Assembly (NCBI GenBank): GCA_029289265.1 | Contig: JARFTX010000005.1 | Location: 34,452-98,451, forward strand | Length of the DNA: 64,000 nucleotides | Direction of reading: 5' to 3' | DNA from: Gammaproteobacteria bacterium | GTDB taxonomy: Bacteria > Pseudomonadota > Gammaproteobacteria > Burkholderiales > Rhodocyclaceae | Shown here: positions 1-64,000 of the stretch, one piece after another | Numbering within the stretch: position 1 is the stretch's first letter | How the letters are laid out: every line of letters begins with the position of its first letter | The notes under the pieces: generated by a model | What the model was told of the DNA's origin: nothing | The model's input: the letters and a program-made list of their open reading frames with translations, nothing else | The model's database searches: none | Translations under genes and position numbers: made by a program

Positions 1-311
1 ACCAGGCGCAGCTCGGTGCGCGCGCGCAGGATGTGCCGATCGTGGCGGTCGAGCGCGTAGAGCGTGCCCGGGGCGATCGGGTGCACCGAACCGTCGGCGA
101 TCACCTCGAGCTCGCCTTCGCCGGCGACGCAATAGACCGCCTCGAGGTGGTGGCGGTACCACATGCGAGTCTCGGTGCCGGGGTGGATGGTGGTCTCGTG
201 CATCGAGAAGCCCATGCCGTCCTGCTTGAGCAGCAGGCGCCGGCTCACCCAGTTCGGCGCGTGCACCTCGCGCTCGGTGCCGAGGATTTCGGCCAGCGTG
301 CGCACGATCAT
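1..311 (-). CDS. ectC: ectoine synthase EctC, partial (3' end cut by window edge)
   Basis: Reverse translation from the ATG at 311 gives MIVRTLAEILGTEREVHAPNWVSRRLLLKQDGMGFSMHETTIHPGTETRMWYRHHLEAVYCVAGEGE..., which is cupin-type EctC. The ATG overlaps the ectB stop (ATGA, 308-311). It is absent from the ORF track because it runs off the window. Confidence 0.9.
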   Translation of the reverse strand, partial: MIVRTLAEILGTEREVHAPNWVSRRLLLKQDGMGFSMHETTIHPGTETRMWYRHHLEAVYCVAGEGELEVIADGSVHPIAPGTLYALDRHDRHILRARTELRL

Positions 312-1624
312 CGCGCCCCTCCCGCCGCCTTCTTCAGCGCGCGCACGTTGGAATCGGCGGCGAGCGGCACGGCGAGCAACTCCGCCGCCGACTGCTCGAT
401 CACGGCCAGCCCGTCGGCCAGCATGCCGGAATCGATGTTGAGCGGCGGCAAGAGCTTGAGCACCTCGTCCTCCGGCCCCGAGGTCTCGACGATCGCGCCG
501 CGGCGAAACGCCGCCGCTGCGATGCGCGTGGCAAGCCCAGGCACCGGCGAGGCGAGCCCCTGGATCATGCCGCGGCCACGAACCTCGAAGCGTCCACCGG
601 GATAGGCGTCGACGAGGTGCTCGAGCCAGGCACCCATCGTCTTGCCCTTGCGCGCCACGTCGCGCGCCAGGCCGTGGCCGCTCCAGTAGCGCTCGAGCGC
701 CTCGCGGGCAGTGACGAAAGCGAGGTTGTTGCCGCGGAACGTACCGTTGTGCTCGCCGGGCTTCCAGATGTCCAGCACGGGCTTCATCAGCACCAGCGCC
801 ATCGGCAGGCCGAAGCCGGACAGCGACTTCGACAGGGTGATGATGTCGGGGCTGATGCCCGCGTCCTCGAAGCTGAAAAACGTGCCGGTGCGGCCGCAGC
901 CCACCTGGATGTCGTCGACGATCAGCAGCGCGTCGTGGCGGCGACACACCTGCTCGACGTTGCGCAGCCACTCGAAGCTCGCCGCGTTGACGCCGCCCTC
1001 GCCCTGCACCGTCTCGACGATGACCGCCGCCGGCGCGTCGAGCCCGCTCGAGCGGTCGCCCAGCATGCGCTCGAGCAATTCCGCGGAGTCCAGCCCGTCA
1101 ATGTATCCGTCATACGGCATGAACTGCACGTTGGTGAGCGGCTGGCCGGCCGCGGTGCGGAACTTCTCGTTCGCCGTGGCCGCGAGCGAGCCGCCGGTGA
1201 CGCCATGGAAGGCATGCGTGAAGGCGACGACATTGGTTCGGCCCTTCGCCAGGCGGGCGAGCTTCAGCGCCGCCTCAACCGCGTTGGTGCCGGTCGGACC
1301 GGGAAACTGCACCTTGTAGTGCAGGCCGCGCGGCTGAAGAATCGTCTGCTCGAATGTCTCCAGGAATGCCTTCTTGGCGCTTGTGGCCATGTCCAGGCCA
1401 TGCACGACGCCGTCACGTTGCAGGTACTCGAGCAGCCGCGCCTTCATGTGCGGCTCGTTGTGGCCGTAATTGAGCGTGCCGGCCCCGGCGAAGAAGTCGA
1501 TGTAGCGCTTGCCCTCCTCGTCCCAGAGCTCGGCGCCGCGCGCCTTGGTGAAGACGACCGGGAACGAGCGCACGTAGCCGCGCACCTCCGACTCGAGCCG
1601 TTCGAAGATTCTCAGATTGGTCAT
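308..1624 (-). CDS. ectB: diaminobutyrate-2-oxoglutarate transaminase EctB
   Basis: 438-aa class III aminotransferase starting MTNLRIFERLESEVRGYVRSFPVVF. It sits between ectA and ectC with 4-nt overlaps at both ends. Confidence 0.95.
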   Translation of the reverse strand: MTNLRIFERLESEVRGYVRSFPVVFTKARGAELWDEEGKRYIDFFAGAGTLNYGHNEPHMKARLLEYLQRDGVVHGLDMATSAKKAFLETFEQTILQPRGLHYKVQFPGPTGTNAVEAALKLARLAKGRTNVVAFTHAFHGVTGGSLAATANEKFRTAAGQPLTNVQFMPYDGYIDGLDSAELLERMLGDRSSGLDAPAAVIVETVQGEGGVNAASFEWLRNVEQVCRRHDALLIVDDIQVGCGRTGTFFSFEDAGISPDIITLSKSLSGFGLPMALVLMKPVLDIWKPGEHNGTFRGNNLAFVTAREALERYWSGHGLARDVARKGKTMGAWLEHLVDAYPGGRFEVRGRGMIQGLASPVPGLATRIAAAAFRRGAIVETSGPEDEVLKLLPPLNIDSGMLADGLAVIEQSAAELLAVPLAADSNVRALKKAAGGAR

Positions 1625-2268
1625 GGTTTTCCTCCGCTGTTGGAATCGTTGGCGACGGGCGCGATGACGAGCAGCCGCTCCTCGTCGTGGGATTCGTCGC
1701 CGAACAGGGGCCCCGCAAAGAGCGGGGACTCGCTGATGTCGGCGCCGAGCTCGCGCGCCCAGGCCCCGAACATGCGCCGCGATGGGGCATTGCCGGGCGA
1801 CACCGTGGTCTCGATGCGTTCGATGCGCACGAGGCCGTCGCGCTCGAGCAGCGCCCGCAGCATGCGCCGGCCCAGCCCGAGCCCGCGCGCGGCGGGATGG
1901 ACGGCCACCTGCCAGACGAACAGGGTGTCGGGCCGGGCCGGGGGCACGTAGCCGGAGACGAAGCCGACGGCGGCCTCGCCGTCGAGCGCCAGCACGCAGG
2001 TCTCGGCGAAGTGATGCGCGAGCAGCAGGTAGGCGTAACTGGAATTGATATCGAGCGGCGGGCAGGCGCGTATCAGCGCGTGGATGTCGTGGCCGCGCTC
2101 GATGGTAGGGCGAACGAGGCGAATCGTTCGTTTGTCTGGTTCGTCCGAAGCCGTTGTCCTTGTCCTTGTCGTTGCCGAAATCGTTGTCGCGCTCACCGCC
2201 CCTCCTCTTGTGCGGAGGCGAACGGGGTCAGTCACGCCGAACGTCGCGGGCGTCCCGCGCCCGCTCAC
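1621..2268 (-). CDS. ectA: L-2,4-diaminobutyrate acetyltransferase EctA
   Basis: GNAT protein with PPLDINSSYAYLLLAHHFAETC and WQVAVHPAARGLGLGRRML. Its stop overlaps the ectB ATG. The start is uncertain: GTG at 2268 lies directly against an AGGAG. Confidence 0.88.
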   Translation of the reverse strand: MSGRGTPATFGVTDPVRLRTRGGAVSATTISATTRTRTTASDEPDKRTIRLVRPTIERGHDIHALIRACPPLDINSSYAYLLLAHHFAETCVLALDGEAAVGFVSGYVPPARPDTLFVWQVAVHPAARGLGLGRRMLRALLERDGLVRIERIETTVSPGNAPSRRMFGAWARELGADISESPLFAGPLFGDESHDEERLLVIAPVANDSNSGGKP

Positions 2269-2280
2269 CTCCTGAATTGT

Positions 2281-2739
2281 TCACGGTCGAACCAGCGGAC
2301 CGGTCTCGAGGATCGGCGCCGAGTCGATGTGCTGCGCCTCCATCAGCTCGACCACGCGCTCGAGCGCCTCCGCAATGCGCGCCTGCTCATCGACGGGCAG
2401 CCGTTTCAGTCCGTCGGCGAGGCGCTGCTGCAGCGGCGACGGCGCCGAGTTCGCAAGCGCGACACCGCGATCGGTGGCGCGGACATGGACGATGCGCCGG
2501 TCCTCGATGCCGCGACTGCGCGCGACGAAACCCTTCTCCTCGAGGCGATCGAGGATGCCCACGATTGTGCTCGGGCTCAGGTGGACTTCCTTTGCCAGCA
2601 GGCCGGCACTGATCGAAACCCGTTCGACGATCGCAAGCAGGCAGATGAGTTGCGGCGCCGTGACGTGGCTGTGCATCTCCAGCTGCTTGGAATACATGTC
2701 CACGCAGCGAATGATGCGGCGCATGGATCGAAGAACCAT
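2281..2739 (-). CDS. MarR-family transcriptional regulator (EctR-like by position)
   Basis: Winged-helix MarR core: LICLLAIVERVSISAGLLAKEVHLSPSTIVGILDRLEEKGFVARSRGIEDRRIVHVRATDRG. The ATG at 2739 was chosen; the ORF stays open up to 2847. It ends 12 nt before ectA. Confidence 0.8.
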   Translation of the reverse strand: MVLRSMRRIIRCVDMYSKQLEMHSHVTAPQLICLLAIVERVSISAGLLAKEVHLSPSTIVGILDRLEEKGFVARSRGIEDRRIVHVRATDRGVALANSAPSPLQQRLADGLKRLPVDEQARIAEALERVVELMEAQHIDSAPILETGPLVRP

Positions 2740-3025
2740 CAGATCGAAACCGGCTCCCGCCGCGGTCGGGGCGACCGCTTCGCCGTTGCGGCCGGCCGCG
2801 CCTGCCGGCAATGCCTGCGCACCCGGCCTATCCCTGCCGCTCACCATGCGCCGACGAGTCCTTGCGTCAAGATGCGGAAGTCCGTATTGCTGCGATCATT
2901 CGTACTGAAACTTTTTTTATTAAAAGTGTCGACCGGGCGATTGTCAACCCGGATGAACGCCCGCGGCGAGACCGCACGGCACGACAGGCGCCCTGCTTCG
3001 CCTGCACCGACGGCATTCGGCGCGC

Positions 3026-3634
3026 TTAAGAGATCAGCCCTTCCGCCCGCATCGCCTCCTGCACCTTCGGCCGCTCGGCGATCCGTGCCATGTAGGCCTT
3101 GACCGCAGGCCACCGACTCACGTCGATGCCGTGCAGCCCGGTCCAGTTGAGCACGGTGAACAGATACGCGTCGGCGGCAGTGAAGCGCTCGCCGGTCACG
3201 TAGGGCTTGCCGTCGAGCAGCCCGTCCAGCGTACCGAGTCGGCGCGCGATCGTTTCCAGCTGGACCGCCTTCATCTCGGCGGTGAGTTGCGGGTTGAAGA
3301 GCGCTCCGATCTGCTTGTGGACTTCGGTCGCTGCGAAGTTCAGCGCCTCCATCTGGTGGTAGCGCGCCATCGTGCCCCACTGCGGCACCAGCCCCGACTC
3401 CGGCCGCTGGTCGGCAAGATACTGGCAGATCACCGCAACCTCGGTGAGAACTTCGCCGCCGTCGAGCACCAGCGCGGGAACATAGCCCTTGGAATTGATC
3501 GCGAGATAGTCGTCACCGGTGGCGGTCTTCCTGTTCGCCAGATCGACCTTGTCGAGGTCGAGTGCGATGCCTGCCTCGCGGGCGACGATGTGGGGTGCGA
3601 GCGAGCAGGCTCCCGGATAGTAGTACAGCTTCAT
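3026..3634 (-). CDS. glutathione S-transferase
   Basis: MKLYYYPGACSLAPHIVAREAGIALDL... is a typical beta-class GST N-terminus, about 203 aa. The upstream part of the 3026-3745 ORF is Arg/Pro-rich and non-coding-like. Confidence 0.9.
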   Translation of the reverse strand: MKLYYYPGACSLAPHIVAREAGIALDLDKVDLANRKTATGDDYLAINSKGYVPALVLDGGEVLTEVAVICQYLADQRPESGLVPQWGTMARYHQMEALNFAATEVHKQIGALFNPQLTAEMKAVQLETIARRLGTLDGLLDGKPYVTGERFTAADAYLFTVLNWTGLHGIDVSRWPAVKAYMARIAERPKVQEAMRAEGLIS

Positions 3635-3820
3635 GTCGGCCTCCTTCGGTCGTGGTCCCTGCGGGTTGCCGCCCGAGGCGGCCCCGGCGCGGGGCGGCGT
3701 GCCCCGCCCTTTCCGAAGTGTGCGCGGCCGCCGCACCTGCCGCAACCCCGATTGCGGCGGCCTCGTCGAGCAGATATTCCCCAGGCAGTGAGGCGACCCG
3801 CGCGATGCCGAGCGGCAATC

Positions 3821-4264
3821 TCAATAGGTCTTGTACGGCAGAAACTTGCCGCTCATCGTGATGCTGACCCGGTCCCCCGCGGCGTTGGGCTCGCGCTGCA
3901 GGTCCATCTTGAAGTCGATCGCGCTCATGATGCCGTCGCCGAACTCCTCGTGGATGAGCTCCTTGAAGGTCGTGCCGTAGACGTTGATCAGCTCGTAGAA
4001 GCGATAGATCAGCGGGTCGGTCGGGACCGCCGTCGGCAGCGACCCCTTGTAGGGCACGACCTGGAGCTGCTCGACGGCCTCCTCCGGGAGTTCGAGCACG
4101 TCGCCCACCGCGCGCGCCTGCGCTTCGGTGAGCGTCATCTGGCCGAGCAGCGCGGCGGTGCTCCATTCCTTGCTGAAACCGACGTGCTCGGCGAGCTGCG
4201 CCCACGAGAGCTTCTTGCGCAGCTTGGCGGCGAGGATGAGGGCGGTGACTTGGTCGCGGGTCAT
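3821..4264 (-). CDS. cynS: cyanase (cyanate hydratase)
   Basis: 147 aa, starting MTRDQVTALILAAKLRKKLSWAQLAEHVGFSKEW and ending SAIDFKMDLQRE...ITMSGKFLPYKTY, the canonical CynS C-terminus. Confidence 0.95.
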   Translation of the reverse strand: MTRDQVTALILAAKLRKKLSWAQLAEHVGFSKEWSTAALLGQMTLTEAQARAVGDVLELPEEAVEQLQVVPYKGSLPTAVPTDPLIYRFYELINVYGTTFKELIHEEFGDGIMSAIDFKMDLQREPNAAGDRVSITMSGKFLPYKTY

Positions 4265-4276
4265 GGCGATGCTCCT

Positions 4277-5218
4277 TCAGGCAGAGGCATGGGAAAAAGT
4301 GGATTCCGTGGCATGCGGCACGGAATGTCCGGCATGAACTTGCAGCGGCACCACGGTCGCCCCGCCGTCGAGCCCGGGACGCACCACCGGCGGCTGGCGC
4401 GGATCGTGTCCCGCGGCGGCGTCGCCGGCATAGTCCTGCGAGCGATTCACGAGGAAATCGACGAGGTGGTTGCGGATGCGGTAGTACTGCGGGTCGTGAT
4501 GGATGGTCGCGCGCGTGCGATCGCGCGGCATCGTGACCTCGACGATCTCGGCGATCTTGGCGAAGGGGCCGTTGCTCATCAGCAGGATCTTGTCGGCGAG
4601 CAGGATGGCCTCGTCGACGTCATGCGTGATCATGAACACGGTCTGGTGCGTCGCCTGGACGATGGCGAGCAGCTCGTCCTGGATGGTGCCGCGGGTGAGC
4701 GCGTCGAGCGCACCGAAGGGCTCGTCGAGCAGCAGCATCTTGGGCTGAATCGCGAAGGCGCGGGCGATGCCGACGCGCTGCTTCATGCCGCCGGAGAGCT
4801 CCGCGGGCTTCTTGTGCAGGGCCTGGCCGAGCCCCACCATCTCGAGGTAGCGCACGCTGTGCGCCTCGACCTGCTTGGCGCTCCAGCCGGGCCAGCGCGA
4901 GCGCACGCCGAACTCGACGTTCTTCAGCGTCGACAGCCACGGCAGCAGGGCGTGGCCCTGGAAGACCACGCCGCGATCGAGCGAGGGGCCGCAGATCTCG
5001 CGCCCGTCCATGATCACCGCCCCGCCGCTCGCCTCGTCGAGGCCGGCGAGCACGTTCAGGATGGTCGTCTTGCCGCAGCCCGAGTGGCCGATGATGCAGG
5101 CGAACTCGCCCTTGTCGATGGCGAAGTGGATGTTCTCGAACACGGTCAGGGGCTCACCGCCGCGTGGCCCGGGGAAGCGCCTGGCGAGCGCCTCGACCTG
5201 GAGGAAATGCTGGGTCAT
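4277..5218 (-). CDS. ABC transporter ATP-binding protein, nitrate/cyanate/bicarbonate (NrtD/CynD) type
   Basis: Walker A GHSGCGKTT, signature LSGGMKQRV, Walker B LLLDEP, and the family-typical tail HHDPQYYRIRNHLVDFL. The ATG at 5218 lies 6 nt after the permease stop. Confidence 0.9.
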   Translation of the reverse strand: MTQHFLQVEALARRFPGPRGGEPLTVFENIHFAIDKGEFACIIGHSGCGKTTILNVLAGLDEASGGAVIMDGREICGPSLDRGVVFQGHALLPWLSTLKNVEFGVRSRWPGWSAKQVEAHSVRYLEMVGLGQALHKKPAELSGGMKQRVGIARAFAIQPKMLLLDEPFGALDALTRGTIQDELLAIVQATHQTVFMITHDVDEAILLADKILLMSNGPFAKIAEIVEVTMPRDRTRATIHHDPQYYRIRNHLVDFLVNRSQDYAGDAAAGHDPRQPPVVRPGLDGGATVVPLQVHAGHSVPHATESTFSHASA

Positions 5219-5223
5219 GGGGC

Positions 5224-6066
5224 TCACTCCTTGTAGGTCACGGCACGCCCGAGCCGCGCCAGCGTGGTGTCGAGCAGCATCCCGACCAGGCCGATGAAGA
5301 GGATCGCGCTGATGATGTTGGCGATCGACAGGTTGTTCCACTCGTTCCAGACGAAGTAGCCGATGCCGGTGCCACCGACCAGCATTTCGGCTGCGACGAT
5401 GACCAGCCAGGCGATGCCGACCGAGATCCGCATGCCGGTCATGATGGTCGGTGCGGCGGCCGGCAGGATGACCTGGAAGGCGGTACGCAGTCGCGACACT
5501 TCCAGCGTGCGGGCCACGTTGAGCCAGTCACGCCGGACCGACGCGACGCCGAAGGCGGTGTTGATCAGCATCGGCCACAGCGAGCAGATGAAGATCACGA
5601 ACACCGCCGAGACGTTGGAGTCCTTGATGGTGTAGAGCGCGAGCGGCATCCACGCGAGCGGCGAGATCGGCTTGAGGATCTGGATGAAGGGGTCGAGCGC
5701 CCGGTACACCAGCGGCGACATGCCGATCACGAAGCCGAGCGGGATCGCCACCAGCGCCGCCAGCCCGAAGCCCAGCAGCACCCGCGCGATCGAATGCCCG
5801 AGCTGGATGCCGATGCCCTTGTCGTTGGTGCCGCGGTCGTAGAACGGATCGGTGATGTGCTCCCAGAGCTTGGCCGCGACGTCGCCCGGCCCCGGCATTG
5901 CTGACTTGCCGCCTGTGGCAGCGGCCGCGCCGACGAGCGCCGCGTACTCGGGATCGACCTGAACCTCGCCGGCCGTCGTGCGCGTGGCCAGATGCCACAG
6001 GCCGACGAACACGGCGAGGAAGACCAGGGACAAGAGCGGCGCGAGCCAGGGTCGATTGCCGGCCAT
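5224..6066 (-). CDS. ABC transporter permease, NrtB/CynB type
   Basis: 280-aa polytopic protein with the binding-protein-dependent transport motif region (LEVSRLRTAFQVILPAAAP). It lies between the binding protein and the ATPase. Confidence 0.9.
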   Translation of the reverse strand: MAGNRPWLAPLLSLVFLAVFVGLWHLATRTTAGEVQVDPEYAALVGAAAATGGKSAMPGPGDVAAKLWEHITDPFYDRGTNDKGIGIQLGHSIARVLLGFGLAALVAIPLGFVIGMSPLVYRALDPFIQILKPISPLAWMPLALYTIKDSNVSAVFVIFICSLWPMLINTAFGVASVRRDWLNVARTLEVSRLRTAFQVILPAAAPTIMTGMRISVGIAWLVIVAAEMLVGGTGIGYFVWNEWNNLSIANIISAILFIGLVGMLLDTTLARLGRAVTYKE

Positions 6067-6069
6067 CGC

Positions 6070-7434
6070 TCAGGTCCTCCGGATCGCGAAGCTGTCGACG
6101 TAGGCCTGGGGCTGCGACGGATCGAAGCGTCGGCCCATCACCTCGAAGGACTTGACCGGATCGGCCGGCGGCTCCATCCCGACCTCCTTCATCAGCCGCG
6201 TCGCGTCGGTCGCGAGGAAGACCTCGCGCGCGACCGCGGCGTAGTCGATGTCGCCCTTGATCTGCCCCCAGCGTTTCATCTGGGTGAGGATCCAGATCGC
6301 GAAGGACTCGTACGGGAAGGGATCGAAGTCGATGCGCTGGGGGTCGCGCACGATGTTGCCGAGCCCGTCGGCGAAGGTGCCGGTGAGCACCTGCTCGACC
6401 ACCGTGACCGGCTGGTTGAGGTAGTTGGTCGGCGCGATCGCGGCGGCGATCTCCTTGCGGTTCTCGGGCTTGCGGGCATAGGCGGTCGCGTCGAGGATCG
6501 CCTTGAGGAGCGCCTGGTAGGTGTTCGGCATGGCCGTGACGAACTCGCGGCTCGCCGAGAACGCGCAGCACGGGTGGCCGTCCCAGATCTCCTTCGACAG
6601 CAGGTGGATGAAGCCCACGCCGTCGTAGACCGCCCGCTGGTTGACCGGATCGGGCGCGAGGAAGCCGTCGATGTTGTCGGCGCGCAGGTTGGCGACCATC
6701 TCGGGCGGCGGCACCGAGCGGATCGACACGTCGCGATCCGGGTCGACGCCGTGCTCGGCCAGGTAATAGCGCAGCAGGTAGTTGTGCATCGAGTAGTCGA
6801 ACGGCACGGCGAAGCGGAAGCCCTTCCAGTCCTTCGGGTCGCGACGGTCCTTGTGCTTGAGCGCCAGCGTGATCGCCTGGCCGTTGATGTTCTCGACCGC
6901 CGGCATGGTCCAGGGGATCGGGCTCGAGCCGGCGCCGATCGAGATCGCCAGCGGCATCGGCGAGAGCATGTGCGCCGCGTCGTACTCCCTGGCGAGCGCC
7001 TTGTCGCGGATCACCGCCCAACCGGCAGTCTTGACCACCTCGACGTCGAGCCCGTACTTGGCGTAGTAGCCCAGCGGGTGCGCCATGATGATGGGCGTCG
7101 CGCAGGTGATGGGGATGAAGCCCACCGACAGCCTGGTCTTTTCCAGCGGCCCGATGCTCTCGGCGAAGGCCTCCTTGGCGAGCCCGAGCGGAAACAGCGT
7201 CGAGATCGCGGCCAGCGCCGTGCCGCCACCCACCGCCTTGAGGAAGCGGCGGCGCACCTCGTCCTGGGGAAACAGCGCCCGCATCACCGCGCCCTCGACG
7301 GCGCGATCCTGCAGCGCGCGCGCTTCCAGCGCCTCGGCGCGCTCGTGCTCGGCCTGGCTGTGATGGCGGCCGCAGCTGCAACCGCCGCGGTGCAGGCGGA
7401 CCTTGTAGTCGAACGGATTGCGGAAGGCGGACAT
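6070..7434 (-). CDS. CmpA/NrtA-family periplasmic substrate-binding protein (CynA-like), Tat signal
   Basis: Twin-arginine motif RRRFLKAVGGGTALAA, followed by a NrtA-like body. It is preceded by a roughly 60-aa Cys/His-containing N-terminal segment (see findings). Confidence 0.85.
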   Translation of the reverse strand: MSAFRNPFDYKVRLHRGGCSCGRHHSQAEHERAEALEARALQDRAVEGAVMRALFPQDEVRRRFLKAVGGGTALAAISTLFPLGLAKEAFAESIGPLEKTRLSVGFIPITCATPIIMAHPLGYYAKYGLDVEVVKTAGWAVIRDKALAREYDAAHMLSPMPLAISIGAGSSPIPWTMPAVENINGQAITLALKHKDRRDPKDWKGFRFAVPFDYSMHNYLLRYYLAEHGVDPDRDVSIRSVPPPEMVANLRADNIDGFLAPDPVNQRAVYDGVGFIHLLSKEIWDGHPCCAFSASREFVTAMPNTYQALLKAILDATAYARKPENRKEIAAAIAPTNYLNQPVTVVEQVLTGTFADGLGNIVRDPQRIDFDPFPYESFAIWILTQMKRWGQIKGDIDYAAVAREVFLATDATRLMKEVGMEPPADPVKSFEVMGRRFDPSQPQAYVDSFAIRRT

Positions 7435-7454
7435 GGCGAACTCCTTGCTCGGGG

Positions 7455-8147
7455 TCAGACGGTGGTCAATCGGGGGACGGCGGTCGCGAGGCCCGGCCCC
7501 GCGTAGTCGATGTCGTGCTCATACAGCGCCCAGGCGCGGTGATACTCCATGACGCGGGCGACCTCGGCGAGGAAGCCCTCGTCGTAGCCGGCGCGGCGCA
7601 GGAGATGGAAGCCCAGCTCCATGCCGGCGCTGATGCCCCCGGCCGTGACGATGCGGCCGGCATCGACGACGCGCGCCCGGCTGATGCGGCAGGCCGGCGC
7701 GATCTCGGCCAGGCGGTCGATCGGCGTCCTGCCCAGATGCGAGGCCTCGAGCCGGTCGGGCTCCTTGCGGCTCGTGGCCGGCAGGCCGTCGAGCAGGCCC
7801 ATCGCGCCGTAGATCCACGAGCCGGTGCACACGCTCGTGACCAGGCAATCCTCTGGGAGCGCCCGGACGAAGGCCTGAAGGTTGCGGTTGTGCATCTCCT
7901 GGCGGGTACCGGGCCCGCCGGGGATCAGGAAGGCGTCCATCGCCGGCCGGTCGGCGAAGGCATAGTTGGGCAAGACCGTGAAGCCGGCCTCGGTCTGCAC
8001 CGGGCGCATGCTCTCGGCGACGAGGAACACGTCGAGCTCGGGGTCGAAGCGCCGTGCCACGGAAAACACCCCGCAGGGCGCCGCGTAGTCGACGATCTCG
8101 GCATTCTTGAACACATACACCCCGAGCCTGAATCCTGGCTTTCGCAT
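7455..8147 (-). CDS. DJ-1/PfpI-family protein (isocyanide-hydratase-like class)
   Basis: Nucleophile-elbow motif [19 protein letters not shown], plus IPGGPG and [16 protein letters not shown]. It ends 20 nt upstream of the cynA-like start on the same strand. Confidence 0.85.
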
Positions 8148-8290
8148 CGCGGCACCTTCGAACGCGATTGATCACGTCTCGAATGTTCCGCTCGGCGAAC
8201 AGGCGCCGGTATCGCCGTTCTCGTGATTGTCCTGTAGTGCCAGCACTACAGGACGTGGCTCGGCCGCGACGATCTGCTATCGTCGTGGCG

Positions 8291-9213
<923 letters not shown>

Positions 9214-9217
<4 letters not shown>

Positions 9218-9975
9218 ATCTCAACTCGGTGCGCGCGATCTACCTGTTCGAGATGCACCGCACGCGGCGCACGCTGCTGCAGAGCATCTTTGCGCCGGTC
9301 ATCACGACTTCCCTGTACTTCGTCGTGTTCGGCGCGGCGATCGGCGCGCGCATTCCCGAGATCGAGGGAGTGAGCTACGGCGCCTTCATCGTCCCCGGCC
9401 TGGTCATGCTGACGCTGCTCACCCAGAGCGTGTCGAACGCCTCGTTCGGGATCTTCTTCCCGAAGTTCTCGCGGACGATCTACGAGGTGCTGTCCGCGCC
9501 GATCTCCCACTTCGAGATCGTGGTGAGCTATGTCGGCGCCGCCGCGACCAAGTCGGTGATCGTCGGCCTCATCATCCTCGCCACCGCGGGCCTGTTCGTG
9601 CCGCTGCACGTCGAGCACCCGCTGTGGATGCTGCTCTTCCTGCTGCTCACCTCGATCACCTTCAGCCTGTTCGGCTTCGTGCTCGGCATCTGGGCGGACA
9701 ACTTCGAGAAGCTGCAACTGGTGCCGCTGCTGGTGATCACTCCGCTGACCTTCCTCGGCGGCAGCTTCTACTCCATCAGCATGCTCCCGCCGTTCTGGCA
9801 GACGGTGACGCTCTTCAACCCCGTGGTCTATCTCGTCAGCGGCTTCCGCTGGAGCTTCTACGGCATCGCCGACGTGCACATCGGCGTCAGCATCGCGATG
9901 ACGTTCTTCTTCCTTGCGGTGTTCGCCGCAATCGCGGCCTGGATGTTCAAGACCGGCTACCGCCTCAAACCCTGA
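9214..9975 (+). CDS. ABC-2-type transporter permease (YadH-like)
   Basis: 253 aa, six predicted TM segments, ATGA overlap with the ATPase stop (9214-9217). Confidence 0.9.
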
Positions 9976-10000
9976 CCCGGCCACCCGCGCCGGCCTGCCG

Positions 10001-10636
10001 TCATTGCGCCAGCAGGTGGTGGCGGGACGCGTAGTTCAGCAGCTCGACCACGCTGCGCACGCCGAGCTTGTCGAAGATGCGGGCGCGATAGGTCGAGATG
10101 GTATTGCCCGACAGCGACAGCTGGGCGGCGATCTCCGACACCGAGCGGCCCTGCGCGAGCAGGTTGAAGACCTGGAACTCGCGGTCGGAGAGTGACTCGT
10201 GCGGCGGTTTCGCGTCATCCGCTCGCACGCTGCGCGCCAGCAGCTCGGCAATCGCCGGCGTGACGTGGACGCCGCCGCTCGCGACCTTGTGGATGGCCGC
10301 GAGCAGATCCTCGGGCGAGCAGCCCTTGTTCAGGTACGCCCCCGCCCCGCCCCGGATGGCCCGCACTGCGAACTGCGATTCGGGATAGACGGAGAGCATC
10401 ACCACGCCAATGCGCGGAAACTCGCAGCGCAGCGTCTTGAGCACGTCGAGCCCGTCGCGGTCGCCGAGCGCGATGTCGAGCAACACGACCCCGACCGGCT
10501 CGCGCCGCAGCTCGCGCAAGGCCTCCGGGCCGTCGCCCGCCTCGCGGATGGTGCCGATCCGGTCGGCACCGGCCAGGATCTGGGCGAGTCCACGCCGGAT
10601 GATCATGTGATCGTCGACGATCAGCAGGTCGATCAC
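10001..10636 (-). CDS. NarL/LuxR-family response regulator
   Basis: REC domain (LIVDDHMIIRRGL...VVLLDIALGDRDG) plus a C-terminal LuxR HTH (LSDREFQVFNLLAQGRSVSEIAAQLSLSGNTISTYRARIFDKLG). Confidence 0.92.
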   Translation of the reverse strand: MIDLLIVDDHMIIRRGLAQILAGADRIGTIREAGDGPEALRELRREPVGVVLLDIALGDRDGLDVLKTLRCEFPRIGVVMLSVYPESQFAVRAIRGGAGAYLNKGCSPEDLLAAIHKVASGGVHVTPAIAELLARSVRADDAKPPHESLSDREFQVFNLLAQGRSVSEIAAQLSLSGNTISTYRARIFDKLGVRSVVELLNYASRHHLLAQ

Positions 10637-11814
10637 CGTTTCATCCTCCGATGCGCGAGCACCCCCGGCAGATGCAGGCGAACGGTGGTGCCCTGGCCCG
10701 AGGTGCTGTCGAGCGTCAATTCGCCGCCGATCGAGCGCGCGCGCTCGTGCATGCCGAGCAGTCCGAAGCTGGTCGGCATGCCTGGGAGCCGCATGCCGCG
10801 CCCATCATCGACGATCTCGATGACGAGGTCGCGACCCACCGCCCGCACGCCGACCGTCACGCGGCCGGCATTGGCGTGGCGCTGCACGTTGGTGAGCGTC
10901 TCCTGCACGATGCGGTAGATCGCGATCTCGGCATCGCGCCCGAAGCGGTAGCGTTCGATCTCGTCCGGACACGCGAAGCTGCAGGCGAGGCTCGAACGCG
11001 TCTGGGTCTCTTGAAGCAAGGCCTCGATCGCCGCCCACAGGCCGAGATGATCGAGCACCCCCGGGCGCAGGTCGTTGAGGATGCGCCGCACCGCGCCGAT
11101 CGCCCCGTTGCCGATCCCGAGCGCCGCGTCGATGTGGCGCGTCGCGGTCTCGTCCGCCTCCAGGTGCCGACGCAGCCAGTTCAGCTCGAGCTGCATCGCG
11201 GCGAGCGAGGCACCCAGGTCGTCGTGAATGTCGCGCGCGATCTCGGCCCGCTCGCGCTCGCGCACCGCGTTGAGGTGCGCCGACAGGCGGCGCAGATTCT
11301 CGTGCGCCTCGTGCAGGCGGCGATTGGCCTCGGTGAGCTCCCGGGTCCGCGTCTCGACGCGGCGCTCCAGCTCGACGTGTGCGGCGTGCAGCGCGGCTTC
11401 CGTACGCTTGCGCTCGGTGATGTCGGAGAACGTGACGACCGCGCCGACCACGCCATCGCCGTCGCGGATCGGGTACGACGCGTACTCGGCCGGAAACGAA
11501 CTCCCGTCGCGCCGCCACAGCACCTCGTCCTCGACCCGGCACCCCTCACCCTGCTTGAAGGCCTTGAAGATGCGGCAGTCGTGCACCGGCATGAGTGCGC
11601 AGTCGGCATGCGAGTGATGGATCAGATAGTGCATGTTGCGCCCGAGCACCTCGTCGGGCGTGTAGCCGAGCAGCTGCGCCCCGGCGCCGTTGATGAAGAT
11701 GCAGCGACCGTTCAGGTCGATCCCGTAGATCCCCTCCCCGGCCGACTCCAGCAGCATCTCGAGTTGCCTGCGCCAGGCGGCGTGGTGCGAAAGGTGGTGG
11801 AGATGAGCGAACAT
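10633..11814 (-). CDS. PAS-domain sensor histidine kinase (HisKA_3/NarX-DegS type), cytoplasmic
   Basis: PAS region (GIYGIDLNGRCIFINGAGAQLLGYTPDEVLG), H-box ERAEIARDIHDDLG, and an HATPase_c domain with DDGRGM. 4-nt overlap with the regulator gene. The ATG at 11814 was chosen. Confidence 0.85.
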   Translation of the reverse strand: MFAHLHHLSHHAAWRRQLEMLLESAGEGIYGIDLNGRCIFINGAGAQLLGYTPDEVLGRNMHYLIHHSHADCALMPVHDCRIFKAFKQGEGCRVEDEVLWRRDGSSFPAEYASYPIRDGDGVVGAVVTFSDITERKRTEAALHAAHVELERRVETRTRELTEANRRLHEAHENLRRLSAHLNAVRERERAEIARDIHDDLGASLAAMQLELNWLRRHLEADETATRHIDAALGIGNGAIGAVRRILNDLRPGVLDHLGLWAAIEALLQETQTRSSLACSFACPDEIERYRFGRDAEIAIYRIVQETLTNVQRHANAGRVTVGVRAVGRDLVIEIVDDGRGMRLPGMPTSFGLLGMHERARSIGGELTLDSTSGQGTTVRLHLPGVLAHRRMKR

Positions 11815-12131
11815 GCGGGATCGGATCGCGGTGGCGTCCCGCAGGACAGTGCAAGATCGATGCCCGGCCGGCAAAACCGCCACCGGTCGGCGGCGAAACA
11901 CGTGCCCGGACCGAGCCGTGCACCGTTCCGGTGCAGCCAGGCGGCGCCGACGCAAATCGTGGTGCGCACGACGCCGCTCGACCGCCGTGGTCTTTCGGCT
12001 TCGAGCTCGACCACCACGTTGCCCCTGCAGGCGCTGTCAGGCGACGCGATGAATCGCCCGCTCGCGACACGGAGAATCAACTGCCCTCGTTGGCAAGGAG
12101 GCGATCGCCGCGGCGCTGCCCCGATGTCGCG

Positions 12132-12653
12132 TCAACCACCGCCACACTCCGCAGAAATCCACCGCGCATCGGTTTCGACCTGCAGGTCGCCGCGGGGTGA
12201 CGTCATGTTCACGCGTGTTGTGAAGCGCTCTGGACTGGCGACCCGCGCGTCGAACTCACCGTTCGCCTCCGGATCGGTGCAGCGGAACGTGCCGCTCACG
12301 GCGTTTCCCACCTTGACGACGTTGCCAAACCGGCAGTTTCCCTCGACGCGGCCGGAGTAGATGTTGTCCTGCTTCGCTTGCTCGGGCGTGATGCAACTGC
12401 GCACGGTGCCATCCTGACCCAGGGTCACGCCCCGCGCCGCCATCTCCTGCTCGATCAGGCGCTGGGTGTCTTGCGGCAGCGTCCTCAGCAACAGCTGCGC
12501 CTGCCCCATCTGCGAAGCCATGTCGGGCAAGCCGGCAACCCGCAATTGGGTGGAGCGAAACTCCCACAGCCCCGGCCGGATGTCGGTCGCGTGTGCCGAG
12601 CCGATCAGGCACGGCGCCAAAATACCGACGCACAGCAATGCGAGTCTTCTCAT
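12132..12653 (-). CDS. DUF3617-like secreted protein
   Basis: Signal peptide MRRLALLCVGILAPCLIGSAHA followed by IRPGLWEF, the typical DUF3617 opening. About 173 aa. Confidence 0.7.
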   Translation of the reverse strand: MRRLALLCVGILAPCLIGSAHATDIRPGLWEFRSTQLRVAGLPDMASQMGQAQLLLRTLPQDTQRLIEQEMAARGVTLGQDGTVRSCITPEQAKQDNIYSGRVEGNCRFGNVVKVGNAVSGTFRCTDPEANGEFDARVASPERFTTRVNMTSPRGDLQVETDARWISAECGGG

Positions 12654-12828
12654 GGGCGGGATCTCACGATTCGTGGGGGCCTTAATCTTGCCACGCGCGG
12701 CGCTCGAAGAACATGCCGCCCCCTCCCGCCGAGCCGGCCTCCATGAATCTCCTCGGGCAGCACCCAGACACAGGCGACGTGACCGGCCATACGATCGGCC
12801 AAATTGCCGGCCAATATTGCCGCATAGA

Positions 12829-12856
12829 TTGACATTTACCTTACATGTCGCATACT
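12829..12856 (+). promoter_or_regulatory. candidate sigma-70 promoter for the fic gene
   Basis: Perfect -35 TTGACA (12829-12834), 16-nt spacer, -10 CATACT (12851-12856), in an AT-enriched stretch 36 nt before the fic ATG. Confidence 0.4.
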
Positions 12857-12891
12857 TATCGAACACATCTCAACAGCGTCCAACCGGCCAA

Positions 12892-14109
12892 ATGAGCGTT
12901 AAGGGCGAGACGATTTCAAGCTACACCGAGCCGCACCAGTTCGAGCCGCTGCTCCCCCAGAGGGACCTGGCGGCGCTGGCGGCTCGCACGCGACCGGTGG
13001 TGGAGCAGGCGCTGGAGTTGCGCAAGGCCCTGAGCCCAGGCGCGCTTGCATCGCTTCGTGAGCTCGTGCGGGCGATGAACTCCTACTACTCGAACACCAT
13101 CGAGGGCCAGGGCACGCATCCGGCCAACATCGCCCGTGCACTGCGCGCGGAGTTCTCCGACCGACCGGACGTGGCCCAGCGGCAACGCATCGCGCTCGCG
13201 CACATCGCCGCCGAGCGCGAACTGGAACGGCGTATCGCGGCCGAAGGGCTCCAGGAAGGGGCAGTCCTGTCGTCGGACTTCCTCCTTGCGGCCCATCGCA
13301 GCCTTTACGGTCAACTCGCGGAGGCCGACCGCAGGACCGAAGACGGCCATGTCGTGATCCCGGGGGAGTTGCGTAGCGAGGACGTCGCGGTGGGCCGCCA
13401 TCAGCCGCCCGCACATGCCGCACTACCGCGCTTTCTCGCTCGCATGGACGAGGTGTACGCGTCCGTACAGGGTCTCGACCCTGTCCTGTGCACCATCGCG
13501 GCGGCCCACCATCGGGCCGCCTGGGTCCATCCGTTCCGCGACGGCAACGGCCGCGCCTGCCGCTTGCAGACCCACTGCGCGCTCTACCCCCTGAGCCAAG
13601 GCCTCTGGTCGGTCAACCGCGGACTTGCACGCGATCGTGAGCGCTACTACGCGATGCTCGACAACGCGGACATGGCCCGGCAGGACGATCTCGATGGCCG
13701 TGGCAACCTGAGCGAACGGGCGCTGCGGGAGTGGTGCGAGTACTTCATCGATGTGTGCGCCGACCAGGTGCGCTACCTCGCGCAGATGTTCGAACTGGAG
13801 GGCTTGAAGGGACGCATCGCAGATCTCGTGCACTTGCGCGGACGCAAGAACAAGGCGTACCACGAGTCGCTCGCAATGCCCCTCTACGTCACCGCGACCG
13901 TCGGGCCGCTGACCCGCGGAGAGTTCCAGCGCATGACCGGCATGCCCGAGCGCACCGCCCGGCGCGCACTCGGCCAGCTCCTGAAGGACGAGCTCCTGGC
14001 GAGTGAGTCCGACAAGGCGCCGGTGTCGTTCAACTTCCCGCTGGATGCCCTGAACATTCTGCTCCCGAACCTGTATCCGGAGGCAGCCGCGACGAACTGG
14101 GAGTTCTGA
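12892..14109 (+). CDS. Fic-family protein (class II, self-inhibited AMPylase type) with C-terminal winged-helix-like region
   Basis: Canonical Fic motif HPFRDGNGRACR. The N-terminal inhibitory motif SNTIEG matches [ST]xxxE[GN]. ATG at 12892; the upstream part of the 12466 ORF was rejected. Confidence 0.9.
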   Translation: MSVKGETISSYTEPHQFEPLLPQRDLAALAARTRPVVEQALELRKALSPGALASLRELVRAMNSYYSNTIEGQGTHPANIARALRAEFSDRPDVAQRQRIALAHIAAERELERRIAAEGLQEGAVLSSDFLLAAHRSLYGQLAEADRRTEDGHVVIPGELRSEDVAVGRHQPPAHAALPRFLARMDEVYASVQGLDPVLCTIAAAHHRAAWVHPFRDGNGRACRLQTHCALYPLSQGLWSVNRGLARDRERYYAMLDNADMARQDDLDGRGNLSERALREWCEYFIDVCADQVRYLAQMFELEGLKGRIADLVHLRGRKNKAYHESLAMPLYVTATVGPLTRGEFQRMTGMPERTARRALGQLLKDELLASESDKAPVSFNFPLDALNILLPNLYPEAAATNWEF

Positions 14110-14123
14110 GAGAGGAGGTCTTC

Positions 14124-14537
14124 GTGAAGCGGCTTGTTCGGGAGATGGCACTAGAGCGGATGCTTGGCGACGTGGCTCGCCAGGGATTCGCCCGTGTCGA
14201 TCCCAAGCTGCTACGGGTGGTCGCTGAACGTCTCTGGTACACCGGTGAAGTCCCCAACTTGGCCAAGGTGCGGGCCGCACTCCGGCCTGACGCCGGCTAC
14301 CTGGTCGACAGGCTTGCCCGTTTCAACGTTCTGCCGAAGGAGCGAAAGCTAAGGCTGCTCTCTGCGATTCGCCCGTTCCAGCCAGCGTCACCTGCACACA
14401 ATGCTGCGGCCGCCGGTCGCAAGGACCCTCTGGCTGTAGCATGGGGCGCCTCGATGGACCTGACCAGCCGCCTAGGCGAGCTCATGCCGTACCAGACTCG
14501 GCAGTACGCCGCGGACAAGGCCAAAGTGGCCGCCTGA
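14124..14537 (+). CDS. hypothetical protein, 137 aa, coupled to fic
   Basis: GTG start preceded by a strong GAGGAGG 7 nt upstream and 14 nt after the fic stop. No family recognised with confidence; the N-terminal half weakly resembles KfrA-type DNA-binding N-domains. Confidence 0.55.
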   Translation: MKRLVREMALERMLGDVARQGFARVDPKLLRVVAERLWYTGEVPNLAKVRAALRPDAGYLVDRLARFNVLPKERKLRLLSAIRPFQPASPAHNAAAAGRKDPLAVAWGASMDLTSRLGELMPYQTRQYAADKAKVAA

Positions 14538-14632
14538 CCGGGTTGGCCGATTTGATCAACACGAAATTTCATCGACAACGGAGCCTAAGGGTTCCGTTTT
14601 CTATTGGTGCTCCCTGCCGGGCGTACAAATAG

Positions 14633-14655
14633 AAAACCGCCTAAGCGGCGGTTTT
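14633..14655. terminator. bidirectional rho-independent terminator hairpin
   Basis: AAAACCGCC-taagc-GGCGGTTTT, a perfect 9-bp stem flanked by an A-tract and a T-tract, between the hypothetical ORF and the 3' end of tRNA-Pro. Confidence 0.7.
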
Positions 14656-14669
14656 ATAAAGATTTCTTG

Positions 14670-14746
14670 TGGTCGGGGAAAGAGGATTCGAACCTCCGGC
14701 CCCTGCGTCCCGAACGCAGTGCTCTACCAGGCTGAGCTATTCCCCG
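14670..14746 (-). tRNA. tRNA-Pro (anticodon CGG)
   Basis: Reverse complement CGGGGAATAGCTCAGCCTGGTAGAGCACTGCGTTCGGGACGCAGGGGCCGGAGGTTCGAATCCTCTTTCCCCGACCA folds as a 77-nt cloverleaf. Anticodon loop UUCGGGA; encoded CCA. Confidence 0.92.
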
Positions 14747-14759
14747 ACGTTTCCTGCGG

Positions 14760-15794
14760 TCAGTGGTTTCTCTCGACCGCGAAGGACGCTAATTCTAGCA
14801 GCGCGTTTTTGAAAATGGAAGGCGGGATCGATTCCAATGCGCTGATCGCGAGTTGTGCTTCGGCGCGGGCGCTGGCGCGGGCTTCGGCGAGTGCGCCGGT
14901 CTGCTCGATGGCTTCGAGGATGGCCGGGAAATCGTCGCGGCCGCCGGTCTCGATCGCCTTGCGGACGAACTCGGCCTGCTCGGGGTTGCCGCGCTGCATT
15001 GCAAAGATGAGCGGCAGCGTCGGTTTGCCTTCGGCCAGGTCGTCGCCGACGTGCTTGCCGGTGGCGGCTTCCTCCGACGAGTAGTCGAGCACGTCGTCGA
15101 TGATCTGGAAGGCGGTGCCGAGGTGCATGCCATAGGCGGTGAGCCCCTGCTCCTGCGCCTCGCCGACATTGCCGAGGATGGCGCCGAGCTGGGTGGCGGC
15201 CTCGAACAGCTTGGCGGTCTTGAAGCGGATCACGCGCAGGTAGTCGTCAATACCGACGTCGGCGTTGTGGCAGTTGAGCAACTGCAGCACCTCGCCCTCG
15301 GCGATGATGTTGGTCGCATCGGCGAGCACCCGCATCACGCGCATGTCGTCGACGCCGACCATCATCTGGAACGCTCGCGAGTAGAGGAAGTCGCCGACCA
15401 GCACCGAGGCGGCATTGCCGAACAGCGCGTTGGCGGTCTTGTTGCCGCGGCGCAGTTCGGATTCGTCGACGACGTCGTCGTGCAGCAGGGTCGCGGTGTG
15501 GATGAACTCGACCACGGCCGCCAGTTCGTGATGATGCGTGCCCCGGTAGCCGCAGGCGCCGGCCGACAGCAGCACCAGCGCCGGGCGCAGGCGCTTGCCG
15601 CCGCTGTGGATGATGTACTCGGCGACCTGCCGGATCAGCACGACATCGGAATGCAGGCTGCGGCGGATCACCGCGTCGACCGCCTGCATGTCGGCGGCGA
15701 TCGGCGCGAAAAGCTGCTGGGTGGACAAGGCTGCGCGACTCACGGAAAAAGGGCGATGGTAGAAGGCCGACACCCCACCGTCAAGGACGGCCAC
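14760..15794 (-). CDS. ispB: octaprenyl-diphosphate synthase
   Basis: Polyprenyl synthase motifs LLHDDVVDESELRRG and FQIIDDVLDY. Both candidate starts are GTG (15794 or 15743), so the start is uncertain. Confidence 0.9.
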   Translation of the reverse strand: MAVLDGGVSAFYHRPFSVSRAALSTQQLFAPIAADMQAVDAVIRRSLHSDVVLIRQVAEYIIHSGGKRLRPALVLLSAGACGYRGTHHHELAAVVEFIHTATLLHDDVVDESELRRGNKTANALFGNAASVLVGDFLYSRAFQMMVGVDDMRVMRVLADATNIIAEGEVLQLLNCHNADVGIDDYLRVIRFKTAKLFEAATQLGAILGNVGEAQEQGLTAYGMHLGTAFQIIDDVLDYSSEEAATGKHVGDDLAEGKPTLPLIFAMQRGNPEQAEFVRKAIETGGRDDFPAILEAIEQTGALAEARASARAEAQLAISALESIPPSIFKNALLELASFAVERNH

Positions 15795-15918
15795 GCGACG
15801 GTTTCACGACGGCTGCGGGATGTCTTGAACGACAGCCCAGACGCTGAGAATGCCCGCGCGCGCGTCGACGCACGGGTGGTGAAGCCCAACAGCGTCCCCC
15901 GACTTGCCGGCTGCAACC

Positions 15919-16656
15919 TCATGCCGGGGCCCGGACGAAATCTGGCCGGTCGGTGATCACGCAGTCGACGCCGGCATCGAGCAGGTTTGCCGCCCGTACC
16001 GGATCGTTCTCGGTATAGACCACCAGCCACAGACCCGCTTCGCGGATCGCTGCGATTTCCCGAGTGCCGAGATGGCGACAGTTGACGTGGAGGGCGACGG
16101 CACCCAGACGCTCGCAGCGCGCACGCCAGTCGCGAGGAACGCGCCCGACGAGCAGACCGCGCGGCAAGTGCGGCGCCGCCTCGGCGGCCGCGGCCAGGGC
16201 GATCTCGGAGAAGGAAGAAAGCAGCGGCGGACATTCCGCTCTGGACCAAAGGCGGGCTGCTTCCTCAGCGACGGCCCGGCCGGTTTCCGCCTCGTAGCCT
16301 TGCGACGGTTTGATCTCGACGTTGGCGTGCAGCCCCAGTTCGATGCAGCGAAGCGCCGCTGCATCGAAGCGCGGTACGCGCTCGCCGGCGAAACGCTCGC
16401 CCTTGCGCACACCCGCGTCCAAGGAGAAGATCACTTCATCGGGCGTCTGGGCGACGCGCCCGCGGCCGTCGGTCGTGCGATCGAGCGTTTCATCGTGAAT
16501 CAGGACGGGCGTGCCACTGCCGCTCAACATGACATCGAACTCGATGCCACCGCAGCCGACCGCAGCGGCGGCATCGAGTCCGGCGAGCGTGTTCTCCGGA
16601 GCCAGCCGCCCGCCGCAGCGGTGCGCGAGCACACGCGCGTAGGGCCAGCCCCGCAT
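15919..16656 (-). CDS. ugpQ: glycerophosphodiester phosphodiesterase
   Basis: MRGWPYARVLAHRCGGRLAPENTLAGLDAAAAVGCGGIEFDVMLSGSGTPVLIHDETLDRTT is the GDPD signature. ATG at 16656; the longer track ORF N-terminus is a Pro/Arg shadow of the neighbouring repeat. Confidence 0.85.
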   Translation of the reverse strand: MRGWPYARVLAHRCGGRLAPENTLAGLDAAAAVGCGGIEFDVMLSGSGTPVLIHDETLDRTTDGRGRVAQTPDEVIFSLDAGVRKGERFAGERVPRFDAAALRCIELGLHANVEIKPSQGYEAETGRAVAEEAARLWSRAECPPLLSSFSEIALAAAAEAAPHLPRGLLVGRVPRDWRARCERLGAVALHVNCRHLGTREIAAIREAGLWLVVYTENDPVRAANLLDAGVDCVITDRPDFVRAPA

Positions 16657-16663
16657 CGCGGGC

Positions 16664-18106
16664 TCAGTTTCTCTTGGCGGGCGGCGTCGGGGCCTTGGCG
16701 GCGGGTGCCGGCGCCTTGGCGGCGGGTGCCGGCGCCTTGGCGGCCGGCGCAGGAGGCTTTGCGGCCTGCGTCCCTGCCCTGGGCGGCGCGGCTGCTGGGG
16801 CCGGCGCAGCCGGGGGCTGGGCCCGCAGGACGGCATCGTCGAGCGCCTGTTTGGCCGGCTTGGCATCCGACCACACGCCCTTGAGCTCCTCGTCCAGGAT
16901 GGCGAGGATGCGCGCGTCTCCGGTCAGCAGCGACGCGCTGGAATTCGGTGTCGGCACCTTGTTGGTGAGCTGCGCGACCGCCACCCGGACGTTCTCCAGG
17001 TCGTCGCCCAGGATCTCGCTTTCGGCGGCCAGTAGACCGGCGCGATTGAGCGGCAGGTAGCCGGTGGCACGCTGCCAGGCGACCTGGTTCTCCGGCTGCA
17101 GGAAGAACTCGACGAAGCGCGCGACCGCCTTGTAATCAGCCGGCCTCTTGCCCGCAGCGACCCACAGCGCGGCGCCGTCGGCCAGCGTGTTCTGCGGTGC
17201 GCCCGGGACGTCGTCGTGGTACGGCAGGGGCGCGATGCCGAGTTCGAAGCGGCCCGCGCGGCGGAAATTCGCCCAACTCGAGGACGGCGCGGCGATCAGC
17301 GCGCATTCACCCGCGGCAAAGCGCTGCTCGGCTTCGCGCTCGCTGTCGAAAATGCGCAGATAGTTGGCGCGATGCCAGCTCGCCATCATCGCCACGTGCT
17401 TGACCTGCAACATGCCGTTGAAGCGGGGTGTCTCCGGTCCGCGCTGCGGCTTCTGGGCGACCGGCTGGTTGTGCCAGGCGCTGACGTTCTCGATCATGAC
17501 CCGGCCAGGCTGGGCAACCGTATACGGGCAGGTCGCCCCCTTGTCGATCAGATCCCCCAGCGTCTCCTGAAGCTGCAGCCAGGTCGTGATCGGGCGGTCG
17601 GGATCGAGTCCCGAGGCACGCATCGCCGAGCGATTGACGAACAGCACCGGCGTGGACATGCCCACCGGAAGGGCGACCAGCCGGCCCTGTGCGTCGACCT
17701 TGTGCCGGCTCACGACCGCGGGCGGCTTGACTGTCCTGAGCGGCACGCCGGCCTCGCGCATCGTCGTGTGCAGCGGCTTGAAGCGCGGCGCTCCGGCGGC
17801 GAGGAAGCGGGCGGTGTCCTGACCCTCCAGGATCAGCATGTGCGGCAGATCGGTTTCGCTCCAATCACCCTTGACCAGCGCGACACGCACATCTCGAGCG
17901 CTCTCGTTGAAACGCTCGGCGAGCGCCTGCAGCGCGTCCGCGCGTTCGGCATCGAGCTTGTGAACCAGCTTCACCTCGCGCGGCGCGGGAGGCGCCTTGG
18001 CTTCTGCAGGTTGGCGCGCGGCAGCCGTGCCCCCCGCCAACAGGGCGATCACGGCGCCCGTCAAGACTGTGTAACGGAATAACGACGCAACGGCTGGTTT
18101 GCTCAT
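16664..18106 (-). CDS. UgpB-like family-1 extracellular solute-binding protein with C-terminal Ala/Pro/Lys repeat tail
   Basis: Signal peptide MSKPAVASLFRYTVLTGAVIALLAGGTAAA, a solute-binding-protein family 1 body, and the tail PAPAAAPPRAGTQAAKPPAPAAKAPAPAAKAPAPAAKAPTPPAKRN. Confidence 0.8.
   Translation of the reverse strand: MSKPAVASLFRYTVLTGAVIALLAGGTAAARQPAEAKAPPAPREVKLVHKLDAERADALQALAERFNESARDVRVALVKGDWSETDLPHMLILEGQDTARFLAAGAPRFKPLHTTMREAGVPLRTVKPPAVVSRHKVDAQGRLVALPVGMSTPVLFVNRSAMRASGLDPDRPITTWLQLQETLGDLIDKGATCPYTVAQPGRVMIENVSAWHNQPVAQKPQRGPETPRFNGMLQVKHVAMMASWHRANYLRIFDSEREAEQRFAAGECALIAAPSSSWANFRRAGRFELGIAPLPYHDDVPGAPQNTLADGAALWVAAGKRPADYKAVARFVEFFLQPENQVAWQRATGYLPLNRAGLLAAESEILGDDLENVRVAVAQLTNKVPTPNSSASLLTGDARILAILDEELKGVWSDAKPAKQALDDAVLRAQPPAAPAPAAAPPRAGTQAAKPPAPAAKAPAPAAKAPAPAAKAPTPPAKRN
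16692..16754. repeat. 21-bp tandem repeat, about 3 copies, in-frame within the binding-protein gene
   Basis: GCCTTGGCGGCGGGTGCCGGC occurs at 16692-16712 and 16713-16733, with a degenerate third copy. It encodes the AKAPAPA repeats on the minus strand. Confidence 0.85.
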
Positions 18107-18297
18107 GTTCGCGACGACCACATCTTCTCATACGACCGGATGGCCCGGACCCGCAGGCGGCCAACCTCGCCGCGCGCTGCGCAGCGCAATCATATACTCT
18201 TGGCAGCCGAGCGGAACGTCGCAAATGTAAAGGTCAAGATTGCGCAAATCCGGCCGATATCCTGGGTAATCGCCCGACCTATTCGATCGCCTGCCCC

Positions 18298-18642
18298 ATG
18301 TCCGCCAAACCCCTTCTCGCCCTCGCTCTCGCGACCTCGCTGCTGGCCGGATGCGGGCCGCTCTACGAATTGCTCGACGTCCCCGACCCCAAGAAACAGG
18401 CCGAAGCGGCCGAAGCCGAAGGACGCGCCATCGGCAGCGCCTGCCGGCATGCCGGCCGCTCGCTCGAGGACTGCTACCTGCTCAACGCGGGGGCGCAGAA
18501 GGCGGCGATCTTCAGCGGCTGGAAGGAGATGAACGACTACATGCTGCAGAACGACATGCAGGTCGTGCCCTCCCGCATCCCGCAGCCCGGCGAGCCCTTC
18601 CTGCGCCCGCAGCCGACGGCCGAAGCCACGACCGGCTCGTAG
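18298..18642 (+). CDS. hypothetical lipoprotein
   Basis: Lipobox LLAGC in MSAKPLLALALATSLLAGCGP. 114 aa; no family recognised. Confidence 0.6.
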   Translation: MSAKPLLALALATSLLAGCGPLYELLDVPDPKKQAEAAEAEGRAIGSACRHAGRSLEDCYLLNAGAQKAAIFSGWKEMNDYMLQNDMQVVPSRIPQPGEPFLRPQPTAEATTGS

Positions 18643-18680
18643 CCCGGGCGAGCGCGTCACTGCGCTCGGACCAGCGCCGC

Positions 18681-19718
18681 TCAGGGCGCCGGATTCGTGT
18701 AGCGCAGATGCACGGCCTCCACGTCCTCGGCAAGTTGCGGATCGAATTCGACCCGCCACGCGGCAAGGTTCTCCTCGAGCTGCGCCATCGTCGTCGCGCC
18801 GATGATGGTGCTGGCGACGCAACGACGCCGATACACGAACGCGAGCGCAAGCTCCGCCGGCGACAGGCCGCGCCGCCGCGCAATCTCGGCATAGGCGGCC
18901 ACCGCCGCAGCGACATTGGGCTTGGTGTAACGCTGGCCGAAACTCGGAAAGATCGTCAATCGGCCGGCAGCGGCCGGGTCGGCAAGATACTTGCCGGTGA
19001 GATGACCGAAGGCGAGCGGCGAATAGGCCAGCAGCCCGACGCGTTGGCGATGGCAGACCTCGGCGAGGCCGTACTCGAAGACGCGGTTGAGCAGACTGTA
19101 GGCGTTCTGGATCGATACGACCCGCGGCAACCCCAGTTCGTCGGCCAGGCGGCAGAACTCCATCACGCCCCAGGGGTGCTCGTTCGACAGGCCCACGTAG
19201 CGGATCTTGCCTTCGCGCACCAGCTCGCCCAAGGCTTCGAGTTGCGCCCGGATCGGCGTGCACGCGCGCTCCTTGTCCGGTTCGTACTGCCACTGGCCGA
19301 ACATCGGCTGATTGCGCTCGGGCCAGTGCAACTGGTAGAGATCGACGTAGTCGGTCCCGAGCCGCTCGAGGCTACCTTCGATCGCGGCGCGAATATTGGC
19401 GCGGTCGAGCGCATGCGGCCCGCCGCGAATCCACCCGAGGCTGCGCGCCGGGCCGGCGACCTTGGTCGCGACGATCACGTGGTCGCGCGGCTGACGGGCA
19501 AGCCAACTGCCGACGATGCGCTCGCTCTCGCCGTAGGTCTCGGCCCGCGGCGGCACCGCGTACATCTCGGCAGTGTCGATGAAGTTGATGCCCTCGGCGA
19601 GGGCGCGATCGAGTTGCGCATGCGCCTCGACACGCGAGTTCTGCTGGCCGAACGTCATCGTGCCGAGACAGATCGCGGAGACTTCCAGATCGCTGCCGCC
19701 GAGCTTGCGGTAGTCCAT
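18681..19718 (-). CDS. NADP(H)-dependent aldo-keto reductase (Tas-like)
   Basis: Starts MDYRKLGGSDLEVSAICLGTMTFGQQNS and ends EDVEAVHLRYTNPAP, 345 aa, matching the Tas family in length and termini. Confidence 0.9.
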   Translation of the reverse strand: MDYRKLGGSDLEVSAICLGTMTFGQQNSRVEAHAQLDRALAEGINFIDTAEMYAVPPRAETYGESERIVGSWLARQPRDHVIVATKVAGPARSLGWIRGGPHALDRANIRAAIEGSLERLGTDYVDLYQLHWPERNQPMFGQWQYEPDKERACTPIRAQLEALGELVREGKIRYVGLSNEHPWGVMEFCRLADELGLPRVVSIQNAYSLLNRVFEYGLAEVCHRQRVGLLAYSPLAFGHLTGKYLADPAAAGRLTIFPSFGQRYTKPNVAAAVAAYAEIARRRGLSPAELALAFVYRRRCVASTIIGATTMAQLEENLAAWRVEFDPQLAEDVEAVHLRYTNPAP

Positions 19719-19835
19719 GCGGGTCCTCCTGGGGGGCTGTACGCGCGGCATCGGTCGCGCCGCGTCGATTGTATTTGGTGCGTCCGTCGCCGGAGCTTAT
19801 CATCGGTCGCCCGATCCGACACCGCGAACCGCCCG

Positions 19836-20945
19836 ATGCCCGCCGACACCGAGAACCTTGCCTCCCCGCAGCCCGAAGCCGAAGCCTGGGGCCTTCTGGC
19901 CCTGTGCCGCGCCGGTTTCGAGAAGGAAGTCGCCGCCGAGCTCGATCGGTTCGCGGGTGAGATCGGCCTCACCGGCTTTGCCCGCGCCCGCGAAGGGAGC
20001 GCCTTCGTCACCTACGAGGCGCAGGAGCCGGTGCCGTTTCGCGAACTCGCCGAGCATTGCCATTGGCGCACCCTCGTCTTCGCCCGCCAACTGGTGCCGT
20101 GGTTCGCGCGCGTGGATGACCTGCCCGAACGCGACCGCGCCACCCCTCTGGTGGCCGCCGCACGCCGGGCCGGGCAGCGCTTTTCCACGCTCTCGTTGGA
20201 GACGCCCGACACCGACGAGGCCAAGCAGCGCTCCGGCTTCTGCCGCCGCTTCACCGCGCCGCTGCAGCTCGCGCTCGAGAAGGCCGGACTGTTCCGCCGC
20301 AGCCGGGTCGGATTGGCGCAACTGCACGTGCTCTTCCCCGACGAATCGACCGCCTGGCTGTGTGCCTCGCTGCCCGGCCACGCAGCCCCCTGGCCGATGG
20401 GCGTGCCGCGTCTGCGCATGCCGCGCGAAGCGGGCAGCCGCTCGACGCTGAAGCTCGCCGAGGCGATCTACTCGCTGCTCACCGACGAAGAACGTGAAAC
20501 CAGCCTGCGCGCCGGGCTGCGCGCCGTCGACCTCGGCGCTGCGCCCGGAGGCTGGACCTGGCAGCTCGCGCACCGCGGCCTGCGTGTCACCGCGATCGAC
20601 AACGGCACGCTCGCACCCTCGGTGTTGGCCACCGAGATGGTCGAGCACCTGCGCGCCGACGGCTTCACCTGGCGGCCGCATCGGCCGGTCGAGTGGATGG
20701 TCTGCGACATGGTCGAGCAGCCTTCGCGCATCGCCTCGCTCGCCGCCGAGTGGATCGCCACCGGCCGCTGCCGGCGCACCATCTTCAACCTCAAGTTGCC
20801 GATGAAGCGCCGCCTCGAGGCGGTCGACCAGTGCCGCGCCCTGATCCACAAGCGGCTCGCCTCCGTCGGACCCTACGACCTGCGCATCCGCCACCTCTAC
20901 CACGACCGCGAAGAGGTGACGGCCTATCTGGCTTTGCGCCGCTGA
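19836..20945 (+). CDS. rlmM: 23S rRNA (cytidine2498-2'-O)-methyltransferase RlmM
   Basis: Blocks shared with E. coli RlmM/YgdE: CRAGFEKE, SRSTLKL, DLGAAPGGWT, WMVCDMVEQP, IFNLKLPMK, LYHDREEVT. Only the last 369 codons of the 18351-20945 ORF are coding. Confidence 0.92.
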   Translation: MPADTENLASPQPEAEAWGLLALCRAGFEKEVAAELDRFAGEIGLTGFARAREGSAFVTYEAQEPVPFRELAEHCHWRTLVFARQLVPWFARVDDLPERDRATPLVAAARRAGQRFSTLSLETPDTDEAKQRSGFCRRFTAPLQLALEKAGLFRRSRVGLAQLHVLFPDESTAWLCASLPGHAAPWPMGVPRLRMPREAGSRSTLKLAEAIYSLLTDEERETSLRAGLRAVDLGAAPGGWTWQLAHRGLRVTAIDNGTLAPSVLATEMVEHLRADGFTWRPHRPVEWMVCDMVEQPSRIASLAAEWIATGRCRRTIFNLKLPMKRRLEAVDQCRALIHKRLASVGPYDLRIRHLYHDREEVTAYLALRR

Positions 20946-21203
20946 GGCGGGAGGGATCGGCCCCGAAGACGGCGTTCCACGCTCCGGTCGCTGTGGCGCA
21001 GGATCGCCGCGACGACGCACTCCTCCAGCACGCTTCACCCCGCTCGAATCAACGATTGCGACGTGTATAATGCGCACTTTCACTGATTCCGGCCTGCCGG
21101 GTGGCTCGGCCTTCAGCGGATTCGGGTCGACCCAGGCCCCGGCGCCTCGCAGCCCCCGCACCGTCTCCCCGCCCGCGCGGCCGCTCCACGAAGAAGAACG
21201 CCT

Positions 21204-22676
21204 ATGAGCTTCGCCGATCTCGGGCTCCTGCCCGAGTTGCAACGCGCCGTCGCGGAAGCCGGCTACACCGAACCCACGCCCATTCAGAGCCAGGCCATTC
21301 CGGTCGTGCTGGCCGGCCTCGATGTGATGGGCGGCGCCCAGACCGGGACCGGCAAGACCGCCGGCTTCACGCTGCCGATGATCCAGCGCCTCGCGCGCCA
21401 CGCCAGCACCTCGACCAGCCCGGCCCGCCACCCGGTCCGCGCGCTCGTCCTCGCACCGACACGCGAACTCGCCGTGCAGGTCCAGGAGTCGGTCAAGACC
21501 TACAGCAAGTACGTCCCGCTGCGCTCGACCTGCATCTACGGTGGCGTGGATATGCGCGCCCAGATCGAGGAATTGCGCCAGGGCATCGAGATCGTCGTCG
21601 CCACCCCGGGGCGGCTGCTCGATCACGTCCAGCAACGGACCATCCAGCTCGGCCAGGTGGAGATCCTCGTCCTCGACGAAGCCGACCGCATGCTCGACAT
21701 GGGCTTCATCCCGGACATCCGGCGCATTCTCGATCTGCTGCCCAAGACCCGGCAAAGCCTGCTCTTCTCGGCGACCTTCTCCGACGAGATCAAGAAGCTC
21801 GCCGACCAGATGCTGAAGAGCCCGCAACTGATCGAGGTCGCCCGCCGCAATACCGTCTCGGAGACCATCACGCACCGCGTGCATCCCGTCTCGGCCGGAC
21901 TCAAGCGCAACCTGCTCGCCCATCTGCTGCGCCACCAGCCCGACACGCAGGCGCTGGTCTTCGTCGACACCAAGCTGCTGTGCGGACGCCTTGCGCACTT
22001 TCTCGCCCGTCACGGCATTGCCGCCGACGCAATCCACGGCGACAAGAGCCAGGCGCAGCGCACCGAGACGCTCGACGCGTTCAAGTCGGGCAAGCTGCGC
22101 GTGCTGGTCGCGACCGACGTCGCCGCGCGCGGGCTCGACATCGACGACCTGCCCACCGTCATCAATTTCGAGCTGCCGCACACCGCCGAGGATTACGTGC
22201 ACCGCATCGGCCGCACGGGTCGTGCCGGGCGCCAGGGCAATGCCGTCTCGCTGGTGAGCGCCGAGGAGAAGCACCGCCTCGACGAGATCGAGCGACTGAT
22301 CAAGTTCAAGATCCCGCAGGAGCTCGTGCCCGGCTTCGATCCAGAGCCGGATTTCGACGAGGTCGGCAGCCGGCGCAAGCGGCGCGAGGCACCGGAGGCG
22401 GTCGGCCGGGGTCGACGCAACGGCGACTCCGAACCAGCGGCTGCGCCGGCTCCGGCCGTCGCCGCCCGCCCTGCGCGCAGCGCCGAACCGCGCCGTGGCA
22501 AGGGCCGCTCGACCATCGCCGCGGACGGGTTCGACTTCAGCAAGCCTTATGAGCCGGCCGCTGTGCCGGCCCTGATCGCCGAGGGCGAAAACACGGCAGG
22601 CACTGCACCGTCCGCGCTGCCACGTCGCGGACAGCGCCCCATCGCCGCTTTGCTCGGCGGCCTGGGGCGAAAGTAG
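21204..22676 (+). CDS. rhlE: ATP-dependent DEAD-box RNA helicase RhlE
   Basis: Q-motif, AQTGTGKT, DEAD (VLDEADRM), SAT and HRIGRTGRAG motifs, with a basic C-terminal tail. Confidence 0.93.
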   Translation: MSFADLGLLPELQRAVAEAGYTEPTPIQSQAIPVVLAGLDVMGGAQTGTGKTAGFTLPMIQRLARHASTSTSPARHPVRALVLAPTRELAVQVQESVKTYSKYVPLRSTCIYGGVDMRAQIEELRQGIEIVVATPGRLLDHVQQRTIQLGQVEILVLDEADRMLDMGFIPDIRRILDLLPKTRQSLLFSATFSDEIKKLADQMLKSPQLIEVARRNTVSETITHRVHPVSAGLKRNLLAHLLRHQPDTQALVFVDTKLLCGRLAHFLARHGIAADAIHGDKSQAQRTETLDAFKSGKLRVLVATDVAARGLDIDDLPTVINFELPHTAEDYVHRIGRTGRAGRQGNAVSLVSAEEKHRLDEIERLIKFKIPQELVPGFDPEPDFDEVGSRRKRREAPEAVGRGRRNGDSEPAAAPAPAVAARPARSAEPRRGKGRSTIAADGFDFSKPYEPAAVPALIAEGENTAGTAPSALPRRGQRPIAALLGGLGRK

Positions 22677-22814
22677 CCCCCCTCCCGACACCGGTGGGCC
22701 AGGGCGGAATTGGGCCCGCCTTGACCCGCTATTCCGCGCAAGCCGCGCTCGAGTCTCCGGTATTCTGGATTTAATCGGCAGCCCCGCTGTCAGACCACAA
22801 CCGGAACGACGACC

Positions 22815-24410
22815 GTGATGAACGCTGCAAGCGGCCCCAAGGGCGACGACGCCCCGGGCGAGCCCTTTACACCGGATTTCTCCGAAGGTCTGGAAACCGG
22901 TCTTTATCTAGCCCTGCTCGAACTGCTCGATGAAGGCCTCATCATCACGGGCGACGAGGTCGTGTTCGAGGCCAACAGCGCAGCCTGCCGACTGCTCGAG
23001 CGTGACTACCGCGACATCGCCGGCAAGCCCCTTTCCGAACTCTTCCCCTCCGAACGCGCCTTTCTCGAGGCCCGTCGGCGCCTGTTCATCCAGGGCGAGG
23101 TGCGCGGCAGTCTGCAGGTGTCGCTTCCCGGAGGCGGCCAACGGGCACTGCGCTTCGTCGCGGCCGCGCGCCTGCGACCCGGCATCCATGCCCTTATCCT
23201 CAGTCCCGACATCGCGTTCGAGCGGCCGCCCGCCCAGCCCGGCGGCGACAGCCTATGGCCGCGGCTCGCCGCCGCGCTCGAGCAACCCGTCATCGTCATC
23301 GACGACGCCTCCCGGGTCGTCGCCGCCAACGCGGCCGCGCTCGGTGCGCTGGGGCTGGACCGATCCGCCCTGGTCGGGCACGCGCTCGCCGCGAGCCTCC
23401 ATGTCGAGTGGCCGAAACCCGGTGCGCAGCCGATCGCCCGCCTGCGACCCCATGACCCGGCTCGCAGTCCGATCCGCGCGAAGATCCTGCCAGGCCCGAA
23501 GCCGGGCTGGCAGGTATTGCTGCTGCCGGTCGCGGGCCGCCGCAAGGCCGAGCTGCCGCAGCGACAGCGCGACACCTTCGCGGGTGCGTCCCCCTACTCC
23601 GAAGCGCTCGGCAAGGCCGTCAGCCGGGCGGTCGCGGGCAACCAGCTCGAGCTCGAGTTCCAGCCGCTGGTCGATGCCCGCGATGCGACGATCTTCAGCG
23701 GCGAGGCGCTGCTGCGCTGGCGCCACCCCGAACTGGGGGTCATACCCTTCCGCGACTTCATGGGCGTCGCCCGCGACCAGGGACTGCTCGCCCGCATGGG
23801 CGATTGGGTGCTCGAGAGCGCCTGCCGGCATGCTGCGCAGTGGCCCGCCGTGCGGGGCCGTCGGCCCGGCCTGACCATCAATGTCGCCATGGAACAGCTC
23901 CTGCAGGGCAATCTCGCCGAGCGGGTCCGCAGCGCCCTCGAAGCGACCGGCCTGGACGGCTCAATGCTCGAACTCGATCTCGACGAACAGATGCTCGCCG
24001 AGGACGACGCGACCGTGCTGGAGACGCTGACCGCGCTCAAGGCCATGAAGGTACGACTCGCGATCGATGATTTCGGACGCGGGGTCGCCTCGATTCCGCG
24101 ACTCAAGCGCTATCCGCTGACCGCGCTCAAGCTCGATCCGGCCTTGATCAAGGAGATCGGCAAGCGCGAGGAGAGCGACGCGATCGTCGAGGCCGTCACC
24201 GCAATGGCCGACGTCCTGGGCCTCGAAGTGTTTGCGCGTGGCGTCGAGACGAAGGCCCAGCAGGCCTTCCTGAGCGCGCTCGGCTGCCACCTGCAACAAG
24301 GTCCGCTGTTCGGCCGGCCAATGTCGGCGGAGGATTTTGGCGCCCTGCTCACGCAAAGCGCGGGGACGGCCATGCCGCCCCCACGCCCTGTCAGGCCTCG
24401 AGCGCCTTGA
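22815..24410 (+). CDS. PAS-domain EAL protein (putative c-di-GMP phosphodiesterase; no GGDEF domain)
   Basis: EAL-domain blocks EALLRWRHPE, INVAMEQL, AIDDFGRG, LKLD, ARGVET and LQQGPLFGRP. The N-terminal roughly 250 aa are PAS-like. Confidence 0.85.
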   Translation: MMNAASGPKGDDAPGEPFTPDFSEGLETGLYLALLELLDEGLIITGDEVVFEANSAACRLLERDYRDIAGKPLSELFPSERAFLEARRRLFIQGEVRGSLQVSLPGGGQRALRFVAAARLRPGIHALILSPDIAFERPPAQPGGDSLWPRLAAALEQPVIVIDDASRVVAANAAALGALGLDRSALVGHALAASLHVEWPKPGAQPIARLRPHDPARSPIRAKILPGPKPGWQVLLLPVAGRRKAELPQRQRDTFAGASPYSEALGKAVSRAVAGNQLELEFQPLVDARDATIFSGEALLRWRHPELGVIPFRDFMGVARDQGLLARMGDWVLESACRHAAQWPAVRGRRPGLTINVAMEQLLQGNLAERVRSALEATGLDGSMLELDLDEQMLAEDDATVLETLTALKAMKVRLAIDDFGRGVASIPRLKRYPLTALKLDPALIKEIGKREESDAIVEAVTAMADVLGLEVFARGVETKAQQAFLSALGCHLQQGPLFGRPMSAEDFGALLTQSAGTAMPPPRPVRPRAP

Positions 24411-25770
24411 CGTGGGTGATCACCTCGGAGATCGCGCTTTGCGCACTGCCGTACAGCATGCGGCAGTTCTCCTTGTAGAAAAGCGCGTTCTCGATGCCCG
24501 AGTAGCCCGCACCCTTGCCGCGCTTCACCACGATCACGTTCTGGGCCAGATCGGCGTTGAGGATGGGCATGCCGTAGATCGGGCTCGACTTGTCGGTGCG
24601 GGCAACCGGGTTCACCACGTCGTTCGCGCCGATCACCAGCGCAACGTCGGCCTGGGCGAAGTCGGCATTGATCTCCTCGAGATCGAAGATCTTGTCGTAG
24701 GGCACGCCGGCCTCGGCAAGCAGCACGTTCATGTGGCCAGGCATGCGGCCGGCGACCGGATGAATCGCGAACGCGACCTCGACACCGCCTTCCTCGAGCA
24801 GCTGCGCCATCTCCCAGACCTTGTGCTGTGCGCCCGCCACCGCCATGCCGTAGCCGGGCACGATGATGACCTTCTGGCCGTAGCGCATCAGCGCCGCCGC
24901 ATCGAGTGCCGAGGCCTCGCGCATCGTGCCCTCGACCTCGGCGCCGCTCTCGGCCGCCTCACCGGTGAGCGGGGCGAAGATGATGTTCTTGATCGGCCGG
25001 TTCATCGCCTTCGCCATCAGCTGCGTGAGCAGCGTGCCCGAGGCGCCGACGACGATGCCAGCGACGATCAGCGCCGGATTGCCGAGCACGAAGCCCTTGA
25101 AGCCCACTGCGAGCCCGGTGAAGGCGTTGAGCAGCGATATCACCACCGGCATGTCGGCACCGCCGATCGGCAGCACCAGCACCACCCCGAGCGCGAGTGC
25201 GAGCGCGAAGAACAGGAAGATCTCGAAGCCGCCGGGGCTGTCCGCATAGCCGATGGTCAGGCCGATGCCGAAGGTGATGAGTGTCAGGAAGAAGTTGACG
25301 TTGTTCTGGTACGGCAACCGGATCGCCTTGTTCATCAGGCCTTGCAGCTTGGCAAACGCCACGCACGACCCCGAGAACGCGACCGAGCCGATGATCGCGC
25401 CGAGCACGAGCAGCGTCGACACCATCGCCGAGTGCTGGACCCCGCGCACCAGTTCCACCGCCGCGATGCCGGCCGCGGCGCCGCCGCCCATGCCGTTGTA
25501 GATCGCGACCATCTGCGGCATGTCGGTCATCTTGACGACCTTGCCCGACCACCAGGCGAGGCCGCCGCCGAGCACGATCGCCAGTACCATCAGGCCGATG
25601 TTGTGGAGATTGGGCAGGAAGAAGGTCACCACCGTGGCGGCGATCATTGCGAAGCCCGCCCAGATGATGCCTTTGCGCGCCGTCACCGGCGAGCTCATCG
25701 CCTTCAGGCCGAGGATGAAGACCAGCGCGACGCCGAAATAGGAAGCGTTGATGAACCAGTTGGAAGTCAT
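24391..25770 (-). CDS. pntB: NAD(P) transhydrogenase subunit beta
   Basis: 459 aa, polytopic N-terminus plus an NADP(H)-binding dIII domain (PGYGMAVAGAQHKV...GANDVVNP). Confidence 0.95.
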   Translation of the reverse strand: MTSNWFINASYFGVALVFILGLKAMSSPVTARKGIIWAGFAMIAATVVTFFLPNLHNIGLMVLAIVLGGGLAWWSGKVVKMTDMPQMVAIYNGMGGGAAAGIAAVELVRGVQHSAMVSTLLVLGAIIGSVAFSGSCVAFAKLQGLMNKAIRLPYQNNVNFFLTLITFGIGLTIGYADSPGGFEIFLFFALALALGVVLVLPIGGADMPVVISLLNAFTGLAVGFKGFVLGNPALIVAGIVVGASGTLLTQLMAKAMNRPIKNIIFAPLTGEAAESGAEVEGTMREASALDAAALMRYGQKVIIVPGYGMAVAGAQHKVWEMAQLLEEGGVEVAFAIHPVAGRMPGHMNVLLAEAGVPYDKIFDLEEINADFAQADVALVIGANDVVNPVARTDKSSPIYGMPILNADLAQNVIVVKRGKGAGYSGIENALFYKENCRMLYGSAQSAISEVITHVKALEA

Positions 25771-26072
25771 TTCGCGCCCCCTTCCTTGCCCTCGCGGGTC
25801 TTGAACATGCCGAGCATGCGCTCGGTCACGACGTAGCCGCCGGCGGCGTTGGCCGCGCCGAGGAATACCGCGAGAAAGCCGATCAGAAGCTGTACCGGGT
25901 CGTCCGGGTCGGCATGGCCGAGGGCGGCCATCGCGCCGATCAGCACCACCCCGTGCACGAAGTTCGAGCCCGACATCAGCGGCGTGTGCAGGATCACCGG
26001 CACACGCGAGATGACCTCATAGCCGGTGAAGGCCGCGAGCATGAAGATATAAAGTGCGGTAAAGCCGTCCAT
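25767..26072 (-). CDS. pntAB: NAD(P) transhydrogenase subunit alpha part 2
   Basis: 101-aa membrane protein MDGFTALYIFMLAAFTGYEVISRVPVILHTPLMSGSNF. 4-nt overlap with pntB. The rest of the 25767-26468 ORF was rejected. Confidence 0.9.
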   Translation of the reverse strand: MDGFTALYIFMLAAFTGYEVISRVPVILHTPLMSGSNFVHGVVLIGAMAALGHADPDDPVQLLIGFLAVFLGAANAAGGYVVTERMLGMFKTREGKEGGAK

Positions 26073-26083
26073 GATTGCGCCCC

Positions 26084-27217
26084 CTACAGTCCAAGTGCCT
26101 GCTTCACGCGGTCGCTGCGGACCTCGCCGTCGTGGGTGAGACACGCCCCGGCGATGACCTCGTCCGACCAGTCGAGCGCGAACTCGCCGCCCGGCTTGAT
26201 GAACGGCGAGATGAAGTTGAAGAGGTTCTTCGCGTACATCTCCGAGGCATGCACCGGCATGCGGCTGGCAATATGGGTCGGTCCGATCACCAGCACCTCG
26301 CCCACCCAGGTCTTCTCGCCGGCGACCGTGCCCTCGACGTTGCCGCCGGTCTCGGCGGCCATGTCGACCACCACCGCCCCGGGGCGCATCCGCGCGATCA
26401 TCTCGGCGGTGACGATGACCGGCGCCTTCTTGCCGGGGATCGCCGCGGTCGTGATCAACGCGTCGCACTGCGCCACCGCCTTGGCGAGCCGCTCGGCCTG
26501 CTTCGCCTTCTCCTCGGCGGTGAGCTCACGGGCGTAGCCGCCCTCGCCTACGGCCGCGACGCCCGTATCGACGAATTTCGCGCCCAGCGACTCGATCTGC
26601 TCGCGCACCTCGGGGCGCACGTCGTAGGCCTCGACCATGGCGCCGATGCGCCTTGCCGTCGCGATCGCCTGCAGCCCCGCGACGCCGGCGCCGATCACCA
26701 GCACCTTGGCCGGGCGGATCGTGCCTGCCGCGTAGGTGAGCATCGGGAAGAACTTGGGACTGTGGTCGGCGGCGATCAGCGCGCACTCGTAACCGGCCAC
26801 GGCCGACTGGCTGGAGAGCGCATCCATGCTCTGGGCGCGCGAGATGCGCGGCAGCAGCTCGAGCGAGAAGGCCGTGATCTTCTTCTTGTTCAGAAGCTCC
26901 AGGCGCTTCGCGTCCGACCACGGCTGCAGCATGCCGACCAGCACGGAGCCCGGCTGCATCGCCTTGATCTTGGCCGGCTCGGGCGGCTGCAGGCACAGCA
27001 CGACCTGCGCCTCGCCGAACACCTCGGCGGCCGACTCGACGACGCGGGCACCGACGTAATCCTCGTCCCGGTAATGCGCGAGCTTGCCTGCGCCACGCTC
27101 GACGACGACCTGAGCCCCCAAGGCCAGATACTTCTTCAGAACCTCCGGAACCACGGCGATGCGCCGCTCGCCGGGCAGTGTCTCGGCCGGCACTCCGATT
27201 AACAGAGGCATCGACAT
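26084..27217 (-). CDS. pntAA: NAD(P) transhydrogenase subunit alpha part 1
   Basis: 377 aa, alanine-dehydrogenase/PNT fold with the Rossmann motif VLVIGAGVAGLQAI. Confidence 0.95.
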   Translation of the reverse strand: MSMPLLIGVPAETLPGERRIAVVPEVLKKYLALGAQVVVERGAGKLAHYRDEDYVGARVVESAAEVFGEAQVVLCLQPPEPAKIKAMQPGSVLVGMLQPWSDAKRLELLNKKKITAFSLELLPRISRAQSMDALSSQSAVAGYECALIAADHSPKFFPMLTYAAGTIRPAKVLVIGAGVAGLQAIATARRIGAMVEAYDVRPEVREQIESLGAKFVDTGVAAVGEGGYARELTAEEKAKQAERLAKAVAQCDALITTAAIPGKKAPVIVTAEMIARMRPGAVVVDMAAETGGNVEGTVAGEKTWVGEVLVIGPTHIASRMPVHASEMYAKNLFNFISPFIKPGGEFALDWSDEVIAGACLTHDGEVRSDRVKQALGL

Positions 27218-27485
27218 TCCTCCTCGACAGATGGGTGAGACGAATCGTCGCGCAAGTCGGCCGACACGGGGTGGCCATCCGGCGGCGAACGCCTGCTGGA
27301 ATCCCTCCTCGCGCCCCCGCGTCCGCTCACGAACTCGAGAACCGTTGCGCCCCCACCTTGTTGATTGTCACCGGGTCTTTGCCCGTCGCCCTATGGCGCG
27401 CGAGGAACGCACATCCGATCATACTGATACGGGCGCCGTTGGCAACCTTGTCGTGCATGCGGGACCCGAGGCAGGCCGCCCGAAC

Positions 27486-28271
27486 TCAGCCGAGCGCGGC
27501 CATCCGGAGGGACTCGCCATTGACCGGGGCGTCGATCAGTTTGACGATCGCAAGGGTGATGTTGTCGCCACCGCCCGCCGCACGCGCCCGCGCCTGCGTG
27601 ACGAGAAGGCGCGCCGCCTCGCGGGCCGAGTGCCCGCACACGGTCCGCGCCAATTCGGCATCGGAGAAGTACGCCCACAGCCCGTCGGAGCACAGCAGGA
27701 AGGCGTCACCCGCGGCGAGCGGCCTGATGCCGCCCGTGGCGATCTGCGGCTCGCGCTCGCTGCCCAGGCACGACAGCAGCACATTGCGGTGCGGATGGCG
27801 CATGGCCCCGGCCTCGTCGAGCCGGCCCTTGCGTTGCAACTCGCCGACGAGCGAGTGATCGCGGCTGCGGCTCACCAATTGACCATCACGAAAGTGATAC
27901 AGGCGCGAATCGCCGCAATGCACCCAATCGACGCGACCGGGCTGCAGTAGCAGCAGCACCGCCGTGCTGTGGGGATCCTTCTCGCTGGTCAGACGGGTGA
28001 GACGGATCACGACATGCGCTTCGCGTATCACGCCGGCCAGGAAGTCCCCCGGCGCCTCGTTGTTCGGCGAATAGCTCTCGAAGTTCTGGCGCGCCTTCAG
28101 GAGCACCTGCTCGGCCGCCATCGCACCGCCGCTATGGCCGCCCATACCGTCGGCGAGCACGGCCATCAGCATGTCCGGGCGGGACGGGTGCGCGAACAGG
28201 CTGACCCGATCCTGCTGCTCGGAGCGGTCGCCGGTATGCCGTGCAACGCAGGTCTCTATCTTTAGGGGCAT
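27486..28271 (-). CDS. PP2C-family Ser/Thr protein phosphatase
   Basis: Motifs RSEQQDRV, AVLADGMGGH, HCGDSRLY, LLCSDGLW and DNITLAIV. No kinase or FHA partner nearby. Confidence 0.9.
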   Translation of the reverse strand: MPLKIETCVARHTGDRSEQQDRVSLFAHPSRPDMLMAVLADGMGGHSGGAMAAEQVLLKARQNFESYSPNNEAPGDFLAGVIREAHVVIRLTRLTSEKDPHSTAVLLLLQPGRVDWVHCGDSRLYHFRDGQLVSRSRDHSLVGELQRKGRLDEAGAMRHPHRNVLLSCLGSEREPQIATGGIRPLAAGDAFLLCSDGLWAYFSDAELARTVCGHSAREAARLLVTQARARAAGGGDNITLAIVKLIDAPVNGESLRMAALG

Positions 28272-28408
28272 GACGGAGCAAGTTCTGACGATGACTCATC
28301 ATACCAAGCGATTGCGCCCGCGACGCGCGCCGCGGCATACTGGAACGGGGCCGAGCGTGACAAAGCACACGCATCGGCGCAGCAATTCAGGAGACCGGGG
28401 AGAAGACC

Positions 28409-28852
28409 ATGCAGATCGGACGCGGGTATAACGAAATGAGTATCGCTGACACCTACGAATCGTCGATGACGCTGACCGAGACGCACATCGTGCTCGGGGC
28501 GGGACTGTTCGGCGATTTCAACCCGTTGCACACCGACCAGGGCTTTGCCGAACGCAGCCGCTTCGGCACGCGCATCGCCCACGGCTATCTGACGACGTCC
28601 TACATGGCCGCGCAGCTGGGCATGCTGTTCCATGGTACGGCCATCGCCTACGTCGAGCACACCTCGCGCTTCACCGCCCCGGTCCGGGCCGGCGACACGC
28701 TCGCGATGGTCTGGACCGTGGTGAGCCTCGACGACAAGCCCCGCCATCACGGCGGCATGGTCGGCCTCACCGGCGTGTGCACCAACCAGGACGGCGTGCG
28801 CGTCGCCGAGGCCGAGGCCAAGATGCTGGTCGCGAACAATCCCTCCGGCTGA
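28409..28852 (+). CDS. MaoC-like (R)-specific enoyl-CoA hydratase/dehydratase
   Basis: Hot-dog fold motif FGDFNPLHTDQGFAERSRFGTRIAHG. 147 aa. Confidence 0.85.
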   Translation: MQIGRGYNEMSIADTYESSMTLTETHIVLGAGLFGDFNPLHTDQGFAERSRFGTRIAHGYLTTSYMAAQLGMLFHGTAIAYVEHTSRFTAPVRAGDTLAMVWTVVSLDDKPRHHGGMVGLTGVCTNQDGVRVAEAEAKMLVANNPSG

Positions 28853-28890
28853 CGCCGCGCCCGCAGCGGCGCAGACGGGGCGCACCGCGA

Positions 28891-30141
28891 TCACGCAGGC
28901 AGTCCGTTCAGCCGTTGGTCGATGAGCTCGATCCAGTGGCGCACAGGCTTTGCGGTGCCGGCCTCCAGGTGGGTCATGCAGCCGATGTTGGCCGAGGCGA
29001 TGGTGGCCGCCCCGCCCTCGCCCAGCGCGGCGAGTTTGTTCGCGCGCAGGGTCTTGGACAGCTCGGGCTGCAGGATGGAATAGGTCCCGGCCGAGCCGCA
29101 GCACAGGTGGGCGTCGCGCACCGGCGTCACGGTCGCCCCGGCCGCGGTCAGCAGCTGCTCGATCGTCCCGCGGATCCGCAGTCCGTGCTGGAGGGTGCAT
29201 GGCGCCTGAAAGGCGACCTTGCCGAGTTCGGCCCTCGCCGGACGCTCGGCAATCACCGCGAGGAGCGCATCGCGCTCGGCGGCGACGATCTCGCTGACGT
29301 CGCGGGTGAGCTCGGAGATGCGCGCGGCCTTGTTCGCATAGGCCGGATCCTGCGCAAGCATGTGGCCATAGTCCTTGACCTGGGTGGCACAGCCGGAAGC
29401 GGTCATGACGATCGCCTCGACCTCGCCGGCTTCGATCGCCGGCCACCACGCGTCGACGTTGCGCCGCGCATCGTCGCAGCCACCCTCCTGGTCGTTGAGG
29501 TGGAAGCGCACCGCCCCGCAACAGCCGGCACTCGGTGCCTCGACCAGGGAAATCCCCAGCGCATCGAGCACCCGCGCGGCGGCGGCGTTGATCGACGGCG
29601 CCATCGCCGGCTGAACGCACCCGGCCAGCGCGAACATCCGTCGGGCATGGCGCGGTGCCGGCCAGGCGCCGGCCGGGCGCAGCGCCGGCACCTTGTCCTT
29701 GAGGGTCGCCGGCAGCACGCCGCGCACCAGGCGCCCTGCCTTCATGGCCGCGCCGAACAGGCCGCTGCGGGGCACGAACTCCCGCAGCGCCCAGCGAACG
29801 ACTCGATCCATGCCATGACGCGGCACGCGTTCCTCGACCAGCTTTCGGCCGATGTCGGCGAGCCGGCTGTAATGGACCCCGGACGGGCAGGTCGATTCGC
29901 ACGAGCGGCAGGTCAGGCAGCGGTCGAGGTGCAGGCGCGTCTTCTCGGTGACGTCGTGCCCTTCCAGCAGTTGCTTGATCAGATAGATGCGCCCGCGCGG
30001 CCCGTCGAGCTCGTCGCCGAGCAGCTGGTAGGTCGGGCAGGTCGCGGTGCAGAAGCCGCAGTGCACGCACTTGCGCAGGATCTCTTCGGCCTCGCGCCCC
30101 TCGGGGGTGTCCTTGATGAAGTCGGCAAGCTGGGTCTGCAT
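28891..30141 (-). CDS. glcF: glycolate oxidase iron-sulfur subunit
   Basis: MQTQLADFIKDT...CVHCGFCTATCPTY and CLTCRSCESTCPSGV are 4Fe-4S motifs, followed by CCG-domain repeats. ATG at 30141. Confidence 0.9.
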   Translation of the reverse strand: MQTQLADFIKDTPEGREAEEILRKCVHCGFCTATCPTYQLLGDELDGPRGRIYLIKQLLEGHDVTEKTRLHLDRCLTCRSCESTCPSGVHYSRLADIGRKLVEERVPRHGMDRVVRWALREFVPRSGLFGAAMKAGRLVRGVLPATLKDKVPALRPAGAWPAPRHARRMFALAGCVQPAMAPSINAAAARVLDALGISLVEAPSAGCCGAVRFHLNDQEGGCDDARRNVDAWWPAIEAGEVEAIVMTASGCATQVKDYGHMLAQDPAYANKAARISELTRDVSEIVAAERDALLAVIAERPARAELGKVAFQAPCTLQHGLRIRGTIEQLLTAAGATVTPVRDAHLCCGSAGTYSILQPELSKTLRANKLAALGEGGAATIASANIGCMTHLEAGTAKPVRHWIELIDQRLNGLPA

Positions 30142-30143
30142 GG

Positions 30144-31232
30144 TCAGAATCCGTTGTAGAGGCGACCGGGGCTGAACACCCCTGCGGGATCGAAGGCGCT
30201 CTTGAGGCGGCGATGGATGGCCATGATCGGCGCGGGCAGCGCGTGGAAGACCTCGCCGTCGCGGTTGCCACCTCGGTAGAGCGTCGCGTGACCGCCCAGG
30301 GCCTCGGCACGCGCGCGCACCTGCTCGGCCGACGCGCTGCTGCGCAGCCAGCGCAGGCTCCCGCCCCATTCGATGCACTGCTCGCCGGCCAATCCGAGCG
30401 GCTCGGCAACGCTCGGCAGGGCCAGGCGCCACAGGGCTGATTCGGCCGTACCCGCCGACTGCCCGGTCCCGACGAAGAAATCGTGAGTCTGCTCACGCAC
30501 GGCGGCCCACAAGGCCTCGGCCTCGCCATCGTCCACCCGCGTGCCGCCGAGCTTCTGCACCGCAGACCGGACCGCCGCCTCGGCGCCCGACAGCCGCAGG
30601 GCCAGGACGCCGGCGTACCAGGCGCTTGCCGACAGTGGCAGCGGTTGTCCACCCCATTCGTTGAGCCGCCGGATCGCCTGCGCCTCGTCGAGCTCGAAAC
30701 TCAGGGTCGCCTCGGCGACCGGACGCGGCAACACTTTGAGCGACACCTCGAGGATCAGGCCGAGCGTGCCGAGGCTGCCGGCGATGAGACGAGAGACATC
30801 ATAGCCGGCGACGTTCTTCATCACCTGGCCGCCGAAGTTGAGCACCTCGCCGCGCCCATCGAGCAGCTTCACACCCAGCACATAGTCGCGCAAGGCCCCG
30901 GCCGCGAGGCGCCGCGGCCCCGACAACCCGGCCGCGACGCAGCCCCCCACGGTCGCCGTCGGGCCGAAGTGCGGTGGCTCGAAGGCCAGCATCTGTCCCT
31001 TCTCGGCAATGACCGCCTCGAGCTCGGCGAGCGGCGTTCCGCCGCGCACGGTCACCACCAGCTCCGTCGGTTCATAGCCTACGACTCCGGCGTGGGCGCG
31101 CGTGTCGAGCACGTCGCCCACGAGCGTGCGCCCATAGAACGACTTGGTGCCGCCGCCGCGCGGTTGCAGCGCATCGCCGCTGGAGGCTGCGCGGCGCACC
31201 CGCTCGCGCCACTCTTGAATCTGATCGTTCAT
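30144..31232 (-). CDS. glcE: glycolate oxidase FAD-binding subunit
   Basis: 362-aa FAD-binding PCMH-type domain, positioned between glcD and glcF. Confidence 0.9.
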   Translation of the reverse strand: MNDQIQEWRERVRRAASSGDALQPRGGGTKSFYGRTLVGDVLDTRAHAGVVGYEPTELVVTVRGGTPLAELEAVIAEKGQMLAFEPPHFGPTATVGGCVAAGLSGPRRLAAGALRDYVLGVKLLDGRGEVLNFGGQVMKNVAGYDVSRLIAGSLGTLGLILEVSLKVLPRPVAEATLSFELDEAQAIRRLNEWGGQPLPLSASAWYAGVLALRLSGAEAAVRSAVQKLGGTRVDDGEAEALWAAVREQTHDFFVGTGQSAGTAESALWRLALPSVAEPLGLAGEQCIEWGGSLRWLRSSASAEQVRARAEALGGHATLYRGGNRDGEVFHALPAPIMAIHRRLKSAFDPAGVFSPGRLYNGF

Positions 31233-31366
31233 CGGAAATCCGCCTCCCCTCTTTGTTCATCCCGCCGCGCCTGCCGTCCCGCAACCATGCGCAGCGCACA
31301 CCATGACCCGATCAGCGACAGGACAGGAACCACCACCAGCACGATTTGCAGCGTCGTCTTGTCCAT
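31229..31366 (-). CDS. candidate small membrane protein (45 aa) between glcD and glcE
   Basis: Hand translation: MDKTTLQIVLVVVPVLSLIGSWCALRMVAGRQARRDEQRGEADFR. ATG lies 4 nt after the glcD stop, GAGG 9 nt upstream, and the stop overlaps the glcE ATG (ATGA). One TM helix plus a basic tail. Too short for the ORF track. Confidence 0.35.
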   Translation of the reverse strand: MDKTTLQIVLVVVPVLSLIGSWCALRMVAGRQARRDEQRGEADFR

Positions 31367-31369
31367 GTG

Positions 31370-32881
31370 TCAGAACCTCGGCAGCTCGGGGTGCGGCAGC
31401 TGGCCGCCGCTCGCGCGCACCCGCCCGTACTCGGCGCAGCGATTGAGGGTCGGGATGGCCTTGCCGGGGTTGAGCAGCCCGGCCGGATCGAAGGCTGCCT
31501 TGACGCGAAAGAAGGCGGCGAGCTCGGCGCGGGTGAACTGGCTGCACATCTGGTTGATCTTCTCGATGCCGACGCCGTGCTCGCCGGTGATGGTGCCGCC
31601 GAATTCGACCGACAGCTCGAGGATCTCGGCGCCGAAGGCCTCCGCCCGCTCGAGCTCGCCGGGCTGGTTGGCATCGAACAGGATCAGCGGGTGCAGGTTG
31701 CCGTCGCCGGCGTGGAAGACGTTGATGCAGCGCAGCCCGTACTTGCCCTCCATCACCTCGATCGCCTCGAGCATCGCGCCGATGTGTTTGCGCGGGATGG
31801 TGCCGTCCATGCAGTAGTAGTCGGGCGAGAGCCGCCCGGCCGCCGGAAACGCCGCCTTGCGCCCGGCCCAGAAGCGCAGCCGCTCGGCCTCGTCGCGCGA
31901 GACGCGGATCTCGGTCGCGCCGCTCGCCTCGAGCACCGCGCGCATGCGCTCGACCTCCTCGGCGACCTCCTCGGGCGTGCCGTCGGACTCGCACAGCAGG
32001 ATCGCCTTGGCATCCAGCGGATAGCCGGCATGGACGAAGTCCTCGACCGCGACCGTGGCGGGCTGGTCCATCATCTCGAGCCCGGCCGGGATGATGCCGG
32101 CGGCGATCACCGCCGCGACCGCGTCGCCGGCGCGGGTGACGTCGTCGAAGGCCGCCAGCACGCAGCGCGCGAGCTGGGGTGTGGGCGTGAGCTTGACGGT
32201 GGCCTCGGTGACGACCGCGAGCATGCCCTCGGAGCCGATCGCGAGCGCGAGCAGGTCGTAGCCCGGCGCATCCGGCCCGTGATTGCCGAACTCGACGACC
32301 TCGCCGTCGATGGTGACGCCGCGCACGCGCAGCACGTTATGCACGGTGAGGCCGTACTTCAGGCAATGCACGCCGCCGGAGTTCTCGGCGACGTTCCCGC
32401 CTATGGTGCAGGCGATCTGCGACGAGGGGTCGGGTGCGTAGTACAGGCCGTAGGGCGCCGCGGCCTCGGAGATCGAGACGTTGCGCACTCCCGGCTGCAC
32501 GACCGCGGTGCGCGAATACGGGTCGACCGACAGGATGCGGGTGAAGCGGGCGAGCGACAGCACGACGCCGTTCGCGTGCGGCAGCGCGCCGCCCGAAAGC
32601 CCCGTGCCGGCGCCGCGCGCGACCACCGGCGCCCCCAGCTCATGGCAGACCTTGAGCACGGCGACGACCTCGGCCTCGGTCTTCGGCAGGGCGACGATCA
32701 TCGGCACCTGGCGATAGGCCGACAGGCCATCGCATTCGTAGGGACGCAGATCCTCGGCCTCGTACAGCAGCGCCCCGGCAGGCAGCACGCGCGCCAGGGC
32801 CTCGACCACCCGTACCTTGTCGACGCCCGAAAAGTCTGCCTCCTGCTCGCCCGGAGCCAGGGCTTCATGGATGGTGTTCAT
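31370..32881 (-). CDS. glcD: glycolate oxidase subunit GlcD
   Basis: 503 aa, YECDGLSAYRQVPMIVALP...VVARGAGTGLSGGALP, colinear with E. coli GlcD. Confidence 0.95.
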   Translation of the reverse strand: MNTIHEALAPGEQEADFSGVDKVRVVEALARVLPAGALLYEAEDLRPYECDGLSAYRQVPMIVALPKTEAEVVAVLKVCHELGAPVVARGAGTGLSGGALPHANGVVLSLARFTRILSVDPYSRTAVVQPGVRNVSISEAAAPYGLYYAPDPSSQIACTIGGNVAENSGGVHCLKYGLTVHNVLRVRGVTIDGEVVEFGNHGPDAPGYDLLALAIGSEGMLAVVTEATVKLTPTPQLARCVLAAFDDVTRAGDAVAAVIAAGIIPAGLEMMDQPATVAVEDFVHAGYPLDAKAILLCESDGTPEEVAEEVERMRAVLEASGATEIRVSRDEAERLRFWAGRKAAFPAAGRLSPDYYCMDGTIPRKHIGAMLEAIEVMEGKYGLRCINVFHAGDGNLHPLILFDANQPGELERAEAFGAEILELSVEFGGTITGEHGVGIEKINQMCSQFTRAELAAFFRVKAAFDPAGLLNPGKAIPTLNRCAEYGRVRASGGQLPHPELPRF

Positions 32882-33644
32882 CGTCTCTCCTCCGAAATTC
32901 GGTGGCGCGCCAGTGCATCGGATCGAGTCCGAGGCGGCTGGCTGCTCCGATCAGGTGCGTGGCGGCGGCATCCCGTGCGGCTTCCGCGTCGCCGGCTGCG
33001 ATCGCAGCGTAAATCTGCTGGTGTTCGAGCTGCGCCTGCCGCGCCCGCCCGCTGCGGTGGCCCGGCGCGCTCCAGGTGGGCGCGCGCGACTCGGACAACT
33101 GACGGCCCATGAAGGCCTGCAGGCGTTCGAGCTGGGGATTGCGGGTCGCCGCCGCCACCGCCACGTGGAACTCGTCGTCGGCCATCACCGCGTCGGCGCC
33201 GCTCGCAAGCGCCTGGTCCATCAGCGCGAGCGCCGCCCGCATGCGCATCAGATCCGCCTCGGTGCGACGCTGCGCAGCCAGTTCGGCCGCTCCGCTCTCG
33301 ATCAGATAGCGCAGTTCGAAGACCTCGAAGACCTCCCGCTGCGGGGGCTCATCGGCCTGCGGCCCGGGGTCGCCGGCCGCGGTCAGCCGGAAGCTCGCGT
33401 GACCCGGCAGCGCGGCGACGAATGCCCCCGAGCCTTGCCGGGTGCGGACGCACCCATCGGCCTTGAGCCGCGCAATCGCCTCGCGGATCACCGCGCGGCT
33501 CACGCCGAAGCGCTCGCACAGCACCTTCTCGGTCGGCAACTGCGTGCCCGGTTCGAGCTTTTGCTCGCTGATCCACAGCTCCAGCCGGCGAGCGATCGCA
33601 TCGCTCAACCGATCGGTGTGCTGCGGCCGTTCGATCGCCCCCAT
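32865..33644 (-). CDS. GntR/FadR-family transcriptional regulator (GlcC-like)
   Basis: GntR HTH (LPTEKVLCERFGVSRAVIREAIARLKADG) plus an FCD domain. Co-directional with glcD and overlapping it by 17 nt. ATG at 33644. Confidence 0.85.
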   Translation of the reverse strand: MGAIERPQHTDRLSDAIARRLELWISEQKLEPGTQLPTEKVLCERFGVSRAVIREAIARLKADGCVRTRQGSGAFVAALPGHASFRLTAAGDPGPQADEPPQREVFEVFELRYLIESGAAELAAQRRTEADLMRMRAALALMDQALASGADAVMADDEFHVAVAAATRNPQLERLQAFMGRQLSESRAPTWSAPGHRSGRARQAQLEHQQIYAAIAAGDAEAARDAAATHLIGAASRLGLDPMHWRATEFRRRDDEHHP

Positions 33645-33888
33645 GGTCTCCCGCCGCCTCTCTAGTTGTCTGACAACTTTGCGCATCCTACGCAATGCCC
33701 GAATGAATGTCATCATCGGGATTACCCGCATTCCCGCACGTCGTCCGCGCTGTGCGCCCGCGCTTCCGCATCGCCCCCCGCTCGATCGAACCGCGGCCGG
33801 ACATGCGAGCATGCACACCCCGCCGCGAATGACCGGCTGCCTTTGGTAAGATCCACGGGCACGCACCCCGACGGGAAATCACCCTCGC

Positions 33889-35646
33889 ATGACCATGCAG
33901 CCACCCGGACCGTTCGAGCGACTGCTCCCCTTCGTCGGATGGGCACGGCAGTGGAAGGCGTACGGGGTGCGCGGCGACCTGATCGCCGGCCTCACGGTCG
34001 CACTGGTGCTGATCCCGCAGGCCCTCGCCTACGCCCAACTCGCCTCGCTGCCGCCGCATGTGGGCCTCTACGCGGCGCTGCTGCCGATGGCGCTTGCCGC
34101 GCTGTTCGGCGCCTGCGGCCAGTTGTCGACCGGACCGGTCGCGCTCACCGCGCTCCTCACGGGCGCGAGCCTGCTGCCGCTGGCGCGACCGGATTCGCCC
34201 GATTTTCTCGCGCTCGCGATCCTGCTCGCCCTGCTGTCCGGCGCGATGCAGCTTGCGTTGGGCGTGCTGCGGGCGGGCTGGCTGCTCAATCTGCTGTCGC
34301 GCCCCGTGATGGCGGGCTTCATCAACGCCGCGGCGCTGCTGATCGGCCTGTCGCAGCTTCCGGCGCTGCTGGGGCTGGAGATGACGCGCTCGGATCATTT
34401 CCTGGTCGACCTGTGGCAGCTCACGCGCAGTGCCCCCGCGGCCCACGTCCTGTCGGCCGCGTTCGGCGCGGGCGCCCTGGCCGCGCTGCTGCTGATGCGC
34501 CGCTTTGCGCCACGCCTGCCCGGCGTGTTGATCGTGGTTGCGGTGGCCACGGGCCTGTCGGCCGCGACGGGCTATGCCGAGCGGGGCGGCGCAGTCATCG
34601 GCGCGATCCCGCCCGGACTGCCCGAACTCGCCCTGCCTGCGTTCGCCTGGCAAAAGGCCGTCGCCCTGCTCCCGGCTGCCTTCGTGATCGCGCTGGTGAG
34701 CTTCATGGAAGCGACCGCAAGTGCCGTGCTCATCACCACCAAGACCGGCGAGCGCTGGAATCGCAACCAGGAGCTCGTCGGCCAGGGCCTCGCCAAGATC
34801 GCCGCCGGCTTCAGCGGTGCGATGCCGGTCAGCGCCTCGTTCTCGCGCTCGGCGCTGAACTACGCCAACGGCGCCCGCACCGGCCTGTCGTCGCTCGTGG
34901 CGGCCGCTTTCGTGCTCGCGACGCTCCTCTGGCTCACGCCGCTGCTGTGGCATCTGCCCAAGGCAGTGCTCGCCGCCGTGATTCTGCTCGTCGTGACCAG
35001 CCTGATCGACTTTCGCGCCCTCGGTCGGGCCTGGCGCGCCGGCCGCGACGACGGGCTCGCCTCCGCGGTGACCTTCGTCAGCACCCTCGCCTTCGCCCCG
35101 AACATCCAGAACGGCATCCTCACCGGGCTGTTTCTGTCGCTCGCGCTGATGCTATATCGCGACATGAAGCCACGCACCGCGCTGCTCGGCCTGCATCCGG
35201 ACGGCACCTACCGCGACCTGGAGCGCTTCGGACTCGAACACCCGCACCCGTCGGTCGTGATCATGCGCTTCGACAGCCCGCTCACCTTCGTCACCGCGGA
35301 GACCTTCGAGTCCGCCGCGCTCGAAGCTGCGCGCGCACAGAAGCACGGCCGCTTCCTGCTGATCTCCGCTGCCGGCATCAATGCGATCGACGCCACCGGA
35401 CAGGATGCGATCTCGGTCGTGCAGGAGCGTCTTCGGCGCAACGGCCAGGAGCTCGCGTTCTGCGGCCTGAAGAAGCAGACGATCGACGCGATGGTCGCGA
35501 CCGGCCTGTGGGACCGGCTCGAACCCCACGCCCACTACCGCACCGAGCAGCACGCGCTCGACGGCCTGGTGCCCGAGCGAGCGCAGATCGCATTGCCCGG
35601 ACAGCCCGATCCGCCCCGACCAGCGTCTGACCGATCAATACCTTGA
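33889..35646 (+). CDS. SulP-family anion permease with C-terminal STAS domain
   Basis: 585 aa with [24 protein letters not shown] and a STAS region ([18 protein letters not shown]...). Confidence 0.9.
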
Positions 35647-35671
35647 CTCGGCTGGCGAGTCGCCGGATAAT
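35643..35671 (+). promoter_or_regulatory. sigma-70 promoter of rplU-rpmA
   Basis: TTGACT (35643-35648), exact 17-nt spacer, GATAAT (35666-35671), about 40 nt before the rplU ATG. Confidence 0.7.
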
Positions 35672-35710
35672 TCGCGGTTCTTTGCAGTACCATCAACTGG
35701 AGTTTCAACC

Positions 35711-36022
35711 ATGTACGCGGTGATAAAAACCGGTGGCAAGCAGTATCGCGTCGCTGCCGGCGAAAAGATCAAGGTAGAACAGATACCGGCCGACGTGGGC
35801 TCCGAAATCACTCTCGACCAGGTTCTCATGGTCGGCGAGGGCGAGTCGGTGAAGATCGGCACGCCTGTGGTCTCGGGCGCCGCAGTCAAGGCGACGGTCG
35901 TCTCGCACGGACGGCACGACAAGATCAAGATTTTCAAGATGCGGCGGCGCAAGCACTACCAGAAGCACCAGGGGCATCGCCAGAACTACACCGAGCTGCG
36001 CATCGAAGCGATCTCGGCCTGA
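35711..36022 (+). CDS. rplU: 50S ribosomal protein L21
   Basis: [25 protein letters not shown]..., 103 aa. Confidence 0.98.
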
Positions 36023-36050
36023 TTGCCCATACGGCAGGAGTTGATACGTC

Positions 36051-36314
36051 ATGGCACACAAAAAAGCTGGCGGCAGTTCTCGCAACGGCCGCGACTCTGA
36101 ATCAAAACGACTCGGCGTCAAGCGCTACGGCGGCCAGAAAGTGCTCGCCGGCAACATCATCGTGCGTCAGCGCGGCACCCAGTACCACGCCGGTGAGAAC
36201 GTCGGGATCGGCAAGGACCACACCCTGTTCGCCCTCAAGGACGGCACGGTGCAGTTCTCGGTCAAGGGCGCGCTGAAGCGCCGCACCGTCACCATCGTGG
36301 CCGAAGCGGCCTGA
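36051..36314 (+). CDS. rpmA: 50S ribosomal protein L27
   Basis: [29 protein letters not shown]..., 87 aa. Confidence 0.98.
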
Positions 36315-36333
36315 TCGCTGCTTTCGCCCGCGA

Positions 36334-36368
36334 AAAGCCCTATCCTTGCGGTAGGGCTTTTTTGTTTT
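36334..36368 (+). terminator. rho-independent terminator or attenuator after rpmA
   Basis: AAAGCCCTA...TAGGGCTTT stem followed by TTTTGTTTT. Confidence 0.8.
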
Positions 36369-36403
36369 CGAGGCATCGCGGCCGATTCCCATCGGCCGCA
36401 TGA

Positions 36404-38646
<2,243 letters not shown>

Positions 38647-38784
38647 CAAGGCTCGCGACGGCCGCAATTGCGACGGCAGGCTGCAGAGCCGCAGGGCAGG
38701 CATGGCGCGCGAAGTCGCGGGACTCGACCCGAGCGCTCCTGCCAGTATCCTCTGCGCAACCGACGAGACCGCAATCGGCGAAAA

Positions 38785-39615
38785 ATGGCAGACACGATCT
38801 CAGCGACCCACCGTTTCCTGATCGAGATCGCGGAAGAACTCTCCGCCCGCGACCTCAGCTTCCCGACCTTTCTCGACGCCACGCTGAAGATCCGCATGGC
38901 GCTCAACAAGGCCGACATCACCGCAGAGGAACTCGCCAAGGTCGTTGCGACCGAGCCGCTGCTCTCGGCGAAGCTGGTGAGGCTCGCCAACTCGGTCGCG
39001 ATGAACCCATCCGGCCAGCAGGTCGTCGATGTGCGCACCGCGGTGATCCGGGTCGGCTTCTCGTCGGTGCGCACGCTCGCCATCGCGCTGGCGATGGAGC
39101 AGCTCATGCAGACCAAGGAGATGGGCGACTACGTCAGGTACGCCCGCCCGCTTTGGGAGCACAGCGTCGACGTCGCCGCCCAGGCCTTTGTCCTCGCCCG
39201 GCGACTCACCCGAATCAACCCGCACGAGGCCTTGTTCGCCGGCATCGTGCATAACATCGGCGCCTTCTACCTGCTCGCCCGCATCGCCAGCCGGCCCGAC
39301 GTCGCACCCGACGGCGAGGAACTCACGCGGCTGATCGACGAATGGCAGTCCAGCATCGGCCATGCGGTGCTGTCCGCGCTGGAGATCCCGGACGAGATCC
39401 TCGCGGCCATCGCCGACCAGGAAACCCCCTTCACCGGCGAGATCCCCGCGACGCTCGCGCAAATCCTGTATGCCGCAAACCGTCTGTCCGAGCGCTCTGG
39501 GCATCTGCACTCCGTCGCCCCGGACCAGCACCCGCCGGCGCTGCAACGCGCTGCTGAAATCATCGCTGGCTCACAGGAAGAACGCACGTCGCTGATCGCG
39601 GCGCTGGGGCGGTGA
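38785..39615 (+). CDS. HDOD-domain signalling protein
   Basis: Stand-alone HDOD: FPTFLDATLKIRMALNKADITAEELAKVVATEPLLSAKLVRLANS...GIVHNIGAFYL. ATG at 38785. Confidence 0.8.
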   Translation: MADTISATHRFLIEIAEELSARDLSFPTFLDATLKIRMALNKADITAEELAKVVATEPLLSAKLVRLANSVAMNPSGQQVVDVRTAVIRVGFSSVRTLAIALAMEQLMQTKEMGDYVRYARPLWEHSVDVAAQAFVLARRLTRINPHEALFAGIVHNIGAFYLLARIASRPDVAPDGEELTRLIDEWQSSIGHAVLSALEIPDEILAAIADQETPFTGEIPATLAQILYAANRLSERSGHLHSVAPDQHPPALQRAAEIIAGSQEERTSLIAALGR

Positions 39616-39711
39616 TGCCTTTCCGGACGGACGTGACGATCGCTGCCCCCTGCCCGCTCGGGATTCCGCGGCACTTCCGCCGCGAGCCGAAGTCGGATTG
39701 AGATCCCGGCG

Positions 39712-40941
39712 GTGGCGCACGGCATCCAGCGGGTACTGCTGATCGCCGAGGGCGCCACACTCGCCCACGTCGGGCGCCCGCTGGTGATTGCGCGTACGCT
39801 CGAGCAGACCGGCGTGGAGGTCGTGTTCGCGCGGCCGCCGGAATACGCCTGGATGACGCAGCACGGGCGCTTCGAGATCGTCGATTTGCGCAGCCAGCCC
39901 CCGGCGGAATTCGCCCGTCGCCTCGACGCCGGTCGCCCGCTCTACGACCTCGACACCCTGGAAACCTATGTCGCCGACGATATCGCGCTGCTGCGCCGAT
40001 TCCGGCCCGACGCGGTGATCGGCGACTTTCGCCTGTCGTTGTCAGTGAGCGCGCGGCTCGAAGGCATCCCCTACGCGACGCTCTGCGATGCCTACTGGAG
40101 CCCGGAGTGCCCGCTCGACCCGATCGTTCCGGTCCTGCCGTTCACGCGCTTCATGCCGATCGGACTCGCCCAGGCGCTGTTCTCGGCCGTGGCGCCCATC
40201 GCCTTCAGGCTGCACGCCCGCCCGATGGAAGCGCTGCGGCGGCGGCATGGACTGCCCGGCTTCGGGCACGACCTGAGGCGCTGTTACACCGATGCGGACC
40301 TTCGCCTGTTCGCCAACCCGCGTGAGCTCTTCCCTCAGGTGCGCCCCCACTCCGGCGCTGCCTTCATCGGGCCCATCGCCTGGTCGCCCGACACCCCGCT
40401 CCCGGATGATTTTCCGTCGGACCCGGATCTCGTGTATGTCTCGATGGGCAGTTCCGGCAATGTCGGCATTCTTGACACGCTGTTCGCGACGCTTGCCTCG
40501 CTGAACCTGCCGGCCGTGGTCGCGACCGCCGGCCGGCCGGCTCCTCCCCCGCCCGCCCGCAGCTGCATCCGGCTGTACGACTTTCTCCCCGGCCGCGAAG
40601 CGATCGCACGCAGCCGACTGGTCGTCTGCAACGGCGGCAGCCCCACCACCAACCAGGCTCTCGCCGCCGGCGTGCCGGTTCTGGGCATTCCGCAGAACAT
40701 GGACCAGTTTCTCAACATGCGGGCGATCGAGCACTACGGCTGCGGGATCGGGGTACGTACCGACCGCTGCACGGCTGCGGCCCTGCATGCCGCCCTGTCG
40801 TCGCTGCTTGCAGGCACTCCTGCGCATCGGGCAGCGCAGCGCGTCCGGGCGGCGATTGCCGCCGGCGAAGGCCTGAGTCCGATTGCGGATGCGATCGGCG
40901 CCTTGCACCGCACCCGGCCGACCGAGCGCGTCGCGACGTAG
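39712..40941 (+). CDS. GT1-family (MGT/UDP-glycosyltransferase-like) glycosyltransferase
   Basis: C-terminal nucleotide-sugar-binding signature LVVCNGGSPTTNQALAAGVPVLGIPQNMDQFLNMRAIEHYGCGIGV. GTG start. Confidence 0.8.
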   Translation: MAHGIQRVLLIAEGATLAHVGRPLVIARTLEQTGVEVVFARPPEYAWMTQHGRFEIVDLRSQPPAEFARRLDAGRPLYDLDTLETYVADDIALLRRFRPDAVIGDFRLSLSVSARLEGIPYATLCDAYWSPECPLDPIVPVLPFTRFMPIGLAQALFSAVAPIAFRLHARPMEALRRRHGLPGFGHDLRRCYTDADLRLFANPRELFPQVRPHSGAAFIGPIAWSPDTPLPDDFPSDPDLVYVSMGSSGNVGILDTLFATLASLNLPAVVATAGRPAPPPPARSCIRLYDFLPGREAIARSRLVVCNGGSPTTNQALAAGVPVLGIPQNMDQFLNMRAIEHYGCGIGVRTDRCTAAALHAALSSLLAGTPAHRAAQRVRAAIAAGEGLSPIADAIGALHRTRPTERVAT

Positions 40942-41021
40942 TGTCGGAAATTTTTACACCAGAGGCTCCCGACAACTGAGCCATCCGAGATTAACCATAA
41001 ATAATCAAAGCGTTGCAAAAC

Positions 41022-41036
41022 TGGCCTGGAGATTGC
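41022..41036 (+). promoter_or_regulatory. sigma-54 (-24/-12) promoter upstream of PEP-CTERM gene 1
   Basis: TGGCCTggagaTTGCT shows the GG-N10-GC spacing of the TGGCAC-N5-TTGC consensus, 60 nt before the ATG at 41096. An IHF-core-like AATCAAagcgTTG lies at 41003-41015. Confidence 0.6.
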
Positions 41037-41095
41037 TCTATCACCTGCGAAGGCACCGTTGGTTGCCTCGAGACAACTCCCGCAGGAGCCCTGAC

Positions 41096-42121
41096 ATGAA
41101 GAAGAAACTCGCAATCGCCGCCACCGTCGCCGCACTCGGCGCAGCCGGCCAGGCCCAGGCTGCCTTCACCTCGATCTTCGTGAGCCCCGACGGCAGCGGG
41201 TTCGCGAACGCGATCGAGATCACAACCCTCAATTGGCTTGCCGGCAACGCGCTCGCCACAGGTGCGCTGGGGGCCGTCGGCCAGACCCAGGCAGACCTCG
41301 CGGACAATACAATCACCACATTCTATCAAGCGGCCCTGAACACCTTCGTGTTCAACCCTGCAGGCACGTCTACGTCATTTTTGCCTCCAGCCGGATTCGA
41401 GTGGACAGTAACCGCGACGATTGTTGAGCAGGCCGTCGGGGTCGGCGCAGCAACCGCCAGCTTCTTCCCATTCGCGGGTTCGGTGTCGATCTGGTACGGC
41501 CCGCAAAACGCAAACGACATCTCCGGCACTGGCTATGCGGATGGAATCGAAATTCTGCGGGGCACGATCGTGGGCGGTAGTGGCACCTTCACGGATACAA
41601 CCCGCACGGTGTGCAATGCGATCGCCCCGGCACCATGCACCCCGGCTACTGTTCCGACGCTGTTCCCCGATCTTGACCAATTCGGCGCGAACAATGCGCC
41701 CGGAGTGCTCACGCACATCGGCAATGGCCAGTCCGAGATCAAGGTGGATATCGGGGCAAGCGTCGGCGACTTCATCAACCCGAACTTCTTCCTCACGAAC
41801 ATCACCTCCTTCGAGTTCCTGCTCACCGGACTCGAGGACGTGAACGACTCCGGGCAGTTGTTCGCGCCCTTCAACCAGGCCAACCCGTCCGACCTCGTCC
41901 TCGGCGTCGCGCCGTCGTACAGCCTGGTGAACGGGCAGCTGATCAACGGCGGCGACTGCCCGACCGATGCCAACGGCAATTTCACCCAGCGTTGCGACTT
42001 CCACTTCCAGACGCTCAACACGACGTCGTTCCGCGCGGTGCCGGAACCGGGCGCCCTGGCGCTCGCCGGTCTGGGCTTGGGCTTGCTCGGGTTCTTCGCC
42101 CGCCGCCGCACCAGCGTCTGA
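41096..42121 (+). CDS. PEP-CTERM sorting-domain protein (exosortase cargo 1)
   Basis: Sec signal MKKKLAIAATVAALGAAGQAQA. C-terminal VPEPGALALAGLGLGLLGFFARRRTSV (PEP motif, TM helix, Arg cluster). AGGAG ribosome-binding site. The mature part has Cx7C and Cx11C pairs. Confidence 0.88.
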   Translation: MKKKLAIAATVAALGAAGQAQAAFTSIFVSPDGSGFANAIEITTLNWLAGNALATGALGAVGQTQADLADNTITTFYQAALNTFVFNPAGTSTSFLPPAGFEWTVTATIVEQAVGVGAATASFFPFAGSVSIWYGPQNANDISGTGYADGIEILRGTIVGGSGTFTDTTRTVCNAIAPAPCTPATVPTLFPDLDQFGANNAPGVLTHIGNGQSEIKVDIGASVGDFINPNFFLTNITSFEFLLTGLEDVNDSGQLFAPFNQANPSDLVLGVAPSYSLVNGQLINGGDCPTDANGNFTQRCDFHFQTLNTTSFRAVPEPGALALAGLGLGLLGFFARRRTSV

Positions 42122-42147
42122 TCCGGACACGAGCCGGTTGAACGAAA

Positions 42148-42176
42148 GGCCCGCCAGCGATGGCGGGCCGTTTCAT
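42148..42176. terminator. hairpin terminator between the convergent cargo-1 and nitroreductase genes
   Basis: GGCCCGCC-agcgat-GGCGGGCC followed by GTTTCATT. Lies in the 100-bp convergent gap. Confidence 0.65.
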
Positions 42177-42220
42177 TCCGGGTGCGCAGCGCAGCCCTGC
42201 GGCGGCCGTCGAAGCACGGG

Positions 42221-43309
42221 TCAGGCTCGGGCGTCGCCCCCTTCCCACATCAGGCTGTCGAGCGGGCGACGCGTAGAGCGCGCCCGAGGCAGGGCGGCGA
42301 CCCCCACCCGCGCGAGGATGACCGGATGCGTCCCCTGTGTGTCGACACAACGCTCGAAGCGATCGGCCAACCGTCCGATGGCGGCGTCGATTTCCGGCAG
42401 CTTCGATGCCTTGGCGCCTGCTCGGGCATACCAGCGGAAGATCACCGGCGTCATCTCCGGCTGCATATGCAGACCCACCGAATGCGCGACAAGCCAGAAG
42501 CGCTGCATGGATCGGCCGGCGGCGACGAAATCCTCGAGCGTCCGCGGCGCCGTCCGGGCCGCGATCAGCACGTGCGCTGCGCAGTAGATCCCTGGCAGGT
42601 AGTCCAGTTGCACTCTGGGCGCAACCGTGCCCATCAAGTAGCGGTTGAAGAAATCGACCCGCTCCCAACTCTGCATCACCCAGCGCATGAGGCGCGCCGT
42701 GAGCGGATCGACGCCAACCGCCTGGTCGGGGATGCGGTCCTCGCTGAAGCGTGCGTTCCATTCGATCACGTCGCGATGCACCGCATAGGCTTCGGGGCAG
42801 GTGAGGCGAATCTTCGCGTTGTCCCACAGCAGCCCGGCCATCTGCCGCCGCTGCGCGAACGATTCGAAGAACACCACTTCGAAACCCGGCCCCGGCGCCT
42901 CGGCGAGCGCGCATCGCTGCTCGGAGGTGAGCGGGGTGGTCTTCATCGGTCTCCGCTGCACCGTCCGGGAACGGATATGCGCGGCGAGCGGGTCGGGACC
43001 GACCGCCGGGTCGTGCGCGAGCCGCACGTCGTAGATCGGCGCCGTGTCGGGTGTGCCCTCGCGCAGCGTCCACTGCGCCGCCAGCCCGAACGTCGTGGCC
43101 GCAAGGCGCAGGGTCTCGAGCAAGGCCCCGTGCGCCATGTGGCTGGCACGACCCTCGAAGTCGTAGAGGACTTCCCTGCGCGTATCGAAACCGTGAATGG
43201 CGATCCAGTCGTCGGCAACGATCTCGAAGCGCCACGGCTGAGTGTTGTCACCGCTGGGCGCCCAGCGGGTGAGATCGAGGATTTTCAGGAGCGTATCGCG
43301 ATCGGTCAT
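42221..43309 (-). CDS. Acg-like double-domain nitroreductase-superfamily (FMN) protein
   Basis: N-terminus LLKILDLTRWAPSGDNTQPWRFEI (nitroreductase signature). 362 aa, with a second half-domain after IRSRTVQRRPM, as in Acg/Rv3131-type proteins. The ATG overlaps the ThiF stop (ATGA, 43306-43309). Confidence 0.8.
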   Translation of the reverse strand: MTDRDTLLKILDLTRWAPSGDNTQPWRFEIVADDWIAIHGFDTRREVLYDFEGRASHMAHGALLETLRLAATTFGLAAQWTLREGTPDTAPIYDVRLAHDPAVGPDPLAAHIRSRTVQRRPMKTTPLTSEQRCALAEAPGPGFEVVFFESFAQRRQMAGLLWDNAKIRLTCPEAYAVHRDVIEWNARFSEDRIPDQAVGVDPLTARLMRWVMQSWERVDFFNRYLMGTVAPRVQLDYLPGIYCAAHVLIAARTAPRTLEDFVAAGRSMQRFWLVAHSVGLHMQPEMTPVIFRWYARAGAKASKLPEIDAAIGRLADRFERCVDTQGTHPVILARVGVAALPRARSTRRPLDSLMWEGGDARA

Positions 43310-44190
43310 GATGTCTGCACGGCGCGCTTCATGCGCGCGAGTTGCCCGCGCGCGAGCCAAAGGGCCAGGCGCTGGAGCGGGTTGCGATTGCCGCCCGGGC
43401 GCCAGGTTTTCACCATGCGCTGCCGGTAGGCGTCGAATTGATAGCCATGCGGAGCAGGACGCAACCCAGGCCGACCGAGGAGGATTCGCACCGCCTCGGC
43501 GCCGGTCACGCCGGCGCACAACTGGCAGGCGACAATGGTCGAGGGGCCGCGCCGTTCGGCCAGATTGACCCGCGAAGCATCGGCCAGGTAGCCACGCTGC
43601 AGCATCCGCGGAGACAGGCCGAGCAGGAAGCGGATCGACATTTCCTCATCGTCGCAGTCGTCGAAGCAGAAATAGTCGTCGAAGGACATGCCTTCCGGCG
43701 CGAACACCAGAACGGCGGCGCCAAAGCCGAGCGGCGCCGCGGTCACCGCGGGGATGCCCAGCTTGCGGCAGGCGGCGAACACCGCCCGGCGAGCCTCGAA
43801 GGCGAAGAAGTCGAGCCCGTCGACATAGAGCGCCGCATCGGCGAGGAACTCCTCGACGTTCGAGAGGCCGACGCCTCCGGGAAAGCGACGCAGATCGAGT
43901 TCGGGATTGATGTCCGCGGCCATGGCCGCGAGTGTGTCGAGTTTCGGCCGTCCGAGCGAGGAAACCACGGCGCCGGCCTGGCGGTTGAAATTGACGAGAT
44001 CGAAGGTATCGAAATCGGCAATGCTGAATGCGCCGATTCCGAGCCGCGCGAGCGTGAGCAGATGCACGCCGCCGACCCCGCCCATCCCGGCGATTGCCAC
44101 GCGCGAAGCGCGCAGCGTCCGCTGCTCGGCCTCGGTCACCCAACCAATGTTGCGCGAGAAGGCCGCTTCGTAGCCGAATTCGGCGTGCAT
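43306..44190 (-). CDS. ThiF/MoeB/HesA-family E1-like adenylyltransferase
   Basis: Intact nucleotide-binding loop VAIAGMGGVGGVHLLTLARLGIGAFSIADFDTFDLVNFNRQ. 294 aa; no rhodanese domain. Confidence 0.85.
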   Translation of the reverse strand: MHAEFGYEAAFSRNIGWVTEAEQRTLRASRVAIAGMGGVGGVHLLTLARLGIGAFSIADFDTFDLVNFNRQAGAVVSSLGRPKLDTLAAMAADINPELDLRRFPGGVGLSNVEEFLADAALYVDGLDFFAFEARRAVFAACRKLGIPAVTAAPLGFGAAVLVFAPEGMSFDDYFCFDDCDDEEMSIRFLLGLSPRMLQRGYLADASRVNLAERRGPSTIVACQLCAGVTGAEAVRILLGRPGLRPAPHGYQFDAYRQRMVKTWRPGGNRNPLQRLALWLARGQLARMKRAVQTS

Positions 44191-44259
44191 GAGGCCTATC
44201 CTTCGTTCGTAGACCTTTGACGGTTATCATACATCCATGACGACCCGATCGGCTTTCGC

Positions 44260-45501
44260 ATGTTGACGGCATTCGTGGACGGCATCACGAAACAAACGCG
44301 GCTCGCCGGCCGGAATCTCGTTCGCCAGCGCCGCCGCGCCGCGCTCGCGATGCTGACCATCTGCGGAGGCGTCGTCACCTTTCTGCTCGCCGGGGGATTC
44401 ATCAACTGGATCCTCGACAGCATGCGGGAATCCACCATCCACTCGCAGTTGGGCCACGTCCAGATCGTCCGGCCCGGCTACCTGCGCGACGGGTTGGGCG
44501 ATCCTTACAGCTACCTGCTGCCCGCCGACACCGATGCCGTCACAGCCGAGCGCGTGCCGGCGTTGCGCACCGTGGCGCCACGCCTGGCGTTCAGCGGACT
44601 CGTCAGCAAGGGCGAGGAAACCATCTCGTTCGTCGGCGAAGGCATCGACCCCATTGGCGAAGCGGATATCGGCCAGTCGGTGATGATCGTCCAGGGGCAG
44701 GACCTGACCGCGGCCTCCCCCGACAGCGCCCTGCTCGGCGTCGGCCTCGCGGCGAACCTCGGTGCCGCCCCGGGCGACCAGATCGTCCTGCTTGCGACCA
44801 CCGCGAGCGGCGGCATCAATGCGATCGAGCTCACGATCGCCGGCCTGTTCGCCACGCCTGCCAAGGCCTATGACGACTCCGTGCTGCGGATTCCGATCGA
44901 TAGCGCGCGCACCCTGATGCGTGTCGAGGGCGCGACGAGCTGGGTCGTCCTGCTCGAGCGCACCCGCGCGACCGAGGCCGCCCTCGCCCACCTGCGCACG
45001 CACCTGTCGGCGGAAGAGTTCGAGATCGTTCCGTGGTACGACCTCGCCGACTTCTACAACAAGACCGTGGAGCTCTTCACCCGTCAGGTCGATGTCGTGC
45101 GGCTGCTGATCGCCCTCATCGTCATCCTGAGCATCGGCAACACCTTGTCGATGGCCGTGGTCGAGCGCACCAGCGAGATCGGCACCTCGATGGCGCTGGG
45201 GGTGCGGCGCCGCGGCATCATGACCATGTTCCTCGCCGAAGGCGCACTGCTCGGGATGGTCGGAGGCGTGGTCGGCGTCACGGCCGGAATCTTGCTGGCG
45301 GCGGTGATCTCGTTCGTCGGCATCCCGATGCCCCCTCCGCCCGGCATGGACATGGGTTTCATCGGCGAGATCTCGATATCGCCCGGCCTCGCGCTCGACG
45401 CCTTCTTGCTGGCATTCGTGACAACTTTGCTTGCGAGCCTCTTCCCGGCGTGGAAGGCTTCCCGGATGAACATCGTGGACGCGCTGCGCCAGCAACGATG
45501 A
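44260..45501 (+). CDS. FtsX/MacB/LolCE-type ABC transporter permease 1
   Basis: N-terminal LAGRNLVRQRRRAALAML TM1, a large periplasmic domain, and a C-terminal FtsX module (MALGVRRRGIMTMFLAEGALLGMVGGVVG...ASRMNIVDALRQ). Confidence 0.85.
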   Translation: MLTAFVDGITKQTRLAGRNLVRQRRRAALAMLTICGGVVTFLLAGGFINWILDSMRESTIHSQLGHVQIVRPGYLRDGLGDPYSYLLPADTDAVTAERVPALRTVAPRLAFSGLVSKGEETISFVGEGIDPIGEADIGQSVMIVQGQDLTAASPDSALLGVGLAANLGAAPGDQIVLLATTASGGINAIELTIAGLFATPAKAYDDSVLRIPIDSARTLMRVEGATSWVVLLERTRATEAALAHLRTHLSAEEFEIVPWYDLADFYNKTVELFTRQVDVVRLLIALIVILSIGNTLSMAVVERTSEIGTSMALGVRRRGIMTMFLAEGALLGMVGGVVGVTAGILLAAVISFVGIPMPPPPGMDMGFIGEISISPGLALDAFLLAFVTTLLASLFPAWKASRMNIVDALRQQR

Positions 45502-46721
45502 TCGGAATGATCCTCCGCCTCGCGCTGCGCAATCTCCTGCGCCAACGGATCCGCACGGCGATGACACTCGCCGCGATCGTGTTCGGAGTATCGGGCCTGG
45601 TCGTCTCGGGCGGCTTCGTCCAGGACATCTTCGTCCAACTGGGCGAAGCGATCATCCACTCGCAGACTGGTCATGTACAGGTCGTGCGCAAGGATTTCAT
45701 CGAGCGCGGAACGCGCCGTCCCGAACGCTACCTGATCGACGGACCGGAACAGGTCGCCGCCCAAATCGAGTCCCTGCCCGAGGTCAAGGAGGTCGCGAGC
45801 CGGCTGAGCTTTACTGGCGCGCTCAACAACGGCCGGCGCGATCTGGGCATCATAGGCGAGGGCATCGAACCGGACAAGGAGGCGCGACTGGGAACCTTCC
45901 TGACGATCACGGCGGGACGGCACCTGACCGATTCGGACCTGTTCGGCATGGTCGTCGGACAAGGGGTCGCCCACGCGTTGAGCCTCACACCGGGCGACGT
46001 GGTGACGTTGGTCATGAGTACAGCCGATGGCGCCCTCAACACGCTGGATTTCGAGCTGATCGGAGTATTCCAGAGCTTTTCGCGCGACTTCGATGCGCGC
46101 GCCGTGCGCATCCCCCTCTCGGCCGCCCAGGAGCTGATGCTGACCCCGGGCGTGAACGTTCTGGTCGCCACCCTGCATCGCACCGAGGACACCGACGGCG
46201 CCTACGCGCAGATCGTCGCCGGGCTGGACCCGGAGTCGCTCGAGGCCCATCACTGGCGGATGCTGTCGGATTTCTACGAGAAGACGCTCGACCTCTACGA
46301 CCGGCAGTTCGGCGTGCTACAGCTCATCATCCTCGCCATGGTGCTGCTGTCCGTCGCCAACAGCGTGAATATGGCGACTTTCGAGCGCATGAGCGAGTTC
46401 GGCACCATGCAGGCCCTGGGCAACCGTCGGCGGCACGTCTTCGGCCTCATCGTTGCCGAGAACGTGCTGCTGGGCGCGATCGGCGCAGTGCTGGGGGCGC
46501 TGGTCGGAGTCGCGCTGGCATTGGTGATCTCGGCGGTGGGCATCGCGATGCCGCCGCCGCCCAATGCCAACGTCGGTTACACCGCCGCGATCCGGCTCGT
46601 GCCGGAGACCATCGCCGCCGCCATGCTGATCGGCTTTCTGGCCACTTCGCTGGCGGCGATTCTTCCGGCTCGCCGTGTCTCTTCGGCGGCGGTCGTCGAT
46701 GCGCTCAGACAAGGGGCCTAG
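45498..46721 (+). CDS. FtsX/MacB/LolCE-type ABC transporter permease 2
   Basis: Paralogous architecture (LALRNLLRQRIRTAMTL...QALGNRRRHVFGLIVAENVLLGAIGAVLG...ARRVSSAAVVDALRQ). ATGA overlap with permease 1. Confidence 0.85.
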   Translation: MIGMILRLALRNLLRQRIRTAMTLAAIVFGVSGLVVSGGFVQDIFVQLGEAIIHSQTGHVQVVRKDFIERGTRRPERYLIDGPEQVAAQIESLPEVKEVASRLSFTGALNNGRRDLGIIGEGIEPDKEARLGTFLTITAGRHLTDSDLFGMVVGQGVAHALSLTPGDVVTLVMSTADGALNTLDFELIGVFQSFSRDFDARAVRIPLSAAQELMLTPGVNVLVATLHRTEDTDGAYAQIVAGLDPESLEAHHWRMLSDFYEKTLDLYDRQFGVLQLIILAMVLLSVANSVNMATFERMSEFGTMQALGNRRRHVFGLIVAENVLLGAIGAVLGALVGVALALVISAVGIAMPPPPNANVGYTAAIRLVPETIAAAMLIGFLATSLAAILPARRVSSAAVVDALRQGA

Positions 46722-46722
46722 C

Positions 46723-47496
46723 ATGTCGCTGTTCGACCGTTTCAACCTTGGACATGGCTTCAGCAAGTATTTCCGTGTCGACCCGGCAACCGACGACGCG
46801 ATGCGCGACGAGGTCTTCCGCATTCGCCACGAGGTCTATTGCCAGGAATTGCGCTTCGAGCCCGAACGGGCCGATCGGCGGGAGTGGGACGAGTACGACG
46901 CCCATAGCCTGCACTGCCTGCTGCGCACCAGCCAGTCGCCCCATCAGCCGGTTGGCTGCACTCGACTGGTCCTGACCAACCCGGACGACCGCGGCCAGCC
47001 GCTGCCTTTCGAGCGCACTTGCGCCGCCACGCTGGACCGCTCCATCATCGACCCGGCGCGGCTGCCGCGCGAGCGCATCGCCGAGGTGTCGCGCCTGGCC
47101 GTTCGCGCGAGCTACCGGCGGCGGCGCAACGAAAACGCCTCGCCCATGGCCCTGAGCGAAGAGGATTTCGGCTCGGTGACCCGGCCGCGCTTCCCCTACG
47201 TCCCGATCGGACTCTACCTGGGCGCAATCGCGCTGGCTGCCCGCAATGGCATCGACACGATCTTCGTCCTGACGGAGCCCCGCCTGGCCAGCCATTTCGC
47301 CAAGCTCGGGGTCGATGTCCGGCGCATCGGCGGGCCGGTCGAGCATCGTGGCACCCGCGTGCCGTCGATGATGGACGTCCAGTCCATCATCGCCAACATG
47401 CGCTTCCTGGTGCGGCCGATGTGGCGCGTGGTGCGAGACGAAATCGAACGGGGGTTTTCCGAGGCCCCGCACGCGGCGGCCGACATCGAGCCGTGA
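46723..47496 (+). CDS. N-acyl amino acid synthase, PEP-CTERM/exosortase-system-associated type (GNAT/LuxI-like)
   Basis: MSLFDRFNLGHGFSKYFRVDPATDDAMRDEVFRIRHEVYCQELRFE...RIAEVSRLAV...FVLTEPRLASHFAKLGV matches my recollection of the TIGR03694 family. The ATG lies 1 nt after the permease-2 stop. Confidence 0.82.
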   Translation: MSLFDRFNLGHGFSKYFRVDPATDDAMRDEVFRIRHEVYCQELRFEPERADRREWDEYDAHSLHCLLRTSQSPHQPVGCTRLVLTNPDDRGQPLPFERTCAATLDRSIIDPARLPRERIAEVSRLAVRASYRRRRNENASPMALSEEDFGSVTRPRFPYVPIGLYLGAIALAARNGIDTIFVLTEPRLASHFAKLGVDVRRIGGPVEHRGTRVPSMMDVQSIIANMRFLVRPMWRVVRDEIERGFSEAPHAAADIEP

Positions 47497-47566
47497 GCAC
47501 CTGCCACGCCGGCACTCGGACGTCCGTGGGTGCGTAGCGCCACGGTTTCCAGGATTCAAATGCGAC

Positions 47567-47587
47567 CGGGGCGCTCTGCGCGCCCCG
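47567..47587. terminator. GC-rich hairpin in the convergent gap (candidate terminator)
   Basis: CGGGGCGC-tctgc-GCGCCCCG, an 8-bp perfect stem between the NAS stop (47496) and the cargo-2 stop (47616). U-tracts are weak. Confidence 0.45.
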
Positions 47588-47615
47588 ATCGCCCCCCGAT
47601 TATTGTTTCAGGGTG

Positions 47616-48755
47616 TCAGCTCATGCTGCGCATCCGGCGGCGCAGGCTGGCCCCGATGCCGAACAGCCCGAGGCCGACCAGCGCAAGACTCGCAGGCTCC
47701 GGCACCTCGATGAAGGTGGTATTGCTCGACGCAAGGAAGAGCTGCTCGAAGCCGTTGTCGATGCGCAGATTGTCGCAACTCGGGGCAATGCGCGGGTCGC
47801 AACCCAGCCACAGCTCGAGGTGCATCGAGTACTCGCTCAGGACCGCGTCGCTGAGCGGGAAGAGCTGGCTCAGGTACTGGTTGAGGAGCGGCACGTCGGC
47901 GGCATAGGCGGCCTGGTTGGCGCCCAGATTGTGGTTGAAGCGGACGATGCCGGCAGCGTTCGAGCACGGCACGATGGGGTTGCCAGCTTGCGTCGAATCA
48001 AGGCAGACCTCGCCGCCGGAGAGCACGTAGTCGGTGATGAAGTTGCCTTGCGCATCGACGCCGATTCCCGGCAGCATCACGTTGCCAGGGTTGTACGTCG
48101 TCGCATCGCCGAGCGGGATGCCGCCGAACCCATACGCGCTCATGTTGTTGCTCAGGTAGAGATGGCGGCCGAACAGGTCGCCGTTCGGGTCGGTGAGCCA
48201 GAGCTTCGCCCAGATCGCGAGGTTCTGATCCCGGTTGGTCTCGTTGTTGTTGAACAGGAACAACGGATTGCCGCCGTCGAGGAAGCTCTTGAGCGCGAAC
48301 AGGCTCGCATCCCAGGTGGTGGCGAGTTGGGTGTGAACGCCTGCCCCACCGCCGGCGTTGGTGGGCTCGATCAGGTTGATCGCCCCTGTGCCGGCGTTCG
48401 GCGCGGTCGCGATGAAATTGGTCGTCGACGCGAAGTCGCCCTGTTGGCCCGACGGGGTCTGGTAGGCGTGTTCGAAGCCGCTGACGTTGGTCGTGACGTC
48501 CTGCCCTCCAGCCCCGGTGTAGATCACCACCAGATCCTTGATCGCTCCCGGTGTCGAGGCAATGTAGTAGGGGTTCCCCGGCCCGGTCTGCTGAGGATTG
48601 AACTCCCAGGCCGCGATCGGCAGCGAATAGACGTTGACGTTGCCGAAGGTCAGGAAGCCGACGCCGTTCAGGTCGAGCAACGCGGCGTTGGCACTGCCGA
48701 CACAGAGCGCACTGGTAAGACCCACGCATCCCAAAAGCATCTTGCTCGATTTCAT
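47616..48755 (-). CDS. PEP-CTERM sorting-domain protein (exosortase cargo 2)
   Basis: Sec signal MKSSKMLLGCVGLTSALCVGSANA. C-terminal VPEPASLALVGLGLFGIGASLRRRMRSMS. GGAG ribosome-binding site. The mature part has Cx12C and Cx7C pairs. Confidence 0.88.
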   Translation of the reverse strand: MKSSKMLLGCVGLTSALCVGSANAALLDLNGVGFLTFGNVNVYSLPIAAWEFNPQQTGPGNPYYIASTPGAIKDLVVIYTGAGGQDVTTNVSGFEHAYQTPSGQQGDFASTTNFIATAPNAGTGAINLIEPTNAGGGAGVHTQLATTWDASLFALKSFLDGGNPLFLFNNNETNRDQNLAIWAKLWLTDPNGDLFGRHLYLSNNMSAYGFGGIPLGDATTYNPGNVMLPGIGVDAQGNFITDYVLSGGEVCLDSTQAGNPIVPCSNAAGIVRFNHNLGANQAAYAADVPLLNQYLSQLFPLSDAVLSEYSMHLELWLGCDPRIAPSCDNLRIDNGFEQLFLASSNTTFIEVPEPASLALVGLGLFGIGASLRRRMRSMS

Positions 48756-48809
48756 GGCGAATTCTCCACATCTGCGGCATGAACCCCATGCCTCTTTGCC
48801 ATGAACAAA

Positions 48810-48824
48810 GCAATTGACGCGCCA
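48810..48824 (-). promoter_or_regulatory. sigma-54 (-24/-12) promoter upstream of PEP-CTERM gene 2
   Basis: The minus strand reads TGGCGCgtcaaTTGCT, one mismatch to TGGCAC-N5-TTGC with exact spacing, 55 nt upstream of the ATG at 48755. An A/T tract lies at 48842-48858, just upstream. Confidence 0.7.
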
Positions 48825-48955
48825 CTTCATGCACAAGGCTGTTTTTTATTTATTTTTTGCATTCAGCAGCCCCGACCGACCGTCCCATTGTAAAAAAAAC
48901 CGACACACCACGCCCGGCGCGTCGTTGTTCCCTTTTGGCACGATTGAAATCAAGA

Positions 48956-48993
48956 CGCCCCCGCCGGGGCAAGCTTGAGCTCCAGCGGGGGCG
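48956..48993 (-). terminator. candidate terminator hairpin downstream of prpE
   Basis: CGCCCCCGC...GCGGGGGCG, a 9-bp stem with a 20-nt loop, 19 nt after the prpE stop, followed on the minus strand by a moderately U-rich stretch. Confidence 0.35.
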
Positions 48994-49011
48994 CAGCAGG
49001 TGGTGCGGCGT

Positions 49012-50910
49012 TCAGCCCTTCAACGCCGCCTTGATCTGCTCCAGCGTCGAGGGATCCTCGATGGTCGTCAGGTCACCCGCGTCGCGCCCTTCGGCCAGCG
49101 CCTGGATCGAGCGGCGCAGCATCTTGCCCGAACGCGTCTTCGGCAGGCCGGTGATGAAGTGGACGCGGCTCGGCCGGGCGATCGCGCCGAGTTGCTCGTC
49201 GACCTTCTTCATGACTTCCTTCTCGAGCGCGACGCGTTTCTCGGCCGTATCGGCCTTCGAGGCGTCCTTCAGCACGGCAAAGGCCATCGGCATCTGGCCC
49301 TTGACCTCGTCGGCGACGCCGACGACCGCGACCTCGGCAACCGCCGGGTGAGTCTGCACCGCCTCCTCGATCTCGCGCGTGCCGAGGCGATGACCGGCGA
49401 CGTTGATGACGTCGTCCATGCGGCCGAGGATGGTGTGGTAGCCGTTCTCGTCCTTGATGCCCCAGTCGGACGACGAGTACACCACCGGGTTCTTGAAGAG
49501 CGAGAAGTAGGTCGACACAAAGCGCTCGTCCTGGCCCCAGACCGTGGACAGGCAGCCCGGCGGCAGCGGCGGGACGATGCCGACGATGCCCTTCTCGTTG
49601 GCGCCGCACTCGCTGCCGTCCTCACGGAAGATGCGCAGGTCGTAGCCATACACGGGGAAGGCGGGCGAGCCGAGCTTGATCGGGCTCTGCTCGACTCCGC
49701 GGACGATGGCGAGCATCGGCCAACCGGTCTCGGTCTGCCAGTAGTTGTCGATCACCGGGATGCCGAGTTCGTCCATGATCCACTTGTGCGAGGTCTCGTC
49801 GAGCGGCTCGCCGGCGAGGAACAGGTGCTTGAGCGAGGACAGATCGTACTTCTTGAGGAAGGCGGGGTCCTGCTTCTTCAGCACGCGCACGGCGGTGGGC
49901 GCCGAGAACATCACGTTCACCTTGTGATCCTGGACAATCTTCCACCAGATGCCGGCGTCGGGGCGCAGCGGCGTACCTTCGTACATGACAGTGGCCATGC
50001 CGGCGATGAGCGGTCCGTAGATGATGTAGCTGTGGCCGACCACCCAGCCGATGTCCGAGGTCGAGAACATGGTCTCGCCCTCGAAGCCGGTGAAGATATG
50101 CTTCATCGACGCCGCCAGCGCGACCGTGTAGCCGCCGGTGTCGCGCTGCACGCCCTTGGGCTTGCCCGTGGTGCCGGAGGTGTAGAGGATGTACGAGGGC
50201 TCGGACGACTCCAGCCAGGTGACGGGCACCTGGGCGTCCATGTGCTTGGCGCGCAACTCGGCGTAGTCGACGTCGCGTCCGGCCACCCGCGGGAAGCCCT
50301 TGTCGAGGCCGCGGTCGACGATCAATACCTTTTGCGGCGGGAATTCGGCAAGCTTGCAGGATTCGTCGACCAGGTGCTTGTACGGAACGGGCTTGCCGTT
50401 GCGCATGCCGGCATCGGCGCTCACCATCAGCACGGGCTTGGCGTCGTCGATGCGGGTCGCGAGCGAGCCGGCGGCGAAGCCGCCGAACACCACCGAGTGG
50501 ATCGCCCCGATGCGCGCGCAGGCGAGCATCGCAAAGGCCGCCTCGGCGATCATCGGCATGTAGATCAGCACGCGGTCGCCCTTCTTGACGCCGAGATCCT
50601 GGTAGATCGCCGCCATGCGCTCGACCTCGCGCTGGAGTTCGCCAAACGAGTAGATCTTCTCTTCGTTGGTCTCGGTCGAGATATAGATCAGCGCTTTGGC
50701 GTCCGGGCGCTTGGCGGCGTGGCGGTCGACCGCGTTGTAGCAGAGGTTGGTCTCGCCACCCTTGAACCACTTGACGAAAGGCGGATTGGAAAAATCGCAG
50801 ATCTGCGCGGCCGGCTTGTTCCAGTGCACGAGCTGCGCCTGCTCGGCCCAGAATTCGTCGCGCTTGTCGATCGAACGGCGGTGAAACTCCTTGTACGTCG
50901 TCATATACAT
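49012..50910 (-). CDS. prpE: propionate-CoA ligase (propionyl-CoA synthetase)
   Basis: Colinear with E. coli PrpE: FWAEQA, NLCYNAVDRH, YTSGTTGKPKGVQRD, DIGWVVGHSYI, DNYWQTE, LPKTRSGKMLRR. Start is ATG 50910 or 50904. Confidence 0.92.
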   Translation of the reverse strand: MYMTTYKEFHRRSIDKRDEFWAEQAQLVHWNKPAAQICDFSNPPFVKWFKGGETNLCYNAVDRHAAKRPDAKALIYISTETNEEKIYSFGELQREVERMAAIYQDLGVKKGDRVLIYMPMIAEAAFAMLACARIGAIHSVVFGGFAAGSLATRIDDAKPVLMVSADAGMRNGKPVPYKHLVDESCKLAEFPPQKVLIVDRGLDKGFPRVAGRDVDYAELRAKHMDAQVPVTWLESSEPSYILYTSGTTGKPKGVQRDTGGYTVALAASMKHIFTGFEGETMFSTSDIGWVVGHSYIIYGPLIAGMATVMYEGTPLRPDAGIWWKIVQDHKVNVMFSAPTAVRVLKKQDPAFLKKYDLSSLKHLFLAGEPLDETSHKWIMDELGIPVIDNYWQTETGWPMLAIVRGVEQSPIKLGSPAFPVYGYDLRIFREDGSECGANEKGIVGIVPPLPPGCLSTVWGQDERFVSTYFSLFKNPVVYSSSDWGIKDENGYHTILGRMDDVINVAGHRLGTREIEEAVQTHPAVAEVAVVGVADEVKGQMPMAFAVLKDASKADTAEKRVALEKEVMKKVDEQLGAIARPSRVHFITGLPKTRSGKMLRRSIQALAEGRDAGDLTTIEDPSTLEQIKAALKG

Positions 50911-51055
50911 CCTCTCCCTTTTCCAGTTCCCAGTTGCTCAGTCAGCCTGCCGCCGGCCCTCTCGAACGAAACCCCCGAGACCGGACAGCAAAACCGCACC
51001 TGTGGCCGAAGCCGATACGCCGGTTCGAATGCCGGCGCTGTTATCCCGGCCGATA

Positions 51056-52264
51056 TCAGCCGGATGGTCCAGCTCCATCGCCCGCGCTTGCGGCCGCTGC
51101 GGACTGCTCCCGCTTCAGCCGCTCCAGCGGGATACCGCAATGGAGCTGAGATTCGAGAAATTCGAGCAGCGGCAGCACGGCCCCGACGATCGCCGGCACG
51201 CGCTCGCCCGCGCCGGCGACATCGCCCATGCGCAGTTGCGCGACGATGCGGTCGAGGCTGACCGTCTGCCTGAGCATCCGGTCGACCATCTCCTGCGTGA
51301 CCTCGCCGCGGTCGCTGACGACGCGGTTGCCGCCCGCGTTCTTGCCGGCCAGCATGCGCTGCACGGCCACCCCGATCAGGTGGCTCACTGTCTTCATGCC
51401 ATCGATGGCCGAATTCGCGATGCCGATCGTCACCGAGATGCGGATGCGCTCCTCGCGGTACGTCATCGTGAGCTTTTCGATCGCCATCTGCATGCGCAGC
51501 GCGAAGGCACTGCAACCCGCGGCGTCGGTCACTGGCGAGAGCACGGCGAACTGATCGGGCGCGAGCTGGGCGACGGTGTCTTCCTGGCGGATCTTGGTCG
51601 ACAGGATCTTCGAGAGCTTGCGCGCGACGAGATGAGCGACGTTGGGACCGAAACGGGAGGACAGCTCCTCGTAGCGGTCGATCTCCATCACCATCGCGCT
51701 GATGCTGGCCTGCTGCCTGCGGGCGAGCGCGATCGCCTGGGCGCCCTGCCGATTCAGGTAGGACTCGGTCGCCAGCCCCGTGGTCGGATCGAGCGGGCTC
51801 TGCCGGGCGAGCGCGGCGCGGCTCTCCTCGAGTTCGCGCCGCGTCTGCCCCAGCCGTGTCAGCGACTCGATTCGCGCAATCAGCTCGACGCTGCCCGTGC
51901 CCTTGGTGATGAAATCGTTGGCGCCGAGGCGGCAGGCGCGCTCGCGCGCGGCATCGTCCTCGTCGCCGGAAATGACCACGACCGGCAGGTGCTGCAGGCG
52001 CGCAAGGCGCGAACCGCGGATGCGCTCGAGCAGCCCGAAGCCGTCCAGGCGGGGCATGCCGATGTCGGTGAGCACGACGTCGATGCTCGGGTCGACGACC
52101 AGCGTCTCCCACGCCGCCTCGCCGTCGGCCTCCTCGCGGCAGTCGAAGCGCTCGCGGATGTGCTTGATCAGCGACGCCCGCACCATGCGCGAGTCGTCGA
52201 CGATCAGCACCTTGGGCAAGGGCTGCTTTTCCTCCTCGCTCACGCCGCCCGCTCCGTCGCTCAT
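51056..52264 (-). CDS. response regulator with degenerate GGDEF domain
   Basis: REC (KVLIVDDSRMVR...VVLTDIGMPRLDG) plus a GGDEF-fold domain in which the GG[DE]EF position reads APDQF. Only the last 402 codons of the 1243-codon track ORF are real. Confidence 0.85.
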   Translation of the reverse strand: MSDGAGGVSEEEKQPLPKVLIVDDSRMVRASLIKHIRERFDCREEADGEAAWETLVVDPSIDVVLTDIGMPRLDGFGLLERIRGSRLARLQHLPVVVISGDEDDAARERACRLGANDFITKGTGSVELIARIESLTRLGQTRRELEESRAALARQSPLDPTTGLATESYLNRQGAQAIALARRQQASISAMVMEIDRYEELSSRFGPNVAHLVARKLSKILSTKIRQEDTVAQLAPDQFAVLSPVTDAAGCSAFALRMQMAIEKLTMTYREERIRISVTIGIANSAIDGMKTVSHLIGVAVQRMLAGKNAGGNRVVSDRGEVTQEMVDRMLRQTVSLDRIVAQLRMGDVAGAGERVPAIVGAVLPLLEFLESQLHCGIPLERLKREQSAAAASAGDGAGPSG

Positions 52265-52266
52265 CG

Positions 52267-53265
52267 CTATGCGCCGATCCGCACCACCGTCCGGCCCTTG
52301 ACCTCGCCCCGGATGTAGGCGTCGAAGGCCCCGGGCAATTCGTCGAAACCGATCGTGCGCGTCACCTCGGCAAGATGGCGCGGCTTGAGATCGCCGGCGA
52401 GCCGATCCCAAACGCGCTGGCGCATCGGGAAGCCCATGTAGCCGGAATCGATGCCGAGCAGGCTCACGCCGCGCAGGATGAAGGGGAATACCGTGGTGTT
52501 GATCTTGAAATCGGCCGCGTTGCCGATGCTTGCCACGGTGCCTGCCTGCTTCATCGTCGCCAGCACCCAGTGCAGGATCTGGCCGCCCACGTTGTCGACG
52601 GCACCGGCCCACTGCGAGGCCTCGAGCGGGCGCACCTTGTCGAAGTCGATCTCGCTGCGCAGCTTGATCTCGGCCGCACCGAGCCCCTTCAGATAGTCCG
52701 CCTCCGCTGCCTTGCCGGTCAGCGCGACGACGTGGTAGCCGAGCCGCGCCAGCATGTCGATGGCGAGGCCGCCGACGCCGCCGGTCGCCCCGGTGACAAT
52801 GACCGGGCCGTTGTCCGGTGCGAGGCCGTTGTCTTCCATGCGCACGACACCGAGCGCCGCTGTGAAGCCGGCGGTGCCGAGCGCCATCGCTTCGAAGAGA
52901 TCGAGACCGGCTGGCAGCGGCACGACCCAGCCGGCCGGCACGCGCGCGTATTCGGCATAGCCGCCGTGGTGCGCGACGCCGATGTCGAAGCTGGTGGCGA
53001 TGACCTTGTCGCCGGGCGCGAAACGCGCGTCGGCACTTTCGACCACCTCGCCCGACAGGTCGATGCCGCCCACGCATGGAAAGCGGCGGATGATCTTGCC
53101 CGCGCCGGTCGCCGCAAGCGCGTCCTTGTAGTTGATGCTCGAGTAATGGACGCGGATCAGCACTTCTCCGGCATCGAGCCGGTCGCGGTCGAGCGTCGTC
53201 AACCGCCCGCCGACCTTCTTGTCGGCGTCCTGATCGATGAGATAGGCCTTGAAGGGTGAATTCAT
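52267..53265 (-). CDS. acuI: acrylyl-CoA reductase (NADPH), YhdH/AcuI family
   Basis: Colinear with E. coli YhdH: SSINYKDALA, GIDLSGEV, TGATGGVGG, VFPFILRGVSLLGIDS, GRTVV. Its stop lies 2 nt before the response-regulator ATG. Confidence 0.85.
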   Translation of the reverse strand: MNSPFKAYLIDQDADKKVGGRLTTLDRDRLDAGEVLIRVHYSSINYKDALAATGAGKIIRRFPCVGGIDLSGEVVESADARFAPGDKVIATSFDIGVAHHGGYAEYARVPAGWVVPLPAGLDLFEAMALGTAGFTAALGVVRMEDNGLAPDNGPVIVTGATGGVGGLAIDMLARLGYHVVALTGKAAEADYLKGLGAAEIKLRSEIDFDKVRPLEASQWAGAVDNVGGQILHWVLATMKQAGTVASIGNAADFKINTTVFPFILRGVSLLGIDSGYMGFPMRQRVWDRLAGDLKPRHLAEVTRTIGFDELPGAFDAYIRGEVKGRTVVRIGA

Positions 53266-53407
53266 CGGTGTCTCCTCTGCGATGGGGCGGCGGAAGGGCC
53301 GTGCGCCGCGTTTTGCGCCGATTATATCTCGACTGCCGGCACAGCCAGACTTCAGTTCCGGCCCGCGGAGGCCGATAATCCCGGGGTGCGATGACAAACT
53401 GTTGCGG

Positions 53408-54313
53408 ATGAGCCCCCTCGACGCCCCCCTTGATTCGGTCGATGCCTACGTGGCGCTGTTCACGCGGCAGGAGATCCCCGTACTGCGGCACACCGTGCGG
53501 ACACTGGAAGCCCTGCGCGACCGCGAGGAAAGCGTCAATGGCCGGCACATCGCCGCCATCGTCCAGGGCGACCCGCTGATGACGATGCGGCTGCTCGTGC
53601 ATCTGCAGGCGCACCGCCCGGCGGCCCAGAACCATGACATCACGACCATCGATCGGGCCGTGATGATGATGGGCGTGCCCCCGTTTCTCGCGACCTTCTC
53701 CAACCTGCCGACCCTCGAGGACCAGCTCGCCGGCAATCCGCGTGCGCTGCTGGGTGCGCTGCAGGTGATCGGCCGGGCGCGCAAGGCGGCGCACTTCGCG
53801 CGCGACTGGGCGATCGTGCGCCACGATCTCGACGTCGACGAGATCACGGTCGCCGCGCTGTTGCGCGAAGCGACCGAGATCATGATGTGGATCTTCGCGC
53901 CCGCCCTGAGCCTGAAGGTGCAGGCAATGCAGAAGGCCGACCCGAACTTGCGCGCGGTGGCGGCCCAGCGCGCCGTCTTCGGCGTGGCCGAGAGCGAAGT
54001 GCAGCTTGCCCTGGTAAGGGCCTGGAACATGCCCGAGCTGCTGGTGACGCTGCTCGACGAAGCGCACTGGGAGAATCCGCGCGTGCGCAACGTGCGCCTC
54101 GCCAGCGATCTCGCCCGGCACGTCGCGCACGGCTGGGACAACCCGGCCGTGCCGGACGATCTTGCCGAGATCGAACGCCTGCTGCATGTCGGGCGCGAGC
54201 CCCTGCTGCGGCGCCTCGGCGTGCCCTTCGAGCTGACGAATCGATTCCTCGGCGACCCCGCCGCGCCGGAGCCGGCTTCGACCGGTCCAGCGCCCGGCGA
54301 CAACCCGCGCTAG
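53408..54313 (+). CDS. HDOD-domain protein
   Basis: QEIPVLRHTVRTLEALRDRE...GDPLMTMRLLVHLQ...TTIDRAVMMMG is HDOD-like. ATG at 53408. Confidence 0.75.
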   Translation: MSPLDAPLDSVDAYVALFTRQEIPVLRHTVRTLEALRDREESVNGRHIAAIVQGDPLMTMRLLVHLQAHRPAAQNHDITTIDRAVMMMGVPPFLATFSNLPTLEDQLAGNPRALLGALQVIGRARKAAHFARDWAIVRHDLDVDEITVAALLREATEIMMWIFAPALSLKVQAMQKADPNLRAVAAQRAVFGVAESEVQLALVRAWNMPELLVTLLDEAHWENPRVRNVRLASDLARHVAHGWDNPAVPDDLAEIERLLHVGREPLLRRLGVPFELTNRFLGDPAAPEPASTGPAPGDNPR

Positions 54314-54340
54314 CCCTTGCCCTTGACCGGAGTTCTGCCC

Positions 54341-54916
54341 ATGAGCATCTCGAACGCGATCATCCTGGGGGCGCTCGTCGCCGCCGTCCTCTACGCGATC
54401 GTCGTCTACAACGGCCTGGTGCAGCTGCGGCACAACGTCGCCAAGGCCTGGGCCAACATCGACGTGCTGCTCAAGCAGCGCCACGACGAGTTGCCCAAGC
54501 TGGTCGAGGTCTGCAAGCAATATCGCCAGTTCGAGCAGGAGACGCTCACGCGCGTCACCGAAGCGCGGGCGCGGGTCGCCTCCGCCCGCGAGCGCCACGA
54601 CGTGCCGGCGCTGGGCACCGCCGAAGGCATGCTGCGCATGGGTCTGGGCCAGATCTTCGCCGTCGCCGAGGCCTACCCCGAGCTCAAGGCCAACGAGCAC
54701 TTCATGCAGTTGCAAACCCGCATCACCGCGCTCGAGAACGGCATCGCCGACCGGCGCGAGTGGTACAACGAATCGGTCAATGTGCACAACGTGCGCATCG
54801 ACCAGTTCCCCGACCTGATCGTCGCCCGCACGCTCAACTTCGTGCGCGAGCCGCTGCTGGTGTTCGCCAGCGCGGAGAAGGCCGACGTCGATCTGAAGGC
54901 GCTGTTCGGCACCTGA
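54341..54916 (+). CDS. lemA: LemA-family protein
   Basis: N-terminal TM helix followed by YNGLVQLRHNVAKAWANIDVLLKQRHDELPKLVE...EAYPELKANEHFMQLQ...ENGIADRREWYNESV. Confidence 0.9.
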   Translation: MSISNAIILGALVAAVLYAIVVYNGLVQLRHNVAKAWANIDVLLKQRHDELPKLVEVCKQYRQFEQETLTRVTEARARVASARERHDVPALGTAEGMLRMGLGQIFAVAEAYPELKANEHFMQLQTRITALENGIADRREWYNESVNVHNVRIDQFPDLIVARTLNFVREPLLVFASAEKADVDLKALFGT

Positions 54917-54939
54917 GCACCCGCTGAGAGCCCGTCACG

Positions 54940-55842
54940 ATGCTGGTGCGCCTGCGCCGCGACGCGGCGAACATCGCCCTGCCCGCGGCGCAGCTGGCGC
55001 TCGTCGCCGCCGCGGTCGGGGTCGACACCGTCTGGGGCACGCTCGCCGCCGTGGCGATGCTGATGGGCACGGGCCTGTGGGGCTGGCTGCGGTCGCTGCG
55101 GCACGCGCGGCTGATTCTCGACACCCCGACCTCGCGCATCGCCTCGGCCGCCCAGGGCTACACGGAGCTGCGCGGCCGCGGCCGGCCACTCTCCGGCACG
55201 CCGCTACTCTCTCCGGTCAATGGCCTGCCGGTGCTGTGGTATCGGCTCGTCACGCACCGCAAGCAGGCCGACGGAAAGTGGCGCCTCGTCGACAAGCACG
55301 AAAGCGATGCCTCCTTTCTGCTCGATGACGGCAGCGGCCAGTGCGCCGTCGACCCCGAAGGCGCCGAAATGCTGGTGCGCCGCCGCGACGTGTTCGCGCG
55401 TGCGGATGTCCGGCAAACTCAGTGGTCGCTGATTGCGGGCGACCCGATCTATGTCATCGGCGACTTCGCCACGCTCGGCAGCATTGCCCCCGAACTCGAC
55501 GCCGCCGCACAGGTGCGCGAGTTGCTCGCCCAGTGGAAGGCCGACCGCCGCGAGTTGCTCGCCCGTTTCGACCTCGATGGCAACGGCGAGATCGACATCC
55601 GCGAGTGGGAGCTCGCGCGCGCCCAGGCCAAGCGCGAGGTGCGGCGGCAACGCCACGAGGTGCTGTCGGCGCCCGAGGCGCACGTGATGCGCCGGCCCGC
55701 CCTGCGCCGCCTGTACCTGATCTCCGACCTCGATCCGGCGAGGCTTGCGGGCCGCTATCGCCTGTGGGCGGGATTTCACCTCGCGGTCTTTCTCGGCTCG
55801 GCCGGCGCCGCCGCCTGGTTCGGGCAGATCGGGCTGCTCTGA
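54940..55842 (+). CDS. GIDE-domain membrane protein with EF-hand-type loop
   Basis: Two N-terminal TM helices, a GIDE-like core (GYTELRGRGRPLSGTPLLSPVNGLPVLWYR...FLLDDGSGQCAVDPEGAEM), the loop DLDGNGEIDIRE, and a C-terminal TM helix. Confidence 0.75.
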   Translation: MLVRLRRDAANIALPAAQLALVAAAVGVDTVWGTLAAVAMLMGTGLWGWLRSLRHARLILDTPTSRIASAAQGYTELRGRGRPLSGTPLLSPVNGLPVLWYRLVTHRKQADGKWRLVDKHESDASFLLDDGSGQCAVDPEGAEMLVRRRDVFARADVRQTQWSLIAGDPIYVIGDFATLGSIAPELDAAAQVRELLAQWKADRRELLARFDLDGNGEIDIREWELARAQAKREVRRQRHEVLSAPEAHVMRRPALRRLYLISDLDPARLAGRYRLWAGFHLAVFLGSAGAAAWFGQIGLL

Positions 55843-55906
55843 TCGAGGCGACGCCCGCCTCGCGGTCGGGCGCGTCGCGCGAACCACCCTGTCCGGGCGG
55901 AATTCC

Positions 55907-57820
55907 TCAACCGCCCGAGGCTCGCGTCTCGAGCGCCTCCCAACGCAGCATCGCCGCCTCGATCTCCTGATCGAGCGCGGCAAGGCGCGCATTGACGCGC
56001 ACGATCTCGGCCGCATCCTGCTGGTAGAGCGCCGGATCGGCGAGCCGCTGCTGCAGCGCGGCCTGTTCGGCTTCCAGCGCAGCGATGCGATCGGGCAACG
56101 CTTCCAGCTCGCGCTTCTCGGCGTAGCCGAGCCTGGTCGGGCGCGCAGACGCGGGCTTTGCCGGCTCGGCCGGGCGTGTGGCCGGCTGCGCCGGCGCCGC
56201 CGATTGCACGCGCGGTTCAGCTTCCGCAAGACGCGCGCGTTGCCATTCCGCATACCCCCCGGCGTACTCGCGCCAGTGGCCGTCGCCCTCCGAGGCGATC
56301 ACCTGCGTCACGACGTTGTCGAGAAAGGCGCGGTCGTGACTCACCAGGAAAAGCGTGCCCTGGTAGCCGTCAAGCAATTCCTCGAGCAGGTCCAGCGTCT
56401 CGATGTCGAGATCGTTGGTCGGCTCGTCGAGCACCATGACGTTGGCCGGCCGCGCGAAAAGCCGCGCGAGCAGCAGCCGGTTGCGCTCCCCGCCCGAGAG
56501 CGACTTCACTGGCGAGCGTGCACGCTGCGGCGCGAAGAGAAACTCGCCGAGGTAGCCGATGACATGCTTGCGCTCGCCGCCGATTTCGACGAAGTCGGAA
56601 CCCGGACTGATGACCTCGGTGAGCGGCAGCTCCGGGTCGAGCTGGGCCCGCAGCTGGTCGAAGTAGGCCACCGCCTGGCGGGTACCTCGCCGTACCGTGC
56701 CCTCGTCCGGAGCGAGTTCGCCGAGGATCAACTTGAGCAACGTGGTCTTGCCCGAACCGTTCGGTCCGATCAGGCCGACCCGGTCGCCACGCAGGATGCG
56801 CGTGGAGAAGTCCTGCACCACCACGCGGTCGCCGAAGCGCTTGCCGACGTGGATCAGCTCGGCCACCATCTGGCCGCTCTGCTCGCCGCGGTCGACGGCG
56901 AACTTGACCGTGCCGAGCCGCTCGCGCCGCGCCGCGCGCGCGAGCCGCAGCGCCTCGAGCCGGCGCACCCGGCCCTCGTTGCGGGTGCGGCGGGCCTCGA
57001 CGCCCTTGCGAATCCACACCTCCTCCTGCGCGAGCACCTTGTCGAAGTTCGCTGCGGCGCGGCTCTCCGCCTCCAGTTCGTCGGCCTTGCGCCGCTGGTA
57101 GTCGGCGAAGCGGCCGGGGTAGCTCGCGAGGCGGCCGCGATCGAGCTCGGCAATGCGGGTGGCGACGTTGTCGAGGAACACCCGGTCATGGGTGATGACC
57201 ACAACCGCGCCGGGGAACTCGCGGATCAAGCCCTCGAGCCAGACAATGCCGTCGAGGTCGAGATGGTTGGTCGGCTCGTCGAGCAGCAGCAGATCGGGTT
57301 CGGCGACCAGCGCACGCGCGATCGCGACCCGCTTCAGCCCGCCACCGGAGAGGTCGGCCACCCGCGCACCGCCGTCGAGCCGCAGTCGCAGCAGCACCGC
57401 CTCGACACGCTGGTTGAGGCGCCAGGCATCGGCCGCCTCCACCTCGTGCTGCAGCGCAGACAGCCGCTCCAACCGCTCCGGGGTGGCCGATTCCGCGACC
57501 TCGTGCATGGCCGCGTGGTAGTCCACCAGCAGTCGCGCCGCATCGCCCAATCCTTCCGCCACGGCGGCGAAGACATCGCACTCGGCGGCGAAATCCGCCT
57601 CCTGGGCCACGTAGGCGACCCGCAGTCCGGGCGAACGCCACACCGTGCCGTCGTCGAGCGCGGCCTGGCCTGCCAGGACCTTGAGCAGGCTCGACTTGCC
57701 GGAGCCGTTGCGGCCGATCAGGGCGACGCGTTCTCCCGCGTCGAGCTGGAAGTCGGCACGGTCGAGCAGATCGACGTGCCCGAAGGCGAGACAGGCGCCG
57801 GAGACGGACAATAAGGGCAT
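55907..57820 (-). CDS. uup: ABC-F family ATPase (Uup-like)
   Basis: Two ABC cassettes (GRNGSGKSS and GPNGSGKTT; LSGGGLKRV and LSGGERNRL) and a C-terminal coiled-coil tail. ATG at 57820. Confidence 0.9.
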   Translation of the reverse strand: MPLLSVSGACLAFGHVDLLDRADFQLDAGERVALIGRNGSGKSSLLKVLAGQAALDDGTVWRSPGLRVAYVAQEADFAAECDVFAAVAEGLGDAARLLVDYHAAMHEVAESATPERLERLSALQHEVEAADAWRLNQRVEAVLLRLRLDGGARVADLSGGGLKRVAIARALVAEPDLLLLDEPTNHLDLDGIVWLEGLIREFPGAVVVITHDRVFLDNVATRIAELDRGRLASYPGRFADYQRRKADELEAESRAAANFDKVLAQEEVWIRKGVEARRTRNEGRVRRLEALRLARAARRERLGTVKFAVDRGEQSGQMVAELIHVGKRFGDRVVVQDFSTRILRGDRVGLIGPNGSGKTTLLKLILGELAPDEGTVRRGTRQAVAYFDQLRAQLDPELPLTEVISPGSDFVEIGGERKHVIGYLGEFLFAPQRARSPVKSLSGGERNRLLLARLFARPANVMVLDEPTNDLDIETLDLLEELLDGYQGTLFLVSHDRAFLDNVVTQVIASEGDGHWREYAGGYAEWQRARLAEAEPRVQSAAPAQPATRPAEPAKPASARPTRLGYAEKRELEALPDRIAALEAEQAALQQRLADPALYQQDAAEIVRVNARLAALDQEIEAAMLRWEALETRASGG

Positions 57821-57967
57821 GGGATTCCGGACCTCAAAGGCCGGTCGAGACGGGTTCGGCGGGATAGGGTGCGATTCTACCGGTCTGTTACCATGCGGGG
57901 CGACTTCGCGGATAATGCACTGCAACAAAATCGTGGCGGCGACTGCGCCCGACAAGAACGAGACCGA

Positions 57968-60166
57968 ATGAAGGAAGTCATCGATCGCTTCGGCACCCCC
58001 GGCCACGACGAAGTCCAGTCGTGGATCGCGCTCGTCGACCGGCTGCGCCCGCCGCGCGCCACGCAAGGCCAGCGCGCCGCTGACAACCTGCGTGCGCTGT
58101 GCGTGCTGCTGTCTCGCCGCGACGACCTGCGCATCAAGCTGCGCGACGCCGTGGAGCGCCTGTTTCTCGAGCGCAAGGTGGTCCCGCTCTATGTCGCCTC
58201 GGGCCTGCTGCCTTCGACCGGATTCTTCTCCGAAACCGCACGCCGCGTGGCTGGACGCCTGCTGCCGGACGTGGTCGACACCGAGTACATGCGCGGCGTG
58301 CTCAGCGTCGTCTTTCATCGCGTCGATGACGAGGTGTGGGTCAACGCGATCCCCGACGCGCAGTGGGCGGAATTCATCGGGCTGCTGTTCATGCCCGAGC
58401 CGCAGTTGGGCGACCACGCGGAGGTCCTGCCCGAGCCCGTCTCCGAGGTGATCGAGGCCCTGCGGATGCTCTCCTACCACATCTCCTCGATCGGCCTCGA
58501 CCCGGAGCTGGTTCGCATCGACCCGACGCTGGAGGAGCACGAGTCACCGTTTCTCGCCCAGAACGCAGAGCTGGTTGCCTATCTGACGAACTACAGGAAA
58601 GGGTGGAGCGAGGACGCCTCGCCGGGCGAGGACGAGAAGCACCTGATGGTCATGCTCGACCAGTGCGCCGACATCGTGCTGCGCATCCGCCGCCGCGCCG
58701 CCAAGATCGGCACCAGCCTGTCGCTCACCTTCAAGCTCGAACGCCTGCAGCAGCACCTCGATCGCCTCGGGGCGTTGCTCGAGCTGTTGCTGCACCTTCG
58801 CGCCGATCGGTCCGTGAGCTCCATCGCTCCGCTGATCGTCCGGCTCTTCAAGCAGCTCATCCACGCCGAGTGCCGCAAATACAAGCTCGCCGACTACTGG
58901 GGCAAGAACGTCGAGTTGCTGTCGCTGCGCATGACCGAGAGCGCGAGCAAGACCGGCGAGCGCTATATCACGTCGAACCGCAGCGAGTACTTCGGCATCC
59001 TGCGTTCCGCAGCGCTGGGCGGACTGATCATCGCGATGATGGCCGCGCTCAAGATCGTGCTGGGCTGGCAGGGTTTTGCGCCGCTCAATGCCGCCCTGGC
59101 GTTCTGCCTCAACTACGGCCTCGGCTTCATGCTGATCCACATTCTGGGCGGGACGGTAGCAACCAAGCAGCCGGCGATGACCGCCAACGCGATCGCCGCC
59201 TCGATCGGCGAGGCCCGCGGCAAAGCGCGCAACCTCGAGAACCTGGTGGAGCTGATCGCGCGGACGGTGCGCAGCCAGCTCGCGGCCATCCTCGGCAACG
59301 TCGGCGTGGCCGTGCCGGTGGCGATGCTGCTCGCCGCGGCCGTGTATGGTCTCTCGGGCGAGCACTTCGTCGACCGGAACGAGGCGGCATACCTGCTTGA
59401 CCAGGTGGATCCTCTGGGCGGAACAATCCTTTTCGCGGGGATCGCCGGCGTTTGTCTGTTTCTCTCGGGCCTGATCTCCGGTTACTACGACAACCTCTCG
59501 GCCTACGGCCGCATCCCGCAGCGCCTGCGGCAACTGCGCTGGCCGCGCCGCTGGTTCGGCGAGGCCCGGATGGCGCGGGTGTCCGCCTACGTCGAGAACA
59601 ACCTCGGCGCGCTCGCCGGCAACTTCTTCTTCGGCTTCCTGCTCGGCGGCGTCACCGCGCTCGGCGTGCTGTTCGGCCTGCCGCTGGACATCCGGCACAT
59701 CGCCTTCTCGTCGGCCTATGTCGGCTACGCCCTTTTCGGACTCGACCTTGCCGTGCCGGTGCAACTGGTGCTGTGGTCGCTGCTCGGGGTGCTGCTGATC
59801 GGCCTGACCAATCTCACGGTGAGCTTCGCGCTGACGCTCACCGTCGCAATGCGCGCGCGCCGCATCACCTTTGCCCAGGGCCAGGAGCTCGTGCACCTGA
59901 TCCTGCAACGCCTGATGCGCCGCCCGCGCGATTTCTTCCTGCCCCCGCCCGCGGCGCACACGACCGTCATGCCCGCGAACACCCCCACACCGCCCGGGCT
60001 GCAGAGTCCGAGCGACACGCCAACCGCGTCCGCATCGCCGAACGAAACCCACGCAGCCGACGCAAAGCCCGCAAGCGAGGCCCAGCCCTCGTCGCCGACC
60101 AACGATCCGCAACCACCGCCGCCCAAGCCGCACCCGCAACCGTCCGGCGAAGTGAGCGACCGATGA
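57968..60166 (+). CDS. polytopic membrane protein of the so-called site-specific recombinase (Gcr/PF10136-like) family
   Basis: 732 aa. A soluble N-terminal third, then multiple TM helices (GGLIIAMMAALKIVLGW, FCLNYGLGFMLIHILGG, VAVPVAMLLAAAVYG...), and a Pro/Ser/Thr-rich tail. Family assignment is from memory of the N-terminal pattern. Confidence 0.65.
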   Translation: MKEVIDRFGTPGHDEVQSWIALVDRLRPPRATQGQRAADNLRALCVLLSRRDDLRIKLRDAVERLFLERKVVPLYVASGLLPSTGFFSETARRVAGRLLPDVVDTEYMRGVLSVVFHRVDDEVWVNAIPDAQWAEFIGLLFMPEPQLGDHAEVLPEPVSEVIEALRMLSYHISSIGLDPELVRIDPTLEEHESPFLAQNAELVAYLTNYRKGWSEDASPGEDEKHLMVMLDQCADIVLRIRRRAAKIGTSLSLTFKLERLQQHLDRLGALLELLLHLRADRSVSSIAPLIVRLFKQLIHAECRKYKLADYWGKNVELLSLRMTESASKTGERYITSNRSEYFGILRSAALGGLIIAMMAALKIVLGWQGFAPLNAALAFCLNYGLGFMLIHILGGTVATKQPAMTANAIAASIGEARGKARNLENLVELIARTVRSQLAAILGNVGVAVPVAMLLAAAVYGLSGEHFVDRNEAAYLLDQVDPLGGTILFAGIAGVCLFLSGLISGYYDNLSAYGRIPQRLRQLRWPRRWFGEARMARVSAYVENNLGALAGNFFFGFLLGGVTALGVLFGLPLDIRHIAFSSAYVGYALFGLDLAVPVQLVLWSLLGVLLIGLTNLTVSFALTLTVAMRARRITFAQGQELVHLILQRLMRRPRDFFLPPPAAHTTVMPANTPTPPGLQSPSDTPTASASPNETHAADAKPASEAQPSSPTNDPQPPPPKPHPQPSGEVSDR

Positions 60167-60242
60167 AGCGGCCCGAGACTGACGCCGGGCAACACCCCGG
60201 CGGCGTGACGCACCCCCCGATTGCGGGCTAGAATTGCGCCCT

Positions 60243-60317
60243 CTCTCCGTAGTTCAATGGATAGAACGAGCGCCTCCTAAGCGCTAGATCTGGGTTCGAT
60301 TCCCGGCGGGGGGACCA
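60243..60317 (+). tRNA. tRNA-Arg (anticodon CCU)
   Basis: CTCTCCGTAGTTCAATGGATAGAACGAGCGCCTCCTAAGCGCTAGATCTGGGTTCGATTCCCGGCGGGGGGACCA. Colinear with E. coli argW; anticodon loop CUCCUAA. Two G-U pairs in the acceptor stem. Confidence 0.85.
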
Positions 60318-60327
60318 AATTCCATGC

Positions 60328-61137
60328 TTATTCGAGCCCTGCAATCAGCGCACGCAGATAGCGCACCGGGATCGCATAGCTGATGCCGGACGGGTCGGTC
60401 AGGGCGCTTTCCTTGGTCGACTTCACGAACACCATGTTGATGACCCCGAGCACGCGCCCCGTCTGGGGATCGAACACGGGACTACCACTATTGCCGGGAT
60501 AGGCGGTGGCGTCGAGTTGGTACACCAGGAAGGGGTCGGTCGCGAGGCGCCGGATCAGGGCCGGGTCGAGCTCTCGTGCACGCGCTTGGGGAATGCCGAT
60601 CGGCGTGATGGCGGCGATGATGCCGCGATGGGTGACGGGCGAGAACCCAAGCGTGTTGCCGATCGGGAATCCGGTGAAGGCGATGTCCTGCCCCTCGCTC
60701 ACACCACCGTCGGGGGCCAACGTCAGGGCCGGCAGCGGCGGCCCCTCGATGCGCAGCACGGCGAGGTCCTTGTCGCGATCGGTCGCGACCCGACTTGCCG
60801 CGCGCACTGCCACGGATCCCGCACCCTCACCCGGCACGGCGATCGCCAGGGTCTCGAGTTGATCGCTGGCCAGCACCTCGGGTAGCACGTGGGCATTGGT
60901 CGCGACGAGGCGGCCGCTGCCCACGGCGAAACCGGTGCCGAGAAAGCGGAAGGCCGGGTTGCGCGTGCGCTGGAAGGTGCCGACCGCGACGATGGAGGGA
61001 CGGATGCGCGGAACGGTGGCGACGAGGCCCGCAAACGCGGACGTCGGCGCGAACGCGCCGGCGCATAACGCACCCAGGCCCAGGAGCCACCGGCGGCGGG
61101 CGGACCGCACCGTACCGTGCCGCGCGCCTGCGCTCAC
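60328..61137 (-). CDS. trypsin-like (S1/S1C) serine protease, secreted
   Basis: Tat/Sec-like RRRWLLGLGALCAGAFAPTSAFA. Catalytic-triad contexts ATNAHV, DLAVL and GNSGSPV. GTG start at 61137 overlaps the upstream stop (GTGA). Confidence 0.8.
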   Translation of the reverse strand: MSAGARHGTVRSARRRWLLGLGALCAGAFAPTSAFAGLVATVPRIRPSIVAVGTFQRTRNPAFRFLGTGFAVGSGRLVATNAHVLPEVLASDQLETLAIAVPGEGAGSVAVRAASRVATDRDKDLAVLRIEGPPLPALTLAPDGGVSEGQDIAFTGFPIGNTLGFSPVTHRGIIAAITPIGIPQARARELDPALIRRLATDPFLVYQLDATAYPGNSGSPVFDPQTGRVLGVINMVFVKSTKESALTDPSGISYAIPVRYLRALIAGLE

Positions 61138-62096
61138 GATCCGTCCACCAGTTGTTGCGCGGCGCGCCACTGCGTCAGCGCCTCACTTGGCTCGACGATG
61201 CGCGGGTCGTAGGGGTGCCGGCGCTGCGGCGACACCGCGAGGACGCGTTCGACGTAGGCCTGGGTCTCGCGGTACGGCGGCACGCCGCGATGGCGCTCCA
61301 CCGCGCGTTCGCCGGCGTTGTAGGCCGCCACGGCCAGCACCACGTCGCCCTCGAAGTAAGCCAGCAGCCAGCGCAGGTAGGCGAGTCCGCCCTCGATGTT
61401 CTGACGCGGATCGAAGGCGTCCCGCACCCTGAAACGGGCCGCGGTATCCGGTATCAACTGCATCACGCCCATCGCGTTCTTGGGCGAAATCGCACGTGGA
61501 TCGAGCGCCGACTCGGTGATCGCGACGGCGAGCGCGAGCGCGGGGCTGATCTGGTAGCGCGGCGCGAGCTCGCGGATCAGCTCGGCGATCGCCCGCCGTT
61601 CGGGGCCGAGCCGGCCAATGCGCGCGTCGAGGACGGCGGGAACGGCGGCGACCAGCAAGCTTGCCGGGGTACGCAGGCACTCCGGTGCAGCGCCCGAATA
61701 CTCGCCGGTGAAGCGGGTCATGCGCTGCGCGTGCTCGTGACCACGGAAGGCCGCCATCGCGAACAACGTCCCCGCGAGCTCGTCGTTGCGCGCAGCACCC
61801 CGTCCGTTGGCATACATCCAGCCCAGCGCGAACATCGATTCGACGTCGCCGAGACGCGCCGACTCACAGTAGAGCGCCAGCGCGCGCGCCGCATCGCGCG
61901 GCACGCCTTCGCCGTGCTCATGGGCGCGGGCGGCCTCGTGCAGGTATCGGGCGTGACCGGCAAGGGCCACCTCGACGGCGGCGAGGTCCTGGGCGGGGGC
62001 AGGGGCGCTGGCAAGCGCGAGCAGGCATGGCGCAATACACCGGGCGATGAAGCCGGATCGCATCCCGACCGATCTTCGCTTTCCGTGCGCGCCCAT
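61134..62096 (-). CDS. lytic transglycosylase (SLT domain) with N-terminal Sel1-like repeats
   Basis: Sel1-type YCESARLGDVESMFALGWMYANGRG, plus the SLT motifs ESALDPRAISPKNAMGVMQLIP and AYNAG. Confidence 0.8.
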   Translation of the reverse strand: MGAHGKRRSVGMRSGFIARCIAPCLLALASAPAPAQDLAAVEVALAGHARYLHEAARAHEHGEGVPRDAARALALYCESARLGDVESMFALGWMYANGRGAARNDELAGTLFAMAAFRGHEHAQRMTRFTGEYSGAAPECLRTPASLLVAAVPAVLDARIGRLGPERRAIAELIRELAPRYQISPALALAVAITESALDPRAISPKNAMGVMQLIPDTAARFRVRDAFDPRQNIEGGLAYLRWLLAYFEGDVVLAVAAYNAGERAVERHRGVPPYRETQAYVERVLAVSPQRRHPYDPRIVEPSEALTQWRAAQQLVDGS

Positions 62097-62129
62097 GTCG
62101 CCTCCTTCAACCCACCACCCGTCGTGCCC

Positions 62130-63410
<1,281 letters not shown>

Positions 63411-63517
63411 GAAAGCTTCCCTTCCAGTTATTCGATTCACGGCACCCAAGCGCCGTTATGGATGACATGGTTCATAGCGTTGCGGAGCTTGCAGGCGAAT
63501 GCCCGAGCGATCCGCGC

Positions 63518-64000
63518 CTAGAGCTGCTCCTTCAACCGCCGCGCCTCGGCATGCACGGGTGAGTTCTCGGGCGATTGGCCGAGCAATTCGTCCAATACGC
63601 CACGAGCTTCCGCCTTGCGGTTCGCAGCCAGGTAAGCCTTGGCCAGATTGATCCGCAGTGCTCCGGTCGAGGGCGAAAGCGCGACGGCGCGATGAAGGTT
63701 TGCAAGGCCGGTTTCGATTTCACCGCTCTCGACCTGCAGCATCCCGAGCGTGTCGAGAATCGCAGCGTTGTTCGGAGCGAGCTCGTCTGCCCGCTGCGCG
63801 AGCGAGATCGCATCGGGCCGCTTCAGGCGACCGGCGACCCATGCGAGATTGTTCAGCACCAGGGCATTGTCGGCGCGGATCTCGAGCATCCGGCGGTACA
63901 AGATCTCGGCATCGGCAAGCCGGTTCTCCCCGATTGCCCGCTCGGCCAGGTAGGTGCGCACGGCAAGATCGTCGGGATTTGCCTTGAGCCAGCTCGCGGC
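63518..64000 (-). CDS. prsT: TPR-repeat protein, C-terminal part; probable PEP-CTERM system TPR lipoprotein PrsT (5' end outside window)
   Basis: The frame is open to position 64000 (AASWLKANPDDLAVRTYLAERAIG...). TPR repeats end in AEARRLKEQL. The PrsT call rests on context and C-terminal similarity only. Confidence 0.6.
   Translation of the reverse strand, partial: AASWLKANPDDLAVRTYLAERAIGENRLADAEILYRRMLEIRADNALVLNNLAWVAGRLKRPDAISLAQRADELAPNNAAILDTLGMLQVESGEIETGLANLHRAVALSPSTGALRINLAKAYLAANRKAEARGVLDELLGQSPENSPVHAEARRLKEQL

Follow-up and report, generated by a model that had tools for sequence, protein, structure and literature searches.

Oxazolone and N-acyl-dehydro-amino-acid pathways

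The OxzA/OxzB oxazolone pathway has been experimentally reconstituted (bioRxiv 10.1101/2020.06.11.147165), and two M. tuberculosis systems have been characterised: TyzA/TyzB/TyzC, which is the same enzyme trio (PMC10404671), and the oxazolone pathway of TrzA/TrzS (PMC12856293). The trio is also found in N-acyl-dehydrotyrosine clusters; no oxazolone was observed for the stieleriacines and related acids (PMC12479983). In these pathways a flavoprotein desaturates C-alpha/C-beta and a ThiF enzyme takes the N-acyl amino acid through adenylation and cyclisation. The amino acid is aromatic in every characterised case. An internal PEP-CTERM gene has already been noted in the stieleriacine cluster (PMC7293339). 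The regulatory region of proteobacterial PEP-CTERM genes, published in 2006, consists of motif 1, a spacer and a sigma-54 site, with a mean spacing of 62.8 nt between motif 1 and the sigma-54 site (PMC1569441).

Layout of the locus

The locus to be compared with these systems lies in a 64-kb window (the whole stretch of DNA analysed), flanked by rplU-rpmA-obgE-proB-HDOD on one side and prpE-acuI on the other. A sequence-only reading had described a compact unit of eight genes; all eight are present, and family profile scores bear out every gene identity that it proposed. The features are:

39712-40941, + strand: GT1 (MGT/EryCIII-like) glycosyltransferase (PF06722)
40943-40958, + strand: upstream activator motif GTCGGAAATTTTTACA (PrsR-type 'motif 1') for PEP-CTERM gene 1
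41022-41036, + strand: sigma-54-like -24/-12 site TGGCCTGGAGATTGC, PEP-CTERM gene 1
41096-42121, + strand: PEP-CTERM protein 1, PepA-like exosortase cargo (PF07589)
42148-42169, no strand assigned: GC-rich hairpin, 9-bp stem, separating the convergent genes for PEP-CTERM 1 and the nitroreductase
42221-43309, - strand: nitroreductase-superfamily flavin-dependent oxidase (NF047509/NF005901/PRK14851 matches)
43306-44190, - strand: ThiF/E1-like putative adenylating cyclase (NF006077/PRK08223)
44260-45501, + strand: FtsX1, FtsX/MacB-type (type VII ABC, LolC/E-like) permease 1 (PF12704 and PF02687)
45498-46721, + strand: FtsX2, FtsX/MacB-type permease 2 (PF12704 and PF02687)
46723-47496, + strand: N-acyl amino acid synthase, NAS (TIGR03694)
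47616-48755, - strand: PEP-CTERM protein 2, exosortase cargo, its N-terminal domain without known family (PF07589, TIGR02595)
48810-48824, - strand: sigma-54-like -24/-12 site TGGCGCGTCAATTGC, PEP-CTERM gene 2
48889-48904, - strand: upstream activator motif GTCGGTTTTTTTTACA for PEP-CTERM gene 2

The tight junctions of the earlier description are seen on reading the sequence directly: ATGA overlaps join ThiF to the nitroreductase gene and FtsX1 to FtsX2, and TAG-c-ATG, with a 1-nt gap, joins FtsX2 to NAS, indicating translational coupling through FtsX1-FtsX2-NAS. The hairpin has 8 GC pairs in its stem and is terminator-like on both strands. No exosortase, PrsK/PrsR or EPS genes were found within the 64-kb window.

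The synthase and its two partners

The synthase scores 264.5 bits with TIGR03694, above the cut-off of 111.95, and its proposed identity therefore stands; it also matches PF13444, PF21926 and PF00765. The ThiF protein scores 461.6 bits with NF006077/PRK08223 (cut-off 266) and 336 bits with PRK14851, and its E1 adenylation residues (G35/G37/G40/G41, D61, R70, K83, D124 and D127) are invariant. The nitroreductase scores 122 bits with the Acg family model NF047509, below the cut-off of 199, 114 bits with the Rv1355c/TrzS family model NF005901 (over positions 373-716) and 82 bits with the PRK14851 fusion family; the scores with the Rv1355c model, 114 and 56, are both below its curated cut-off of 476. 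Each of the two proteins matches the correct half of the Rv1355c/TrzS and PRK14851 fusion profiles. Topology prediction finds no transmembrane segments or signal peptides in NAS, ThiF or the nitroreductase.

Fusions of these enzymes occur in nature. Of the 150 nearest ThiF representatives of 50% clusters, 86 carry a fused homologue of the window's nitroreductase. That nitroreductase itself has 37% identity over 354 aa (E 4e-64) to the corresponding domain of a ThiF-nitroreductase fusion; the window's ThiF is 58% identical to its counterpart domain in a di-domain protein of OxzB-type architecture. A Sphingomonadales locus with the oxzAB layout aligns at 58% (ThiF), 37% (nitroreductase) and 28% (NAS) identity, and its NAS, encoded directly upstream of the ThiF-nitroreductase di-domain gene, passes the TIGR03694 cut-off at 143.4 bits. 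TIGR03694::ThiF fusion proteins followed by an overlapping nitroreductase gene were also found, as were tri-domain proteins of the form FeeM::ThiF::nitroreductase (PRK14852), which occur in at least 23 clusters. Judged by homology, then, the ThiF-nitroreductase fusion family, whose architecture is of the OxzB type, takes in both proteins of the window, the nitroreductase being the predicted counterpart of TyzC and the OxzB C-terminal domain, and ThiF that of TyzB and the OxzB N-terminal domain; the tie to OxzB, TyzB and TyzC is made by way of family profiles, fusions and an operon from a MAG. The earlier statement that no role had been described for an E1-like enzyme and an Acg-type flavoprotein beside such a synthase does not survive, since this trio is that of the reconstituted oxazolone pathway (Oxz, Tyz, Trz).

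Cargo genes and their promoters

PEP-CTERM protein 1 scores 28.2 bits with PF07589 (cut-off 20.7) and, over its full length, 64.8 bits with NF033554 floc_PepA, below the cut-off of 80; PEP-CTERM protein 2 scores 29.3 bits with PF07589 and 23.5 bits with TIGR02595 (cut-off 16). The -24/-12 promoters reported for both genes are there. TGGCCTGGAGATTGC lies 63 nt downstream of GTCGGAAATTTTTACA, which includes a TTTACA element, and 59 nt upstream of its ATG; TGGCGCGTCAATTGC lies 54 nt upstream of the PEP-CTERM gene 2 ATG, with GTCGGTTTTTTTTACA a further 64 nt upstream. The bare -24/-12 consensus is not enriched in the 64-kb window; GTCGG-N6-TTACA has exactly two matches in the 64 kb, one per cargo gene, against 0.01 expected. 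In the window and 80 related loci taken together, a -24/-12 match precedes 51 of 66 PEP-CTERM ORFs versus 158 of 2406 control ORFs, and the upstream motif 35 of 66 versus 5 of 2390. Layout and spacing are thus those of PMC1569441, and sigma-54 'bracketing' is no special feature of this locus but the standard proteobacterial PEP-CTERM regulatory site. On their sequences, both are ordinary PrsR/sigma-54-regulated exosortase cargo genes.

Permeases and glycosyltransferase

FtsX1 scores 108.8 bits with TIGR02212, below the cut-off of 362, and is predicted to have 1 + 3 transmembrane segments and a large periplasmic domain. It has 42% identity over its full length (E 2e-107) to the lone permease of a Desulfobacter postgatei cluster, to which FtsX2 has 40% identity (E 6e-103). 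The permeases were rightly called ATPase-less as far as the window goes: no LolD/MacB-type ATPase is encoded in the 64 kb, its only ABC ATPases being importer-type, DrrA-type and ABC-F, and far away. Neither LolA-like nor DUF1302 genes are present in the window, and with the ATPase also missing, export by this locus is putative. Type VII ABC systems are described as extracting hydrophobic compounds from the inner membrane (PMC12646458). GT1 scores 54.1 bits with PF06722, matches PF04101 and PF00201, and reaches 55 with TIGR01426 (cut-off 260); it has homologues in the D. postgatei cluster (25% over 360 aa, E 2e-33), in the cluster of a Bdellovibrio plasmid (31%, E 4e-55) and, among 80 Zoogloeaceae loci, in 11, and is a candidate tailoring enzyme that may glycosylate the lipid product.

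Synteny in relatives

Neighbourhoods were counted in 71 Zoogloeaceae loci with full flanks, and the unit proved real and syntenic, with ThiF beside NAS in 58, the nitroreductase in 36 and the FtsX pair in 35. The nitroreductase is missing from about half of the related loci, and ThiF from some of them, implying a modular pathway. The D. postgatei cluster comprises NAS, ThiF-nitroreductase, GT1 and methyltransferase genes together with an ABC ATPase, one FtsX, LolA-like and DUF1302 genes, and a PEP-CTERM gene alongside; in an Azoarcus taiwanensis variant the ATPase gene is accompanied by LolA-like and DUF1302 genes, and the Bdellovibrio plasmid carries LolA-like, ATPase, FtsX, ThiF, NAS and GT1 genes, with no PEP-CTERM gene seen in its cluster. 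An extended set of permease, GT1 and PEP-CTERM genes is found repeatedly beside the biosynthetic core, in Zoogloeaceae, Desulfobacter, Desulfovibrionales XrtA loci and, without PEP-CTERM, on the Bdellovibrio plasmid. The same module is found in strict anaerobes, which conflicts with an obligatorily O2-dependent desaturation. PEP-CTERM genes often accompany the oxazolone-type cluster, and that recurrent linkage is real.

What the linkage may mean

How the lipid relates to the cargo admits several readings. It is possible, though we lean against it, that the cluster's product is a secreted signal, surfactant or stress lipid, and that all it has in common with PEP-CTERM genes, which abound in these genomes, is a variable island (the proB-prpE site) and a biofilm lifestyle, lipid and cargo never interacting. 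The housekeeping flanks and lack of a nearby exosortase, island content that differs widely among relatives, the differing promoters of cargo and biosynthetic genes, and earlier proposals of oxazolones as stress-related signals all suit that idea; against it, the linkage comes back in phyla and at genomic sites that are unrelated, the interior of XrtA EPS loci among them, so that chance or a single island is hard to invoke. The opposite extreme, which sharpens the model of the sequence-only reading, is a lipid made for the PEP-CTERM pathway as cargo acceptor or anchor, or as an amine-reactive azlactone and acyl donor lipidating cargo or deacetylated EPS, with Lol-like permeases moving lipid or lipidated cargo outward; this we consider unlikely. 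It draws on 40 of 71 Zoogloeaceae loci in which a PEP-CTERM gene lies no more than 2.5 kb from the cluster, on the module's position inside XrtA/PEP-CTERM EPS loci of four Desulfovibrionales genomes and next to a PEP-CTERM gene in Desulfobacter, on the PEP-CTERM gene contained in the stieleriacine cluster, on the definition of TIGR03694 by co-occurrence with exosortase and on the loss of a polysaccharide band when a TIGR03694-type gene of Methylomonas LW13 is disrupted. PEP-CTERM genes are also present in 33 of 35 loci with the FtsX pair versus 7 of 36 without, a correlation confounded by clade and insertion site. However, three loci have the same enzyme core and no PEP-CTERM gene within the flanks examined, the characterisation of the pathway in M. 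tuberculosis and Pseudoalteromonas rubra made no reference to exosortase, the PrsR/sigma-54 site of the cargo genes is absent from the biosynthetic operons, and an exosortase acyl-enzyme would need a nucleophile, whereas an oxazolone is an electrophile.

That ThiF instead adenylates a protein or peptide C-terminus (a ThiS/MoaD-like carrier, a RiPP precursor or the PEP-CTERM cargo), the nitroreductase acting on that product independently of the synthase, is very improbable. Before OxzB, every characterised substrate of the ThiF family was a polypeptide or tRNA, and the best solved-structure matches of the window's ThiF are ThiF, TcdA and MoeB; but no ORF of at least 50 aa in 39-49.5 kb ends in Gly-Gly, the cargo is exported while ThiF is cytoplasmic, fusions join ThiF directly to N-acyl amino acid synthases, its place beside NAS is kept in 58 of 71 loci, and its characterised relatives use N-acyl amino acids.

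Proposed pathway and comparison with known systems

The core at 42221-47496 is probably a split-gene cluster of the characterised oxazolone/N-acyl-dehydro-amino-acid type, with proposed export. The TIGR03694 synthase (the OxzA/TyzA equivalent) would, as its homologues suggest, N-acylate an amino acid from fatty acyl-CoA or acyl-ACP; the nitroreductase-family flavoenzyme (TyzC) would desaturate C-alpha/C-beta; and the ThiF-like enzyme (TyzB) would adenylate the free carboxylate and cyclise it to a 2-alkyl-4-ylidene-oxazol-5-one, which may remain as such or undergo ring opening to give the N-acyl-dehydro-amino acid. The FtsX/MacB-type permeases, predicted to be co-transcribed with the synthase, may form a LolCE-like heterodimer that pulls the lipid out of the inner membrane for export, with an ATPase presumably provided in trans; in relatives the route would be finished by a LolA-like carrier in the periplasm and a DUF1302 protein of the outer membrane. 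GT1 might conceivably glycosylate the product. The generic scheme of the sequence-only reading, that the locus makes, tailors and exports an N-acyl amino acid, is consistent with the evidence.

The locus suggests what the true products of the long-puzzling 'exosortase-associated' acyltransferases may be. We found no description in the literature of the core in a set with type VII ABC (FtsX/MacB) permeases, GT1 and PEP-CTERM genes. As to the core itself, NAS shares NCBIfam family TIGR03694 with the synthase in the OxzA position of the oxzAB-layout operon, and OxzB combines in one protein the ThiF and nitroreductase domains that the window divides between two genes.

Gene content of the locus

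Since the G+C content of the window is about 68%, ORFs were picked by codon-position bias together with profile matches, and every one of the eight genes listed in the sequence-only reading is found:

39712-40941, + strand: GT1 glycosyltransferase, Erythromycin-CIII/MGT-like
41096-42121, + strand: PEP-CTERM 1, PepA-like (PF07589, 28.2 bits; cut-off 20.7)
42221-43309, - strand: nitroreductase, Nitroreductase family
43306-44190, - strand: ThiF (NF006077/PRK08223, 461.6 bits; cut-off 266)
44260-45501, + strand: FtsX1, MacB_PCD + FtsX (PF12704 + PF02687)
45498-46721, + strand: FtsX2, MacB_PCD + FtsX (PF12704 + PF02687)
46723-47496, + strand: N-acyl amino acid synthase, NAS (TIGR03694, 264.5 bits over 231 residues; cut-off 111.95)
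47616-48755, - strand: PEP-CTERM 2 (PF07589, 29.3 bits; cut-off 20.7)

The junctions are as tight as claimed when the sequence is read directly: ATGA overlaps join ThiF to the nitroreductase gene and FtsX1 to FtsX2, and 1 nt separates FtsX2 from NAS. PEP-CTERM 1 and the nitroreductase gene converge on a GC-rich hairpin. The upstream flank consists of housekeeping genes (rplU, rpmA, obgE, proB) plus an HDOD gene, and the downstream flank of prpE and acuI. Two PEP-CTERM genes adjoin a TIGR03694 NAS, and no exosortase, PrsK/PrsR or EPS gene is found anywhere in the 64-kb window. The nearest relatives of the NAS belong to the Zoogloeaceae, close to Azoarcus and Pseudothauera.

Some further genes of the window are recorded here in their own right. 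Two HDOD-domain signalling proteins bracket the region (38785-39615 and 53246-54313); the former, directly upstream of GT1, keeps its synteny with that gene in a few relatives (e.g. locus L003). A LemA-family gene (54314-54916) is followed by a weak GIDE (E3 ligase-like) match (54928-55842), and the two make up a pair of uncharacterised membrane proteins that recurs. A PF10136 'site-specific recombinase' protein (799 bits; 57815-60166, +) adjoins the ABC-F ATPase Uup (55907-58543, -); the stop-to-stop ORFs have some 700 bp in common, yet Uup is matched from residue 242 on, so that the two genes probably only abut. A Fic/DOC-domain protein without an NCBIfam match lies amid housekeeping genes at 12418-14109.

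The biosynthetic core

The sequence-only reading held that no role had been described for an E1-like enzyme and a nitroreductase alongside a synthase of N-acyl amino acids. In view of the published biochemistry of this trio, that statement is wrong. An NAS, a ThiF-like protein and a nitroreductase-family oxidase make up the oxazolone pathway (bioRxiv 10.1101/2020.06.11.147165; PMC10404671). OxzA makes N-acyl-Tyr/Phe, which OxzB, a di-domain ThiF-nitroreductase, cyclises and oxidises to tyrazolones or phenazolones (bioRxiv 10.1101/2020.06.11.147165); in M. tuberculosis the chemistry is split over TyzA/TyzB/TyzC, TyzB being the ATP-dependent cyclase and TyzC the flavin-dependent desaturase (PMC10404671). 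Tryptazolones are made by TrzA/TrzS (Rv1356c/Rv1355c) (PMC12856293), and the stieleriacines, thalassotalic acids and kyonggic acids also come from clusters of ThiF, nitroreductase and NAS genes (PMC12479983).

The assignment of the window's synthase to the TIGR03694 type is borne out by its score, above the family cut-off. Its two partners align to separate parts of the Rv1355c/TrzS profile, ThiF to positions 91-225 and the nitroreductase to positions 373-716; on the PRK14851 fusion profile (679 residues) they take one half each. Their scores on the Rv1355c/TrzS equivalog (NF005901), 56 bits for ThiF and 114 for the nitroreductase, are both below the cut-off of 476; judged by sequence, they are homologous to the actinobacterial fused Rv1355c/TrzS subfamily and not members of it. 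The description of the nitroreductase as Acg-like stands for the fold relationship but not for family membership (NF047509, 122.2 bits; cut-off 199).

The same association is written into the architecture of relatives. A library of 1.84 billion representatives yields 425 ThiF relatives at E < 1e-30; the nearest 150 include 80 ThiF-nitroreductase and 6 nitroreductase-ThiF fusions, with a second domain homologous to the window nitroreductase, and about 10 more with an N-terminal extension of ~230-310 residues. Two ThiF relatives, P0126 and P0278, are TIGR03694 proteins (182 and 214 bits) fused to a PRK08223-type ThiF; next after the P0278 gene, and overlapping it, comes a nitroreductase gene. 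PRK14852 proteins are tri-domain enzymes, FeeM-NAS::ThiF::nitroreductase. (Tri-domain NAS::ThiF::nitroreductase proteins form at least 23 clusters at 90% identity. DVU_RS16045, of 989 aa, is such a FeeM-type fusion, encoded at 8068-11037 of L081, which is Nitratidesulfovibrio vulgaris Hildenborough plasmid pDV, inside an XrtA/PEP-CTERM EPS locus, and L096 and L097 have a protein of this kind too; DVU_RS16045 is annotated only as 'ThiF family adenylyltransferase' and, by PRK14852, as 'hypothetical protein'.)

A Sphingomonadales MAG has the oxzAB layout, an NAS gene followed directly by the gene of a 672-aa ThiF-nitroreductase. Identity to the window proteins is 58% for the ThiF domain, 37% for the nitroreductase (354 aa, E 4e-64) and 28% for the NAS. 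This synthase, in the position of OxzA, passes TIGR03694 at 143.4 bits, and the exosortase-associated acyltransferase and OxzA families therefore overlap; no description of that overlap was found in the literature searched. The overlap, with the usual company of, or fusion to, the oxazolone-forming ThiF and oxidase, shifts the product to be expected from a simple surfactant to a reactive azlactone or dehydro-lipoamino acid, and it makes candidate products nameable and detectable by LC-MS and UV.

The adenylation residues of the window ThiF (GxGxxG, D61, R70, K83, D124 and D127) are invariant in a 12-sequence alignment, and NAS, ThiF and nitroreductase are all predicted to be soluble and cytoplasmic. 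A protein-directed E1 model for ThiF was considered and rejected, because a search near the locus found no ThiS/MoaD-like carrier ORF ending in Gly-Gly. A PDB search gives no match for the NAS, only a marginal one for the nitroreductase and only generic ThiF, TcdA and MoeB matches for ThiF, with no oxazolone-pathway structure among them.

On the strength of these relationships the biosynthetic core is assigned to a known kind, the oxazolone or N-acyl-dehydro-amino-acid type, with its genes split. N-acylation, C-alpha/C-beta desaturation and ATP-dependent cyclisation, steps established in homologues, would here lead to an oxazolone; as in homologues, its ring-opened dehydro acid may instead be the end product.

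ThiF-nitroreductase di-domain enzymes of OxzB-type architecture are also abundant in strictly anaerobic Desulfobacterota (loci L098 and L099 included). Desaturation by the characterised TyzC is O2-dependent (PMC10404671), which implies another electron acceptor, or other chemistry, in these organisms; the mechanism of an 'O2-dependent' desaturation in strict anaerobes is a question that the system raises.

Conservation and modularity

The genome-collection scan covers the 80 closest loci (L001-L080), all from Rhodocyclales; more distant contexts were reached by plasmid tblastn, 50%-cluster representatives and contigs. Synteny was counted in 71 Zoogloeaceae loci with adequate flanks.

Features associated with the NAS in Zoogloeaceae loci
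ThiF near NAS: 58/71
Orthologous nitroreductase near NAS: 36/71
FtsX pair near NAS: 35/71
Single FtsX near NAS: 3/71
PEP-CTERM gene within 2.5 kb of NAS: 40/71
All four features, as in the window: 19/71

The cluster is modular. Several Zoogloea loci retain only the divergent ThiF/NAS pair (amid unrelated genes in the one examined in detail), some Azoarcus/Thauera loci have FtsX-FtsX-NAS and a PEP-CTERM gene without ThiF, and some stand-alone ThiF relatives have no synthase nearby, so that the ThiF-NAS association is not universal. A PEP-CTERM gene accompanies 33 of the 35 loci with the FtsX pair, as against 7 of the 36 without it, a co-occurrence that is weak evidence of coupling because it tracks the proB-prpE insertion site and clade.

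The interval between proB (37531-38646) and prpE (49012-50910) is a variable island in Azoarcus, Thauera, Aromatoleum and Denitromonas, its gene content around the conserved synthase differing between genomes (L001-L080); in Zoogloea species the ThiF/NAS pair occupies a different site. Zoogloea oleivorans (L058) lacks the Acg/TyzC-like oxidase and has, two genes downstream of the synthase (11947-12765), a smaller classical nitroreductase (273 aa; PF00881, 75 bits) that could be a replacement or a coincidence.

The permeases and their missing partners

In each permease an N-terminal TM segment precedes a MacB periplasmic core, and an FtsX bundle of 3 TM segments forms the C-terminal part (PF12704 + PF02687; hydropathy profile). 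With TIGR02212 scores of 108.8 (FtsX1) and 78.7 bits (FtsX2) against a LolCE cut-off of 362, they are, by sequence, LolC/E-like and distinct from housekeeping LolCE. The designation 'ATPase-less' holds: there is no LolD/MacB-type ATPase anywhere in the 64-kb window, and LolA-like and DUF1302 genes were not found within it either.

Among the 80 related loci a cognate ATPase is present only in Azoarcus taiwanensis (L037, 1529-11768), where DUF1302 and LolD-like ATPase genes and a LolA-like gene are followed by ThiF and a PEP-CTERM gene and then by methyltransferase-FtsX-FtsX-NAS-second NAS. (The second synthase is FeeM-type, and the locus has no orthologous nitroreductase.) Cognate ATPases are also present in Desulfobacter, in Desulfovibrionales and on a Bdellovibrio plasmid. 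Beyond the family, the complete set is found again in Desulfobacter postgatei (L098). Besides a pair of NAS genes and ThiF-nitroreductase, its cluster has an ABC ATPase, a single FtsX permease, DUF1302 and a LolA-like gene, together with a methyltransferase, a PEP-CTERM gene and a GT1 whose Pfam signature is that of the window's GT1. Its permease is 42% identical to FtsX1 over the full length (E 2e-107) and 40% identical to FtsX2 (E 6e-103), its ATPase and LolA-like protein are 57% and 44% identical to their A. taiwanensis counterparts, and its GT1 is 25% identical to the window's over 360 aa (E 2e-33). The Bdellovibrio plasmid carries LolA-like, ATPase, FtsX, ThiF and FeeM-NAS genes and two GT1 homologues.

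In the light of these three clusters, the window's FtsX pair appears to be a duplicated component of a dedicated type VII ABC exporter whose ATPase, periplasmic carrier and outer-membrane partner seem to be encoded elsewhere or to have been lost. Operon structure and cross-phylum synteny suggest that the pair would export the product of the core and that GT1 may glycosylate it. Some type VII ABC systems are known to pull hydrophobic compounds out of the inner membrane (PMC12646458). The MacB-type permease of the Desulfovibrionales was tried as an orthologue of the window's and rejected (only the Desulfobacter permease is one), which indicates that exporters of this class have been recruited independently.

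In several phyla the core recurs together with type VII ABC permeases, LolA-like, DUF1302, GT1 and PEP-CTERM genes, and among the sites are XrtA EPS loci from sulfate reducers. This extended set (the permease, whether or not accompanied by ATPase, LolA-like and DUF1302 partners, and in addition GT1 and PEP-CTERM genes) is not described in the literature searched, and the available parts of the OxzAB and Tyz papers do not address export of oxazolone lipids (bioRxiv 10.1101/2020.06.11.147165; PMC10404671). The wider system bears on the route by which these lipids exit the cell and on floc and biofilm formation by activated-sludge bacteria.

The cargo promoters

The -24/-12 promoters ascribed to both PEP-CTERM cargo genes are real. 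GG-N10-GC is found at 41022-41036 (+) and 48810-48824 (-), 63 and 64 nt 3' of a GTCGG-N6-TTACA motif and 59 and 54 nt from the ATG. The upstream motif occurs exactly twice in the window (0.01 expected). No enrichment of the bare sigma-54 consensus was found within the window; the significance of the sites derives instead from their position, the paired upstream motif and conservation. When the window is taken together with its 80 related loci, a -24/-12 match no more than 200 nt away accompanies 51 of 66 PEP-CTERM ORFs as against 158 of 2406 control ORFs, and the upstream motif 35 of 66 as against 5 of 2390. Haft and colleagues (2006) had already noted that proteobacterial PEP-CTERM genes carry a TTTACA-containing motif 1 and a sigma-54 motif, 62.8 +/- 10.6 nt apart and with ~71 nt to the start codon (PMC1569441), and pepA has been found by experiment to be RpoN-dependent (PMC9850573). 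The cargo part of the locus is, then, ordinary and its promoters are textbook; the biosynthetic operons lack the motif 1/sigma-54 site that the cargo genes carry.

Is the lipid dedicated to the exosortase pathway?

What the sequence-only reading observed is confirmed in full; its interpretation finds partial support. Use of the lipid by that pathway is speculative, and we think it improbable that TIGR03694/FeeM-type acyltransferases make an oxazolone or dehydro-lipoamino acid, possibly glycosylated, dedicated to PEP-CTERM/exosortase biology, with Lol-like delivery of the lipid or of lipidated cargo. Four Desulfovibrionales genomes (D. vulgaris plasmid pDV, two MAG/metagenome contigs and Pseudodesulfovibrio hydrargyri, L099) do have the NAS-ThiF-nitroreductase module, in fused form or split over two genes, within or next to XrtA/PEP-CTERM EPS loci, with PEP-CTERM proteins, an Rce1-like protease and a MacAB-like ABC pump as neighbours and, in 3 of the 4 loci, a sigma-54 activator. 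The stieleriacine cluster contains a PEP-CTERM gene (PMC7293339), and in Methylomonas LW13, according to the literature, disruption of a TIGR03694-type gene abolishes a polysaccharide band. Against strict dependence count the loci in which this enzyme core has no PEP-CTERM gene within the flanks examined, and the characterisation of the pathway in M. tuberculosis (PMC10404671). No paper meaningfully pairing 'oxazolone' or 'ThiF' with 'exosortase' was found in the open-access literature. Were such a dedicated lipid to exist, it might be, for example, a reactive azlactone by which cargo or amino-sugar EPS becomes lipidated, and type VII ABC permease, LolA-like carrier and DUF1302 outer-membrane protein would form a Lol-like route to the cell surface.

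In the Desulfovibrionales loci L084, L096, L097 and L099 a conserved gene of the Rce1-like/CAAX-protease family, adjoining the module, stands between the MacAB-like pump and the PEP-CTERM genes.

Comparison with known systems

The window's cargo genes do not differ materially from published PrsR/sigma-54-controlled PEP-CTERM genes, being likewise single-gene units, one encoding a PepA-like protein, with a TTTACA motif, a spacer of ~63 nt, -24/-12 elements and ~55-60 nt to the ATG.

Kinship to OxzB, TyzB and TyzC was assessed by family profiles, fusion relatives and the MAG operon with oxzAB layout. OxzA/OxzB, from Pseudoalteromonas rubra and other proteobacteria (bioRxiv 10.1101/2020.06.11.147165; the review PMC12596934 gives 2021 as the year of publication), share all three catalytic modules with the window, and their authors note glycosyltransferases near some oxzB genes. 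In OxzB, however, ThiF and nitroreductase form one polypeptide, encoded in an operon of two genes, whereas the window has separate genes for them that diverge from the synthase; permeases and PEP-CTERM genes are not mentioned in the available part of the preprint. The tyz genes (TyzA/TyzB/TyzC, Rv2336, Rv2338c and Rv2337c, for N-acyl tyrazolone biosynthesis) share the window's layout, ThiF and oxidase genes being adjacent and the synthase divergent, and a lipid transporter gene, mmpL9, flanks them, so that both have a transporter as neighbour (PMC10404671). They differ in being actinobacterial and without a PEP-CTERM system, in a transporter of MmpL type instead of FtsX/MacB type and in that TyzA is not reported there as TIGR03694; the link from the window to Tyz runs via the Rv1355c-family profile and fusion relatives and not via direct alignment. 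The stieleriacine cluster of Stieleria maiorica likewise brings together NAS, ThiF-family, nitroreductase, methyltransferase and PEP-CTERM genes; its product is an N-acyl-2,3-dehydrotyrosine, and a connection with EPS and biofilm has been proposed; it differs in its planctomycete host, its four NAS paralogues and the lack of a detected oxazolone (PMC7293339, PMC12479983), and FtsX, permease and transporter genes did not turn up in a full-text search of the 2025 paper (PMC12479983).

For the permeases the comparison is with LolCDE/MacB systems, YbbAP included. As with LolC/LolE, the window's two 4-TM permeases are paralogues and bear a periplasmic domain of MacB type (PMC12646458). The window differs in having no ATPase gene in the locus and in its presumed substrate, which would be a small lipid rather than a lipoprotein; relatives of the cluster do encode both a LolD-like ATPase and a LolA-like protein.

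Follow-up and report, generated by a model that had tools for sequence, protein, structure and literature searches.

The conversion of N-acyl amino acids to oxazolones by paired ThiF-like and nitroreductase-like enzymes has been shown by experiment for OxzAB (bioRxiv 10.1101/2020.06.11.147165), TyzABC (PMC10404671) and TrzAS (PMC12856293). OxzA and OxzB, from Pseudoalteromonas rubra and other proteobacteria, constitute an oxazolone synthetase (bioRxiv 10.1101/2020.06.11.147165). In M. tuberculosis, TyzA, TyzB and TyzC (Rv2336, Rv2338c "MoeW" and Rv2337c) carry out N-acyl-tyrazolone biosynthesis (PMC10404671), while TrzA and TrzS (Rv1356c and Rv1355c "MoeY") carry out N-acyl-tryptazolone biosynthesis (PMC12856293); the names MoeW and MoeY are misannotations (PMC10404671, PMC12856293). 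Alanine variants of TrzS at D217, R540 and Q651 lose cyclase or desaturase activity, the variants at R540 and Q651 being impaired in desaturation (PMC12856293). The subcluster of flavin-dependent oxidases (FDOs) that contains TyzC, FDO-A23, also holds proteins from Betaproteobacteria and Hydrogenophilalia, mostly encoded beside a ThiF gene, whereas FDO-B genes show no association with genes for ThiF or for a synthase of N-acyl amino acids (NAS) (PMC10404671). M. kyonggiensis, a producer of N-acyl-dehydrotyrosines, has a NAS/ThiF/nitroreductase gene cluster containing ORFs that overlap, and its ThiF and nitroreductase family proteins are similar to TyzB and TyzC (PMC12479983). This chemistry, published between 2021 and 2025 for other bacteria, is neither new nor unexplained. 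Less documented is the regular siting of such a pair among PEP-CTERM/exosortase genes, and for its close integration into exosortase loci the literature that we searched offers no more than hints.

Here we describe a pair of this kind at positions 42221-44190 of a 64,000-nt stretch of DNA (the window), with both genes on the minus strand. By analogy with the characterised systems, the pair is most likely (probability about 0.8) a split module of a ThiF cyclase and an FDO that converts N-acyl amino acids to acyl-oxazolones or N-acyl-dehydro-amino acids. Our data show how the genes are arranged, to which families the proteins belong, their fold and conserved residues, and the fusions and synteny of their relatives; the chemical steps, the identity of the substrate, the export step and the physiological role are inferred.

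A ThiF-like gene overlaps a putative oxidase gene

The pair comprises the following features, likeness to TyzB, TyzC and OxzB being judged from published descriptions and not from pairwise sequence identity:

43306..44190, minus strand: ThiF-family ATP-dependent cyclase of predicted TyzB / OxzB-N-domain type, 294 aa (Pfam and NCBIfam)
42221..43309, minus strand: FDO with a single-chain double nitroreductase fold, of predicted TyzC / OxzB-C-domain type, 362 aa (Pfam, NCBIfam and AF2)
43306..43309, minus strand: ATGA stop/start overlap of the cyclase and oxidase genes (read in the sequence)

The first-pass annotation of this DNA had described a 294-aa ThiF protein overlapping a 362-aa nitroreductase by ATGA, and both the ORFs and the sequence bear this out. 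The ThiF protein (43306..44190, minus strand) contains IAGMGGVGGVHLL, the TGA of its ORF shares bases with the ATG of the FDO ORF (acatcATGAccgat), and the FDO protein (362 aa, 43309..42221, minus strand) begins with MTDRDTLLKILDLTRWAPSGDNTQPWRF. The ATGA overlap indicates that the cyclase and oxidase genes are translationally coupled.

The ThiF-like protein is predicted to be a cyclase

The ThiF protein matches Pfam ThiF over residues 12-270 (E = 1.4e-40) and is a member of NCBIfam NF006077 (PRK08223; 461.6 bits, cut-off 266), with residues 2-292 aligned to model positions 2-293 of 296. In current NCBIfam naming this equivalog family is called "hypothetical protein". Taken together, the ThiF protein and its FDO partner match PRK14851, PRK14852 and Rv1355c, which are models of fused proteins, each in its respective half. 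The label "split MoeY-like module" given to the pair earlier is accurate; both proteins remain below the cut-off of 476 bits of the Rv1355c family model NF005901 (56.2 bits for ThiF, 114 bits for the FDO). The fusion of these two domain types in Rv1355c, which the first-pass annotation had mentioned, agrees with the family model and with published work (PMC10404671, PMC12856293).

Across 21 diverse ThiF homologues, no variation is seen at R13, G35, G37, G40, D61, N67, R70, Q71, K83 or D124, and 20 of them retain D127. D127 aligns with D127 of E. coli ThiF, and its context (AALYVDGL-D-FFA) can be set against that of TrzS D217 (DVVVEEC-D-SLDA); all mapping onto TrzS residues relies on short contexts of 8-12 residues read from mutagenesis primers. 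The ATP-binding site of the window ThiF thus appears to be intact, including the Asp equivalent to TrzS D217 and E. coli ThiF D127. We also asked whether the protein groups with sulfur-carrier activators. It does not: the MoeB, ThiF and MoeZ models give 53-82 bits against cut-offs of 159-647, with best scores of 82 against 449 (MoeB) and 81 against 275 (ThiF), the Zn-binding cysteines C175, C179, C222 and C225 vary across family members, and neither the window ORFs nor the intergenic gaps hold a small ubiquitin-like ORF of MoaD/ThiS type adjoining the pair. On these grounds identity as a sulfur-carrier E1 was rejected.

The putative oxidase has a predicted Acg-like fold

The FDO aligns end to end with the Acg-family model NF047509 (residues 12-353 on model positions 4-318 of 319) and, on positions 373-716 of 722, with the Rv1355c-family model in its C-terminal half. 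Its AlphaFold2 model (pLDDT 87.5, pTM 0.89) finds as best PDB match 2YMV, the Acg homologue of M. smegmatis (E = 1.2e-12, TM 0.64/0.70), the remaining matches being half-length ordinary nitroreductases. Profile searches and structure prediction against Rv1355c and Acg, which had been proposed as a check, return the matching halves of the former and the fold of the latter. The earlier description as an Acg-type double nitroreductase holds for the fold; membership in the Acg family does not follow, the score of 122.2 bits being below the NF047509 cut-off of 199. The FDO is, on sequence grounds, a relative with a predicted Acg fold that lies outside the Acg family by the NCBIfam threshold, and it appears to belong to the related oxazolone-type branch, FDO-A of PMC10404671. 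R168 (KI-R-LTCP) and Q283 (HM-Q-PEMTP) are invariant in 42 homologues, and their contexts resemble those of TrzS R540 (RI-R-YLTP) and Q651 (SV-Q-PVSP), as judged from short primer-derived stretches and not from a full alignment. The ThiF-FDO fusion P0124 has a C-terminal domain to which the FDO is 37% identical over its full length (E = 6e-61).

The pair lies among PEP-CTERM/exosortase-associated genes

The surroundings of the pair in the window contain the following features:

39712..40941, plus strand: GT1 glycosyltransferase, MGT/EryCIII-like (domain matches); a recurrent neighbour with a putative role in the pathway
41096..42121, plus strand: PepA-like PEP-CTERM protein, convergent with the oxidase gene (PEP-CTERM domain, E = 2.3e-6)
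42148..42169, no strand: GC-rich hairpin within the 99 bp that separate the convergent oxidase and PEP-CTERM protein genes (consensus match only)
44191..44259, no strand: divergent intergenic region of 69 bp between the ThiF-FDO operon and the permease-NAS operon, with presumed shared control (coordinates)
44260..45501, plus strand: MacB/LolCE-type ABC permease 1, MacB_PCD and FtsX domains, 413 aa (domain matches)
45498..46721, plus strand: MacB/LolCE-type ABC permease 2, 407 aa (domain matches), whose start overlaps the permease 1 stop by ATGA
46723..47496, plus strand: NAS, TIGR03694, PEP-CTERM/exosortase-associated, 257 aa (profile match)
47616..48836, minus strand: second PEP-CTERM protein, convergent with the NAS gene (domain matches)
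63521..63991, minus strand: C-terminal end of PrsT, an XrtA/PEP-CTERM marker whose gene runs off the window (TIGR02917)

The NAS is a TIGR03694 member (264.5 bits, cut-off 112) that also matches Pfam Acetyltransf_5 and FeeM, and it lies within a PEP-CTERM/XrtA setting. Its ATG, read from the sequence, is 1 nt past the stop of permease 2. Permease 1 contains many hydrophobic windows. No ABC ATPase adjoins the permease pair in the window, which leaves the export step weakly supported. No sigma-70-like promoter was detected in 44191..44259. For the PepA-like protein we took the start at MKKKLAIAATVAALGAAGQAQA; its C-terminus reads VPEPGALALAGLGLGLLGFFARRRTSV, and its score of 64 bits with the floc_PepA model is under the cut-off of 80. 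The true start of the second PEP-CTERM protein is probably about 80 nt inside the ORF. The PrsT fragment covers TIGR02917 positions 762-898 of 899 (154 bits). The hairpin, with a 9-bp stem holding 8 G-C pairs and present on both strands, is a possible bidirectional terminator. A YcaO protein, said before to be lacking, is indeed absent among the annotated ORFs across the window, and our search of the two intergenic gaps beside the pair for short precursor-like ORFs gave nothing credible, in agreement with the remark that no peptide substrate was obvious. TOMM machinery was rejected on these two results.

Gene order and domain fusions recur among relatives

We examined synteny in 80 proteobacterial species-genome loci from Beta- and Gammaproteobacteria; in the genome search, 563 candidate stretches were confirmed as relatives. 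The FDO gene is directly downstream of ThiF in 66-68 of the 80 loci, about 10 having ThiF without an adjacent FDO. Spacing at orthologous loci is -8 nt in 14, -4 nt in 13 and 0 nt in 9, and several loci have the two genes fused. Because the order recurs in about 66 of 80 loci and the spacing is mostly -8, -4 or 0 nt, the pairing of ThiF and FDO is not due to chance. A NAS gene is found within about 8 kb of the pair in 49/80 loci (TIGR03694-type in 30, FeeM-type in 22), and where it is of FeeM type it is typically immediately upstream of ThiF on the same strand. Some 30 of the 80 loci, for example in Janthinobacterium and Duganella, have no NAS within 8 kb; one such locus that was inspected closely has MCP and M16 peptidase genes upstream. 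PEP-CTERM/XrtA markers are near the pair in 63 loci and PEP-CTERM protein genes in 57, the permease pair adjoins ThiF in 38, and a GT1 homologue is at most 8 kb from ThiF in 24-28 (all of 80). Searching in reverse from the NAS, we found that 13 of 18 metagenome loci with good flanks carry the ThiF gene; ThiF is missing from the neighbourhood of one TIGR03694 NAS subclade, which is at about 60% identity. Hosts of the orthologue group include the floc formers Zoogloea and Thauera of activated sludge and the nitrifiers Nitrosospira and Nitrosomonas.

Using an exhaustive search of 1.84 billion cluster representatives, we found that the best matches outside the window ThiF's own cluster are mostly proteins of 650-690 aa with an N-terminal ThiF domain. 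Fused ThiF-nitroreductase relatives are 50-60% identical to the window ThiF in the ThiF domain, and NAS-ThiF and NAS-ThiF-FDO fusions are 48-57% identical. Pfam scans place ThiF before nitroreductase in P0124 and P0253 and after it in P0163 and P0215; P0126 is NAS-ThiF, P0212 is FeeM-NAS-ThiF-nitroreductase, and P0262 is methyltransferase-ThiF-FeeM-NAS. P0126, which is named "N-acyl amino acid synthase of PEP-CTERM/exosortase system" in its source record, has a NAS domain 30% identical to the window NAS (E = 3e-20). Among the fusions of ThiF relatives scanned by Pfam, no peptide-binding or RiPP-recognition domain occurs as a partner.

Proposed chemistry and alternative explanations

In the proposed scheme, the NAS (46723-47496) would take a fatty acyl group from acyl-CoA or acyl-ACP and attach it to an amino acid, by analogy an aromatic one, at the alpha-amino group. 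The ThiF-like enzyme would then adenylate the free alpha-carboxylate at the expense of ATP. By analogy, the adenylate would not be the end point; attack by the amide oxygen would resolve it through intramolecular cyclisation into a 5(4H)-oxazolone ring with release of AMP. The FMN-dependent oxidase, using O2, would introduce a C-alpha/C-beta double bond, giving an unsaturated oxazolone that would readily hydrolyse to the N-acyl-dehydro-amino acid; cyclisation and desaturation may follow a fixed or a free order, as in the characterised systems. The lipid product would probably be carried into or across the envelope by the two MacB/LolCE-type permeases, whose genes are co-transcribed with that of the NAS, and it may serve as a signal or envelope lipid in PEP-CTERM/XrtA exopolysaccharide and floc biology. 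The core of this scheme, adenylation of an N-acyl amino acid carboxylate by ThiF and oxidation by the flavoprotein, was already suggested by the first-pass annotation and gains support from the fusions, synteny and conserved residues.

A variant of this scheme, which we regard as a tentative but reasonable possibility, keeps the same enzymes with an N-acyl-2,3-dehydro-amino acid as the end product, the oxazolone being transient or an epimerisation or activation device. No oxazolone was observed in the producers of stieleriacine, kyonggic acid and thalassotalic acid, which have related clusters of NAS, ThiF and nitroreductase genes (PMC12479983), suggesting that the stable product may be the dehydro-amino acid; oxazolones readily hydrolyse in acid or water and undergo alcoholysis (PMC12856293, bioRxiv 10.1101/2020.06.11.147165), and the links to GT1 and methyltransferases suggest that a stable scaffold is tailored further. 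However, the oxazolone is the product detected in three characterised systems, and a ring devoid of any role would make it difficult to account for an ATP-consuming cyclase that is conserved in at least 80 species genomes of proteobacteria. A further extension of the scheme is speculative and we consider it unlikely: the exosortase-associated NAS of Betaproteobacteria would feed the cyclase and oxidase to make an electrophilic azlactone, N-acyl amino acids not being end products, and the azlactone, travelling by a Lol-like route of MacB permease, LolA-like and DUF1302 proteins, would lipidate a PEP-CTERM/XrtA component (the exosortase acceptor, exopolysaccharide or sorted proteins) or act as a floc-formation signal.

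It is improbable that the pair activates another small-molecule carboxylate and is linked to the NAS by mere neighbourhood in PEP-CTERM loci. The roughly 30 loci without a detectable NAS within 8 kb would fit such a role, as would the GT1 and PEP-CTERM protein genes that are constant neighbours in Janthinobacterium and Duganella, but a NAS may be encoded elsewhere in those genomes, and the NAS fusions, the 22 loci with a FeeM-type NAS directly upstream and the use of N-acyl amino acids by all characterised homologues argue against it. MccB-, PaaA- or TOMM-like modification of a peptide or protein C-terminus, the target being a hidden precursor or an exosortase-cleaved PEP-CTERM protein, seems very improbable, although PEP-CTERM protein genes flank the window pair and are frequent near its orthologues and adenylation of peptide C-termini is known for E1-like enzymes (PMC12596934). 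The window ThiF matches PaaA weakly (E = 2.3e-6), YcaO and precursor-like ORFs are missing as described above, and the fusion partners are NAS and methyltransferase domains rather than peptide-handling ones. Exosortase acts at the membrane, whereas ThiF and FDO have no signal peptide or membrane segment; because both enzymes look soluble and cytoplasmic and their relatives are fused to NAS, the earlier alternative of action on an exosortase-released C-terminus is not supported. A conventional sulfur-carrier-activating E1 of MoeB/ThiF/MoeZ type is hardly credible: Pfam ThiF membership would allow it, and homologue records read "molybdopterin/thiamine biosynthesis adenylyltransferase" or "MoeY" (the partner as "molybdopterin biosynthesis protein MoeY"), but the model scores, the unconserved cysteines and the missing MoaD/ThiS-like neighbour speak against it, in most relatives ThiF is fused to its partner, a flavoprotein, and the MoeW/MoeY naming is itself erroneous.

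Significance

In 2011, N-acyl amino acid synthases were reportedly tied to the PEP-CTERM/exosortase system, though no mechanism was given. If such synthases usually feed an oxazolone-forming pair, a reactive azlactone or else a lipid of the dehydro-amino-acid kind may be the molecule relevant to flocs and exopolysaccharide; should the azlactone prove to be an acyl donor or signal, the unexplained linkage of NAS and exosortase would acquire a chemical function. With the evidence presented here, the orthologue group, found in at least 80 Beta- and Gammaproteobacteria species genomes and covered for the cyclase by a model named "hypothetical protein", can be given an annotation that is specific and testable. 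Records of homologues are labelled "ThiF family adenylyltransferase", "nitroreductase" or, misleadingly, "MoeY".

Comparison with characterised systems

OxzAB shares with the window the combination of ThiF and nitroreductase and an adjacent N-acyltransferase, which supplies OxzB with N-acyl tyrosine or phenylalanine, and the nearest non-orthologous relatives of the window ThiF have the fused architecture of OxzB. In contrast, OxzB is a single di-domain protein where the window has separate, translationally coupled genes, and oxzA lies directly upstream on the same strand, a layout found in the FeeM-type loci and not in the window. TrzS appears to resemble the window pair in the local sequence around D217, R540 and Q651 (short primer-derived contexts), and like the window FDO it has 2YMV as the closest solved structure for its oxidase domain (PMC12856293); unlike the pair it is a fusion protein from a different ThiF subcluster, one in which mycolic-acid bacteria abound, the window proteins scoring far below its family cut-off.

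The stieleriacine, kyonggic acid and thalassotalic acid clusters have, like the window, a split set of NAS (NasY), ThiF and nitroreductase with overlapping ORFs (PMC12479983, PMC7293339). The Stieleria cluster includes a PEP-CTERM protein gene, as is found near the window pair, and the methyltransferase partners of such clusters are echoed by the methyltransferase-ThiF fusions among the window relatives. Their reported products, however, are N-acyl-dehydrotyrosines and not oxazolones, and the roles of those genes are putative. Acg, Rv3131 and Rv3127 (FDO-B, flavoproteins of the DosR regulon) resemble the window FDO in that one chain mimics a nitroreductase dimer.

TyzABC differs from the window in context, with cysK/cysE/mmpL9 in place of PEP-CTERM/XrtA genes; in the window the operon order is ThiF then FDO, and the NAS, whose gene is co-transcribed with those of two MacB-type permeases, is of the exosortase-associated TIGR03694 type. 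By published description, the NAS, the ThiF cyclase (about 300 aa) and the single-chain FDO (about 370 aa) are separate proteins in both systems, and both have the cyclase and oxidase in one operon with the NAS divergent on the opposite strand (PMC10404671).

Overlapping ThiF-family and oxidase genes

The window has a G+C content of about 64-70% (in 2-kb steps), and long spurious ORFs are plentiful in DNA this rich in GC. Both ORFs of the pair studied here are genuine.

43306-44190 (-): ThiF-family gene, 294 aa, with the loop IAGMGGVGGVHLL
ending at 42221 (-): gene of the flavin-dependent oxidase (FDO), a single-chain double nitroreductase of 362 aa that begins with MTDRDTLLKILDLTRWAPSGDNTQPWRF

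Read from the sequence, the TGA stop of the ThiF gene and the ATG start of the FDO gene overlap in acatcATGAccgat. The 294-aa protein matches Pfam ThiF with E = 1.4e-40 and exceeds the cut-off of NCBIfam NF006077 (461.6 bits vs 266), which corresponds to PRK08223 and carries the title "hypothetical protein". For the FDO, the N-terminal nitroreductase motif is the sole part recognised in Pfam. The protein aligns end to end with an Acg-family model at 122 bits, under the cut-off of 199, and it also matches positions 373-716 of the 722 in the Rv1355c-family model. An AlphaFold2 model of the FDO, built with 42 homologues as input, is of good confidence, with a pLDDT of 87.5 and a pTM of 0.89. In the PDB, one structure alone matches the model over its full length, namely 2YMV, the Acg homologue of M. 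smegmatis (E = 1.2e-12); the remaining matches are ordinary nitroreductases covering about half its length. Searching the PDB by sequence returned no close relative of the FDO, only a 28-residue motif match. The first-pass annotation had described the pair as a split MoeY-like module, a description that the ORFs, ATGA overlap, profile matches and 2YMV-like fold bear out; Rv1355c does fuse both domain types, as it had stated.

Genomic neighborhood of the pair

The pair is surrounded by the following features.

left of the pair: housekeeping genes L27, obg and proB, then an HDOD protein
39712-40941 (+): GT1 glycosyltransferase
about 41096-42121 (+): PepA-like PEP-CTERM protein, convergent with the FDO gene
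42148-42169: GC-rich hairpin inside the 99-bp gap between the PEP-CTERM and FDO genes
44260-45501 (opposite strand to ThiF): MacB/LolCE-type permease 1
45498-46721 (opposite strand to ThiF): MacB/LolCE-type permease 2, overlapping permease 1 by ATGA
46723-47496 (+): synthase of N-acyl amino acids (NAS), TIGR03694-type
47616-48836 (-): second PEP-CTERM protein, convergent with the NAS gene
62130-63455 (-): TviB-like UDP-sugar dehydrogenase
63521-63991 (-): C-terminal end of PrsT, 137 residues (TIGR02917 positions 762-898, 154 bits)

A 69-bp gap separates the ThiF start from the permease-NAS operon on the opposite strand, and a promoter scan of this divergent gap gave no match. Past the second PEP-CTERM gene come prpE and further unrelated genes, and the other annotated parts of the window are housekeeping, except at its right edge. 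There, the UDP-sugar dehydrogenase and the end of PrsT indicate that an XrtA/PEP-CTERM exopolysaccharide locus starts, at a distance of about 16 kb from NAS. The window itself contains no exosortase gene.

Two HDOD-domain proteins, putatively involved in signaling, are encoded on either side of the module (38668-39615 and 53246-54313, both +), and an EAL-domain c-di-GMP phosphodiesterase is encoded at 22725-24410; a regulatory link of these proteins to biofilm or floc formation is possible. Unrelated to the pair, a large protein at 57815-60166 (+), with its gene between those of an Uup-like ABC-F ATPase and a serine protease, is a full-length match to PF10136 (site-specific recombinase), with 798.6 bits.

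Conservation of the gene neighborhood

Zoogloeaceae and other Betaproteobacteria have many close homologues of both ThiF and FDO (60-79% identity), under source names such as "ThiF family adenylyltransferase", "nitroreductase family protein" and "MoeY". Scanning one genome per species, we collected 80 loci with 59-79% identity to ThiF, from genera including Thauera, Aromatoleum, Azoarcus, Zoogloea, Nitrosospira, Nitrosomonas, Janthinobacterium and Duganella, and from Thiobacillus, Sulfuricella, Ferrovum, Methylophilaceae, Gallionellaceae, Rubrivivax, Ectothiorhodospira and others. Neighbors were counted by tblastn, phmmer and ORF clustering.

Table. Genes near ThiF in the 80 loci
oxidase directly downstream of ThiF: 66-68
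NAS of either type, within about 8 kb: 49
TIGR03694-type NAS: 30
FeeM-type NAS (PF21926, 193 bits), usually on the same strand and immediately upstream: 22
MacB-type permease pair: 38
GT1 within 8 kb: 24-28
any PEP-CTERM/XrtA marker: 63

The markers in the last row were PrsT, the XrtA chain-length determinant, the XrtA-associated tyrosine kinase, EDSAP-1 or PepA-type PEP-CTERM proteins, and ORFs with a terminal PEP-CTERM motif. Our motif detector found 67 such ORFs in 57/80 loci, with 2 in the reversed and 2 in the shuffled controls. Where the two genes are split, the spacing between ThiF stop and FDO start is mostly -8, -4 or 0 nt; in 7 loci the ThiF-matching ORF continues for about 2 kb across the usual position of the oxidase, so that the genes appear fused. 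ThiF lacks an adjacent oxidase at about ten of the 80 loci, and FDO was not detected in the downstream flank at L003, L016, L023, L043, L048, L057, L072, L076 and L079 (ThiF 61-72% identity). At the loci of Janthinobacterium and Duganella, ThiF has no NAS nearby.

Some genomes encode, together with the permeases, a LolD-like ABC ATPase as well as a LolA-like protein and an outer-membrane protein of the DUF1302 type (loci L016, L017, L028, L031, L035, L050, L055, L068, L069, L077, L079, L155 and L160); beside NAS, ThiF and FDO, this set resembles a dedicated Lol-like route for lipid export. The window has the two permeases only, with no ABC ATPase, LolA-like or DUF1302 gene beside them. The GT1 is of the macrolide/EryCIII type (for example at L004, L007, L010, L014, L015, L027 and L040), often with a PEP-CTERM gene in between, and might glycosylate the lipid product or a PEP-CTERM protein.

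We also scanned from the NAS side, using metagenome contigs, many of them short. A ThiF gene is present on 37 of 80 NAS-bearing contigs, and in 13 of the 18 NAS loci with at least 4.5 kb of flank on both sides. One metagenomic subclade of TIGR03694-type NAS (L139-L156, about 60% identity to the window NAS) has no ThiF or FDO on its contigs, with flanks of up to 10 kb, indicating that part of the exosortase-associated NAS genes are outside this pathway. NAS, ThiF and oxidase genes are strongly, though not universally, associated.

Domain fusions among ThiF relatives

When the ThiF protein was searched exhaustively with HMMER against 1.84 billion cluster representatives, the top matches beyond its own cluster were mostly 650-690 aa long with an N-terminal ThiF domain. 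Pfam scans of selected matches gave the architectures below.

Table. Domain architectures of selected ThiF relatives
ThiF + nitroreductase: P0124, P0253
nitroreductase + ThiF: P0163, P0215
NAS + ThiF: P0126
FeeM-type NAS + ThiF + nitroreductase: P0212
methyltransferase + ThiF + FeeM-NAS: P0262
methyltransferase + ThiF + nitroreductase: P0243

The window FDO shares 37% identity with the oxidase domain of P0124 over the full FDO length, and the window NAS shares 30% with the NAS domain of P0126, which JGI titles "N-acyl amino acid synthase of PEP-CTERM/exosortase system". These fusion proteins indicate that the NAS, ThiF and oxidase activities belong to one pathway. The methyltransferase of P0243, P0262 and P0142 (methyltransferase + ThiF) is N-terminal and SAM-dependent, reminiscent of the methylated stieleriacines, which suggests tailored product families.

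Predicted function and alternative readings

The best-supported reading, to which we assign a probability of roughly 0.8, is that the pair and the NAS constitute a split acyl-oxazolone synthetase. The NAS would make an N-acyl amino acid, the ThiF enzyme would adenylate its carboxylate so that the amide oxygen closes an oxazolone ring, and the FDO would use O2 to desaturate the C-alpha/C-beta bond. The stable product may be either the oxazolone itself or the dehydro-amino acid that forms from it by hydrolysis.

Other roles can be proposed for these protein families. Activation of a sulfur carrier is rejected: the ThiF protein falls outside this group in membership tests, and the four cysteines at the MoeB/ThiF zinc-site positions vary among 21 diverse stand-alone ThiF homologues that we aligned. 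Peptide modification of the TOMM or RiPP type also fails membership tests; no YcaO was seen among the annotated ORFs of the window, as the first-pass annotation had stated, and the two gaps flanking the pair, where it would have looked for short precursor-like ORFs, hold no credible one. Its alternative substrate, the C-terminus of an exosortase-processed protein, is rejected because neither the ThiF protein nor the FDO has a signal peptide or membrane segment. Its central proposal, adenylation of the NAS product followed by flavoprotein oxidation, was right, and is a rediscovery of chemistry published for homologues in 2021-2025; betaproteobacterial members are already in published similarity networks. 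In the searchable literature we did not find the pair stated explicitly as a regular component of XrtA/PEP-CTERM neighborhoods or as a partner of the TIGR03694 "exosortase-associated" NAS, and we found no paper joining oxazolone with PEP-CTERM, or exosortase with ThiF. Craig et al. reportedly linked NAS to PEP-CTERM/exosortase in 2011. Partial precedent comes from this link and from the PEP-CTERM gene of the stieleriacine cluster.

Comparison with characterized oxazolone-forming systems

The split acyl-oxazolone synthetase proposed here has several published counterparts. In Pseudoalteromonas rubra, the ThiF-nitroreductase di-domain protein OxzB has been characterized as an oxazolone synthetase, with N-acyl tyrosine or phenylalanine from the adjacent N-acyltransferase OxzA as its substrate (bioRxiv 10.1101/2020.06.11.147165). 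Producers of N-acyl-dehydrotyrosine (M. kyonggiensis, Thalassotalea and Stieleria) have clusters of NAS, ThiF and nitroreductase with overlapping ORFs (PMC12479983), and the Stieleria cluster includes a PEP-CTERM protein gene (PMC7293339). In M. tuberculosis, C12:0-tyrazolone is made by TyzA, a NAS, together with TyzB, a stand-alone ThiF once called "MoeW" that performs ATP-dependent cyclisation, and TyzC, a stand-alone FDO that performs O2-dependent desaturation; the tyzBC genes and tyzA are divergently arranged (PMC10404671). The TyzC subcluster FDO-A23 includes sequences from Betaproteobacteria and Hydrogenophilalia, and more than half of its genes of known context adjoin a ThiF gene (PMC10404671).

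TrzA/TrzS (Rv1356c/Rv1355c, "MoeY") make N-acyl tryptazolones, and the nearest solved structure to the TrzS FDO domain is 2YMV (PMC12856293). The substitutions D217A in its ThiF domain, and R540A and Q651A in its FDO domain, impair the respective activities (PMC12856293). We compared these sites through translated mutagenesis primers from the PMC12856293 supplement, which give short local matches, not full alignments.

Table. Primer-derived short matches between TrzS and the window proteins
TrzS D217, DVVVEEC-D-SLDA: ThiF D127, AALYVDGL-D-FFA
TrzS R540, RRTDRI-R-YLTP: FDO R168, WDNAKI-R-LTCP
TrzS Q651, GVSV-Q-PVSP: FDO Q283, GLHM-Q-PEMTP

In the 21-sequence alignment, R13, G35, G37, G40, D61, N67, R70, Q71, K83 and D124 of ThiF are invariant (21/21). 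D127, which HMMER aligns to D127 of E. coli ThiF, is present in 20/21, and FDO R168 and Q283 are invariant among 42 homologues.

Follow-up and report, generated by a model that had tools for sequence, protein, structure and literature searches.

An FtsX/MacB-type permease pair coupled to a synthase of N-acyl amino acids is probably the inner-membrane half of a split, Lol-like export module

The LolCDE-LolA(-LolB) pathway of E. coli (PDB 7arh, 9rld) combines two paralogous four-TM type VII permeases bearing Sabre/Porter-type periplasmic domains, a separate LolD-clade ATPase and a soluble LolA-superfamily carrier, and uses no membrane-fusion protein. MacAB-TolC is likewise built on permeases with FtsX and MacB_PCD domains and on a MacB/LolD-clade ATPase. 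A different combination is found in AmeABCD of Castellaniella defragrans and in the DUF1302/DUF1329/BNR/RND clusters of Pseudomonas, where an inner-membrane transporter acts in concert with a periplasmic protein of the LolA superfamily and a DUF1302-type protein of the outer membrane; the Ame system is implicated in hydrophobic-compound export (PMC6394551; bioRxiv 10.1101/2020.07.04.188060). The oxazolone pathways encoded by OxzA/OxzB and TyzA/TyzB/TyzC proceed by N-acylation, ATP-dependent cyclisation and flavin-dependent desaturation (PMC10404671, PMC12856293), and the papers describing them mention no transporter and no link to PEP-CTERM proteins or exosortases.

Here we describe a locus that touches on all of these. 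In the window, by which we mean the whole 64,000-nucleotide stretch of gammaproteobacterial DNA that was analysed, two tandem permease genes, perm1 and perm2, precede a gene for N-acyl amino acid synthase (NAS) (Table 1). The pair very probably supplies the inner-membrane half of a conserved export module of the envelope, made up of five genes, that resembles LolCDE-LolA in each of the features given above and that is split in this genome. Besides the two paralogous type VII permeases, the module comprises an ABC ATPase, a periplasmic protein that is LolA-like and an outer-membrane beta-barrel of DUF1302-like type.

Table 1. Features of the permease locus (window coordinates) and of the second half of the module on contig C51
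Feature	Coordinates	Strand	Remarks
GT1/MGT-family glycosyltransferase	39712-40941	+	TIGR01426 (under cut-off), PF06722
PEP-CTERM protein 1 (PepA-like)	41093-42121	+	PF07589; floc_PepA 64.8 bits, under cut-off 80
Acg-type nitroreductase-superfamily flavin oxidase	42221-43312	-	TyzC/OxzB-C-terminal-like; overlaps ThiF stop
ThiF-like E1 adenylyltransferase	43306-44190	-	NF006077 461.6 bits (cut-off 266); PF00899
perm1	44260-45501	+	FtsX/MacB-type (type VII ABC) permease, LolC/LolE-like fold, 413 aa
perm1 PMPPPP 'shoulder' loop	45325-45342	+	between TM3 and TM4, periplasmic side
perm2	45498-46721	+	perm1 paralog, 40% identical; PF12704 + PF02687
perm2 MPPPP loop	46548-46562	+	equivalent to perm1 PMPPPP
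NAS	46723-47496	+	257 aa; N-acyl amino acid synthase associated with the PEP-CTERM/exosortase system; follows perm2 by 1 nt
PEP-CTERM protein 2	47616-48758	-	PF07589; convergent with NAS
DUF1302-like outer-membrane barrel	C51:30933-32267		DUF1302 match 40 bits (gathering score 23.2)
Orphan MacB/LolD/DevA-type ABC ATPase	G000:C51:32432-33175		no permease alongside
LolA-like gene	C51:33220-34002		PF17131 LolA_like

Wherever the pair is present, perm2 lies directly 3' of perm1. At the junction between them, caacgATGAtcgg, the perm2 ATG at 45498 creates a 4-nt ATGA overlap; an in-frame ATG at 45507 fits the N-termini of orthologs (MLxKLAxRN) more closely and would leave a 5-nt gap like that in Thauera, and the genes are tightly coupled under either start. 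A single base separates the perm2 stop (TAG, 46719-46721) from the NAS ATG at 46723, and a scan for sigma-70 promoters and terminators across 43.9-47.7 kb returned nothing beyond chance level. Both proteins match PF12704 (MacB_PCD) and PF02687 (FtsX) above the gathering scores, and hydropathy places TM1, a periplasmic domain of ~220 aa and three further TM segments in each. With an AF2 model of perm1 (pLDDT 94.9) as query, Foldseek ranked LolE and LolC at the top (TM 0.70) and MacB next. The FtsX C-terminal domain, the MacB-like periplasmic core domain and the 1+3 TM arrangement place the pair, whose perm1 orthologs are 47-73% identical, among the type VII ABC permeases. The Pro-rich loop is a signature of this family: across 99 perm1/perm2 sequences I355, M357, P358 and P361 never vary and P356, P359 and P360 hardly do, and the loop is missing from all ten other FtsX domains in the genome. 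A preliminary description of the locus had reported the ATGA overlap and the 1-nt gap joining the three genes, the MacB/LolC/LolE layout of each permease and an unusual Pro-rich final loop common to both, and all three observations stand, with 45507 as an additional possible start.

The pair is not the housekeeping Lol system. Against the lolCE equivalog TIGR02212 (cut-off 362), perm1 scores 108.8 and perm2 78.7 bits, so both fail, and contig C119 carries a true LolCE (485 bits) together with LolD (C119:9160-9819), the only ATPase in the genome to pass TIGR02211 (326.9 bits, cut-off 308; the C51 ATPase reaches 210.8 bits). The idea that the pair might be the cell's only LolCE, which had been named earlier as fatal to the proposal of an extractor for the lipo-amino acid product or for lipid-modified cargo, is therefore rejected.

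The locus itself contains no ATPase gene. A six-frame scan for the motif [AG]xxxxGK[ST] found zero matches between 39.7 and 48.8 kb, in agreement with the earlier statement that no Walker-motif ORF lies in this interval. On contig C130, which holds the window, the LolD model has only two matches, at 4.6 and 8.3 kb of the window and none in the permease locus. A frameshifted or very short ATPase gene had been raised as a further objection, but tblastn with the C51 ATPase across 39-49 kb left no remnant (best E=4), and together with the Walker A scan this rules out a degraded ATPase in the locus. Genome-wide inventories of FtsX and LolD-type proteins, which include the search for orphan LolD/MacB-type ATPases that the preliminary description had proposed, left the window pair without an ATPase and an ATPase on contig C51 without an adjacent permease.

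The best models for the C51 protein are MacB, DevA and LolD, and its ATPase motifs are intact. It is flanked only by a LolA_like (PF17131) gene and by a gene for a DUF1302-like barrel. The LolA-like protein is an ortholog of PDB 3BUU (E=8e-86), and the barrel is modelled as all-beta, with a resemblance to porins and AlgE (pLDDT 75, medium confidence). These three genes directly follow those of an XrtA exopolysaccharide locus and lie at its edge: XrtA, an amidotransferase, the stp1 glycosyltransferase, FemAB, a TIGR03015 ATPase, a TIGR03016 outer-membrane protein, a chain-length determinant and an export protein score above cut-off there. If contigs C130 and C51 adjoin, the two halves of the module are separated by at least ~60 kb. 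The LolA-like carrier and the outer-membrane barrel that accompany the ATPase are not visible from the window alone.

Other genomes link the two halves. The tandem pair occurs in 25 of the 151 genomes of the order that we sampled. C51-type ATPase orthologs, which score at least 318 bits (62-74% identity) against at most 243 bits for paralogs, were found in 24 of these 25 and in none of the 126 genomes without the pair (24/1/0/126), a co-occurrence for which Fisher tests ignore phylogeny; only G100 departs from this, and there a partial match to the ATPase sits between the genes for the barrel and perm2. In most other lineages the ATPase lies 0.2-8 kb from the pair, and the full block of five genes stands unbroken in 18 of 20 order-level loci and 28 of 80 named loci, the latter set coming from an alignment-based scan (perm1 alone as query found 4). 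Taxa with the contiguous form include Propionivibrio, Dechloromonas, Azonexus, Accumulibacter, Rhodocyclus, Thiobacillus, Sulfuricella and Binatia. The other named loci comprise 30 with full flanks that show no ATPase within ~10 kb and 22 that are too short for judgement; counting full and short flanks together, about 45 of the 80 have the ATPase-less order 'NTR ThiF / perm1 perm2 NAS / ACS', and these come from Thauera, Azoarcus, Aromatoleum, Parazoarcus, Denitromonas and Zoogloea. The split arrangement is specific to this Thauera/Azoarcus/Zoogloea group. Mirror-tree correlations were moderate (r 0.4-0.6) and could be accounted for by shared species history, so this result is consistent with pairing but not discriminating.

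Co-occurrence across genomes, with synteny in other lineages, indicates that the permeases' ATPase is displaced rather than missing. The models of the C51 protein, its co-occurrence with the pair and its adjacency elsewhere mark it as the putative partner nucleotide-binding domain of the MacB/LolD/FtsE clade that a type VII system would have. The same data support it as a dedicated, co-inherited subunit. The earlier proposal of a LolCE-like heterodimer with an ATPase encoded elsewhere is thus upheld by the orphan gene, the co-occurrence and the synteny, but the part of that proposal in which the ATPase is borrowed is not.

Could a shared ATPase drive the pair instead? The housekeeping LolD and a YbbA-like orphan (C114:293707-294444) are both of the LolD/MacB clade, and the latter is the genome's second-best LolD-model match and has no adjacent permease. 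However, LolD adjoins its own LolCE, C114-type orthologs occur in 114 of the 151 genomes irrespective of the pair, and C114 more plausibly partners an ATPase-less duplicated permease on C18, whereas the dedicated C51-type ATPase tracks the pair and adjoins it in most lineages. We regard a shared ATPase as highly improbable, and the YbbA-like protein is rejected as the partner on its distribution, which is independent of the pair. That the permeases need no ATPase at all, serving for example as a passive scaffold or as a regulator of periplasmic enzymes, would fit the conservation of the ATPase-less locus over ~45 Thauera/Azoarcus/Zoogloea loci, but is extremely improbable. Residues of the cytoplasmic coupling helix are retained in perm1 and perm2 (E302, R303, E306, G308, T309 and G314 show little or no variation across the 99 sequences), and the six split-form genomes examined each keep exactly one C51-type ortholog (76-79% identity). 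Scaffolds of the FtsX family still require an ATPase; FtsEX, for one, depends on its own.

The split module differs from each of these known systems. Unlike LolCDE-LolA, its carrier is of the PF17131 LolA_like (3BUU) type and not LolA proper, its outer-membrane acceptor is a beta-barrel where Lol has the lipoprotein LolB, its permeases have the conserved MPPPP periplasmic loop, and it is limited to XrtA-positive genomes (24 of 25) and here occupies two loci. MacB is a homodimer fused to its ATPase, whereas the module has an unfused ATPase and, we infer, a heterodimer of two paralogs, as well as its own barrel in place of TolC. There is also no space for a MacA/HlyD adaptor gene, as the genes of contiguous five-gene loci abut by their coordinates (for example, in L019, 9407-10633, 10633-11841, 11838-12602, 12694-13467 and 13575-14933). 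The inner-membrane engine of AmeABCD is an HAE3 RND transporter, not an ABC type VII pump; its periplasmic protein is DUF1329 (~450 aa) rather than PF17131 (~260 aa), and its BNR/COG4447 protein has no counterpart in the conserved block, which consists of ABC components, LolA_like and barrel only.

How the split arose and how the module would work can be outlined. The permease pair probably moved beside NAS and gained translational coupling with it, arriving at a position divergent from the ThiF/nitroreductase (oxazolone-synthetase-like) genes and between two PEP-CTERM genes, while the ATPase, LolA-like gene and barrel remained where the XrtA exopolysaccharide locus ends. A perm1/perm2 heterodimer driven by a dimer of the C51 ATPase would use mechanotransmission to lift an acylated molecule out of the inner membrane's outer leaflet and pass it to the LolA-like carrier; the carrier would then bring it to the barrel, which would insert it into the outer membrane or let it cross. 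Heterodimer formation, transport direction and cargo are all inferred in this scheme.

The most likely cargo is an N-acyl-amino-acid-derived lipid made by the adjacent NAS, ThiF and nitroreductase genes. NAS scores 264.5 bits against TIGR03694 (cut-off 112) and also matches PF13444 and PF21926 (FeeM). The ThiF-like gene diverges from perm1 across a 69-bp gap, and its OxzB/TyzB-like product is that half of a split oxazolone synthetase which acts as the cyclase; the chemistry of the family has been described (PMC10404671, PMC12856293). The flavin oxidase matches NF047509 (122 bits, under cut-off 199) and the ThiF-NTR fusion models NF005901 and NF011424, in these over their C-terminal halves and again under cut-off; its gene adjoins ThiF in 14 of 20 related loci. 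Taken with NAS, the ThiF-like and nitroreductase-like genes thereby correspond to the acylation, cyclisation and desaturation activities of the Oxz and Tyz pathways. All 25 module genomes have a NAS or ThiF gene, and in most loci ThiF/NTR or NAS lies within 10 kb of module genes. Within XrtA-positive genomes this lipid-gene association is weak (24/24 vs 21/27, p=0.016, Fisher, phylogeny ignored), and it counts against the link that NAS/oxazolone pathways in other bacteria operate without such a transporter. Unlike the Oxz and Tyz systems, the acyltransferase here is translationally coupled to ABC permeases; ABC genes or permeases are mentioned neither in Haft 2006 nor in the floc papers on Aquincola and Acidovorax or those on oxazolones.

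The neighbourhood also points to the exosortase system. XrtA scores above cut-off in 24 of 25 module genomes, compared with 27 of 126 others, and all but one of the 27 genomes with the TIGR03694 NAS family have XrtA. The module is best seen as an accessory because only 24 of 51 XrtA-positive genomes carry it; its co-occurrence with XrtA, the C51 half abutting the XrtA locus and the PEP-CTERM genes flanking the window half all fit an XrtA/PEP-CTERM accessory. Might the same split module instead move exosortase-processed PEP-CTERM proteins, held by a lipid anchor that is perhaps NAS-derived, from the inner to the outer membrane in Lol style? The permease-NAS operon is flanked by two of the only three PEP-CTERM genes in the genome, 71 of 100 related loci of 20 kb contain PEP-CTERM-like ORFs (a raw count), the module keeps company with XrtA, and the nearest folds, LolE and LolC, carry acylated protein. 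Yet a lipid anchor on PEP-CTERM proteins is not reported in Haft 2006 or the floc papers, and the module cannot be a general PEP-CTERM sorting step because about half of XrtA-positive genomes lack it; we consider this cargo unlikely. A full-text literature search for PEP-CTERM with LolA, ABC or FtsX found nothing relevant. More doubtful is a broader version in which the module is a second 'Lol pathway' dedicated to the exosortase system. NAS, ThiF and the nitroreductase would then produce a reactive acyl-amino-acid lipid, PEP-CTERM proteins cleaved by XrtA would use this lipid as their acceptor or anchor, and perm1/perm2 with their ATPase, the LolA-like carrier and the DUF1302-like barrel would take the tethered proteins or the anchor to the outer membrane and the floc matrix.

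With a lipid as its most likely cargo, the module would give about half of the sampled XrtA genomes a Lol-like route made of an ABC extractor, a LolA-fold carrier and an outer-membrane barrel. Its position beside lipid genes and PEP-CTERM cargo genes makes it a concrete, testable candidate for the missing transport step of the exosortase system, and bears on what exosortase A attaches PEP-CTERM proteins to, how these reach the surface and why lipo-amino-acid synthases accompany the system. Floc formation by wastewater bacteria, among them Zoogloea, Thauera and Accumulibacter, depends on exosortase/PEP-CTERM systems. A lesson for annotation is that FtsX permeases that look 'ATPase-less' may each be one half of a split operon, whose other half can be traced through phylogenetic profile and sister-lineage synteny.

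A sigma-54 motif scan found no site upstream of perm1/ThiF and no convincing motif common with the C51 ATPase/LolA-like intergenic region. Sigma-54-like sites lie at 41022, upstream of PEP-CTERM gene 1, and at 48810 on the minus strand (one mismatch), upstream of PEP-CTERM gene 2. The GT1/MGT glycosyltransferase recurs beside the module in several related loci.

The region's high G+C content yields many spurious ORFs, and the real genes of the window locus were picked by family matches (see table). The close junctions reported in the preliminary description are borne out by the sequence: perm1 and perm2, the tandem FtsX/MacB-type permease genes, overlap at an ATGA, and a single nucleotide separates perm2 from the PEP-CTERM/exosortase-associated N-acyl amino acid synthase gene (NAS). 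An alternative perm2 start, the second ATG at 45507, better fits the ortholog N-termini and leaves a 5-nt gap to perm1, the same as in Thauera butanivorans.

Genes of the permease locus (window positions)
Gene	Position	Strand	Basis or context
HDOD protein	38785-39615	+	family match
GT1 glycosyltransferase	39712-40941	+	family match
PEP-CTERM protein 1	41093-42121	+	family match
Acg-type nitroreductase-superfamily protein	42221-43312	-	overlaps ThiF-like E1 stop
ThiF-like E1	43306-44190	-	divergent from perm1
perm1	44260-45501	+	family match
perm2	45498-46721	+	family match
NAS	46723-47496	+	family match
PEP-CTERM protein 2	47616-48758	-	convergent with NAS
acyl-CoA synthetase	49012-50910	-	family match

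Both permeases carry PF12704 and PF02687 and have the expected layout of one TM helix, a periplasmic domain and three further TM helices. The perm1 structure model is confident (pLDDT 94.9); the nearest solved structures are LolE and LolC (TM 0.70), then MacB, HrtB, YtrF and YbbP, the same ranking as by sequence search. The pair was rejected as the housekeeping LolCE (its members score 109 and 79 bits where the cut-off is 362), and it is not the cell's only one, as had been entertained, for C119:7716-9825 encodes a true LolCE, at 485 bits, together with a LolD that passes its cut-off at 327 bits. The shared Pro-rich loop noted earlier (IPMPPPPG in perm1, IAMPPPPN in perm2) connects TM3 with TM4 on the periplasmic face. 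Its near-invariance in 99 family members, together with its absence from the genome's ten other FtsX domains, marks it as a signature of this permease subfamily.

The locus was said to have no ABC ATPase gene, and the searches agree. Of the 49 ABC ATPase domains found in the genome with the LolD model, only two are on the window's contig, at window 4.6 and 8.3 kb, and neither tblastn nor a six-frame Walker A scan detected an ATPase, frameshifted or short ones included, between 39 and 49 kb. The ABC ATPase domains that the window does contain, these two (4568-5206, minus; 8300-8929, plus) and 56318-57775 (minus), are 28-35% identical to the candidate partner described below and 9-39 kb from the locus; one of these ATPases has two nucleotide-binding domains. 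Among the genome's 12 FtsX domains, a LolD/MacB-clade ATPase lies near MacB and a further FtsX permease (both C96), the duplicated permeases on C24 and C114, FtsEX (C116) and LolCDE (C119), and none lies near the window pair (C130) or a 958-aa duplicated permease on C18.

The genome-wide search for orphan LolD/MacB-type ATPases proposed earlier returned two without a permease, on C114 and C51. The first (C114:293707-294444, plus) is YbbA-like, with 265.6 bits on PRK10584, below the cut-off of 336; judged from ORF translations alone, its neighbours resemble selD and hpnE/hpnD. It was rejected as the partner because its orthologs, in 114 of 151 genomes, do not track the pair. It may instead form a second split ABC pair with the C18 permease (C18:42106-44982, minus), which has a YbbP-like layout. 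The second, C51:32432-33175, has MacB, DevA and LolD as best models and intact Walker A, Q-loop, signature, Walker B and H-loop motifs. The cytoplasmic coupling-helix block of both paralogs (E302, R303, E306, G308, T309, A312, G314) is completely or almost completely conserved, and these conserved residues and motifs point to continued ATPase use by the permeases.

Phylogenetic profiles, each searched in one fixed set of 151 genomes of the order, point to the C51 ATPase. The tandem pair occurs in 25 genomes from 18 genera. C51-type matches fall into two well-separated groups, orthologs with 318 bits or more (62-74% identity) and paralogs with no more than 243 bits; the orthologs occur in 24 genomes, every one with the pair (both, pair only, ATPase only, neither: 24/1/0/126). 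The lone exception, genome G100, has a partial ATPase match at 72% identity between the barrel gene and perm2. The profile search missed this match (about 135 aa; contig C16, locus L036 7973-8761), and the gene may be truncated, frameshifted or divergent. Pairwise-distance correlations among the five families discussed below are positive (r 0.4-0.63; perm1-ATPase 0.52, perm1-perm2 0.63), although species history could be the cause.

On the 3' side of the C51 ATPase gene is that of a 445-aa protein which ends in an aromatic residue and matches DUF1302; the all-beta model of this protein matches porins and AlgE. Divergent from the ATPase gene is a PF17131 LolA_like protein, the ortholog of structural-genomics entry 3BUU (Nitrosomonas NE2245; E=8e-86). 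The ATPase and LolA-like genes are 44 bp apart, and this gap contains a sigma-54-like match with 2 mismatches, TGGCATAAGGATAGC (C51:33201-33215, plus); it lies just 5 nt 5' of the LolA-like ATG, a position unfit for a normal promoter. Directly beyond lies a canonical exosortase A (XrtA) locus, with members above cut-off for the TIGR03027 export protein, TIGR03007 chain-length determinant, TIGR03016 outer-membrane protein, TIGR03015 ATPase, FemAB, stp1 glycosyltransferase, XrtA, amidotransferase and O-ligase.

By tblastn mapping, the LolA-like, ATPase, barrel, perm1 and perm2 genes form one block in 18 of 20 order-level loci, in variable order but always abutting. Across 80 named loci collected with a perm1 alignment, the five are contiguous in 28 (Propionivibrio, Dechloromonas, Azonexus, Accumulibacter, Rhodocyclus, Uliginosibacterium, Thiobacillus, Sulfuricella, Hydrogenophilales, Casimicrobiaceae and Binatia); in 30 with full flanks an ATPase is absent from the surrounding 10 kb or so, and the other 22 do not reach far enough for a call. 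The window's ATPase-less arrangement (nitroreductase and ThiF, then perm1, perm2 and NAS, then acyl-CoA synthetase) recurs in about 45 of the 80, in Thauera, Azoarcus, Aromatoleum, Parazoarcus, Denitromonas and Zoogloea. Each split-form genome examined has exactly one C51-type ortholog (72-79% identity), with the LolA-like and barrel genes beside XrtA export genes; in Azoarcus sp. L1K30 about 95 kb of a single scaffold apparently separates the halves, assuming that contig C1 is Scaffold_1. The contiguous block elsewhere and the single displaced ortholog in the split clade argue that the ATPase-less state reflects the splitting of the five-gene module in one lineage and no new way of working. 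The puzzle of the missing ATPase comes down to something ordinary, a split operon. The earlier suggestion of an ATPase encoded elsewhere thus stands, in that the C51-type gene tracks the pair and adjoins it in contiguous lineages, but "borrowed" does not, as pair and ATPase are one module.

A Lol-like route is the best-supported reading of this module. A perm1/perm2 heterodimer, with the C51 ATPase as its motor, would pull an acylated molecule out of the inner membrane, the 3BUU-type LolA-like protein would ferry it across the periplasm and the DUF1302-like barrel would accept it on arrival at the outer membrane. The studied analogue of the LolA-like and barrel parts is AmeABCD, implicated in export of hydrophobic compounds (PMC6394551), which likewise has a DUF1302 outer-membrane protein and a LolA-superfamily periplasmic protein; its inner-membrane part, however, is an RND transporter, whereas the module has ABC permeases and an ATPase. 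Neither the five-gene module nor an ABC/FtsX/LolA-like link to PEP-CTERM systems was found in the searched literature (Craig et al. 2011 lay outside its scope), and the permease machine is an uncharacterised variant of a known transporter type.

XrtA is above cut-off in 24 of the 25 module genomes, compared with 27 of the 126 others. All 25 have the TIGR03694 NAS (17 genomes), the NF006077 ThiF (16 genomes) or both; 21 of the 27 module-less XrtA genomes also have NAS or ThiF, so the extra association within XrtA-positive genomes is weak (p=0.016, phylogeny ignored). The genes are more strongly linked by position: ThiF (nitroreductase present or not) is found within 10 kb in 14 of 20 loci and NAS in 7, and in the split clade NAS directly follows perm2. 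The NAS/ThiF/nitroreductase trio matches OxzA/OxzB and TyzA/B/C, makers of N-acyl-oxazolones in pathway papers that mention no exporter (PMC10404671, PMC12856293). The most likely cargo would be a free N-acyl-amino-acid or oxazolone lipid. A bolder alternative is that lipid-tethered PEP-CTERM proteins are carried. A PF07589 HMM search and regex scan found only three PEP-CTERM proteins in this 98.5%-complete genome; two of their genes flank the operon, and the third is at C92:~5516-6158 (plus). By raw count, 71 of 100 related loci contain PEP-CTERM-like ORFs, so PEP-CTERM genes are linked as well. Sigma-54-like -24/-12 sites lie upstream of both flanking genes (41022; 48810, minus strand), and a motif scan found none upstream of perm1.

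Two contigs labelled as Lysobacterales and Phycisphaerales MAGs (L054, L081) carry a perm1 that is 64-70% identical to the betaproteobacterial gene of the window, beside the same ThiF neighbour, and are probably misbinned Rhodocyclaceae contigs, not distant occurrences. In Zoogloea dura (L006 8717-13362, and L007), a SAM-dependent methyltransferase takes the place of NAS 3' of perm2, there is no ThiF, and perm1 is preceded on its own strand by a nitroreductase-like gene, so the permease pair does not always have the same biosynthetic partners. The same species has a one-strand paralogous trio (L016 4791-7816, on G001:C18) of an ATPase sharing 54% identity with the C51 type, one 461-aa FtsX permease whose loop is WTPPG, not MPPPP, and a LolA-like protein, which suggests a wider family of ABC-plus-LolA_like systems with the XrtA-linked module as one branch.
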